Assembly (NCBI GenBank): GCA_004431415.1
Contig: QPMI01000680.1
Span: forward strand, 1 to 52,020
Length of the DNA: 52,020 nucleotides
DNA from: Cyanophora paradoxa CCMP329
Taxonomy: Eukaryota; Plantae; Glaucophyta
Reading direction: 5' to 3'
Part shown: one piece after another, positions 1 through 52,020 of the stretch
Layout of the letters: every line of letters starts with the position of its first letter
Numbering within the stretch: the stretch's first letter is position 1
The notes under the pieces: generated by a model
Told to the model about the DNA's origin: nothing
What the model saw: the letters and a program-made list of their open reading frames with translations, nothing else
Database searches by the model: none
Position numbers and translations under genes: made by a program

Positions 1-1066
1 ACGAGAAACTCAGCCAAACGGCGCGGGACAATTGGTCGATGTGGACATCGATGTTGAGGCGTATGTGCCTCCGCCATACACGAGGCGAAACAAGCCTCTA
101 TGGCTAGGCACACCTGAGCGGCCTATTCCGACACCCATCCTGTCCTGCTTGTACAGACGGTCCGCGTACCCCCCTTCTCTTTCTTTCTTTTCCTTTGTTT
201 CTTTTCCTTCTTATTTCCCTTCTCCCGCTGAACGTGCTCTGACTTGGGCGCGTCGCAGCGTGGCGAACACCGAGAACCGATACTTCAACGCGCTGAGCAA
301 ATACCCTGAAGGCGAAACTGCACTGGTTCCCTGCAATGTCACGGGAGGAAGGAGGCTCCAGATCGGTACGGGGAGCATCGCCGTGGTCGCAACCGCGATA
401 CGGGACGCGAGGGCAGCGAGCCCGCGCAGCACGTGCTACGTCGAGAAGCTGGCTCGCCTACCGCCAAACGACGGTGCACTGGAGTGCACGGCCACGCAAG
501 GTGCCGCGCGCTGCAGCGTCTCCAGTCAAGTGCACCGGCTTGATGTACCGGGAACAACACCGGAGGCAACAATGGTTATCCTCCGGGGCTTCACCAATCT
601 CGAGTGGGACCACTGGCCGTGCGCCTCTTCCTTTTTCTACTTGTGGTTTCCTTTTTTCTGTCCATGGATATCAGTAACCACTCTTGCTGATTGCCTCGAG
701 CTCATATATATCACGAGCAGAGTCACCATCAAGAGTCACGCCGCTGCATTAGTGCAGGCCCTCCTTCAGCTCTCGGAGCCTGTGCATGATATGACCTTCC
801 ACACGACCGCTGGCTCCATCTTCAAGGCAAGATGCCGAGCTGACCGCGTGCTCGAGATTCTTTTCTCGCCTCGATGGGGTCGGGTGGTATGCGCCGGGCA
901 CCACCAGCGCAGCCCAATGGACTGCGCACCATTTGTTGCGGTTGCGAAAGAATGGTTCCGCAAGCCGCTAGTGGCCGAGGAGGATCGGTTTGCTGACCCA
1001 GGTAGACTAGATGAGCTAGTGGAGCGGTGCAAGCAGTTTGTAGGGCCGCAGTTGAACTTCCAGTGA
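1..1066 (+). CDS. 3' part of the array gene (5'-truncated copy); C-terminal Ulp1/C48-like protease motifs
   Basis: Same exons as 5172-6236 and 10403-11467. An in-frame GT-AG intron at 619-720 gives ...DHWPVTIKSHAAALVQ...HHQRSPMDCAPFVAV...PQLNFQ*. Confidence 0.7.
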   Translation, partial: RETQPNGAGQLVDVDIDVEAYVPPPYTRRNKPLWLGTPERPIPTPILSCLYRRSAYPPSLSFFSFVSFPSYFPSPAERALTWARRSVANTENRYFNALSKYPEGETALVPCNVTGGRRLQIGTGSIAVVATAIRDARAASPRSTCYVEKLARLPPNDGALECTATQGAARCSVSSQVHRLDVPGTTPEATMVILRGFTNLEWDHWPCASSFFYLWFPFFCPWISVTTLADCLELIYITSRVTIKSHAAALVQALLQLSEPVHDMTFHTTAGSIFKARCRADRVLEILFSPRWGRVVCAGHHQRSPMDCAPFVAVAKEWFRKPLVAEEDRFADPGRLDELVERCKQFVGPQLNFQ

Positions 1067-1486
1067 GCGTAGAGTTCTTGAGCGCCTTGCAATTTTGTGG
1101 AGCAAGTCAAATTTCGTCGATGTACCCCAGAGCCTTCGCTTTTAAGCCACCGAGCCCCCAAGTTTAGGGGGAATGAGTCGGGGGGGTACCCCGACCTTCG
1201 AAAGTGAGGCGCGCGCGTCGACGCAAAGCTCGCGCAAAGCTCGCGCATAGCGCTTCGCAGCGCGCGCGCCGTGCTCAGCCCCGCGGCGCCACGCCCGCCC
1301 CGCAGGCGACTTCGCCGCGCCCGCGCACGCGAGGAGTACACATCGCTCGCTTCATCGGCTCACCCGCGCGCCGGCGGCGCGCTAGCTACACGCTTTCGCT
1401 TGTCCGAGGTTCACATCATCGAATTCTGCAGCCGTCGCCCTTCCTCGCCGCTGTAAGGCGGCGCGCAGGGATTCGATCTCTCAACC

Positions 1487-4400
1487 ATGGCGTCGCCCGC
1501 GGGCCAGCGCAAGCAGCTCTGAGTCAGTAGGTAGTCCCGGAACCGCCCTCGGACCTGCCTGGGCGCGCTTTCTTCGATCCTTCTAAAAAGCGTGTTTTCG
1601 GAGCGAAATTTTGGCACTATGTTCACTATGCCGCCGGCCGTGGGCTCGGATCTGCCGGGGCCTTTTTCAAGCGATCGCCGGCGCCGCGTCCGTCGTCCGA
1701 CGGTTCGCGCTGGCGATCGCCCGGATACTCGGTACAGGCCTAGCGATCGCCGGAGCGATGAGAAGGCTCTCTGACCGGCGATCGCTTGCGCAGGAGCTGC
1801 TTCAAGTTCGTCGCACCAGCCAACGCCAACGCCGCAGTGCGTGCCCGCCTCCCGTAGCGCTGCGAGCTTGCTCGCATAGAGATTCTCTATTCAATTGGAT
1901 CGCTAGATCTGCCCGCGCATAGAGCCTTCTCATTGCTCGGCGATCGCTTTGTGTTCGGCGCCATACCAGCGAGTCCGACCTCTAACAAAGAGCTGCTGGG
2001 CGGCGATCGTTCTGGTTCTCAGTCTAACGGTCGCCGCGGGCTTGACGTCCACCGCCTTCTCATTGGCCAAGCGATGCTGCTTTTCGGTTCTTATGCCCGA
2101 CTGCGCAGCATGTCGACCCCAGGAGCAACTCTTGGGGAGGAAGAGATGAGTGGACCTCCAGCTCATCTCCCAACCCCTTCTGGCGGCCGCGCGGCGGGTG
2201 TGGCCTCTGGGCGGCCTCGGGGGCGGCTCCGGCCTTGAGCTTGTCCCCGCCCTCCCTCCCCCGGGCCCGCCCTCCCCCGGCCCGCCCTCCCCGGGCCGTC
2301 CTCCCCGGCCCGCCCCCCCCCGGCCCGTCCTCCCCCGCCGCCCCTCCCCGCCCGCCCCTCCCCCGGGCCGCCCTCCCCCGGCCCGCCCCTCCCCCGCCCC
2401 CCCTCCCCCCGCCCGCCCCTCCCCCGGCCGCCCCTCCCCGGGCCGCCCCTCCCCGGGCCGCCCTCCCCCGCCCCCCCCTCCCCGCCCCGCCCCTCCCCCG
2501 GGCCCGTCCCTCCCCCGGCCCCGCCCTCCCCCGGCCCGCCCCCCCCGGCCCTGTCCCTCCCCCTCCCCCCGGCCCGGTGCGCGGCGCGGGAGGCGGCGCG
2601 GGAGGCGGCGCGGGAGGCGGCACGGGAGGCGGCGCGGCGGGTGGCGCCCTGGACGGCGCAGCGGGCGGCGACGCTGGTGGCGCTGGCAGAAGGCGACAAG
2701 CACATGCACCCTTCGAGATCTGTGCGTTTTCTCTGTGAAATCTGCACGCCGCCTCTTTGTCTTATCATGTTTGCAGATCTGGACCCCAAGTGCATTATGT
2801 GGAGGACATCATCGTCGACCTGCCCCTGCCAGATGCTTGCGTGCACTGCGCAACCTGTTTGTGGGCACAAAGGGAGCGTTTCGAGGCCCCAAATTTCAGA
2901 GTTGTGTTGATTGGCTTGATGAGGTGCTCTGCAGCTCAAAGAATTGATCGAATGGAATCTAAGACCAACTTCTCCAGGTGACAGAAGCGGCTCGGCAAGC
3001 TCAGGCGAACGCTTGTCGGTTGCAGTTTCGAGGTGAACCAGCAAAGAACCGGACACGGACACTGGAGGATCTCCATGCTCTGAAGCACTTCATGAGCACT
3101 GTGCGTCTCGATCTTCTTTAGCTTGAGATTCGCCATGAGATACTGCATTTAGGTCGCACTCGAATCGCCAAGCCTTCAGCGCACCGGTCCCGACCCTCAT
3201 CCAGATGCTGATATAGCTGCTGGCGACAAGGAAGATACCTCAAGCTCTTCTCAACTCGATGAGCTCATTGATATGGACGTAAGCATCTATCTTTCTTGGC
3301 CAGTTGAAGCACGGCACTCACTGCAGGCACAGTGTGCATTTCTGGCCTTGGCGTGCCAGGGGCGCACGGTGAGTTTGCAGTGGATACGGACCTTCGAGCC
3401 AGGCACTACGACTGGCTAAAGGCCCGGGTGACGAGCTTCTATACCAACAAGATCTACATCCGTGAGAGACGACTGCGAGAGATAGATCTGGCACATGTCC
3501 ATGCCAGCTTGCCTCGTGCTTCTTCTGCTTACTTGCTGCCCGGTCAGGTCATCTTGTCTCTGGACTTTCAGGAGGGCAAGGATGACACAAGTACTAGCGA
3601 TGACAAACGATCATACGCTGTTGAATCGAAGATGTTCCTATCGCTCTGGATAGAGGTGTTCTTCTACGGGCGATCGAGCAATTCATCACTCGATTTCTAC
3701 AGTACGTCCCCTTCAAATCACTGCATTCTATTTTGAAAACCGAAATGTGATGCAGCCCCTGATGATGGCGAGATCCGCTCAGCTGCTGCTGTGCTCACAC
3801 AGCTTCTGGCCCTGCGGCCAGGAGACGCTGAGTTGGACCGTGAGCCTGCACGGGCACAAGGTCTTGCAAATGCTTTCATGGAGGTGCACGATGCTTTCAT
3901 GCTCTGTCTTTTCGTAACATGTTCTTAATTTTATATTAGGTCACAAACGGACAGTCTGAAATCAACCTTCTGCGTATGCAAGCGACTCTCGGGCTCAGCC
4001 AGCAAGCAATGTACCTTGGCACGAAGGAAGAAATGAAGGGCCAGTTCCGCAGTCTCGCTCAATCAGTGCACGCAGCACAGCAGCAGACACGGGAAGGCGA
4101 ATCACTCCAGCTGTGGTATGCATCCGGGGGGGGGGGGGGGGCGGAGGGGGGTAAAGTTTTTTTCTTACCAATGGCGACGCAGGCTTCATGCATGTGTGGA
4201 GCTTGCAGCAGCAGCTGCAGAGGCCGCGTTGGTGGAAGAGTTGCCACGTGGGAAAGGGCGGAAGCGCAAGGCGCAGGACGATCTCGTGTCGTACCCGGAG
4301 TGAAGAAGCTTCTTCGGAAGTGCAACGCGTACGGAGGCAACAGGGATGTCGGTCGTGGCGGCAAGATTGCAAGCGATGTGCAGGTCCTGCAGGTTGTTCG

Positions 4401-6236
4401 GAAGAGCGGCAAGGAGCTTCTTCGCCTTCTTGCAGGGCCGGCAAGCAGCATATCAGTCGGCATTATCTTCTCAGACCTTGTCCGCAAATCGCGTTTTCGG
4501 CGGTGGGCGACAATTGCCAACCAGCTCATATTCAAAGGCCTTGTAGATCTAGCCAAGGCATTCGACGACGAGGAGCACGGCAACGCAAGGCGGGCGCGAG
4601 CAGCGTGGGAGGCCGCGCGGCAAGCAGGTCAAGACCCAGGCCCGGCTCCCGAACAGGCGCCAAGTCCAATGGAGGTTCGACTACCCCCCCCCTCCAACCC
4701 CCCCTCCCCCTTCGCTACGCGTACCCCCCCCCCCGACACGTGGAGCTGATGCGCGTACCCTGCCGTTCTCCACAGGCGTGCCACGAGGCAATGGGAAACC
4801 CTGCCGTTCTCCACCACGAAGCGCCGGCGAACGAGCTCTTCACCCGGCTGCGCATGAAGCCAGAGCTGGCGGTGCGTGCGAGGGGTACGAAGACGACGCC
4901 ACAGAAGGGTTACTGAACTCTAATTCCGGTGCAGGAGAAATACGGTACAGGTCGCGCAGCGGAGAACAGCTTTCAGGCTCTGAAGCAAGTGGCTGCAGTG
5001 CTGGAACAGATGGCTCCAAGTCAGATGTTCTAACACACCGGATGCTGAATGGGGGCAACGACTCTGGAGAGGAGTACCCCGAGGTGGACGAACTCGGCGC
5101 GACGGCATACAGGAGAACTACACGGAAAGTCCAACAGGTACGAGCAACGGTTATCGCAAATGCTCAAGCTCACGAGAAACTCAGCCAAACGGCGCGGGAC
5201 AATTGGTCGATGTGGACATCGATGTTGAGGCGTATGTGCCTCCGCCATACACGAGGCGAAACAAGCCTCTATGGCTAGGCACACCTGAGCGGCCTATTCC
5301 GACACCATCCTGTCCTGCTTGTACAGACGGTCCGCGTACCCCCTTCTCTTTTCTTTCTTTTCCTTTGTTTCTTTTCCTTCTTATTTCCCTTCTCCCGCTG
5401 AACGTGCTCTGACTTGGGCGCGTCGCAGCGTGGCGAACACCGAGAACCGATACTTCAACGCGCTGAGCAATACCCTGAAGGCGAAACTGCACTGGTTCCC
5501 TGCAATGTCACGGGAGGAAGGAGGCTCCAGATCGGTACGGGGGAGCATCGCCGTGGTCGCAACCGCGATACGGGACGCGAGGGCAGCGAGCCCCGCAGCA
5601 CGTGCGTACGTCGAGAAGCTGGCTCGCCTACCGCCAAACGACGGTGCACTGGAGTGCACGGCCACGCAAGGTGCCGCGCGCTGCAGCGTCTCCAGTCAAG
5701 TGCACCGGCTTGATGTACCGGGAACAACACCGGAGGCAACAATGGTTATCCTCCGGGGCTTCACCAATCTCGAGTGGGACCACTGGCCGTGCGCCTCTTC
5801 CTTTTTCTACTTGTGGTTTCCTTTTTTCTGTCCATGGATATCAGTAACCACTCTTGCTGATTGCCTCGAGCTCATATATATCACGAGCAGAGTCACCATC
5901 AAGAGTCACGCCGCTGCATTAGTGCAGGCCCTCCTTCAGCTCTCGGAGCCTGTGCATGATATGACCTTCCACACGACCGCTGGCTCCATCTTCAAGGCAA
6001 GATGCCGAGCTGACCGCGTGCTCGAGATTCTTTTCTCGCCTCGATGGGGTCGGGTGGTATGCGCCGGGCACCACCAGCGCAGCCCAATGGACTGCGCACC
6101 ATTTGTTGCGGTTGCGAAAGAATGGTTCCGCAAGCCGCTAGTGGCCGAGGAGGATCGGTTTGCTGACCCAGGTAGACTAGATGAGCTAGTGGAGCGGTGC
6201 AAGCAGTTTGTAGGGCCGCAGTTGAACTTCCAGTGA
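1487..6236 (+). CDS. Array gene, full copy 1: multi-exon orphan with Pro/Gly low-complexity N-terminus and putative CE-clan protease C-terminus
   Basis: About 12 short GT/GC-AG introns join exons into a continuous frame (DLDPQVHYVEDIIVDLP / VTEAARQAQ / AQCAFLGLG / VILSLDFQEG / VTNGQSEINLLRMQ / YPEVKKLLRKCNAYGG / EKYGTGRAAE / VANTENRYFNAL). Several 1-bp indels relative to the other copies. The 5' exon structure and true start codon are uncertain. Confidence 0.65.
2245..2640 (+). repeat. C-rich ~17-18 bp minisatellite (CCCCGGGCCCGCCCCTC-like) followed by (GCGGGAGGCGGC)x4
   Basis: Visible tandem units. Would encode LPGPA-like and AGGG repeats if exonic. Confidence 0.85.
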
Positions 6237-6660
6237 GCGTAGAGTTCTTGAGCGCCTTGCAATTTTGTGGAGCAAGTCAAATTTCGTCGATGTACCCCAG
6301 AGCCTTCGCTTTTAAGCCACCGAGCCCCAAGTTTAGGGGGGAATGAGTCGGGGGGGTACCCCGACCTTCGAAAGTGAGGCGCGCGACGTCGACGCAAAGC
6401 TCGCGCAAAGCTCGCGCATAGCGCTTCGCAGCGCGCGCGCCGTGCTCAGCCCCGCGGCGCCACGCCCGCCCCGCAGGCGACTTCGCCGCGCCCGCGCACG
6501 CGAGGAGTACACATCGCTCGCTTCATCGGCTCACCCGCGGCGCCGGCGGCGCGCTAGCTACACGCTTTCGCTTGTCCGAGGTTCACATCATCGAATTCTG
6601 CAGCCGTCGCCCCTTCCTCGGCCGCTGTAAGGCGGCGCGCAGGGATTCGATCTCTCAACC

Positions 6661-9600
6661 ATGGCGTCGCCCGGCGGGCCCAGCGCAAGCAGCTCTGAGT
6701 CAGTAGGTACGTCCCGGAACCGCCCCTCGGACCTGCCTGGGCGCGCTTTCTTCCGATCCTTCTAAAAAGCGTGTTTTCGGAGCGAAATTTTGGCACTATG
6801 TTCACTATGCCCGCCGGCCGTGGGCTCGGATCTGGCCGGGGCCTTTTTCAAGCGATCGCCGGCGCCGCGTCCGTCGTCCGACGGTTCGCGCTGGCGATCG
6901 CCCCGGAGTACTCGGTACCAGGGCCTAGCGATCGCCGGAGCGATGAGAAGGCTCTCTGACCGGCGATCGCTTGCGCAGGAGCTGCTTCAAGTTCGTCGCA
7001 CCAGCCAACGCCAACGCCTGCAGTGCGTGCCCGCCTCCCGTAGCGCTGCGAGCTTGCTCGCATAGAGATTCTCTATTCAATTGGATCGCTAGATCTGCCC
7101 CGCGCATAGAGCCTTCTCATTGCTCGGCGATCGCTTTGTGTTCGGCGCCATACCCAGCGAGTCCGACCTCTAACAAAGAGCTGCTGGGCCGGCGATCGCT
7201 TCTGGGTTCTCAGTTCTAACGGTCGCCGCGGGCTTGACGTCCACCGCCTTCTCATTGGCCAAGCGATCGCTGCTTTTCGGTGTCTTATGCCCGACTGCGC
7301 AGCATGTCGACCCAGGAGCACACTCTTTGGGGAGGAAGAGATGGAGTGGACCTCCAGCTCATCTCCCAACCCCCTTCTGGCGGGCCGCGCGGCGGGTGGT
7401 GGCCTCGTGGGCGGCCTCGGGGGCGGCTCCGGCCTTGAGCTTGTCCCCGCCCTCCCCCTCCCCGGGCCCCGCCCTCCCCCCGGCCCGCCCTCCCCCGGGC
7501 CCGTCCCTCCCCCGGGCCCGCCCCTCCCCCGGGCCCGTCCCTCCCCCGGCCCGCCCTCCCCCGGGCCCGCCCCTCCCCCGGGCCCGCCCCTCCCCGGGCC
7601 CGCCCCTCCCCCGCCCCCCCCTCCCCCGGCCCCGCCCCTCCCCCGGGCCCGCCCCTCCCCCGGGCCCGCCCTCCCCCCGGGCCCGCCCCTCCCCCGCCCC
7701 CCCCTCCCCCGGCCCCGCCCCTCCCCCGGGCCCGTCCCTCCCCCGGCCCCGCCCCTCCCCCGGGCCCGCCCCCCCCCGGCCCTGTCCCTCCCCTCCCCCC
7801 GGCCCGGTGCGCGGCGCGGGAGGCGGCGCGGGAGGCGGCGCGGGAGGCGGCACGGGAGGCGGCGCGGCGGGTGGCGCCCTGGACGGCGCAGCGGGCGGCG
7901 ACGCTGGTGGCGCTGGCAGAAGGCGACAAGCACATGCACCTTCGAGATCTGTGCGTTTCTCTGTGAAATCTGCACGCCGCCTCTTTGTCTTATCATGTTT
8001 GCAGATCTGGACCCCCAAGTGCATTATGTGGAGGACATCATCGTCGACCTGCCCCCTGCCAGATGCTTGCGTGCACTGCGCAACCTGTTTGTGGGCACAA
8101 AGGGAGCGTTTCGAGGCCCCAAATTTCAGAGTTGTGTTGATTGGCTTGATGAGGTGCTCTGCAGCTCAAAGAATTGATCGAATGGAATCTAAGACCAACT
8201 TCTCCAGGTGACAGAAGCGGCTCGGCAAGCTCAGGCGAACGCTTGTCGGTTGCAGTTTCGAGGTGAACCAGCAAAGAACCGGACACGGACACTGGAGGAT
8301 CTCCATGCTCTGAAGCACTTCATGAGCACTGTGCGTCCTCGATCTTCTTTAGCTTGAGATTCGCCATGAGATACTGCATTTAGGTCGCACTCGAATCGCC
8401 AAGCCTTCAGCGCACCGGTCCCGACCCTCATCCAGATGCTGATATAGCTGCTGGCGACAAGGAAGATACCTCAAGCTCTTCTCAACTCGATGAGCTCATT
8501 GATATGGACGTAAGCATCTATCTTTCTTGGCCAGTTGAAGCACGGCACTCACTGCAGGCACAGTGTGCATTTCTGGGCCTTGGCGTGCCAGGGGCGCACG
8601 GTGAGTTTGCAGTGGATACGGACCTTCGAGCCAGGCACTACGACTGGCTAAAGGCCCGGGTGACGAGCTTCTATACCAACAAGATCTACATCCGTGAGAG
8701 ACGACTGCGAGAGATAGATCTGGCACGTGTCCATGCCAGCTTGCCTCGTGCTTCTTCTGCTTACTTGCTGCCCGGTCAGGTCATCTTGTCTCTGGACTTT
8801 CAGGAGGGCAAGGATGACACAAGTACTAGCGATGACAAACGATCATACGCTGTTGAATCGAAGATGTTCCTATCGCTCTGGATAGAGGTGTTCTTCTACG
8901 GGCGATCGAGCAATTCATCACTCGATTTCTACAGTACGTCCCTTCAAATCACTGCATTCTATTTTGAAAACCGAAATGTGATGCAGCCCTGATGATGGCG
9001 AGATCCGCTCAGCTGCTGCTGTGCTCACACAGCTTCTGGCCCTGCGGCCAGGAGACGCTGAGTTGGACCGTGAGCCTGCACGGGCACAAGGTCTTGCAAA
9101 TGCTTTCATGGAGGTGCACGATGCTTTCATGCTCTGTCTTTTCGTAACATGTTCTTAATTTTATATTAGGTCACAAACGGACAGTCTGAAATCAACCTTC
9201 TGCGTATGCAAGCGACTCTCGGGCTCAGCCAGCAAGCAATGTACCTTGGCACGAAGGAAGAAATGAAGGGCCAGTTCCGCAGTCTCGCTCAATCAGTGCA
9301 CGCAGCACAGCAGCAGACACGGGAAGGCGAATCACTCCAGCTGTGGTATGCATCCGGGGGGGGGGGGGGGGCGGAGGGGGGTAAAGTTTTTTTTCTTACC
9401 AATGGCGACGCAGGCTTCATGCATGTGTGGAGCTTGCAGCAGCAGCTGCAGAGGCCGCGTTGGTGGAAGAGTTGCCACGTGGAAAGGGCGGAAGCGCAAG
9501 GCGCAGGACGATCTCGTGTCGTACCCGGAGGTGAAGAAGCTTCTTCGGAAGTGCAACGCGTACGGAGGCAACAGGGATGTCGGTCGTGGCGGCAAGATTG

Positions 9601-11467
9601 CAAGCGATGTGCAGGTCCTGCAGGTTGTTCGGAAGAGCGGCAAGGAGCTTCTTCGCCTTCTTGCAGGGCCGGCAAGCAGCATATCAGTCGGCATTATCTT
9701 CTCAGACCTTGTCCGCAAATCGCGTTTTCGGCGGTGGGCGACAATTGCCAACCAGCTCATATTCAAAGGCCTTGTAGATCTAGCCAAGGCATTCGACGAC
9801 GAGGAGCACGGCAACGCAAGGCGGGCGCGAGCAGCGTGGGAGGCCGCGCGGCAAGCAGGTCAAGACCCAGGCCCGGCTCCCGAACAGGCGCCAAGTCCAA
9901 TGGAGGTTCGACTACCCCCCCCCTCCAACCCCCCCTCCCCCTTCGCTACGCGTACCCCCCCCCCGACACGTGGAGCTGATGCGCGTACCCTGCCGTTCTC
10001 CACAGGCGTGCCACGAGGCAATGGGAAACCCTGCCGTTCTCCACCACGAAGCGCCGGCGAACGAGCTCTTCACCCGGCTGCGCATGAAGCCAGAGCTGGC
10101 GGTGCGTGCGAGGGGTACGAAGACGACGCCACAGAAGGGGTTACTGAACTCTAATTCCGGTGCAGGAGAAATACGGTACAGGTCGCGCAGCGGAGAACAG
10201 CTTTCAGGCTCTGAAGCAAGTGGCTGCAGTGCTGGAACAGATGGGCTCCAAGTCAGATGTTCTAACACACCGGATGCTGAATGGGGCAACGACTCTGGAG
10301 AGGAGTACCCCGAGGTGGACGAACTCGGCGCGACGGCATACAGGAGAACTACACGGAAAGTCCAACAGGTACGAGCAACGGTTATCGCAAATGCTCAAGC
10401 TCACGAGAAACTCAGCCAAACGGCGCGGACAATTGGTCGATGTGGACATCGATGTTGAGGCGTATGTGCCTCCGCCATACACGAGGCGAAACAAGCCTCT
10501 ATGGCTAGGCACACCTGAGCGGCCTATTCCGACACCCATCCTGTCCTGCTTGTACAGACGGTCCGCGTACCCCCCTTCTCTTTTCTTTCTTTTCCTTTGT
10601 TTCTTTCCTTCTTATTTCCCTTCTCCCGCTGAACGTGCTCTGACTTGGGCGCGTCGCAGCGTGGCGAACACCGAGAACCGATACTTCAACGCGCTGAGCA
10701 ATACCCTGAAGGCGAAACTGCACTGGTTCCCTGCAATGTCACGGGAGGAAGGAGGCTCCAGATCGGTACGGGGGAGCATCGCCGTGGTCGCAACCGCGAT
10801 ACGGGACGCGAGGGCAGCGAGCCCCGCAGCACGTGCGTACGTCGAGAAGCTGGCTCGCCTACCGCCAAACGACGGTGCACTGGAGTGCACGGCCACGCAA
10901 GGTGCCGCGCGCTGCAGCGTCTCCAGTCAAGTGCACCGGCTTGATGTACCGGGAACAACACCGGAGGCAACAATGGTTATCCTCCGGGGCTTCACCAATC
11001 TCGAGTGGGACCACTGGCCGTGCGCCTCTTCCTTTTTCTACTTGTGGTTTCCTTTTTTCTGTCCATGGATATCAGTAACCACTCTTGCTGATTGCCTCGA
11101 GCTCATATATATCACGAGCAGAGTCACCATCAAGAGTCACGCCGCTGCATTAGTGCAGGCCCTCCTTCAGCTCTCGGAGCCTGTGCATGATATGACCTTC
11201 CACACGACCGCTGGCTCCATCTTCAAGGCAAGATGCCGAGCTGACCGCGTGCTCGAGATTCTTTTCTCGCCTCGATGGGGTCGGGTGGTATGCGCCGGGC
11301 ACCACCAGCGCAGCCCAATGGACTGCGCACCATTTGTTGCGGTTGCGAAAGAATGGTTCCGCAAGCCGCTAGTGGCCGAGGAGGATCGGTTTGCTGACCC
11401 AGGTAGACTAGATGAGCTAGTGGAGCGGTGCAAGCAGTTTGTAGGGCCGCAGTTGAACTTCCAGTGA
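6661..11467 (+). CDS. Array gene, full copy 2
   Basis: Same exon chain as copy 1, from ATG GCG TCG CCC at 6661 (start uncertain) to TGA at 11467. Confidence 0.65.
7445..7870 (+). repeat. Same minisatellite in copy 2, slightly longer
   Basis: Same units, with a longer array than at 2245-2640. Confidence 0.85.
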
Positions 11468-11890
11468 GCGTAGAGTTCTTGAGCGCCTTGCAATTTTGTG
11501 GAGCAAGTCAAATTTCGTCGATGTACCCCAGAGCCTTCGCTTTTAAGCCACCGAGCCCCCAAGTTTAGGGGGAATGAGTCGGGGGGTACCCCGACCTTCG
11601 AAAGTGAGGCGCGCGACGTCGACGCAAAGCTCGCGCAAAGCTCGCGCATAGCGCTTCGCAGCGCGCGCGCCGTGCTCAGCCCCGCGGCGCCACGCCCGCC
11701 CCGCAGGCGACTTCGCCGCGCCCGCGCACGCGAGGAGTACACATCGCTCGCTTCATCGGCTCACCCGCGGCGCCGGCGGCGCGCTAGCTACACGCTTTCG
11801 CTTGTCCGAGGTTCACATCATCGAATTCTGCAGCCGTCGCCCCTTCCTCGGCCGCTGTAAGGCGGCGCGCAGGGATTCGATCTCTCAACC

Positions 11891-12617
11891 ATGGCGTCGC
11901 CCGGCGGGCCCAGCGCAAGCAGCTCTGAGTCAGTAGGTACGTCCCGGAACCGCCCCTCGGACCTGCCTGGGCGCGCTTTCTTCCGATCCTTCTAAAAAGC
12001 GTGTTTTCGGAGCGAAATTTTGGCACTATGTTCACTATGCCCGCCGGCCGTGGGCTCGGATCTGGCCGGGGCCTTTTTCAAGCGATCGCCGGCGCCGCGT
12101 CCGTCGTCCGACGGTTCGCGCTGGCGATCGCCCCGGAGTACTCGGTACCAGGGCCTAGCGATCGCCGGAGCGATGAGAAGGCTCTCTGACCGGCGATCGC
12201 TTGCGCAGGAGCTGCTTCAAGTTCGTCGCACCAGCCAACGCCAACGCCTGCAGTGCGTGCCCGCCTCCCGTAGCGCTGCGAGCTTGCTCGCATAGAGATT
12301 CTCTATTCAATTGGATCGCTAGATCTGCCCCGCGCATAGAGCCTTCTCATTGCTCGGCGATCGCTTTGTGTTCGGCGCCATACCCAGCGAGTCCGACCTC
12401 TAACAAAGAGCTGCTGGGCCGGCGATCGCTTCTGGGTTCTCAGTTCTAACGGTCGCCGCGGGCTTGACGTCCACCGCCTTCTCATTGGCCAAGCGATCGC
12501 TGCTTTTCGGTGTCTTATGCCCGACTGCGCAGCATGTCGACCCCAGGAGCACACTCTTTGGGGAGGAAGAGATGGAGTGGACCTCCAGCTCATCTCCCAA
12601 CCCCCTTCTGGCGGGCC
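11891..12617 (+). pseudogene. 3'-truncated copy of the array gene at the array boundary
   Basis: Near-identical to 6661-7387, then joined to unrelated sequence just before the Pro-rich minisatellite. Confidence 0.75.
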
Positions 12618-14139
12618 CCGTGATCATGAGGACCCGGAGAATCGAGGGTGGCCGCGGGGCAAGAGGCACTACTGTTTAAGGCGACTCTAGATCTGTCCAG
12701 TGTGTAAGGCGACGCCGTGCGGGAGGAACGCCCCGCGGAAGATCTCGCTCGCGAAAAAGATCCACTCGCCGTACGCGTCCTCGTACACCTTGCAACTGGA
12801 GGTGGGCCGGGGGTCGTAGGCCAGAGGCGATGCTCCGGATCCGGATTTAGTTTCGTGTTCTCCGAATCGAAATTAACCTGCAGCTGCGCATGCGGAGAAA
12901 ATCCTGCGCATGCAACCGAGGCCCCCACACTGTATCCGACATGAGCCTGCGCGGGATTGTAAGGCGGCGCGGGCGGCCCTAGGCCTAGCGCAGCAGCGGC
13001 GGGCCTCGAGGGAGCGGAGGCTCAGCTCGGGGGCTCGGGGGCCAGCGCCGGGACGGCGGCGAAGGTGTCGGAGCAGAGCCGGAGCTCGCCCTTGGCCCCG
13101 GGGAAGAGAGAGGAGGCGGAGATCTAGAGACAGAAGGGATGGTCAGCATGGCCGGGGAGGGCCGGGCGGCGATCGCAAGGAAGCGGGTGCCATGCTTTAC
13201 TTTGGAGCCTCCATGACCTCCACGTCGCGGAGGCGCCCGGCCTCGCCCCTGCCGGGGCTCCCCTCCAGCCAGTGCTCTGCAGTGTTAATTCGGGATCTTT
13301 GAAAGGGCGCCGGCGCGCGGAATTTGCAGAAGAATGGCGCTAGCGTTAGCGCTCCGGTTGCGAGAACCGACGTTGACGCATTTGAAAGGAAAGAAGAAAG
13401 TCCACTTTGGAATCGGTTGTTAGAGTAAATACACGTTGACGTGCAAGCGCCCTAGTAGTTCGCCTCAGCGAATATCTGGCTTCGATCCTATAGCTAGTGA
13501 TTTGTACACACTGCATGCGCACACACGTACAGCCTCCCGTTCCACGCGCTATATGAAATTTAAAGGGACTGCACAGCTAGTAGTCGCGTCGAGCTGCAGC
13601 TGGTGCCTTCACTTAGCTGTAGGGCGTCGAGTCGTCTGCATGCGCAGAACACGAACATGAACATGAACTTAGTCATATCGTATCACGGATTGTGAACGTA
13701 CACCGTACGTGCGCGTGTCCGCGAGAAAATATTAATACTCACTATGGCTAGCTCTAGCTGTAGATTTGCATGTAGAGGCGTGGCCTGGCGTGCTAGCTCG
13801 TCTTTGATTTTCTAAATTGGGCCATCGCCTTCAACCCCCCCGCCCCCCCCCCCCCCCTCCCCGGGGGTTCCGAAAAACCAGGATCAATATCCAGCCAATC
13901 CGAAAACAGATAATATATGAAGGACTTACAGCCGTGCAGCTATTGAAAGCGTTTTGCGATATAATTATAAAGCGTACACAATTTAGTATTTGAAAAATTC
14001 GAAGGCTAGCGACTGGCCATGGAAGCGAACGCACACGTGCACTGTACAGCTGCTGCAGGGTTCGAATTTCGAAGGTACGCTCCGCGGTACATGTGTAGGC
14101 ATGCGCAGGCCCCTAGATGTGCAGAGTGCACGTGGAAGC

Positions 14140-16037
14140 TTAAGCGCAGTACGTATACGTCGCAGCGACGGAAGCCGCCGCGAAAAGTCCGGTGATCAGC
14201 CGCGAGGCGGCGGCGCCGACGATGGCGGCTGAGATGAACGGAATGTAAACCACGCCCGCGGCCGCAGCTGTGGGAGTCCATGTGAAGGCCTGCGAAACGA
14301 CAAGCGATTCCGGTTTCAGCCCGAGGTATTCTTAAGCTTTGTATCGAACGGAAATTCAAAAAGGCGAAACACACGTTCAGCAACGTGAAATCCGCCTGCG
14401 TTAAAACATTGGTCTCGTCAGCATTTGTGCAACTACTAATGGTACAATCTTATAATTAAGTACATGTACAGGAATCGGATATCGACGACGCACGAAAATG
14501 CCGATGGGGCTGCTGAACCGAAGGGTGTAGCTCGTGCTTGGAGTAAAAGCATCCGCAGGCTGCAGCATGTGACCCATGATCAGCATGTGAATAAAAATTG
14601 ATTTTCATTCAAATCCGCAATATATATATAATGCTTTCGAATTCCCATTCACGCACCGCCAGCACAGAGCGCTTTGCACTGCGTCCGTTATTCACGTTGA
14701 CGTTAACATTGCATGCCGAGACAGATGGTATGCCTGCACGCGAACGTGCCACTGTCACGCGTACGACCCCCTCGCGCGCGTCGATGTCTTGCGGCGCAAC
14801 GCACGGAACGTAATTAGAGTCGAGCTGACGATCGTGCCGTTGATGGCCTTGCACTCGCGATTGTTGGTTCCGGATCCGGACACGATGAACACGTCGATGC
14901 TCGCAGGATGGGGACCGGGAAGTTCTGCGAAATCAATCACGTGTGACTGCTTGAACGTGAAAAATATATAAAGAAACAATCATGCATGTATGGGGATTCG
15001 TTTTCAAAAATCGAGCTCACCTCTCCCGTGACACTAACCTCGCCGCCACCCGCCTGAGGGGCACGAACAACGGGCGTCCTGACGTCCGCCGTGTTGGTGA
15101 CGGGGTCGAAGGCGAGGTTGAAGCTCGCGCCAATGCCCTGCACGACGATCCTGGTGATGTTCTGCGCACGCGCAGGAGGTCAGAGGCAGCGCCGCCAGGA
15201 GAACTTCAGTTTCTAGTCAGCTGCGCGTGCGGTTTGGAGCGCGCACCAAACGCGGCGGCTTGGGCGTGGCCGTTGGCGAAGGGGAGGGGCTCGGGGAAGG
15301 AGTGGCCGCGGCCGTGGCGGACGGCGATGTCGCAGGCGTCGGGGACGGAGTCGTCAGGGCCGCCGGGGAAGGCGTCGCCGAAGGGCTGGGCGTCGACGAG
15401 GGGCTGGGGCTGGCCGACGGCGTCGCGCTCGGGCTCGGGCTGGGCGAAGGCGTCGGGGGGTCCGCGCAGGCGCCGTTGACGACCGTTTTGCCCGCCGCGC
15501 AACAGAAGTTGGAGACGTTGACGAGGGGCGGCTGGCAGATGCACACGGGGCGCATCGCCGCGAACCAGTAGCCCGCGGGATCGGAGGCGACGAAGCGGTC
15601 GCGCTCTGGGAAGCAAGCCGCCGGGCGCGAGTTGACGTTTTCAAGGGTATCGAATGCCGAATCCCATTTTGGTTTGCCGAGTGCATCTGGGTTATCATAC
15701 GGACTGACGTCGCTGTCGATTGCATTTGTGCAGTTGTACGTAGTGAGAATCTCCTGCCCGGCGGTGCAATTTGTTTTGATGCAGTAGCTCTCGCCATCGA
15801 ACTGCTGCACCATGCCCCGGCATCGACGCAGTCGAGGGATGAACACTGTAAGCAGTCCGTCGTATCGCCTGGGTTGATGATGATGGAGCGGTCGTATTCC
15901 GCGCATTGTGAGCACTTGCCGAAGACCGGCGCCGGAGCAAACGCCGCCACGTATACGACGATGATGGACACTGAGAGCTCGAGCGCCCGCCGCAGCTGAA
16001 CCGAGGCCCGCGCCACCGGCCGCGCGCGCCGTCCCAT
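14140..16037 (-). CDS. Putative cell-surface glycoprotein: signal peptide, Cys-rich domain, Ser/Pro/Thr stalk, IPT/TIG-like segment, hydrophobic C-terminal tail
   Basis: MGRRARPV...[20 protein letters not shown]|KCSQCAEY, then a Cys-rich region, then (SP/TP)n. Spliced exons NITRIVVQG..., [37 protein letters not shown], and a last exon [49 protein letters not shown]. Frameshifts near 15820 and 14805 are either errors or decay. Confidence 0.7.
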
Positions 16038-16509
16038 CGCTGAGATTCGAGTCGAGGAGAAGCTGCAGCTGATCAATATCGATATCGACCAATATGGTCT
16101 CTAATACTCTCTACTATAATTATGGAGAAGTCATTGCTAGTCAAGCTTAAGCCTTTTTCGCTCATGAACGGCGGACTCGCCGAGTCGGGAGGTCGAAGGC
16201 CGCTGCGACCCTGTGCCGCAGTGCGGGCCTGCAGCTGCGGCCGCTGCGGCGAATCATTGAATTGGCCGGGCAACGTTGACGTGCCAACGTTCAACGGTCA
16301 CCGGGTTAACTTGCCGAATTGGCAATTCTTAACACCTCGGAGACTCGAGCTCGGATCCCGGAGTCTAACTTCTCCCGATCGATACTAGTATATCATCCCA
16401 TGATGATCAGCCCAACCCCCTTATGTGCGCGATTCGTGCCTTCTCCCGATCAGCCCTAACTTAGTGAGTCAATGAGTAGGCTAGTAGCCTACCGCCAGTG
16501 GTCCGCCAC

Positions 16510-16901
16510 TAGGGTTGCCGTGTCAATTGACATGTCAGTCTACCCTGTGGACATTGACATCGGACATTTGACATGTCAACCGACATGTCAATTGACATTG
16601 ATTATTATATTATATTATATTATATTATATTCCAAAAGTGAGGCGGCGGGGCAGCTTGGGCGAGGTCCTCAGCGCCTCCCCGCTGCCCTCTGCCTCCTTC
16701 CTAACATCAGAAACGTGCTGCTAACGCTTGCAGAGTGCTGCTTACATGTTTTAATCATGATTTGCATGCGTTTTGGCTTGTTTGGAGGGGTATCCCCCCC
16801 AATGTCAATGGACATGTCAACCCGGACCCGTGGACATTGACATGACATGTCAACTGACATTGACATGTCAATGTCAATTGACATCGGACACGGCAACCCT
16901 A
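16510..16901. mobile_element. hAT-type MITE A (392 bp)
   Basis: 15-bp TIR TAGGGTTGCCGTGTC / GACACGGCAACCCTA. Perfect 8-bp TSD TCCGCCAC (16502-16509, 16902-16909). Dense subterminal TGACAT/ATGTCA repeats. Confidence 0.93.
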
Positions 16902-16949
16902 TCCGCCACTGGTCCGCCAGGCTACCGGTACGGCGGTACTAGTAGTAGG

Positions 16950-17292
16950 TAGAGGTGGGGCTCGAGCGCAAATCGGCGGCTCGAGCCGGGCTCGAGCCGA
17001 CACCCCTCGAGCCGCGGGCCGGCTCGAGCCGGCCCGAGGTCGGGGGTACACAGTCCTCGCCTTATATAATATTCGATATATATAACAAAAACCTATATAC
17101 AATAGCTAGCCGGCTCGCCGGCTCGCCGGCTCGCCCATAACAAAACCCGACCTGGCTCGAGCCAGCCGCGCCATACCCCTCGAGCCGGCTTGCTCGAGCC
17201 GGCCCGCGTGGCCAGAGGTCCGGCTCGAGCCGGCCGGCCCCTCGGCCCGGCCCGGCCCGGCTCGAGCCAGCCCGGCTCGAGCCCCACCTCTA
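16950..17292. mobile_element. hAT-type MITE B (343 bp)
   Basis: TIR TAGAGGTGGGGCTCGAG / CTCGAGCCCCACCTCTA. 8-bp flanks GTAGTAGG / CTAGTAGG (7/8 match). Subterminal GGCTCGAGCC palindromes and an AT-rich core. Confidence 0.88.
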
Positions 17293-17643
17293 CTAGTAGG
17301 AAAGTCTGGACTCCGGCCCTGGAGGCTGGAGGCTGGAGCCCGGTACTGTGCGCCAGTACGTGTGCGGTCACACACCGGGTGTACGCGTGTACGGTACCCA
17401 GTGTACTACCCACATCTCGGGCCACATCCTCGGCCCACATGTCCTACGGTACTGATCATGAGCCATATGCATGTTGTATATATACTATATGTATGACGAT
17501 TTTTAGACTCTGGAATTCGAATCTTTTTTTTAATCATAAATCCGGAACCTTGACTTTTCGAGCTGGATGGAATCGCCGCTGCATGCGCAGCTGGATCCGG
17601 AATTCGAAATTGCCTGGAATTTTGATACTGTACTAGTACTACT

Positions 17644-18292
17644 CAGTGCTGTCATTATAATGTACGTTTATAATTAATGACATTATTTAATGCCCATGAA
17701 GTACATTAATTATAAACCGGCGTAAATAATGGACATTATTTAATGTGGGGGGGTATTTTTGGCGCGAAGTTGATCTCTGACCTTCTAACAGCTTAACAGA
17801 GCCGCCGGAACGCTTTAAATCACTGTCGGAGTGGTTCTCGCTGCCTTGGAGAGGTCGACGTGTTGGAGGGGGGGTATACGTACATCGACCCCATCCCTTG
17901 GGCGTGGCGGAGCTGAAGGGGGGCGCACGATCAACGCTCAAACGTTCTATATAAGCGATAAACACTTCCTTGAAACTTAGGAAGGCTTTACAAGCTTACA
18001 AGCAACTTAGGAAGGCTTAGTTGAGGTGCTAGCTGGATGAGTCTCAGTGAGGCCTTCCTGCAGCTGGGGCCCGGGGCTCCAGGCCTAGGCCATCTCCAGC
18101 CTGCCAGGAGGGTCATAAACGACTAGGGACATGCTCTTGCGCCGTTTAGATAGTGTTCGCAGCGCCAAAGACGAGCGGAAAGTGCGTTTAAACGTAATTA
18201 ATGAGTATTTAATATAATAATACATTATAATACATTATAATGCCTCATTAAATAATGCCCGACCTCCCGTGTCCATTATAATGACAGCACTG
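17644..18292. mobile_element. hAT-type MITE C (649 bp)
   Basis: 19-bp TIR CAGTGCTGTCATTATAATG / CATTATAATGACAGCACTG. The left 8-mer GTACTACT recurs at 18301-18308 after an 8-bp spacer. Subterminal CATTA/TAATG repeats. Confidence 0.85.
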
Positions 18293-19205
18293 GTACAGTG
18301 GTACTACTACTGCTAGTATGATATTACGGCATGATACTGTACTAGTACTACTAGTATGATACGAATCGACTTTTTTTCATGGATTCCACCTTTTAACTTG
18401 CCAAGTTGCCAAAAAACAAAACAGTGAAGAAGCCTTTGAAGTCTTTGCAATTGTTTTTTGAACGATTCGAGCCCGATCGCGACGTCCAACGTCGTCCATG
18501 ATGACGCCGCATGACGGACCATTGACGGTCCATGACGGTCGATGATCGATTGAACTCATTGGAGTTCTGCGCATGCTCGTGAGCAGGGCTGTCAACATTT
18601 TACGCCCCCAAAATGGACCAGAAAATTTTGAGGAATATTCCGGGAACGCTGCGAACGCGTTGCGCATGCGCGCCGTAGACACACGTTCAAAGCTGCGAAG
18701 CACTAAGATAACATCACAATAAGCATTCTGAGAGACGTACGGCATATAGTCTTTTGGAGCTTTGAAACCGAAATGCAAGGCCCTTGGTGGGGTCAGATGG
18801 GGGGGGGGGGGGGGGGCGCAGCCGCGCAGTATACATTCGAATTCCCCCTGCAAATGTTTTTTAAACGGCCGCGGGAGTCGCGGCGGGAGTCGCGGGACCC
18901 GAAAGTTTTCCCAAAATTTTCTAATATTTAATATTCCGGGAACGTTCCAGGCTGATCCCGGAATATTCCGGCTGACAGGCAGTGACAGGATGCACTGACA
19001 GCCCTCGTGACTCAGAGTCGTGAGTCGTGAGTCGTGTGACCGTCGGACGGCTCGTTCTTCATCTTCTAACTTGAACGGATCCGGAGCCAGTTCAGATCAT
19101 GTGCCGTCGACGTCGAGGGTCGAATTCGGAAGCCTCGAAGGCTCGAAGTCGATTTGCGCGCGCCATCGGCGAGTCACGCGCGAGCCTGCAGGCCTGAGGC
19201 TGCGG

Positions 19206-19432
19206 CGAATCGCCGCCGACTCGCCGCCGACTCGCCGCCGAGTCGCCGGCGACCGTCGGACTCGCCGGCGACTCGGCGCCGAGTAGTGCTGGGTTCATCA
19301 GTCAGGGTCCCCCCCTGAGTCGGCGGTACCCCTGACCCAGTCGCTCAGACCCCCAGTCGCTGTGACTGAATCAGTCAACCCGAGGTTCAGCGGCGACTCG
19401 GCGCCGAGTCGGCGGCGAGTCGGCGGCGACTC
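19206..19432. repeat. Fold-back built from 11-bp GACTCGCCGCC units, interrupted by a one-ended MITE D relative
   Basis: The ~42-bp arms 19206-19247 and 19391-19432 are near-perfect reverse complements. Confidence 0.8.
19284..19390 (+). mobile_element. Left-end fragment of a MITE D-related hAT element
   Basis: Begins TAGTGCTG and shares CTGTGACTGAATCAGTCAACCCGAGGTTCAG with 27803-27833. No right TIR. Flanked by the 18-bp direct repeat CGGCGACTCGGCGCCGAG. Confidence 0.8.
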
Positions 19433-20141
19433 GGCGCGCGGCGACTCGCTGCCAGTCGCTGGCGCCGGCGAGCGCCGCGGCGCGCGCCTGCGCCCGCGGC
19501 CGATCGCGATCGGGGCCATCATCAATGACTTCGGAAAATTCATCATGATCATCGAGTCATCAGGCTCGCCGAGTCGGGACTCGGGAACTCGGAAAGCCTC
19601 GGATCATTATGGCATGATCAACGCCGCGGCGGCAGCTCCCAACTTTTAGACTCCCAACTTGACTCAGTGAGTCCCAAGCCTTGAAGTCCCCGGGCCCGAC
19701 TCCGGCGGAGTCCGGCCCCCCCGCGGCCGACTAGCTCCCAGAGACCCGAGTCCCGAGTCCCGAGTCCCGACTCCCGACTCCCGACCACAACTATCCGTAC
19801 CGTATACGTAGTACCGACTCAAGCCCCTTGCGATAAATTGCCGAATCCAGATTCTGCTCTATCATCAGCCTCTATGCATATGGCGAGCCAAGGAAACACT
19901 GACCCCCCAAGCAATTGCCGTGGTGCTAAATTGCCGAATTCGGTCTCTCGGCAATTTACGGTAATTTAAAACTCCGGCTAAAAAAGCCGTCCGATCCTAG
20001 CTGTTCCCTCAGTGACTCCCGTTGTGGCGAATCACCGGTACGGTCAACTGTAAACAGTACTTCCTCGCATTCACCGTACGCGTGATCCCCCCACATCGGG
20101 GCGGCGGGCCGGGGGCGGGGCGCCGGCAAAGGCGGGGGCGT

Positions 20142-23100
20142 CTACGGGCGCTGGAGGTCGTGGAGGAGGTCGAGGAGGGCGGCGGAGGACCACGCCTGCG
20201 TCGGGCACGCCGCCCCGCACTCCGCACCCTCCCCGTTCGTCACCTGCAGCGCCGTCAGCCTTGGGCGCGGGCGGGCGCGGGTGGGGGCGGGGTCGGGCGG
20301 GCGGGCCTCGGGGAGGCCGAAGTAGGGCCCGCGCTCGACGGCGGCGCGGTGCGGCGCGACGGCCGCCAGCGCCTCCTCCCGCCCCACCACCCTGCGAGGG
20401 CCCCGGCGTCAGCGGAGGAAGCGGAGGAAGCGTTGAGGGCGGGGGCGGGGGGCACCCGAAGGCGAGGGCGGCGCGGAGGAAGTAGCCGGAGAGCCAGACC
20501 CACTCGGGCCCCTGGTGGTAGTTGAAGCCCCGCGCCGTCCCGTACTCCGAAGAGTCCGCCTGGGGGCGAGGACGTCAGGAAGAAGCCTAAGGGGCGGAAG
20601 ATTGCGGGCTCGCCTGGGGGTCGTAGTTGGGGCGGTACTGCATGTCGCCGGGGTCGAGGGAGCGCATGCCGAGGGGCCCCAGGAGGTGCTCCCGCATGAG
20701 CGCCAGGCAGCCGGCGGCCCGGCGCCGGTCGAAGAGCTCGGGGGCGACCACCATCGCCACCGCCGCGTTCGGCCGCAGCGCGTAGTCCGGCCACCGCTCG
20801 AACGACCCGAACGTGTCCTGCCGCCCCCGCCCCCGGTCAGGCCTCAGAGGCCCGGGCCCAGAGGCTCAGAGCACGGCAGCACCTTGTAGATGCCGCGGCG
20901 GTTGACGAACTGCTTCTCGAGGAGGTACCCCCCGTCCTCAGCCTCGTTCTGGGGGATGTAGAACGCCTTCTCGAAGCTCGCCTGCGGCCGCGCCGGCGTC
21001 AGGGGAGGGGAGGGGGATCCCGGCGAGGGGGGTACAGGGGCTCGCCTGGAGCCGGTCCTGCCAGTCGGCGTAGGCGAAGAGGCGGCCCTCGCTCTGGAGC
21101 CAGGCGCCGGGGTACGGGAACTTGCCGGCCTTGTGGAGGGCGGTGACCCAGCGGAGGGCCGACTTGACGAGGCCGACGATCTCGACGGCCGCCCCGTCGC
21201 GCGGCGTCGCCGGCTTCCCGTGGTTCCCAGCCTGCGCGCAGGGCTCAGCTCCGGCGAGAGAAAGGGAGGAAGGAGCGAGGGGGGCGACTGCGGGCACCTG
21301 CTGGGACTCGCCGACCTTGTCCATCCAGGTGCCGGCGTTGGCGGTGTTGCCGCCGTACACGATCCCCGTCGCCAGGTCGATCGTCACGTCCACGTTGAAT
21401 GCGTTGTCCTGCAGCTTCGGGTCCACCCGCGGCGCCTCCCACTGCGCGCCCCCGTCAGCAGAAGCGGGAGGAAGCGGGGGGGCGGGCGGGCGGGCGGGCG
21501 CGCCTCGCGGAAGTGGATGCCGTTGGCGTGCGACTCGAGGACCTCCTGCACGAGGCTCGCCACCGTGTGGCTCTTCTCCCCCGGCCGCTGCTGCGCGTCC
21601 GCCGCGCCGAAGGTCTTCCGCCGCTCCGCGAGCGCCGCCGCGTCGCAGTCGAAGAGCCGCTCGACGCGCTCCGCGAGGATCGCCTCGCCGTTGGGCGCCA
21701 TCGCGCAGTACTCCTGCACCGCCTGGAGCCACCACCAGCAGGCGTCGCGCGAGTTGTAGCGCGGCGCCCGCCCCCCGTCGAGGAGGTTCGGGATGAGGCC
21801 GTGGCGCAGGGCGGCGCCGAAGGCGAGGATGAGGTCGCGGGCCTCCCGGAAGCGGCCCGTGACGAGGAGGAGGCCGCGGAGGGCGACGAAGGTGTCCCGG
21901 CCCCACGCGCGGAACGCCCCCGTCGCGAAGTGCGGGAGCCCCGCCGCCAGCGTCGCCGACTTGGGGCGGTCCGGCGACGCCGGGCTGCTCGGCACCACCC
22001 CGTAGAGCTGCGGGGGCCGGGCGGCTCAGCGAGGCGGGGCGGCCGGCTGGGCCGGCTCGGCAGGGCGGGCCTGGACGGAGGTCATGGCGAGGCGCTGGAC
22101 GAGGTCGGACCCGCCGGCGACGAAGGGGCCCATGAGCGCGTGGCAGCGCTCCAGCGCCCGGTAGTAGAAGATCCGCACGACCTGGGGCGGGGCGGAGGCC
22201 CGGGGCCCGTCAGCGAAGCCGAGGGAGGAAGGGGCCGGGCGGAGCAAAGCAAAGCGGACCGTGTCGAAGTAGGGGGCGACGAGGTAGCGGGGGAGGGCCT
22301 TGATGTGCGCCAGCTTCCCCTCGAACCACGCCGCCGTCCCCGCCAGCCCCGTCTGGCGGGAGACGTCAAGGCGGGAGGGGGAGGGAGGGGCGGGAGGGAG
22401 GGGCGGACGGCCTTGAGGCGGCCGGCGAGGTACTCGAGGGCCCAGTCGCCGGCGCGCAGGTGCGCCACCAACGGGTGGTGCCGCGTCTTCCGCTCCGCCT
22501 CCGGCGTCTGCGCCGCGCGTGAGCTGGACGGACGTGGAACGAGGCAGGGGGCGGGGGGGCGGGCCGTCATGGAGGGCGGGGCGACGGCGGCGGAGCGGGC
22601 CTCGGTGCGCCCCAGGCGCGCCTCGTCCAGCATCGCCACGAAGCTCTGCGCCCGAAACGAGGCTTAGAGGGGGCTCCAAGAGGAGAGGAGAGGCCTAGGC
22701 GGGCGGGAGGGAGGGCGGGCCTGGAGGCCGTAGTAGGCGAGCTTGCCGTAGTCCGGCACGTCGTACGCGTCCCACCCGATCGTGTCCTTCTCCTCGGGCG
22801 CCGTCCTGGGGGGGGCCCAGAAGAAGGACGAGCGCTTAGAAAGAGCGAAGCAGACCAGGCGCGAGGGACGGGGGCGGACCGGAAGAGGACGACGTTCATG
22901 TCCTCGAGGGAGAGGGCGTTGAGCGCCGCCGCGAGCTCCGCGTCGTCCAGCGGCGCCAGCGAGCGCACCGCCGCCTGCGCCTCCGCCGGCAGCTTGACCC
23001 GCACGATGAGGAAGGAGCCGGCGGGGAGCTCGCGGATCTCCAGCGACTTGCCGTCCGCGCCGGGGGCGGCGAGCCCGAGGTAGTCGCTCTCCGAGGTCCG

Positions 23101-26100
23101 CAGCGAGCACCGCAGGCCCTTGAGCGTCTTGCCCTCCGCCCCGTCCGCCTCCTCCCCAAGCACCTGCCGCGCCGTGGCGGGTCGGATCGGGCGCGGCTGC
23201 GGCTGCGGGGGCGGGCGGGGCGGACCTCGAGGCGGGCGGCGAGGGCGGGCCCGACGAGGGCGCCCCCGACGGGGATCCGCTGGGGCGGGGCCGGAGCGCC
23301 CTCCATGGGGGCCGGCGCCACGAGGAAGTAGCCCTCGTGCGAGCACGGGTTCCGCCGGAACACCCTGCGGCGAGGCCGGAGGAGACGCTTAGCTCAAGAG
23401 GGCCGAGGCCAGGCCGCGGGAGAGGGCCGGCGGGCGGGCGCACGTGAAGATGCCGCCGTCGAACTTGGCGTCCACCTCGTTGGCGTGCTCGCCGGCCATG
23501 CGCGCCCGCAGCGCGTTGAGGGCGGCGCGGGCCTTGGCGATGCCGGCCTCCGCCCCCGCCGCCGCGTACGCCCGCGTCTCGTACGTCAGGTCGTTCTGCA
23601 GTGCCCGCGGCCTCAGGGGGGCGGGGGCGGGAAGGGAGGGGGCGGGGCGGGCGCGCCATGCCGGGGACGAGCTCGTCGAAGCCGCGGGCGGAGGCGACGG
23701 CGCCGCACGCCATCGCGCAGACCGCCGCCAGCGGCAGCGCGTGCGCCGTCGCGTTGCGCTGCGCTGCGATGAGGCCGGGCGGCGGGGGCGAGGGCGGGGG
23801 CGGGGGCGGGGGAGGCGCCCGCACCGTGCTGCGGGCCTGGAGGGAGGAGTCGCAGCAGACGGCGGCCGGCGGGGTCGGGATGAGGGGCCGGTAGAAGCGG
23901 TCCCGCTGCGGCCGCCGGCCCTCGCACGGGCGCCCGGCGGAGAAGCGGGGGCCGGCGGGCCCGGGGCGCGCGCACCTCTCCCGGGATGAGGAAGCGGGGG
24001 TCGAGGGAGCCGACGGGCTGCCCCCCCGCCGCCCGCACCTGCCAGACAAAGCGTCAGAGCCGCCAAGCGAGCCCGAACGAAGCGAGAAGGCGGGGCGGGC
24101 CTGAGCGGCGAGGGCGGCGAGGTCGGTCACGGCGGGGGCGTCCCCCAGCACCGCCAGCATCCCTGCCCGCAGGCTCAGCGGGTGGGGCGGATGGACGGGG
24201 CGGGGCGGGGCGGGGCGGCGGGGGCACCGATGCGGCCGGAGTAGTGGGTGGCGACCTCCTTGGACTGGAGGGGCATGGAGGCGAGGACGACGAGGCCCGG
24301 GCGGGCCTTGCGGGCGACGTCGATCATGTACTCCGACACCTCCAGCGGCGTCCTGCCCACAGCCGTCAGGGGCGGGGAAGCCGCGAGGCAACGGGGCAAG
24401 GAAGCGTTGGGCGCACGTGTGGGCCTCGTGGAGGCAGACGCCGTGGAAGGTCTGAGCCACGCGCCGCGTGTAGTCCGCCATCTGCCCCGCAGGCGTGAGC
24501 CGCGCCGCGCGGCGGTGGGGCGCGGGCTTCCGGGGCCCCGCGCGGACCTGGTCCCAGAGCCACGGGTTGTCCTCCCGCCGCTTCCCGTAGTACAGGCGCA
24601 CCGTCCCCCGCGTCACCGCAACCTGCGGGGCCCGCACCGCTCGGACCCGGCCAGCGGCGGGGACCCGCGGGGCGGCGGCCGGCTCGCCTGGCGGAGGAGG
24701 TAGGGGTTCGAGATGCCGAGCTTGGGGTCGGCGGGGTCGCCGGCCGTCGCCGCCCCGTCGCGCAAGTACCCCGGGTGCGCGAAGTACGCCGTCCGCCCGT
24801 CCCGGAACGAGACCTGCCCTCACGTTCAGGCGAGCCGAAGGGGGAGGAGAAGAGGCTGAGCGGGGGCGGGGCGGGGCGGGGCGGGGCGGGGCGGGCCTTG
24901 GTGAAGTAGGGGTCGAGGAAGGGCCGCTCGGGGGTGACGGCGCCCTTCTTCGGGCCCGCCGGGTCCAGCCGCTCGTAGTGCACCTGCCGCGCGGCGGGGC
25001 GGGGCGGGGCGGAGAGGCTGAGGGGCGGGCAGGAGGGGAGGAAGGGGGGGGGGGCGGGCACGGTGTGCCAGATGTTGTGGAGGATCTTCTCCTCGTCGGC
25101 CCAGAACTGCTGGTAGAGCGGCTGGTTCACCTGCGGCCCCGCCCCCGAGGCGGCTCAGAGAGTGAGCGCGGTTCGAGGGAGGCGGCGGGCGCGCCTCGTC
25201 GACGGCGAGGGTGAGGAGGCGGCAGCGGTGCTCGAGCTCCTTCGTGTCCCCCGCGTTGATCGGCGGCGAGTTGAAGAGCGCCAGCAGCACGCCCGTGTCG
25301 ATCTGCCGGGGGGATTGGCGGGGGTGGATCGGCGGGGTTTACGGGGAGCGGCGCGCACGCCCTTGCCGCCGCGGGAGCCGTCGCTGGCGGTGCTCTCCTT
25401 GAGGATGGGGACCGTGTATGTGTTGATCCAGAACGTCGGGTTGCTCCCGAACTTCGCCTCGAAGGGCCGCTTGTTGATCACCCCGTCCCGGAAGTCGTGC
25501 AGCACCTAAGAGAGGGGGCACGCTGGGGTCAGCCGGGCAGCTTTCGGGCTAAGTGCAGACGGAAGGGCCGGGCGCGCCTTCTGGACGTTGACGACGTAGA
25601 ACTGCCAGAGCTTGGCGGGGGCGAGGACCTGGGCCCGGAACTGCAGGACGGCCCAGTTGAGCGCCCCGTCGTTGTCCAGGTGCGGCGAGACCTGCCGGGC
25701 GAGGGGGAGGCGTCAGGCGGCGCCGCGCGGGTGGGATGGGCTCGGGCGGGGCGCGCCATGTGCTTCTGGGACTCCATGCCGGCGGAGAACTCGGCGAGGG
25801 CCTCGTCGAGGGCGATTGCGGCGGCGAGGTGCGGGCTGTTGATGGAGCTGTACCCGCACTCGGGGTGCTCCTGCAGCCAGGGCGTGTCCACCGCCGTCTG
25901 CCCGTACACGACGTCGGCGACGGAGAGCACGCCGCACTCCTCCTCGAGCCGCTGCACGGCGCCCTTGAGCGCCTTCTGCTTGTTCGCCTCCGTCACCGCC
26001 CCGAAGATCGCGCGCGAGAGCACGGTCCGGTCCGAGATCGAGTAGGGCGAGCCGCCCGACGAGAGCGTCTCCATCGGCGAGAAGTGCACGATGCTGTACC

Positions 26101-26910
26101 CGGCCGCCGCCGCCGGCTTCCCCACCGTCTCCGTCCAGTCCGACACGGGGCCCAGCAGCTGCCGGCGCCGCCCTCAGCGAGCGCCGCCGCCGGCTCGCGC
26201 GGGGGGGCCTGACCTTGGAGCAGACGCTCTGGATGGCGAGGGCCTCGAGCGGGACGGCCTTGCCGTTGACGACGACGTCGGAGACGACGGTCACGCGCGT
26301 GCCGACCTCGCGCGCCTTCTCGCGGAACGCGGCGCCGTCGCCCACGGCGCCGGCCTCGCCGTAGAGCGCCACGTCGAAGGTGCCGGCGACGTGCGCCCGC
26401 AGCTCGAAAACCGCGTCCCCCAGCGCGTTCGTCGACCTGCGCGCGCCGTCCGGTCGCACTGCGCCCCGGACCCCTCCCGCGGGCGCCGCACCCCGAGACG
26501 ACGCGCGCGGTGTTCCGGTCAAAGCCGTCCCCCTCGGCGGGGAGGTTCGTCGCGAGCACGGGCTTCCCCGACTTGCACGCGCCGATCGCACCGCGCCAAA
26601 TGACTCGAATGACTGACCCCTGAACGACCTGCGTCGGCGCGCGGCCCTCGCGGGGTCAGCCACGTCGCGTGCGCGCGTCTCGGCAGGAGACGGCGGGGCG
26701 CGCTTCGAGCTCCGCGGGAGCTTTCCTATAGCATGCAGGGGCTCTAGGGGCGTCCGAAGAGCCCGCGGGCAACTCGGGCTCTCGTGGCGCGCGCACCTGG
26801 AGCAGGCCCTTCGGGAGGGAACCCGTGGCATCGGGGGCCTCAAGCACGAAGAGCGAGCCGCTGGAATCGGGTTGGGGGGCCGACGAGGCCGCTCCCTTCT
26901 TCGGCGCCAT
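20142..26910 (-). CDS. AGL: Glycogen debranching enzyme homologue (AGL/GDB1 type), with a degenerate 4-alpha-glucanotransferase domain and an intact amylo-1,6-glucosidase domain; >30 introns
   Basis: Motifs [107 protein letters not shown] and GLPEVTN...QAWS. Confidence 0.95.
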
Positions 26911-27749
26911 ACTCGTGTGGGTACGAGGCTGAAGCTGCTGGCTGGGTACGATTTTGAAGGACCGACCCCACGATATCGATATCGATAATCGATGAACGTG
27001 AGTCACCGCCGACGAACCGCCGTCGACGTCACCGGTCGGCGGTCGATCGACAAGCAGGCTTGAAGCAGCAGATATTAAATTGATCCTCATCGATCATGAT
27101 CGATATATGTACGTATACGTAATACGTATACGTATACGTTTACATACGTCAAGTAAATCACACATACATGCATATTAATGTTAATCACACATGATAATTA
27201 TAAATGTTAATTCGCCTCGACATTAATTGCATGACGATATATGTATGTGTTCGACATATTAACAATTATCGACTCCTATAATGAGTCCTATTGCTCATGA
27301 GCACAGGATCAAGTTTGCAACTCAAATTAGGACCGTGTACATGTCGACGTCAGTGATGTCACTGCATGATCGAGTCACGCCGGCGCGCGCGTTGACTATA
27401 TAAATTAAATATCGTCAAAGTGTATATATATATGTACAAGCTTTAATAAAGATCGACAGCTTAAGATCGAAAATATATGTACAAGCTGTATATAGTTTAT
27501 AATTACGTCACATAAAATGCAATTAGCTTATTAATTACACCCATATGCGCGCAGTCGGAACTTTTAATTAGCTAGACTCGGAAGTGAGATTTTTTGTTCT
27601 TTTTCGTACGTCTTTTTTGCTTTTTTTGAGAGTACCGGACGAATAGTAGTTCGTCGTCGAATACCCGTAGGCTGCACGCCGTGCACGGTGCACGGTGGGG
27701 CCGTGCACATGTACAGTGCCACTGCACACTGCACCGTGGCACTCCGGAT

Positions 27750-28218
27750 TAGTGCTGTCGTCAGTCAGTCCCCCGGCTGACCCAGTCCGTCAGCCCCCCT
27801 GACTGTGACTGAATCAGTCAACCCGAGGTTCAGTCAGGCTACCGTGCAAAAACCGTGAAAAATGACCCGGAAATGACCCAAGCGCGATCTATCTACTTCA
27901 TTCAAGTTGCCAAGCATCAGGCACGGGCGGTAAGGGGTGGATATGCGAGCAGAGAGGACGAGAAAAGGAGATTCGGCCCCCGCCAGGTGTCAGACACCGT
28001 TAGCCTCGCTAGCGTGGACCGTTTCTTGAAGATTTCGACGACAGAAGATCATTTTTTTGGTCGACCCACGTCAGCTTTAGATGAAAAAAGCCCACAGGGG
28101 GGCACGCTCCCAGCAGGGTGTTGTATGGGACTGAGAAAACGTCAGTCAGCCAAAAGCTGACCCAGGCAGGTCAGTCAGACCCTCTGACTGTGACTGTCAG
28201 TGACTGACGACAGCCCTA
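27750..28218. mobile_element. hAT-type MITE D (469 bp)
   Basis: TIR TAGTGCTGTCGTCAGTCA / TGACTGACGACAGCCCTA (1 mismatch). Perfect 8-bp TSD CTCCGGAT (27742-27749, 28219-28226). Subterminal CTGAC/GTCAG repeats. Confidence 0.93.
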
Positions 28219-28535
28219 CTCCGGATCCGTGTGCACGTGCACGGCGTGGGCGTGCGGCGTGCCACGCCGTGACGGTGCGCGGGCCAGCGCGCGCGGGCCA
28301 GCGCGGGCCCGGGCTGCCGGCGCCGCAGACTAACTTTTTAGTAAGGCCCGCAGTGCGCGGCGCACTGCAGCTGCGCCCGGCCAGCCTGAGCGCCGTGCAG
28401 ATCTAGAGCGCGCCGCGCGAGCGCTACTCCGGAGTCCGGAGCAGCAGCCGCACTGCGGCAGCTGCAGCAGGAGCAGCCGCTGAGCAGCAGCAGCAGCAGC
28501 GCGCCGCGCGCGCTATTGCTTGCCGGAATAGATCG

Positions 28536-29766
28536 ATGGCGTCGCGCTTGATGCGCCTGCTGCGCGGCCCGTCTCCGATCGTTGTGCCAGAAGACGAGGA
28601 TGCCTCGCACCCTCCGCCCCTCGTCTCTCCGCCGACTTCTCCGCCACTCGCCAGCGTGAAGACCTTCTTCTCTGAAGCGCCCATCAAGCCAAAGCGCAGC
28701 CCGCCGCTTCCCTCGCAGGCCCCGCCGCACCACTTGCCGCCCCTCCCTGCCCCGGCCGAGAAGGCGGCGGCGCCAGCGGAAACACCAGCATGGAGAAAGC
28801 ACAGCAGACTGGCGATAGTCCTGCAGAAGGTTGGCTGCAGACCCCGACCCCAGTCAAGATCTGATGTTGACCCTTTCGCAGCTGTGGTCTGCGATATGCT
28901 GGGAGATGCCGGACGATGCCGTTCCGGATCGGTTATCCTTCGAAGCGTACTGCTCCACGCACGCCGCGCTGTTTAAGGCGGTGCGCCGAGTGGCCTTGCA
29001 ATGTGGTTCTTCACCGCACCTCGCGCGCTGATTTGCGAGGACCAGCTGCGAGTGGTGTGGGATCCGCAGCAGGCCCGGAAACTGGCCGAGGTAGTCTCGA
29101 CTGCTGTCTCTCCAAACACGTCGAGGCCCCTTCTTTGACGCGCTTTCCACTTGCCCACAGGCAGACTTCCGGACCGACTCTAAGGGCAAAGGATCGGTGG
29201 CGAGGGACTCATGTGCTTATTATTCCCTTTCTTTTCAGTTCTTATTCTGAACTGATCCTCCTTTCTCAGTTCTCTCCCTGATGTACACCTTGTCGGCGCG
29301 CTGGACGGTCGCGGCGTCGAACGCGGCCGGGGGCCACCAAGCCGAGGCGGAGCCGGACGCTTGCTCCTTCTTTCTTGAGACTCTGCTGCGCGCCGTCTCT
29401 ACATACGACCGGCAGCGCGGTGTTTTACGGCTGAAGCCGCTGGACGAGATCGACGTCGGCGCGGGCAACCCGTACGTGGCGCAGCAGCCGCAGCCGCACA
29501 CGCAGCCGCAGCCGCAATCGCAGTCGCCCCAGCGGCGGTACTCGCACCCTGCGTCCTCGGCGGAGGTGGGCGGGGAGCGCTCGGCGAGCGAGGTCCGCTC
29601 TCGGCGCGGCTCGGTCGGGAGCTCGGAGCTGCAGGACGAGGCGGAGCGCGGGGACTACGCGCGGCGGCTCCGGCAGTCGATGCGCTCGCGCTCCGTGGAC
29701 ATGGGCGACGAGCTCCGCCGCCTCGCCATCTTCAACGCCCTCCGCAAGCGCGCCCCGGGCGCGTAG
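28536..29766 (+). CDS. Hypothetical protein, about 5 exons; Pro-rich N-terminus and helical, possibly degenerate EF-hand-like core
   Basis: Short introns join ...IVLQK|LWSAICWEMP...LFKA|DQLRVVWDPQQARKLAE|ADFRTDSKGKG...|...LMYTLSARWT...RKRAPGA*. Confidence 0.6.
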
Positions 29767-30919
29767 CCCCCGCGGCGCCCCCCGGGCAGGGCAGGGCGGG
29801 GCGGGGCCCCCGCCAGCTTGCTTGCCCCCCCGGGGCCCGAGTGGCAGTACCTCATTTCCCTTTCTTTCTCTTTCCCCTTTCCCTATGAGACGTCGCTATT
29901 GGTGTATAGGTCACGGTTGCATATATTTTGCAGGCGATATTTTTTTGGATGAAAAGGAGGAGTGTAGTGTAGTGGAGGAGTAGAGAAGTGTGCTAGTCAG
30001 ATAGTCTTACAGCCACAGCGTTAGCTAGCCTCGAGGCGGTTAGGGCGTTGGAGTGTGTTTTGACGTGAGATGGGTGATTCGTTGTGGTTTTTTTTTTGTA
30101 CTTAGGGTCCGTTCTTACCCCTGCGATCCGCACTCTATTGCGCGCACTGTAATTATTATTGGACAGGGCGAGTTGCTCGATCGGGACGGAGCTCCACTAT
30201 CGCTATCGATTTTGTTCGGATATTCCCACAGACAAAGTCCTGTTAATACAGGCTTCTCGTCCATATAACTAGTGATACACAGCGCCTTCAGTTTCGTATG
30301 GGATTTAAATTTCCATCGAGGTGCAAATGTACCGCAGTTCTACGACAGTCCTAGTGCAGCACCCGCTGCAGTCGTGTCACTTCGATCACTTGCATAATGT
30401 CTATGTTTGCCGTTCTGTCGTCGACGTCGCGCTGCGCTTCTGCATGCGCGTCACGCACTAGTACTGCGGCACTCCGAGGCTCCTTCCGAAGTTCCTCGAA
30501 GCAGTTTAATTTGCATGACGTTAACGGTCATGATCACTGACCCGAGCCTCGCCGCAGGCTCGTATCCCGGAGCCGCCGACGTCGACACACGTGCATGTCC
30601 CTAATTGTAATGATTACGATCGATGACATCGAGCCACTGGCCGGGCCCGCGCGCATGGCTAGCGCCCAGCCTGAGAGCAGACGTACTCTGATCTCGGATT
30701 GCCATGTTGAGAACTTCGGAATGCACAGCGGAGAGCGGCGGCACATAAATAAGCCACCGCGGCAGAGATCTAGAGCCCCCGAAGCCTGAATTTCAACGGG
30801 TACGAGTACCGAACACAGAACACAGATGCTATGCTGCTCGGGTAGGGCAGCACACGCACAAGTGCGCACGGTGCTGATCACGAGTGCACAGCTCAGCGGC
30901 CAGGCGGGGGCGGCGCCCC

Positions 30920-32243
30920 TCACAGGACCTCGAAGCTGTCGGCGATGGTGCGCAGGAGCTCGGTGTCCGTCGAGCTGCCCTCCTCCGGGCACTGCACGTT
31001 CAGCTGCGGCGGCGGCGGCGGCAGCTCCCGCTCAACCGCAGGGAAGGGGCGGAGGCCGGAGCGGGGCGGGGCGGGGCGGGGCGGGGCGGGGGTACGCCTC
31101 GCACCGTGTAGAGGTTGGAGTCCTTGAGGGCCATCACTGCGAGGAAGCGCTGCTTGATCTGAGGGGGGGCGAGCCGCGCCCGGGGCCCCGCCCTCGCGTC
31201 AGACAGACCCTCGGGTGCACGTGCGCCTATCCGCTGGGACGCGGCGGTTGGCGCACCGGGTCGTTGTCGACGGTGTACTCGATCACGTACGCGCCGTCCT
31301 GGCGGGGGGGGGGGGACATAGCGTTAGGGATGGAGGGAAGGAGGAGGGCGGAGGGGGCGCGCCTTGCTCCGGGCGTCGGTCTTGAGCATGCGGGCGCCCT
31401 TCTGCTGCGCGGTGAGGCCCATGCCCACGCCGTCGGGGTTGCCGAAGGAGCCCATCTTGGCTGCGGGCCCGCCGTCACTCCCACGCGGCAGCGCGCGCGC
31501 AAGGCAAGGCGGGCCGCTGGCGGAATGGGGCCAGACTCACTGAAATCCGGCTGGACGCGGTACCTGGGCGGATCGCGCGGTCAGTTCTACCGGGAGAAGA
31601 GCCGACTCCGAACGCGGCCGCACTTGACGAGCGCGGCGCTCCGGTTGGCGTTGGAGGGGTCAGCGAAGAAGAGGACCTGCGCCCGCCGTTCGCGGGGCAC
31701 GCGCACACGCGCGCGCGCATTATTGCATACGCGCCTGGTTGTTCGGCAGGCTGCCCTCGGCGCTCTGCGCGGCGAGAGCTCGTTGAGCAAGGCGGCGTAG
31801 CTAGAGGAAGGGACGTGAGCTGCCGCGCAGCGCCGCGGGCGGGCTGACCGTCCACGACTTGGGGACCTGCGGGCACGCGGTCAGCACGCCTGCGGCCGGC
31901 GGGCGCGGGCGCAGTGCGGATGCACCTTGATGCGGACACCGTCCTGCTCGAAAAGCGTGAAATCCGTCGTGGCGGCCTGCGCGGCCTGCTGCGCCAGCAG
32001 GACGGCGAAAGCTGCGGCTGCCCCCAGCGTCTCGCGGCGGCCGACGGCCTTGACAGTCGACGTCGACGTCGAAGCGACCGCGAAAGTGACTGCCGGAGCC
32101 GAAGCCGCACTCGACGGGCGTGCCGCAGCCGAGCTGGCTAGCCGGCGGGCGTGGGCACCGGAGAGCGCCGCGCTGCTGCTAAAGCTAACAGCCGCATTGC
32201 TGCCAGCGGCCGGGCGGTTCGGAAGCACTGCGAGGCTGAACAT
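30920..32243 (-). CDS. PsbP-domain thylakoid lumen protein (PPD3-like) with bipartite targeting peptide
   Basis: MFSLAV... Ala/Ser-rich transit peptide, then a twin-Arg signal GRRETLGAAAAFAVLLAQQAAQA. Mature exons IKVPKSWT, QPDFTKMGSFGNP, YVIEYTV and NLYTLNVQCPEE...IADSFEVL*. Confidence 0.85.
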
Positions 32244-32574
32244 CTGTGCTACGACGTATGATTCGGCCCTACCCCCCCCCCCCCTCCCCCCCCGCCCGCC
32301 CTGGCCCAGTGGACTTCGCCAATGTCGAAGTCGAAGCCGGCGCGTCGACGTCGATCCCCGGCCGCCGGGCCGGGCCCTTCATGACCTGCTGGGGGGGCGC
32401 CGAGCTCGAGGCCCGCCCGGCGCGGCGCTCTGCTCGTTCCGCTAGCGCTGGGCCACGGCATGCGCCGCGCCGCGCTTAGCTGCAGCGCAGTCGGTCGCGA
32501 TCGGGCAACACGAGCTCAATTTAATACACAGCTGTACTAGCACTACGGCATCTTCGAGTCGTCGCGCACGGATC

Positions 32575-34015
32575 CTAGCGGGAGACGACGTACTCGACGC
32601 GGCGCGGGGCGCCGAGGCAGCAGCCGCACTGGAGGGGCGCCCAGTCGGCGCGCGTCCCCGCCCGCAGCGGCGCCCAGCGCTTCGAGCAGGCGTGCGCCGG
32701 CACCACCTGCGCATGCCGCCCGTCAGAACCCGCGGGGCCGGCGGGGCGGGGCGGGGCGGGGCGGGGCGGGCGGACGATGCGGGAGGCGGCGCGGGCGCAG
32801 GCGGCGGCGTCGAGGTCCGCCTGGAGCGAGCGGGCGGTCACGGCCGCCGGGTGCGCCCCGTAGCGCCCCTCGTGCAGCCGGTACGCCCCGCCCGCTGCTG
32901 CGCCTCCTCCTCGTACCCCCCGCCGCAGCGGCACGCCGCGGGGGCGGGCGCCGCGGAAGCGCAGCGGCAGCGGCAGCCGCATCCGCACCCGCCCGACGGC
33001 CGCGCGGCGCTGCAGTGGTGCGCTGCGGGGCGCGTCGGGCGGCTGGAGAGGGGGCGGGGCGGGCGGGGTTACCGGGGGCCAGGGGGACGCCCCGAAGACG
33101 GCGTCGGCGTTGGCGCGGGCGAAAGAGTCGCCGCCCCGGGGCGCCCGACTCGGGCGGGGCCGGGGCGGCCTGCGCCCAGCCCGGGGCGACGGGGGCGACC
33201 GGGCGGGCGCCGGCCAGCTCCCACCCGCCGTCCGGCAGGGGGCGGAAGGCCGGAGCCGGCTGCTGCTCCGGCTGCGTCGGAGCCGGCTGCTCCGCGAGGG
33301 GCCCCGCCGTCCCCGGCCCGTAGTACGTGTGGTCCTCCGCCTGGCCCGGGGCCGGGTAGTACTGCGGGGCCGGGGGGTACGCCTGGGCGCCCGAGGCCGG
33401 GGGCGCCATGGGGTCGTCGGACGAGCCGGCGGCGGTGGTCTGGGCGGGGTACGAGGAGCCGGCGGAGCGGCGGGCGGGCGCGGCGGGGCGGGCGCCGGAG
33501 GCGGCGGCGTGGGGGTTGGCGCGCTGCGGGGGTAGGGGCAGCTCGCGGTCCTCCTCCTCGCGGGAGGCGAGGACCTCGGCGAGGGGCGCGGCGCCGGCTG
33601 GGCCGGCGCCCGGCTGGCGGTAGACCTTGTGCCACAGGGAGGCGTCCCCGCCCTCGCCCCGCTCGAAGCGCTCCAGCTCGCTCGCCCGCGCCCGCTCCTC
33701 CGCCTCCCGCTTGATCCGCTCCAGCTCGTACGCCCGCTGCCGGTCCCGGAAGTTCCGCGCCGACCCGTACACCTGCGCCCAAGCCGGGCTCGCGTCAGCG
33801 TCACAGCAGCGGGCGGTGCCAGCACGGCAGCCACGGCTACGGCCGCCTGGACTGGCCGCGATCCGGACCTGGCTGGCTAGGTGGTGGGAGTGCTCCCCGG
33901 CGACCTCCGCGCAGACGAGGCAGCCGCCGTACTGCCAGCAGCCCTCCGTGCGCCCATGGTACTCGCGGAATCGCGTCGTGCTTCCGTGCGTACACCAGGG
34001 CTCTGACTGGTCCAT
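32575..34015 (-). CDS. Hypothetical protein with Cys/His-rich N- and C-termini and a Pro/Ala/Tyr-rich middle
   Basis: MDQSEPWCTHG...GCLVCAEVAGEHSHH|VYGSARNFRDRQRAYELERIKREAEE... with a final exon VVPAHACSKRW...LQCGCCLGAPRRVEYVVSR*. Introns match the local consensus. Confidence 0.6.
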
Positions 34016-34264
34016 ACTGCTAGCTGAGAAGCTCCAACGAGCGGGAAATGCCGTCGACGGGCTGAAGGGGCGAAAAGCCGAAGGAAACGGGCGAGAAAGT
34101 CACCAGAACTCCGCGGGCCGGATCCAAGGCACTCAGATTGGAAATAAATACGCTAGTTAGGGTGCAGGCGCAGCTTGCGGAGCTCCGAAGCCTTCGTGGC
34201 GCAACGGAACAACTTTGCAGGGGTACAGCGTCCGTCGAGCTGGCTTGTGCGTGGGGGCCTTCGG

Positions 34265-37200
34265 ATGTCGGAGATCGAAGGTGGGAACATACTCCACGCC
34301 AACCATCCCTTCATACAGACCGCAAAGGTGCGCGTGTCGCCGGATCCCACGACGAAGAGAAAGTCTGCTCGCCGCGTCGGTGGACGGCGCGCGAGGAGCC
34401 CCGTCGACGATAATTCCAGTTATTTCTGTACTTGCGAAACGATCGCTGACGCCGTTCGCATCGGTCTCCAACCTGCAGGCGTCGACGAGTTGCGGAGTGT
34501 GCCAAGACTGGATACAGGCAAGCCTGCAGCGTGCACTGCTCCTTAGCAAACAGCGGGATGTTGCATGAGCCGTTGGACGAGCGCATGGGATGCGCTTGAC
34601 GAGGGCGCGCAGGTAAGGGCGACGAAGAAAGTAGACCCGGCGACCATCTGCCGAAGCGGGAAAGGATGCAGTGCGCACGTCCACGCCGCCGTCGCGCGCC
34701 GCCGCGCGATCGTCGCCGACCGCGCCGCCCGCTTCGCGCCCCGCGCAGCGCGGGCCTACCACCTCTCGTGTATCCTGGGGCGCATGGGGCGCCCCGCATG
34801 TGAGGCCGCCATGGAGCAGAAGCGCTGGGAGTGGTGCGCGCGCGCCCCTTCCCCATTCGCCCCTCCCCGCGCCGGCCCGCCCACCGGCCCCTGACGCCCC
34901 CGTGCAGCCCGAAGTGCCTGGGGAAGCGGGAGCGCGGGTCCAAGGTGAACCTGGCCCATCTCCCCTACGAGGATGCCGAATGGCTCCACGCCAAGCTCTC
35001 CAAGGCGCGGCGCTCGCTGTGCCCCGCCACCCGGCCCTCCCCCGCCCCGTCGGCGAGCCGGTACCCCCGCAGCTGGTGAAGGTGAAGTTCGAGAACCTGG
35101 AGCGTGTGCTGGCGCAGGCCCCGGCGCGAAAGTCGCTGGCCGCGAAGCGCCGCCGGCCCGACGAGCCCGCCAGCGACGGCGACGACGGCACTCCCCACGC
35201 CAAGGCCCGCGCAGCACCCCTCCCCCATCCCCCCCTCGGCAGCTCGCGCTGACCCGGCCGGCAGGTGGCGAAGCGGCCGCTGAAGGGGTCGGCGGCGTCG
35301 AGCTCGGCGTCTGGGTCGGGGGCGGGTACCCCGGCGACGGCTGGGGAGGTGAAGGAGGAGCCGGCGACGGACGGGGAGGGGGCCGCCGCCTCGAGCGCCG
35401 GCCTGGCGCCCTTGGAGGTTCCCGCCGCGCCCGACGAGGCCCCCGCCTCCGCCCCCGCCTCGGCCGCTGCGTCCGCCCCCGACTCGCAGGGGAGCTCGGC
35501 GCGGGGGGGCAGCCCCTCGCCCCGCCACCGGCCGCCCTCCGCGGAGGCGGGGCGCGAGCCCTCCCCGCCGCCCCGGGCCGAGGAAAGCCCTCCGGAGGAG
35601 CCCCCGTCGCCCGAGGAGGCGGGGCGCCCGCCGCGCCGGAGGCGCCCCCGCCGCAGCTGCCCCGCACCCGTCGCCGCCTCCACGCTCCCCGGCCCCAGCC
35701 CCTGCCCCGGAGTCCCCGCCGGCGCCGGCGCCGGCGCCGGCCCCCGCCGAGGCCGGCGGCGCTGCGGCCGTGAGCGCCCCCGCAGGGGAGCCGCCGGGGC
35801 GGGCGCAGAGCCCGCAAGCGGGGCGGCGGCGGCGGCGGCGGGGCGGCCCTCGCCGCCGGCCTCGCCGGACATGCCTGCGGCGGCGCCCCCCAGGCGGGGG
35901 GCCTGGCCTCCCTCGGCCGCGCCGCCGCCGCCTCGCCCTCCGCCTCCCCCCGCTGGCCCCGGCCCGCAGCGGCTCCCGCAAGCGGGGCCCGCCCCCGCGC
36001 CCCGGCTCCAGCAACAGCCTCCGCCGTTCGCCCCCGCGCCTCCCCCGCCTGCCCCCGCCCCCTGAGACCGCCCCCGCAGCGCCCGCCGGCCATCGCTCCG
36101 CCTCCCCGTCCGCCCTGCTGGCCCCGCCTCCGGGGCCCGACGGCGACTACTCCGACGAGGCCCGCCCCTCCCCCCGCCTTCAATTGCTGTACCCCCCGAG
36201 ACCCGAACGCCGCGCGCAGGGGGAGTACGAGGACGCGCGGGCTCTCGGGGTCGAGTCCGTCTCGGGCCAGTTCGTCACCTACAGAGAGTACTTCTACTAC
36301 AAGGCGCGCCGCCCCCGTGCCCCCCTCCTCTTCGCCTTGCCCCGCCCTGACGCCCGGGGGTACGGCAGTACACGTACGTGCAGGGGGACTTCGTGCGCAT
36401 CTGCTACGAGGACCCGCGGACGGGGGCCCCGACGCTCTCCGTCGTCCTGCTCGCCCGCATATTCACCGACGGCTCCTCCTCCCCGGACTCGTCCGCCCTC
36501 CAGGTCCTCGCCTCTTGTACCCCCGGGCACTGGCTTCGCTTCTTCGGCTTAGCGATGACGTACCCCACCCAGGTCTACATTGACGTGGTGTGGCTCCGCG
36601 AGCCCAAGAGCGTGGCCCTGGTTCGCCCCACCCCCCTCTCTCTTCGCCTCCGCCCCTCGGGTTCGCTCCACTTGACGCGGCGGGGCGCGTGCGCAGGCGC
36701 CGACGCGGATGCCTGCGACGCGGCGGCGGGAGCTGTTCATGACGGAGGAGGTCCTCGCGGGGGCCCTCGCCGAGGCCGTCCGGGGCCCGCCCCTCTCCGT
36801 CCGCATCGGGCCGCCGGACGCGCCCCCGCCGCCGCCCAACGCGTACCTGGTGCGGTACCTGTACGACCCGGCGAGCAGCAGCGTGGCGCCCGTGCCGGCC
36901 AACCTCCACCGCTACTCCGTCGAGGTCCCCAGGGAGCGCCTGGCGCCCTCCAGCCGCCCCGCCTCCCCGCCCTCCGTCCCCCCCGTCTCCTGGCACGCGA
37001 AGAAGGCGCGCGAGGCGAGCCCGCCGGCCCCCGGCGCCCTCGACGTCCTCTTCCGCGCCGTCGAAGCCCGCCTCGCCCGCGAGCCGCGCCCCGCGGCGGC
37101 GCCGCCTGCTGCGCCGCCCTCGCCGCCGGAGCCGGCGGTCCCGCCGGAGCTGCGGTCGGAGCTGGCGGCGCTGTGGCCGCAGCTGAAGGACTTCGGCGCT

Positions 37201-38917
37201 GCGGTGGCGTGCCTGGCGCCCGGGCGGGTGGCGGACCGCGCGACGGCGCTGGCGGACGTGCGGCGGCTGGCGCAGGGCGAAGTCTTCCCGCAGCTGGCGG
37301 CCCTGCAGGCGGCCGTGCGCGCCGCGGGGCTCCAGCTCTCGGGGCCCCTCCTCGAGGCCTTCACGCTCCTCGAGTCCGCCCTCCGCTCCGCCGCCGCCGT
37401 GCGCGCTTCCCTCCCGCGCGCCCCTCTGCGCTCGCCCGCTCGCCCCTGAGCCTCCTTCGCTCCTCGCCGGCGCGCAGGCGGCGGGGAAGGGCGACTGGGC
37501 CACGGCGCTGCGCGAGGGCGCCATTGTCGCCGTCCTCGCGGGGGCGCCCCCGCCCACCGGCCCCGGGCCCGCACCCTCCCCGGCGCCCGCCCCGGGCCCC
37601 AGCCCCACCCCCGCCCCCGCCCCCTCCCGCCCCGCCGCCCCCGTCTTTGCGCACGCCCCCGCCGCGCCCCCAGCGCGGCCCGGCCCCTTCCTACCCGGCG
37701 CCGGCGCTGGCGCCGGCGCCGCCCCTGCCCCCCGTCCACGTCCGCGACGCCCCAGCGCTCCCGAAGGGCGTGACGACCGTGCGGTACCCCGGCGGGGAGG
37801 TCGCCCCCGGCTGGCGCCGGCGCCGGCCGCGGCCCCGCACGCCCGCCCCGCCCCCACCTCCGCGCCGCCCTCCTCCGCTTCCTTCCCGCCCCGCGCGCCG
37901 GGCAGCCGGCACGAGAATGCTCCTCCTCTCGCCCCGAAGCCGGCCCCGGCCTCCTCCTCCGCCGGGACGCACCCCGTCCCACGCACTCCGACGCCGCGCG
38001 ACCCCACGCCCTCCCGCCCGCCCCGCCCCGCCCCCGCCCCGCCCTCGCTGCAGGCTGCCCACAGCGCCGCCTGGGCCGCCGCCCCGCAGCCGGGGCGCCC
38101 TCAGCGCCTTCCAGCAGGCCCCGCCCCGGCTGCCGCCGCCGCCGCGGTGCGGGCAGCGCCGGCGCCGGGGGCCCCTGCGGCTCCCCCGGCGGTGCCGGAG
38201 TGCACGGTGATGCTGCCGCCCTCGGGGGCGGCGGTCGTGGACGAGGCGCGGGCGCGCCTCTCCGAGTTCGTGGAGCGCTCCCTGCGGCAGTGCGGCCTGC
38301 AGGCGGCCCGCCGCGAGCGCGCCCCCGCGCAGCTGCGCGCCGCGCTAGAGGCCGAGCACGTGCCCCTTCACGACCAGGCCGTGATCCCCCTCCTCCTCCG
38401 CCTCTCCGCCTGCGCCGCCCTCGGCCTCCCCGCCCTCCTCGCCGCCGTCACCCGCGCCGGGCACGCGCTGCGGGCCTGCATGCAGGCGGCGCGCGACGGG
38501 GACGCGAACCGGGCGGCCGAGGCCGGGCTGCAGATGGCGCGGGCGGCGGGGGAGCTCGCGGCCTTCCGGTTCGCGCTGGTGGACGCGCGCGCCTTCAGGG
38601 ACTACTGGGAGGCCTTCCCGCGCCTGCGGCCGCCCCGGGCGCCCCCGCAGGCCCACCTCCGCCCCGCCCCGCCGGCCCCGGGCGAGCCGGCCGGCGTCGC
38701 CGTGGCCCTGGCGCAGGCGCACACGGAGGGGGTCTGGGAGCAGGCGACGGTGGACGAGATCCTCCTCCGCGCCGCCTCCGCCGGCCTCGCCACCGTCGGC
38801 GCCCTCGCCGCCGCCCTCGAGGGCCCCTCGCCCCCGCTCGCCCTCGCCAGCCTCCACCCCACAATCCTCTCCGCCCTCCGCGCCGCCATCGCGGGGCACA
38901 GGCCCCACCTCAGCTAG
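34265..38917 (+). CDS. PHD-finger + BAH-like domain chromatin protein with long Pro/Ala linkers
   Basis: Spliced N-terminus CGVC-x17-CRSGKGCTRAYHLSC...WECPKC has the C4HC3 pattern. Region 36220-36920 (YVQGDFVRI...LARIF...VYIDVVWLR...RELFMT...YLVRYLYDP) resembles a BAH domain. TAG at 38917. Confidence 0.7.
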
Positions 38918-39116
38918 CCCCCGCCCCCCGCCCGCCCCGCCCGCCCGCCCCATGCAGCGCGCCCGATCGGCGCCAATGGAACTAGTTCGAATTCCACGAC
39001 TGCGACGACGTTCGACGCTCGCGCCGCGGGCCGGGGCCGCCGCTGCACGCGCCAAAAGGAAGGCACGGCGGATCCGGAGGGGGCGGAGGCGGCCAGGCCC
39101 CCGGCGCCGCCCTCGC

Positions 39117-40356
39117 TCAGTCCTCCTCCTCGTCCTTCTCCTCGCGGAAGCGCGGGTTCTTCGCCTGCGGGGCGGAGGGGGGGGGGGGGAGGGTGAGCCG
39201 CCGGAGGGGCGCCGCCTCGGGCCGGGCTGCGGCGAACGCTCGCCTCCGAGGTGCGCGCGCGCTTGTCCCCGTCGCCCTCCGAGGCGCCCGAGTCCCGGCC
39301 CCGCTTGCCCAGGTACCCGCTCTCTGCCGGCCCCACCCTCAGCGAACGAAGCGGGGCGGCCGGGCCGGGGCTCCGCCCGCACCGCTGCGCCCCCGGCCGT
39401 ACACGGAGGCGGCGGCGGAGCCCGGGGCGTCCCGCCCCGACGCGCTGCTGTACACCTGCTGGTCCTCCGTGCCCCGCGGCACCTGCGTCCCGTCGTAGAT
39501 CTCCTTGTACCCCTGCACGAGGTCAGCCGGGGTGCGGAGGCGCAGGGGGCGGGGCCCGGGCACCGCGGCGCGCTTCTGCTCGAGCTCCTCGATCTCGCGC
39601 TGCCGCAGCTTGCCGTACCCGCCCCGCCCCGCGTCGAAGTCCGTCCGGTACTCGTCTCGAACCTGAGGCAGCGGTGAGGCGCGGCGCGTGGCGCGGCGCG
39701 CGAGCCGCTCGCCTGCCCGCCGCTGCGGCCGCGGCCGTACTGCCGGCCTTCCCTGAAGCCGTAGTCCCAGTCACAGCGGATCAGGCGGTCGTCCAGCTTC
39801 GTCTGGCTGATGTAGCGGATGCAGTCCTCCGCGTCCGGCCGCCTGTAGTACCTGCACGCCGGGCGCCCCGTTCGGAAAGGGGCGGCCGGGGGCGCCCGTG
39901 TCGGCGGCGGCCGCACTCGACGAAGCAGAAGCCGCAGGGCGTCTTGCGGTTGCGGTCGAGGCCCATGATGATGCGCTTGATCTCGCCCACCTTGGAGAAG
40001 AGCTCGTAGATCTGCTCCTCGGTCGTGTAGAACGAGAGGTTGCCTATGTACAGCGTGGACGTCGTCCGAAGCAATCTCTCCATCTCCTCCCTCGATTCGA
40101 CATACCTGCGCCGCGCTGGCAGCTAAGCGCGCCGCAGGAGCGGCAGGATGGCCGCGGTCGGCCGGCGCACCCTTCTCGTATCGCCTTGGAGTCTATGTAC
40201 TGTTTGGGGTGTCAGCGAAGTTAGCGATGCGCCTCCGGGCCAGCGCGGGGGGCCGCGCGGACCTGGGTGAGCGGCGGGTTCATGGGCTGCGCTGAAACGT
40301 CAGGAAGTGTCACAAGCGACGCCGCGCGGCGATCGGACCTCGTAAAGGAACGCCAT
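39117..40356 (-). CDS. NCBP2: Nuclear cap-binding protein subunit 2 (CBP20)
   Basis: [77 protein letters not shown], and a plant-like tail [14 protein letters not shown]. Confidence 0.97.
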
Positions 40357-40673
40357 TTTGCCCGCGAGCCGCCCGCGAAGGGGGTACAAGAGCGGCCTGG
40401 CGCCTGTACCCGGCTCATTAGGCATCGGTGAGCGATCGCGTCCCACGACAGATAGGAGCCGCGGGAGGGGCCGGCGACCCTAGAAGCCGTATCAGCAGCG
40501 TTTGCGCATACGATAGATGGGCTAGCCGTCGCGAGCGCCCGCGGATTCCAGTGCATCGCCTCCCCGCCAGCTAGGAGCGGCCAGGACGCGCGGCCAGCGG
40601 GCTAGCTTTGCATAGAGTTGGTGCCGTGCGTCTGGGCGAGCTAGTGCGCTGACCGCCGCGTGATGCGCAGAAA
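40357..40673. promoter_or_regulatory. Probable bidirectional promoter between NCBP2 and RPS7, including a probable RPS7 5'-UTR intron ending 3 nt before the ATG
   Basis: Divergent start codons 317 bp apart. GTGCGT...GCTGAC...GCGCAG|AAAATG matches the local intron consensus. Confidence 0.55.
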
Positions 40674-41457
40674 ATGTTCACGGCACGGAAGAAGATCATC
40701 AAGGAGAAGAACGCGGAGCCGGATGAGTTCGAAGAGAACGTCGCCCAGGCGCTCTTCGACCTGGAGGTCAGCGCGAGCGACCTGAAGGCCGACCTGCGCG
40801 ATCTCTACATCACCGCGGCGAAGGAGATCGACGTGGCCGGCGGCAAGAAGGCCGTTGTGATCTTCGTCCCCTTCCGCCTGCTGAAGAACTACCACAAGAT
40901 CCAGCAGCGCCTCATTCGCGAGCTGGAGAAGAAGTTCAGCGGCAAGCACGTCGTTATCATCGCCCAGCGCCGCATCCTCCAGAAGCCTGGCCGGAAGAAC
41001 CGCGCTAAGCTCCAGAAGCGCCCGCGCTCGCGCACCCTCACCGCGGTGCACGAGTCCATCATGGACGACCTCGTCTACCCGACCGAGATCGTCGGCAAGC
41101 GCATGCGCTTCCGCGTTGACGGCACCAAGACCCAGAAGGTGTAAGTACAGACCCGCGCCTTCCCTGGGAGTGTTAGGGGGCGGGAATCGCTCGGGGTCCT
41201 CCTGCCCCGCCGGCCGGTCGCGACGCCGACCTTTTCGGGTCCTCTTTCGTGCCGCGATTCCCCGTCTAGCGCCTCGGCCCTGCTCCCGTTTCTCTTTCGG
41301 CGGAAGATCTGATCGCGCGTGGCGGCGGCGCAGCTACCTGGACCCGAAGGACCAGGCCAACGTCGAGTACAAGCTCGAGACCTTCGCGACCGTGTACAAG
41401 AAGCTGACCGGCAAGGACGTCAACTTCCTGTTCCCCGTCGCCCAGCAGGACATCTAA
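40674..41457 (+). CDS. RPS7: 40S ribosomal protein eS7; one coding intron at 41141-41333
   Basis: [45 protein letters not shown] and [12 protein letters not shown]. Confidence 0.98.
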
Positions 41458-41971
41458 GCCGCTCCCGCGGCCGGCTCCGTGGCGGCAGCCTGGCGACCAG
41501 CTTTGGCGACCAGCAGCTTAGCCCAGCCTCTCGACGCACAAATGTCTGGACTCGGTTCGCCGTGGCCGTAGGACAGACATCTTCTCCGTACAGATACTTA
41601 GCGCCCGCAAGCAGCCCAGCTCGCAGGCTATCTCGTGTCGCCGTGCACTGTCTCTCATTCGATGCCATTCTTGACTTCTCGCGCCCTGTGCGTTGGTGCC
41701 GGGGCGGGCGGGCGGGCTGGGCCGGGTGGCCGGGGCTTCTTCGCAGCCTTCCGGTGCTTTCGCGTGGCGGCTGCGTGCTCGCCGGCGAGTGGGCCCGGGG
41801 TGCACGTGGGACGAACGCACTTCCCAAGATTGCAAAGGTCTTGAACTGACGCTTCGCGCGTCTATTCCGAAGCTGGCCCGTGGCGGGGAGCGGGGAGGCG
41901 TTCCGCGGGATTGCAGTAGAGGGTGCTGTACGAATTGGAGGGGACGGGGAATGGGCGGGGCCGAGAGGGCC

Positions 41972-43417
41972 CTAGCCCGGCGCCGGCGCCGCCTCGCCTC
42001 CCGATCTCCTCGCGATCCCCTCGCCGTCCTGCGCCGCCGCCCCCGCCGCCCCGCCCGGCGGCTCCGAGCTCGAGGCCGCGAGGAGGCTGCGCGGGCGTCA
42101 AAAGAGGGCCTCGCAGGGGGCCGAGGGGCCCGGGGCCCACGGGACGCGCCTGGGCCCGTTGCGGACGAGGGCGATTCGGAAGGCGGCCGCCCAGTCGCCC
42201 CTCGCGGGGCCCAACAGCGCCGCCATGCACGCGAACACGTGGTTCAGAGGGAACGCGCTGTTCCGGAACTCTGTACCCGGGGCTCAGGGGGGTACTGAGT
42301 GCGCGCGAGGAGGAGCGCGGGGGGGTACCGAGGGGGCAGCGGTCGAGGGGCAGGCGGGCGGATGCGATGCCCTGGCGCTCTGCCTTCCCCTGCGTCAGGC
42401 CCTACGCCGCGCCGGGCGTCAGGTGGGGCAGGCCGGTCAGAGCGGGGGTACGCGATGCGCCTTCACGACGTTCCGGTCGATGATCGCGCCCAGAATGTAC
42501 ACCTGGGTACCGTAGTACCGAGATCAGGCGACGGGGGAGGGGGAACGGAGGGGGTACGGCACCTTGGAGGGGTCGACGGTCTCGAGGACGTCGGGGGCGT
42601 CGGGGGAGAGGTACACGAGCTCTTCCCGCTTGAAGACATCGATGTACTCCCCCTCGTGGAGGTCGACGAGCCACTCCTGCAGCCCCGCGAGGCGCGGGAG
42701 GAGCTGCCGCCGCGCCGCCTCACCGACGCCGCAGACGTGCACGCGCCAGGGCCGCTCCAGCCGCTTGTTGATGCCCCACACGTCCACGAGCTGCCGCGCC
42801 AGGCTCTGCCGCTGCGTCAGACGGGCGCGGGCACGCGCGCGGGCCGGGGACCGCGGCCCGGGCACCTTGACCCACTGCGGGAGGCCGGGGGGCGTCAGCG
42901 GGCGGGGAGGGGGGGCCTCGGAGCGCGCGGCGGGCGTGCCTTCTCGTCGGGGTACTCGGAGGCGTGCTCCTGGAAGTCGAGGTCGACGACGAGGCGCGGG
43001 CCGCCGGCCATAAGCCCCGCCAGACGCTCCCGCTCCGCCTCCTTCCGCGCCCTCCGGTCCGCCCGCAGCTTCGCGTTCGCCTCCGCCACCTTCCGCACCT
43101 CCTCTGCGCGCAAATGCGCATCGGAGGCGCGGCGCGGCGCAGCGGGCGGGGCGTGGCGGACCCTCGGGCAGCGTGGCCAGGCGGCTCGCCTTCTTGAGGG
43201 CGCGCTCCGCCATCATCTGGTCGTGCGCGCTCTGCCTCTCGGCTTTCTTCGCGTGGATGCGCGCGATCATCTGCCGCCGCTTCCGCTCGTTCTTGCTAAG
43301 CTGCGCCTCGCTCGAGCTTGAAGCGCTCGCCTCGCCCGCGCTGGCGGCGCTGTGGGCCGCAGCTTCGCCGCACGCCGCAGCCTCTGCATTGGACCCCGGC
43401 GCACGATCGGTTGTCAT
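41972..43417 (-). CDS. TRM10: tRNA (guanine-N1, position 9) methyltransferase, TRM10 family
   Basis: Basic N-terminus LSKNERKRR, then PRLVVDLDF, SLARQL, ELVYLSPDA, VYILGAIIDRN, ARLPL and LNHVF. The 3' end is approximate. Confidence 0.9.
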
Positions 43418-43719
43418 CCGCTGCCGCCTCGGTGCCGGCGCGCGAGCGGCCGCTAAAGTCGCCGGTGATGCTTGTGGTCAGCTGCAGTCGCCTTAGATTA
43501 GCCGATCGGATATCTAGCGTCTATCCGTCTGCAGGGGCTTCACGCGGACGCGGTGGCGGCGGTCCCGGGTGGTGCAGCAGGGGGGTACCGCGAAAGGTGA
43601 CGCAACGCTTGTAGGGTTCACGGTAGCTGCCGCGTATGAGCATCACGACGAGTATCATTCGATAGCTAGCGTCTTTTTCGCACCTCAGCAAGAGGCTCCG
43701 CGCCCATCATACGTATGAA

Positions 43720-46272
43720 ATGAAGCCCAGCAAGTCCGAGTTCGAGCAGCTCGACGCGCTGCTTGACCCGCGATCGGTATCCCCGACGATCGAAGCCGAC
43801 GGGCGTGAGGCTGCGGCGGCCCACGGGGCCGACGGGGATGGCACAAGGCAGCGCGCGGCGCTGCGGCCCGGGCCGGCGGGCGGGCCCGGCCTCGTGCGCC
43901 CCTCGACGTCCGAGTACAGCATTGCCGACCTCGCCAAGGGGGCGCCCGAGCCCGCCATCCAAGTGGTCCCGGCCGCCCCGCCGGCGCGCGTGCCATCGGC
44001 GCCGATCGGCGCGGACGCGGGCCAGCAGCGGCGGCGGCTGATCAGCCTCCTCTGCGTGCTCGGCATCACGCTGCTCGGCGACAGCGCGCGCGGCCTCTTC
44101 CTCCCCACCCAGCTGCAGTACGTCCAGAGCCTCGGCGGCGGCTCGGGTGCGCATGCCCTGCGCCCCTCCGCGCCGCCCGCCTCGCCCTCTTACAGGGCGC
44201 CGGGCAGGGGCACTGGGGCTGGCGGTGGCGTCGTACTCGGCGGGGCGGCTGCTCTTCTCGCCCCTGCTCGGCGCCGTCGCCGACCGCCGCTCCTTCTCCT
44301 ACTCCCTCCAGCTCTCCCTCGTCCTCATGGCCGCCGGCAACCTCCTCTACATCCTGGTGCCGTACCCCTCCCTGGCCCCGTTCCTCTCCTTCCTTACCCC
44401 GTACCCGTCCCCGGCCCCGTCCCTCCTCCTTCCTTACCCCGTACCCCCTTCCCCCACCTCCCGCAGGTCCCGGCGCTGTGGGCGATGCTCGCCGCGCGCT
44501 TCGTCGTCGGCTGCGGCGCGTCGACCCTCGGCATCTCCCGCGCGTGCGCCCCTACCCCCCTCACCGATCCCTGTACCCCCGCCGAGCCCCGGGCCCTCAG
44601 CTACGTGGTCGCCGTCACCACCGTCGAGCAGCGCACCGCTTACATGGTGCGCTTCCCGTACCCCCCGCCCCGCCCCTCCCCGTACCCCGGCCTGACCGCG
44701 CTCCCAGGCCTACCTCTCGGCTGTGCAGGTGCGGCCCCCGGCCCTGCTCTGAGCTCGACGTTCGCGCCCCGCCCGACGCGGGCCGGGGTACAGTTCGCGG
44801 GCTTCGCGGTGATGCCGGGGGCGGGCGCGCTCCTCTCCGCCCTCCCCGAGCTCGGCGTCGGGCCGCTCAGGTGACCCCGAGCTCGAGCCGGGCCCCGGCG
44901 CCGGCGGGGCGCGGCTGAGGGGGCCCGGGCGGGCGGGACAGGCTGGACGCTGTGACGGCGCCGGCGTGGCTGCTGGTGGCGGCGAGCGGGGCCCTCGCGG
45001 CGGCCCTCGCCCGCCGCTTCGAGGAGCCCTCCGCCTCTAAGGCCGAGCAGATCACCGGCGGCGGTGCGCTCTCTAGATCTCCCGTACCCCCCCCCTCCGT
45101 CCCCCCGAGCGCGCCGGGCGTGCAGGGGTATCGGAGCTGGGGCGCCTCCCCGCCCTGCCCCTCGCGGTCTGCCTCTGCATCAACTTCGCCTTCCGCGGCG
45201 TCCTCGCCGGTCCGCGTACCCCCCTCTCCTTCCCCTCCCCGAGCCGGCCCCGTACCCCCCTCACGGTTTTCGGCGCAGTCGTCGAGACGATCGGGACGGT
45301 CATCACCAGCCAGTACTTTCACCTCGAGGCGCCCCGTAGCCCCCTCCCTCGCGCCTCAGGGCCTCGTGCCCCCCTTACGCTTTCGCCGCAGGCGATGGGA
45401 AGCGGGCTCCTCTTCGCCGCCGTCGGCCTCCTCGGCATGGCCGTCGTGCGCCCCCGTACCCCCCAGCCATTGGCCCCCTCCCGAATCCCCCCCCCCCCCC
45501 AGTTCCTGTCGATCAAGCGCCTCTCGGGGCGCTTCGGCGACGCGGCGCTCGTCCTCGCCGGACTCCTCCTCGCCTCCCTGGGCGCGTACCCCCCCCCTTC
45601 TCCCCCCCCCTCCGCTTCTCAGCGGGGCGCAGGCTTCCTGGCGCTGGCGTGCCTCGACGCGCAGCGCCCGCACGTGCCCGTCTTTCTCGCCGGCCTCGCC
45701 CTCGTCTGGACGCTCGGGTTCGACTCCCGCCGGGGCCCCTTTCCGCCTTCCAACTTCTCACGGCTAGCGCGGACAGGTACCCCCTGGGCCAGACGGCGAT
45801 CCTATCGCTCTTCTCGAAGCTGCTCGGCCGCCGCAAGCAGGGCGCCTGGATGGGCGCGCGCGTGCCCCCCGCCCGCCCGCCCGCCCGCCCCCGTACCCCT
45901 GAGGCCGGGCGCAGGGTGGTTCACCTCGTCGGGGGCGGGGGCGCGGATCGCGTGCGCGTCGGCGGCGGGGTGGGCGTACCCCGCGGTGGGCCTGCCCGCG
46001 CTGGCGGGACGACGGCGGCGCTGCTGCTGGCGGCGGCGGGGGCCGAGATCGCCCTCCACCGCCGCTTCCTCGCCCTCGGCGCCGGCCCGCCCCGCGCCGC
46101 CGTCCGCCCCGCCGGCCCCGCCGGCCCCGCCGAGCCCCTCGCGCCCCTCCCCTCCATCGTAGTCGCCCGCACGCCCTCCGTCCCCCTCGCCGCCTCGGGC
46201 GCCGCCCCGGGCGCCGGCGCCCTCCACCGCGCGGGCAGCATCCCCCCCGGCTCCCGCGCCTCGCCACCTTAG
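43720..46272 (+). CDS. Major facilitator superfamily transporter (MFSD8-like)
   Basis: LFLPTQLQYVQSLGG, ASYSAGRLLFSPLLGAVADRR (motif A-like), ARFVVGCGASTLGISRAYV...EQRTAYM, and many hydrophobic exons. Confidence 0.85.
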
Positions 46273-46364
46273 GCAGAGGAATTTCGGAAGCTGAACGCAA
46301 ATGAGCATGAACGTCGACGAGCAGCGCAGCGCAAGCTGCAACACATCTAGATCTCCTGGGGCGG

Positions 46365-46418
46365 GAGGGGCTTGGCTTGGGCCTTGCACGTGAGGGGCTT
46401 GGCTTGGGCCTTGCACGT
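46365..46418 (+). repeat. 27-bp perfect tandem duplication
   Basis: GAGGGGCTTGGCTTGGGCCTTGCACGT x2. Confidence 0.9.
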
Positions 46419-47478
46419 GCGGCCTACTAGGCAGCCTGAAAAGGCGGGTGGCAGCTTGCCGCGTGTACAGCATCTTCGCCGCCGCCGTCGGGATTATCAT
46501 TATCGCCAGAATCCCCATCATGGCATCATGGCATTATTAAAATTCTCTTGAATTCGAACTTTTAAACGCTCAGCGGCTGTCCGCGTCGACGATTCGGAGC
46601 CGGGAGTTCATCACTCAGCGGCTCGCCGAGTCGCTCAGTAAAAGCTCAAGGGGATTGTTTGGTTTGTGACACGGATCCGGATTCGGATCCGTTTGTGACA
46701 ACTGCAGAATTCGGCACATGTACAGCTTCGAATTCATGTGATCATGCTCGAATTCGTGCTTGTTCAATTCAACTTGGCAATGGTTCGTGCTTGTTTATAC
46801 GCGGATCCATCGATGTCGGATCGTGATTAGAAAGTGCACGTGCGTCCGACGGTCTCCGACTCCGACCGACTCCGACGGCACAGCTTCTCAATCACGCGTA
46901 TTCTATTTACAGCAACCTCATTCTTAATTAAAACGTGAAATGATGAGGCCGGGGTTCGATTACTTGAGGGTTAGCGAACTCTTGATTGCAATCATCTGCC
47001 GAAATTGAAAAAAAAACACTTCCGGTTATTATCATACAGCGCTCGCGCTTGCATCTTGACTATTCTACAGAGGGAAGGCATCTCAGCAAACTGCGAAACG
47101 TTATAAATTACTAAAGCTAAACATAACGCGAAGATAAATCGCGCTATATAGAATATTCGGTTTCACGTGCATCGACAATTCAGAAGGAATGCAAAGCAGC
47201 CACTCTGGCGAACGAGCCACTGGGCCACATGCCATCACTGTCTTTAAATATGCGAGCTAGAAAAATGGTGAGCGGGACCTTCGAAGGGAATTGCGCGTGA
47301 AGGGCATGAGGGAAGGCATAAAACGAAAATGATGTACATGCATGTACGCCGACAGAAGCTTGCCCTTAAATTCTGCCGGTAAACTAGTAAAACTGTGCGG
47401 TGGCTACGCAGTACTGGATGCATGGAAACCGCGCCGCGGTCGCCGTATCCCGACCCCCGACAGCTTGCCGACCCCCCC

Positions 47479-50400
47479 TCAGATGCCGGGGGATACGGAC
47501 AGGGGGGGCGGGGCGAGGGCGGGGAGGGGGGGGATGGCGGCGAAGGAAGGCAGCGAGCCGGAGGAGGGTACGAGGGAGGCGGAGGAGGAGACGCCGCCCG
47601 GGGCGGCCGCGGGGCGGCGCCAGGGGGTGAACTTGTCGAGGGCGGCGAGGAGCTCGTCGCGCTTGACGGGCTTGCGCAGCACGGCGTCCATCCCGCTGCT
47701 GTAGCACCGCCGCTCGTCCGCGCTCATCGCGTTCGCCCTGCGCCCCCTCAGCCGGGCCGGGGCGGGGCGGGGCGGCGGGGCGGGGCGGCGCGGACGTGAG
47801 GGCGACGATGGGGACGCGGGGCCGGGGCGAGCTGCGGCCGCTGCCGCCGGGCTCGGCGACGCGGCCGCCGCCCTCGCGCTCGAGGCGGCGGATCTCGAGC
47901 GTCGCCTCGCACCCGTCCAGGCGCGGCATCTGCATGTCTGCCCCCGCGTCAGCCTCCGCGAGAGGGCGGCGCCCGGCGGGCGCCCGGCGGCCGCACCCAT
48001 GAGGATGAGGTCTGCGGGGCGCGGCGCGGGGCGTCAGCCGCTGGGCCGCGGGCGGGGCGGGATCGCGGGTGGGCGGGGCGGACCGGGGGCGGGGCCGGCG
48101 GCGAAGCGGTCGACGGCCTGCTGGCCGTCCCACGCGACCTCGATCTCGATGCCGACGCGGCGCAGCATCTGCTCCACGATCTTCTGGTTCAGCGCCTGGT
48201 CCTCCACCAGCAGGATCCGCGGCGGGCCTCGAGCTCCCGCCGGGCCGACGGCGCCGGCTCGAGGGCGGGGAAGGGGCGGGGCTCGTCGCCAGCCGCGGCT
48301 GCGGCTGCGGCTGCGGCGGGGCGGGGGCGCCGGGCCCGCGAGCGCGTCGAGGGCGAGCGGGGCGGGGCGAGGCCGTTCGGGCCCGGGGCCGCCGGCCCGC
48401 CCGCAGGGGAGCCCCCGACCGGGGACTGCACGCCGCTGATCCACCCGGGCAACAGAGACCCGCGCTGCTGCGCATGGCGCGAGATCGAGCCGAGGAGCAG
48501 GTAGAGCTTGACGAGCCGCAGCGGCTTGGCCAGCCACGCGGGCGCCCGCTCGGCCGGCGCCGCGGCGGCGTCGCGGTGGGGCGCCGGTGTCAAGGGCATC
48601 GGAGCGCCGGAGGGCGTCGGCGGGGGGCGGAGGTGGCCGGAGGCGGTGAGGACGGCGCCGCGGCGGTTGATGCTCGAGAGGAGGACGGGGACGGGCCCCG
48701 CGGCCGGCCCCTCGCCCCCCGCGGCGGCCGCGGCGACCTCGCGGAGCAGTGCGGTGGCGACGCCGGGGCCCCGCTCCGCCGCGAAGAGCCCCGCCCCTTC
48801 CGGCCCCGCCGCGACGACCCCGCGCCCGCCGCAGCCGCCCCAGCCCCGGCGCGCCCTCCTCCGCCCCCGAGTCGCCCGCCGCGGGGCTCAGCGGCGGCGC
48901 CGCGGCGGCGCCCTCCGGGCCGGCAGCGCGGCGGCCTTGGGGCTCGCCGCGGGGCCCAGCGCGAAGCGCCCGCTCGCCCCGTCCGCCGCCTCGTGCGCTG
49001 CCGCCCCGCCCGTGAGCCGCGGGCTGCGGCGGGGCGGGCGGGGCGGGCGGGGGCGGACCGGGGAGGTCGTCGTCGACAAGGACGGCGTCGAAGCGGTGCG
49101 GGCCGCGCAGAAGGGCGCGCGCGCGGGCCGCGGAGCGCGCGAAGGCGACCGGGCAGCCGAGCGCCGCGAGGTACGCCGCCAGCGCCTCCCGCACCGGCGC
49201 GCTGCCGCCCCCGCCCTCAGCCGCGCGACGGGGCGGGCGGGGCGGGCGGGGCGGGGCGGGGCACCAGCTGGTGGCGACGAGGACGGAGACGGGCGGGTCG
49301 AGACGCAGGTCGCCCGGGCTCGAGGCAGCTGGTTCGACGGCCGCCGGTCCGGCTGCGCCCCCTGCCGCCGGCATCAGGCGGGGAGCCCGGGCGGCCGGGC
49401 GGGGGCGCACGGAGGGCCGGGGAGGGCGGGCCGGCGGGGCGGGGCGGGGACGGGGCTGAAGGGGAGCTCGACGACGAAGGTGGTGCCGGCGCCGAGGTCG
49501 ACGTGGCGGAGATGCGCCCGCCCATCAGCTCCGCCAGCTGCTTCGAGATGCTCAGGCCTGCGCAGGCCCGCCCCGTCAGCCCGGCCCCGGCGCGGCCCGG
49601 CGCGGGGCGGGCGGGCGGGGCGGGGGGGGGGGGGGGGGGGGGGCGGACCCATGCCGGTGCCGCCGTACTTGCGGGTGATGGTCTCGTTGACCTGCACGAA
49701 GTCCTGGAAGAGGCGGGCGACCCCCTCCGGGTCCATCCCATCCCCTGCCCCCCGCTCGGCCGGCGGCGCGCGGGCGGGCGGCGGCGGGCGGGCGGACGGT
49801 GTCGGTGACGGAGATGGTGTAGGTGAGGCGGGCGAGGGCGGCGGGGAGGCGGCGCGGCGGCCGAGCGGCGAGGAGGGGCCGTCGAGGGCGCCGTGCCGGC
49901 CCGCTGGGCGGCCTCCCGCGCGTGCTGCACCGCCTCGGCGCTCTCGCAGCGGATGAGCACGTAGCCGTCGTGCGTGAACTTGCACGCGTTGTGCTGCCGC
50001 GGCCGCCCGCTCAGCCGGCGCGCCTGGGGGGGGCGGGGCCGGCGCGGGCACCGCGAGGTTGATGAGGATCTGGCGGAGGCGCGTCGGGTCGCCGTAGACG
50101 CGCGTCGGGATGTCCGGGCTGATCGCGCACACGATCTGGCGCCCGCCGCGTGGGCGGCGCGCGGCGCGGGGCGGGGCGGGAGCAGCGCGGCGGACCTCGA
50201 TGCCCTTGGTGTAGCAGGCGGGGGCGACGAGCTCGGCGACGCACTCGATGACGTCGCGCAGGTCGAACGCGATGCTCTCCACCGTCACCATCCCCGCCTC
50301 CAGCTTCGAGAGGTCTGCGCGTACCCGGCCCTCAGCGCGGGCCGGCGCGGGGCGGGGGCGGGGCGGGGGCGGGCGCGCCCAGCAGGTCGTTGACGACGGA

Positions 50401-52020
50401 GAGGAGCTGCTCGGAGCACTGCGGGCCGCTCAGGCGCGCCGGGCGGGGCGGGCGGGGCGGGGCGGGGGCGGGCCTGGTTCATGGACTGGAGTAGTCGTGC
50501 TGCTCGGCGGAGAGGTCCGTGTCGCTGAGCAGCTGCGCCATCCCGTGATCCCGTTCAGCGGCGTCCGCACCTCGTGGCACTGCCCCCGCCCCGTCACCCG
50601 AGCACGGAGGCGCGGACCGCGGCCCGCGGCGCCCGCGCTCCGCACGCACACTGCGGCGGGCGTGAGGGGCGGGCGGCGGGCGGGGCGGGCGGCGCGGGGC
50701 GCACCGTAGGCGATGAGGCGGGCCTTGGCGTGCGCGGCGGCTGCGGCGCCGGTGAGGGGCGGGCGGGGCGGGGCGGGGCACGGGAGCCGACGCGCACCCT
50801 TCATCTCGATCATGCGGACCTTCTCGCTCATGTCCTGCCCACGCAGATGGCCCCGACGATCGAGCCGGCGAGGTCCCGCCGCCCCGCCGCGTTCACCATC
50901 AGCCGCACCGTCCGCCGCCCAGCGCCGCCGGCTCCTGCCCCGGCAGCACCTCTCCGCCGGCGTCATCACCTCGCTCTCAGAGCCTGCCGCGCGCGCGTCA
51001 GCGGCGGGGGCAGTGGCGGGGGCGGGCGGGGGCACCGGAGGCGACGGAGGCGTGGGCGCTGGCGAGGCGGCGGGCGGCGGAGGGGCGGCAGAGGAACTCG
51101 ACCTCGTGGTTCTCGACCTCGCGCCCGCGCTCGAGCACGCCGGCGAGGGTCTCGCGCAGCGCAGCGCGCCCCTCTTCCGCCCGAACGAGAGCACCGGCTG
51201 CCCAGCGCCTCCTCCCGCCGGCACCCCGTCGCCTTCTGCTCCCGCCCGCCCGTCGGTCTGGCGCCGGCGCGGGGCGGGGCGGGGCGGGCGGGCGGGCGAC
51301 GGCCATAGCGGCGTTCCACTCGACGACGAGGCCGGCGGGTCGACGGCGAAGATGGGCGCGTTGCTGTACTGGATGAGGCAGCGGAGGTCGTGCGCGAGCA
51401 GCACGGCCTTCGACTCGGACTCGCGCAGCGACTCAGCAGCGCGTGCCGCTCGCTCACGTCCCGCACCACCAGCACCAGCATCTCCCCGCCCGCCGTCCGC
51501 ACCGCCCCGCCGAGATCTCCGCCGGAAGCGCGCCCGCGCCCGGCCGCACGCAGACGAACTCGCGGGCTCGGCGGGGGCGGGCGGGGCGGGCTTGGGGCGG
51601 GGGCGGGGAGGAGGAGCTCGCGGAAGCGCTCGCGCAGCGGCGTCGACGAAGAGCTCGGGGAAGGCGGCGCCGAGGACGTCCTCCGGCCGCGCCACGCGAA
51701 GAGCGCCAGCGCCGCGCGTTGAGCTTCGCCACGCGCCCGCGCCGTCGACGACGAAGACGGCGTCCATCATGCCCGTGATGATGGCGAGCAGGGAGCGCAT
51801 CTTGCCGATCGCCGCCCCGAGGTGTGCAGCTCCTTCACGAACGAGCGAGGCGCCGCTCGGGCTCCTCGGCCCCGTCCGCAGCGCCGCCACCGCCTCCACT
51901 CCGCGAGAAGTGCCGCAGCTGCCGCGTCATCTGCCGCCGCCTGTCAGCCCCGCCCGCCGCGCAGCGCCCGCCAGGCCCGCGCGCCTCGACGGAGATGACG
52001 GCGACGAGGGCGATGATGAC
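47479..52020 (-). CDS. Hybrid histidine kinase (TM?-PAS-PAS-HisKA-HATPase-REC-REC); 5' end lies outside the window
   Basis: PAS segments DAVFVVD and LIQYSNAPIFAVD...EWN. H-box HEVRTPLNG. GDPTRLRQILINL..NACKFT and RKYGGTG.GLSISKQLAELMGG. REC motifs RILLVEDQALNQ, DMQMPRLDG, PIVALTANA and LRKPV. Several frameshifts in GC tracts. Confidence 0.93.

What the first reader, a model, noticed from the sequence alone, without database searches (positions are those of the whole stretch)
23700..25930. Debranching enzyme with a dead transferase domain but a conserved glucosidase domain (half-pseudoenzyme)
Seen after splicing: [13 protein letters not shown] replaces the family motif F.GVRLDNCHSTP (nucleophile Asp to His, 24428-24430). 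VLASMP replaces VVAELF (acid/base Glu to Ser, 24277-24279). CCDSSLQA replaces MDITHDN, and DVVYGQT replaces DVVYNHT. Surrounding structural motifs are retained, as are the C-terminal WMDK Asp and GLPE Glu. Known: AGL/GDB1 needs the GH13 Asp-Glu-Asp triad for transferase activity. Loss at all four sites by substitution is not explained by indel errors. Inference: a glucosidase-only or glucan-binding scaffold isoform that relies on a separate transferase (a paralogue or DPE2), relevant to cytosolic starch metabolism in early-branching Archaeplastida.
Basis: partly seen in the sequence, partly recalled or inferred. Interest (0 to 1): 0.8.

Follow-up and report, generated by a model that had tools for sequence, protein, structure and literature searches.

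The report
Debranching enzyme with dead transferase half
The glaucophyte alga Cyanophora paradoxa expresses a full-length animal/fungal-type glycogen debranching enzyme in which every catalytic residue of the sugar-chain transferase half is replaced while the glucosidase half is intact, so this supposed relic of host glycogen metabolism cannot debranch on its own.

Summary
The gene (minus strand, 26910-20142, 33 exons) is Cyanophora paradoxa tig00021682_g23093, a eukaryote-type indirect debranching enzyme of 1519 aa. RNA contigs from three studies carry the spliced transcript and its junctions fit the model. No alternative exon with canonical motifs exists in the window.

About 246 canonical relatives all carry the GH13 catalytic residues, and those positions are invariant in the 158 full-length ones. 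C. paradoxa has replaced them all:
- Asp to His552, Glu to Ser581, Asp to Gln662.
- Also Arg to Cys550, Asn to Glu553, His to Leu661, and Asn-His to Gly244-Gln245.
- Several sugar-contact residues as well.

The glucosidase residues (Asp1082, Arg1127, Asp1253, Glu1486) are kept. Divergence is domain-specific: 73 of 116 conserved transferase columns are kept, against 113 of 125 glucosidase columns. The transferase fold is still predicted (pLDDT 87.5, TM 0.8 to yeast GDE).

Best reading: a glucosidase-only half-pseudoenzyme whose dead transferase domain serves as a scaffold. Enzyme activity is untested. A canonical paralogue and the state in other glaucophytes could not be checked.

The same pattern occurs independently in database sequences from Trichuris and a cave fish. 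I found no published description. It is a new variant of a known kind, of moderate to high interest.

The parts
20142..26910 (-). Whole coding region of the Cyanophora paradoxa indirect debranching enzyme gene (tig00021682_g23093). It has 33 exons and 32 short introns (54-168 nt). Start ATG is at 26910-26908 and the stop at 20144-20142.
   Evidence: Exact exon mapping of P0001, identity of P0001, spliced RNA contigs of 4646-4671 nt, start and stop.
23443..26435 (-). Exons encoding the GH13-like 4-alpha-glucanotransferase (GT) domain, roughly residues 140-746. The fold is retained and the active site is dead.
   Evidence: Pfam hDGE_amylase on exon pieces. AlphaFold2 model pLDDT 87.5. Foldseek top hits are C. 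glabrata and human GDE, TMq 0.76-0.84. Only 73 of 116 family-conserved columns are kept.
25895..25915 (-). CSR I: DVVYGQT instead of DxVxNHT. Gly244 and Gln245 replace the invariant Asn-His.
   Evidence: 273 of 277 relatives have NH here.
24417..24481 (-). Exon carrying CSR II: [11 protein letters not shown]. Cys550 replaces Arg, His552 (24430-24428) replaces the nucleophile Asp, and Glu553 replaces Asn.
   Evidence: RNA joints 24351>24416 and 24481>24548.
24228..24352 (-). Exon carrying CSR III: TPLEV...VVLASMPL. Ser581 (24279-24277) replaces the acid/base Glu, and Pro583 replaces the stacking Phe.
   Evidence: The PDB search aligns this exon to human GDE 531-562 and C. glabrata GDE 540-565..
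23825..23905 (-). Exon carrying CSR IV: VCCDSSLQA instead of MDxTHDN. Leu661 replaces His, and Gln662 replaces the transition-state Asp.
   Evidence: RNA joint 23905>23976.
23657..23668 (-). 12 nt (VPGM) that the RNA contigs include but the public model splices out. The true donor is GC at 23656-23655. This restores the family motif DELVP.
   Evidence: RNA joint 23595>23657 with GC..AG ends, and contig arithmetic of 1147 nt against 1135 nt in the model.
22071..23363 (-). Exons of the central (M1/M2) region.
   Evidence: Pfam hGDE_central on pieces. 23 of 29 conserved columns are kept.
20145..22007 (-). Exons encoding the GH133 amylo-alpha-1,6-glucosidase (GC) domain, with catalytic and substrate residues kept: Asp1082, Arg1127, Asp1253 (21321-21319) and Glu1486 (20309-20307).
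   Evidence: Pfam GDE_C E=1.6e-40, 1.2e-14 and 1.8e-16 on exon pieces. 113 of 125 conserved columns are kept. About 50% identity to fungal GC domains..

Best explanation
The gene encodes an expressed, full-length eukaryote-type indirect debranching enzyme (iDBE/GDE) that has become a half-pseudoenzyme. Its GH13 transferase active site has lost the nucleophile, the acid/base, the transition-state Asp, the other invariant GH13 residues and several sugar contacts. It therefore cannot move the maltotriosyl part of a four-glucose branch.

Its GH133 pocket is intact. The protein most likely still hydrolyses single alpha-1,6-linked glucose stubs. The dead GT domain is kept because it is the structural partner of the GC domain and may help hold the protein on the glucan.

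Such an enzyme can contribute to debranching only if another activity creates the stubs. That partner has not been found. In C. paradoxa, direct debranching is available from the chlamydia-derived isoamylase, which would explain why the GT step became dispensable.

What is shown:
- the substitutions;
- transcription and correct splicing;
- an intact ORF across 33 exons;
- domain-specific divergence;
- a retained predicted fold.

What is inferred:
- loss of GT activity, from mutagenesis of the same residues in yeast and human enzymes;
- retained GC activity;
- the scaffold role;
- dependence on another enzyme.
For: Family and architecture:
- Pfam hDGE_amylase, hGDE_central and GDE_C hit the exon pieces.
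- P0001 is the C. paradoxa model.

Expression:
- Spliced contigs from three studies carry the transcript, and the DNA run is unspliced.

Catalytic positions:
- R524C, D526H, N527E, E555S, F557P, H626L, D627Q, N219G and H220Q (human numbering). The eight Asp/Glu/Arg/Asn/His positions are 158/158 invariant in canonical sequences; Phe557 is 157/158.
- The five catalytic positions are canonical in 88 more sequences.
- D535N and E564Q abolish GT activity in C. glabrata and S. cerevisiae GDE (PMC4837477).
- The human triad is D526/E555/D627 (PMC12219210).

GC residues:
- Asp1253 and Glu1486 are kept, as are the GRD Asp and the PRYN Arg.

Domain asymmetry:
- GT keeps 73 of 116 conserved columns (canonical median 114, minimum 79). 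GC keeps 113 of 125 (median 124).
- The GT/GC identity ratio is 0.63, the lowest of 162 sequences, z = -5.

Fold:
- pLDDT 87.5, TMq 0.81-0.84 to C. glabrata GDE.

Feasibility in trans:
- A mixture of GT-dead and GC-dead C. glabrata GDE is as active as wild type, and inter-domain contacts stabilise the catalytic domains (PMC4837477).

Background:
- Isoamylase and GH77 transferases exist in the C. paradoxa or archaeplastid cytosolic pathway (PMC6704402; preprint 10.64898/2026.09.25.754361).
Against: - No enzyme assay exists for this protein.
- No known enzyme in this pathway is documented to leave single-glucose stubs, so the GC domain's substrate is unexplained if no canonical iDBE paralogue exists.
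- GC conservation, at 113 of 125 columns, is at the low end of normal.
- Only one species could be examined, so long-term purifying selection on the dead domain (dN/dS) is not shown.
- The fold prediction leans on an alignment of canonical relatives.
Confidence: 0.65

Rival explanations
1. The protein is a wholly non-catalytic regulator or scaffold. It has lost useful activity in both halves and acts only by binding glucan or partner enzymes, like plant ISA2 with ISA1.
For: Non-catalytic paralogues recur in starch metabolism; ISA2 is the example in PMC4919380. The GC domain has lost 12 of 125 conserved columns. No source of single-glucose stubs is known.
Against: All four tested GC catalytic or substrate residues are retained. 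The GC domain is about 50% identical to fungal enzymes, like other deep protist GDEs. The contrast with the GT domain argues for selection on the GC chemistry.
Confidence: 0.12
2. The GT domain has been repurposed. It has gained a new binding specificity or a different catalytic chemistry using other residues, for example His552 or Glu553, rather than being merely dead.
For: The fold is kept and the ORF is intact across 17 GT-encoding exons. The replacements are not random loss only, since a His and a Glu now sit at the former Asp-Asn pair.
Against: The acid/base and the transition-state positions have no acidic neighbour (ASMP, SLQA). Sugar-stacking residues of the cleft are also replaced. 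No precedent is known in GH13.
Confidence: 0.08
3. The gene is decaying: it is still transcribed but no longer under selection.
For: There is extensive loss of conserved residues in one domain. No orthologue was available to test selection.
Against: A 4.5 kb ORF is intact across 33 exons with all splice sites used. GC conservation is near normal. The transcript is assembled in three independent studies.
Confidence: 0.05
4. The pattern is an artefact. Either assembly or sequencing errors, or a wrong gene model, hide canonical exons.
For: The public model does contain one wrong donor, at intron 17.
Against: DNA and RNA contigs of four runs show no differing letters. No canonical motif is present in any frame of the window. 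Nine or more separate substitutions cannot come from indels.
Confidence: 0.02

Closest known systems
Eukaryotic glycogen debranching enzyme (human AGL, yeast Gdb1, Candida glabrata GDE; GH13 transferase + GH133 glucosidase)
   Same: It has the same three-part architecture and length (about 1520 aa) and the same predicted GT-domain fold. It keeps the same GC catalytic Asp and Glu and substrate residues, and it is cytosolic with no obvious targeting peptide.
   Different: All GH13 catalytic and most -1/+1 subsite residues are replaced. GT-domain identity to canonical enzymes is the lowest of 162 sequences. By the mutagenesis record it should lack the transferase step that defines indirect debranching (PMC4837477, PMC12219210).
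Engineered GT-defective C. glabrata GDE mutants (D535N, E564Q)
   Same: Loss of the same two residues. These mutants keep GC activity and restore full debranching when mixed with a GC-defective mutant (PMC4837477). This is the best experimental model of what this natural protein could do.
   Different: They are laboratory point mutants with an otherwise intact cleft. The natural protein has also lost substrate-binding residues and has diverged throughout the domain.
Plant ISA2, the non-catalytic isoamylase-type debranching enzyme subunit
   Same: It is a debranching-enzyme homologue in starch metabolism with substitutions at catalytic residues, retained for stability or specificity of a complex (PMC4919380).
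   Different: ISA2 is a separate single-domain GH13 protein that is wholly inactive and works with ISA1. Here only one of two catalytic domains in one polypeptide is dead, and no partner is known.
Database GDE homologues of Trichuris muris (UniRef A0A5S6QS88) and Lucifuga dentata (LDENG_00098520)
   Same: They show the same asymmetry. GT catalytic residues are replaced (Trichuris: Asp to Val and Glu to Thr; Lucifuga: Asp to Val and Asp to Thr), while GTWMDK and LPE are kept.
   Different: They come from unrelated lineages with different replacement residues, so these are independent events. They are unpublished and unverified gene models, and the animals probably also have a canonical AGL (not checked).
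Bacterial and archaeal GH133 (GDE_C-only) proteins
   Same: They would share the presumed sole activity or domain, an (alpha/alpha)6 amylo-alpha-1,6-glucosidase-type barrel (Pfam PF06202).
   Different: Those proteins lack the GT and central domains altogether. Here the GT domain is retained as a folded, inactive module.

Membership tests
Eukaryotic indirect debranching enzyme (AGL/Gdb1; GH13 + GH133) | Domain architecture: GT (hDGE_amylase), central (hGDE_central) and GC (GDE_C) in one polypeptide of about 1500 aa | tested here: met
   Pfam on exon pieces. Precomputed PF14701, PF14702 and PF06202 for P0001. The N-terminal PF14699 is not detected, as in some other protist and fungal members.
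Eukaryotic indirect debranching enzyme (AGL/Gdb1; GH13 + GH133) | GH13 catalytic triad: nucleophile Asp, acid/base Glu, transition-state Asp (human D526/E555/D627) | tested here: not met
   His552, Ser581 and Gln662. These positions are invariant in 158 canonical sequences and canonical in 88 more.
Eukaryotic indirect debranching enzyme (AGL/Gdb1; GH13 + GH133) | Other invariant GH13 CSR I-IV residues (Asn-His of CSR I; Arg, Asn and His of CSR II; His of CSR IV) | tested here: not met
   Gly244-Gln245, Cys550, Glu553 and Leu661. Only His555 of CSR II and Asp240 of CSR I are kept.
Eukaryotic indirect debranching enzyme (AGL/Gdb1; GH13 + GH133) | GH133 catalytic residues (human D1261/E1502) and substrate residues (D1102, R1147) | tested here: met
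   Asp1253, Glu1486, Asp1082 and Arg1127.
Eukaryotic indirect debranching enzyme (AGL/Gdb1; GH13 + GH133) | GT-domain (beta/alpha)8 fold with subdomain B as in solved GDE structures | tested here: met
   AlphaFold2 model pLDDT 87.5, pTM 0.87. Foldseek TMq 0.81-0.84 to 5d06/7eim/7ekx and 0.76 to 8zeq. The prediction is alignment-driven.
Eukaryotic indirect debranching enzyme (AGL/Gdb1; GH13 + GH133) | [quoted passage not shown] | not testable with these tools
   This needs recombinant protein and assays.
Pseudoenzyme domain (catalytically dead homologue retained under expression) | Catalytic residues are lost while the fold, the reading frame and expression are retained | tested here: met
   Purifying selection on the dead domain (dN/dS) was not tested, for lack of an orthologue.
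Stand-alone GH133 glucosidases (GDE_C-only proteins) | No GT or central domains | tested here: not met
   The GT and central domains are present and folded.

The most novel reading that the evidence does not exclude
The 'relic' iDBE reported in glaucophytes is in fact a naturally glucosidase-only enzyme. It would be a preserved intermediate in the replacement of host indirect debranching by bacterial-type isoamylase during the origin of archaeplastid starch. That implies the GH133 activity, or the dead GT domain as a granule-binding module, has an independent role in cytosolic starch metabolism that does not need the coupled transferase. It also implies that an as yet unknown activity makes its substrate.
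Probability: 0.3. Interest if true: 0.7.

Novelty: new variant of a known kind. Interest (0 to 1): 0.6.

Why it matters
Models of how starch metabolism arose in the first algae count enzymes by family. A recent survey lists the indirect debranching enzyme as present in all glaucophytes, as a relic of host glycogen metabolism (preprint 10.64898/2026.09.25.754361). If the only C. paradoxa copy cannot do the transferase step, then indirect debranching as a pathway is already gone in this lineage. What survives is a glucosidase with a dead partner domain.

That changes the pathway reconstruction. It gives a natural test of whether the two halves of GDE can be uncoupled in vivo. It also raises a concrete biochemical question: who makes single-glucose stubs, or what else does GH133 cleave?

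The same one-sided loss appears in a nematode and a fish sequence, always GT dead and GC kept. Among about 250 sequences I saw no clear case of the reverse. This suggests a general asymmetry in which half is dispensable.

Tried and rejected
1. Sequencing or assembly error. Rejected: no differing letters in three RNA-type runs and one DNA run.

2. Wrong splicing hiding canonical motifs. Rejected: RNA joints flank the motif exons, contig-length arithmetic fits the model plus 12 nt, and no canonical motif appears in any frame of the window.

3. Apparent skipping of the 87-nt exon 24983-24897 (joint 24815>25058). Rejected as a mapping hole in a masked C-rich repeat. The DNA run also has no depth there. 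The contig holds 1147 nt between 23161 and 25194, which requires that exon.

4. Search for a C. paradoxa paralogue with an intact triad. None was found among named hits, among the ten closest exon-1 hits or among the ten most GC-rich-composition hits. This is not proof of absence, because the genome itself could not be searched.

5. Search for short glaucophyte fragments of the GT catalytic region. Blank, and it says little.

6. Earlier scan notes on debranching, glycogen or starch elsewhere in this genome. Nothing relevant.

7. The PDB search with the 21-aa CSR II exon alone was blank because the query is too short. The motif was placed through the family alignment instead.

8. Pfam on ten long ORFs elsewhere in the window found no families.

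9. Mapping C. glabrata residue numbers through P0111 failed because the numbering is offset. Human numbering through P0084 was used instead.

The joined model used throughout is the public protein P0001, by reference. The RNA-corrected 1523-aa version was neither built nor searched.

Full report
**What is there**

The region lies in a very GC-rich block (74-77% GC, against 54-60% in the flanks) on the minus strand. Stop-free pieces of the three minus-strand frames match the three Pfam families that make up the eukaryotic glycogen debranching enzyme:
- hDGE_amylase (E = 1.6e-38 for the first large exon);
- hGDE_central;
- GDE_C (E = 1.6e-40, 1.2e-14 and 1.8e-16).

An exhaustive HMMER search with the 139-aa exon 26173-25757 returned a 1519-aa protein at 99% identity, P0001. 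The collection holds it as EukProt EP00741, Cyanophora paradoxa, gene tig00021682_g23093.t1.

P0001 maps exactly onto 33 exons between 26910 (ATG) and 20145, with the stop at 20144-20142. The 32 introns are 54-168 nt long.

**Is the gene model real?**

Public runs of this organism were laid on 20700-26600.
- Three runs from three studies (X1, X5, X8) hold the stretch at about half of its words. This is what a spliced transcript would give.
- Their contigs (4646, 4671 and shorter) skip the predicted introns. Joints include 24351>24416 (inside CSR II), 24481>24548, 24037>24100 and 23905>23976.
- A larger 2012 run (X12) covers exons and introns without any joint, so it is genomic DNA.
- No run shows a differing letter.
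- The kinds of these runs are guesses of the tool ('RNA?'). The intron-less contigs are themselves the evidence for RNA.

One joint (24815>25058) seems to skip the 87-nt exon 24983-24897. That interval has no depth even in the DNA run, and the tool reports masking repeats there. The X1 contig holds 1147 nt between window positions 23161 and 25194. The P0001 model predicts 1135 nt, and the 12-nt difference is explained by the next point. The exon is therefore present.

The RNA joint 23595>23657 uses a GC donor at 23656. The public model uses a GT at 23668. The RNA form adds VPGM (23668-23657) and restores the family motif DELVP. The true product is thus most likely 1523 aa.

The contigs end at or within a few nt of the annotated ATG, so the 5' end is not independently confirmed.

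The public protein served as the joined reference.

**The observation**

I used two alignments of P0001: one of 44 full-length relatives, and a profile alignment of 277 sequences. P0084 has human AGL numbering, and the residues named in PMC12219210 fit it. Replacements in the transferase site:

| Region | Family motif | C. paradoxa | Replacements |
|---|---|---|---|
| CSR I | DxVxNHT | DVVYGQT | Asn219 to Gly244, His220 to Gln245 |
| CSR II | GxRxDNCHSTP | [11 protein letters not shown] | Arg524 to Cys550, nucleophile Asp526 to His552, Asn527 to Glu553 |
| CSR III | xAELFT | LASMPL | acid/base Glu555 to Ser581, Phe557 to Pro583 |
| CSR IV | DxTHDN | DSSLQA | His626 to Leu661, Asp627 to Gln662 |

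The eight Asp/Glu/Arg/Asn/His positions are invariant in 158 of 158 canonical full-length sequences, and Phe557 in 157 of 158. The five catalytic positions are also canonical in 88 further sequences from the last search.

Sugar-contact residues are also gone: Trp461 to Tyr483, Trp487 to Thr513, Asp489 to Gly515, and Glu579 to Asp605. Their roles come from the yeast and human structures (PMC4837477; PMC12219210).

The exon with CSR III aligns on its own to human GDE 531-562 and C. glabrata GDE 540-565 in the PDB.

In the glucosidase half, the catalytic Asp1253 (GTWMDK) and Glu1486 (GLPE) are kept. So are the Asp of GRDTF (Asp1082) and the Arg of PRYN (Arg1127, human R1147).

No other exon with canonical motifs exists in any frame of the 52 kb window.

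**Domain asymmetry**

Of the columns that are at least 90% conserved among canonical enzymes:

| Domain | C. paradoxa keeps | Canonical median | Canonical low end |
|---|---|---|---|
| GT | 73 of 116 | 114 | minimum 79 |
| GC | 113 of 125 | 124 | 5th percentile 106 |

- Mean identity to 60 canonical sequences is 0.31 in GT, the lowest of all. In GC it is 0.49, like Tritrichomonas.
- The GT/GC identity ratio of 0.63 is the lowest of 162 sequences (z about -5).
- In the GC-only search the best relatives are about 50% identical. Over the whole length the figure is about 35%.
- The GT domain is nevertheless predicted to fold. An AlphaFold2 model of residues 140-746 has mean pLDDT 87.5 and pTM 0.87.
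- Its best structural matches are C. glabrata GDE (TMq 0.81-0.84) and human GDE (0.76), far above other GH13 enzymes (about 0.4).
- That model leans on an alignment of canonical relatives.

**How it most likely works**

The same residues have been tested by mutagenesis.
- D535N and E564Q abolish transferase activity in C. glabrata and S. cerevisiae GDE. The nucleophile was trapped chemically in the rabbit enzyme (PMC4837477).
- Mutating the human triad D526/E555/D627 does the same (PMC12219210).
- With all three residues and the subsite residues replaced, this protein should have no 4-alpha-glucanotransferase activity (inference, high confidence).
- The GC residues whose mutation kills glucosidase activity (D1241/E1492 in C. 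glabrata, D1261/E1502 in human) are intact, so glucosidase activity is probably retained (inference, moderate confidence).

In vitro, a GT-dead and a GC-dead C. glabrata GDE mixed 1:1 debranch as well as the wild type. The transferase product leaves the enzyme before the glucosidase step, and inter-domain contacts stabilise both catalytic domains (PMC4837477). A natural GT-dead enzyme could therefore work if something else produces single-glucose stubs. The dead domain would still be needed as a scaffold.

C. paradoxa has a chlamydia-derived isoamylase-type debranching enzyme (PMC6704402). Archaeplastida use cytosolic GH77 transferases (preprint). Direct debranching can thus replace the GT-dependent route. 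What then feeds the GC site is unknown and is the weak point of this reading.

**Rivals**

- A wholly non-catalytic scaffold, in the manner of plant ISA2 (PMC4919380).
- A repurposed GT domain.
- A decaying gene.
- An artefact.

The last two fit poorly. The ORF is intact over 33 exons, all splice sites are used, expression is seen in three studies, and the data sets are identical.

**Comparison and novelty**

The protein has the architecture and the glucosidase half of the AGL/Gdb1 family, but it fails the family's defining GH13 catalytic features. I therefore file it as a divergent, half-inactive member, not as a functional indirect debranching enzyme.

Among about 250 full-length relatives examined, only two other lineages show the same pattern:
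- Trichuris muris (UniRef A0A5S6QS88 and a longer member of its cluster);
- the cave fish Lucifuga dentata (LDENG_00098520).

Their replacement residues differ, so these are independent events. I saw no clear case of the reverse pattern, GC dead and GT intact. One apparent case, P0047, looks like a faulty C-terminal model.

Full-text searches found no paper describing a transferase-dead GDE. The one recent preprint that mentions the glaucophyte enzyme treats it as an ordinary relic iDBE.

**What remains open**

- Whether C. paradoxa has a second, canonical iDBE. None was found among named hits, but the genome could not be searched.
- Whether other glaucophytes share the dead motifs. None was identifiable, and one search was blank.
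- The enzymology of the protein.

**Verdict**

This is a new variant of a known enzyme, of moderate to high interest to people working on the evolution of starch metabolism and on pseudoenzymes.

Noticed in passing
window 20142-26910 (all 32 introns): GC-AG introns are very common. There are 13 of 32 donors in the public model and 14 of 32 after the RNA correction (44%). The shared donor consensus is G(T/C)(G/C)CGCC, and the introns are mostly 55-80 nt. Several GC donors are directly confirmed by RNA contigs, for example 23656 and 25756. This agrees with the earlier scan note s1-512985.
   Followed up: yes
window 23657-23668: The public gene model (EukProt P023911) uses a GT donor at 23668. 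The RNA contigs use the GC donor at 23656. The model therefore lacks four residues (VPGM) that restore the conserved DELVP motif. Gene predictors that disfavour GC donors probably mis-call many exon ends in this genome.
   Followed up: yes
proteins P0079/P0277 (Trichuris muris, UniRef A0A5S6QS88) and P0232 (Lucifuga dentata LDENG_00098520): These are independent GDE homologues with the transferase catalytic residues replaced and the glucosidase motifs kept. Among about 250 sequences I saw no clear case of the reverse. This suggests that the GT half is the dispensable one.
   Followed up: partly
window 24837-25033, 23722-23825, 24187-24227, 21466-21509: C-rich short tandem repeats (CCCCGCCCCG-like) fill many introns. 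The read-laying tool masks them, which gives false holes and one false exon skip (24815>25058).
   Followed up: partly
window 1-20000 and 26000-32000 against 20000-26000, 32000-40000 and 42000-52020: Composition is sharply mosaic. Blocks of 74-82% GC, such as the gene body here, alternate with 54-62% GC blocks. Ten long ORFs in the other GC-rich blocks had no Pfam match. An earlier scan note (s1-512897) reports a tandem array of an orphan gene at 1-12617; I did not examine it.
   Followed up: no
window 26435-26910 (5' exons): The RNA contigs of two runs end at or within a few nucleotides of the annotated start codon, so the 5' UTR and the first two exons are not independently confirmed. Pfam does not detect the N-terminal hGDE_N domain in this protein.
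   Followed up: no
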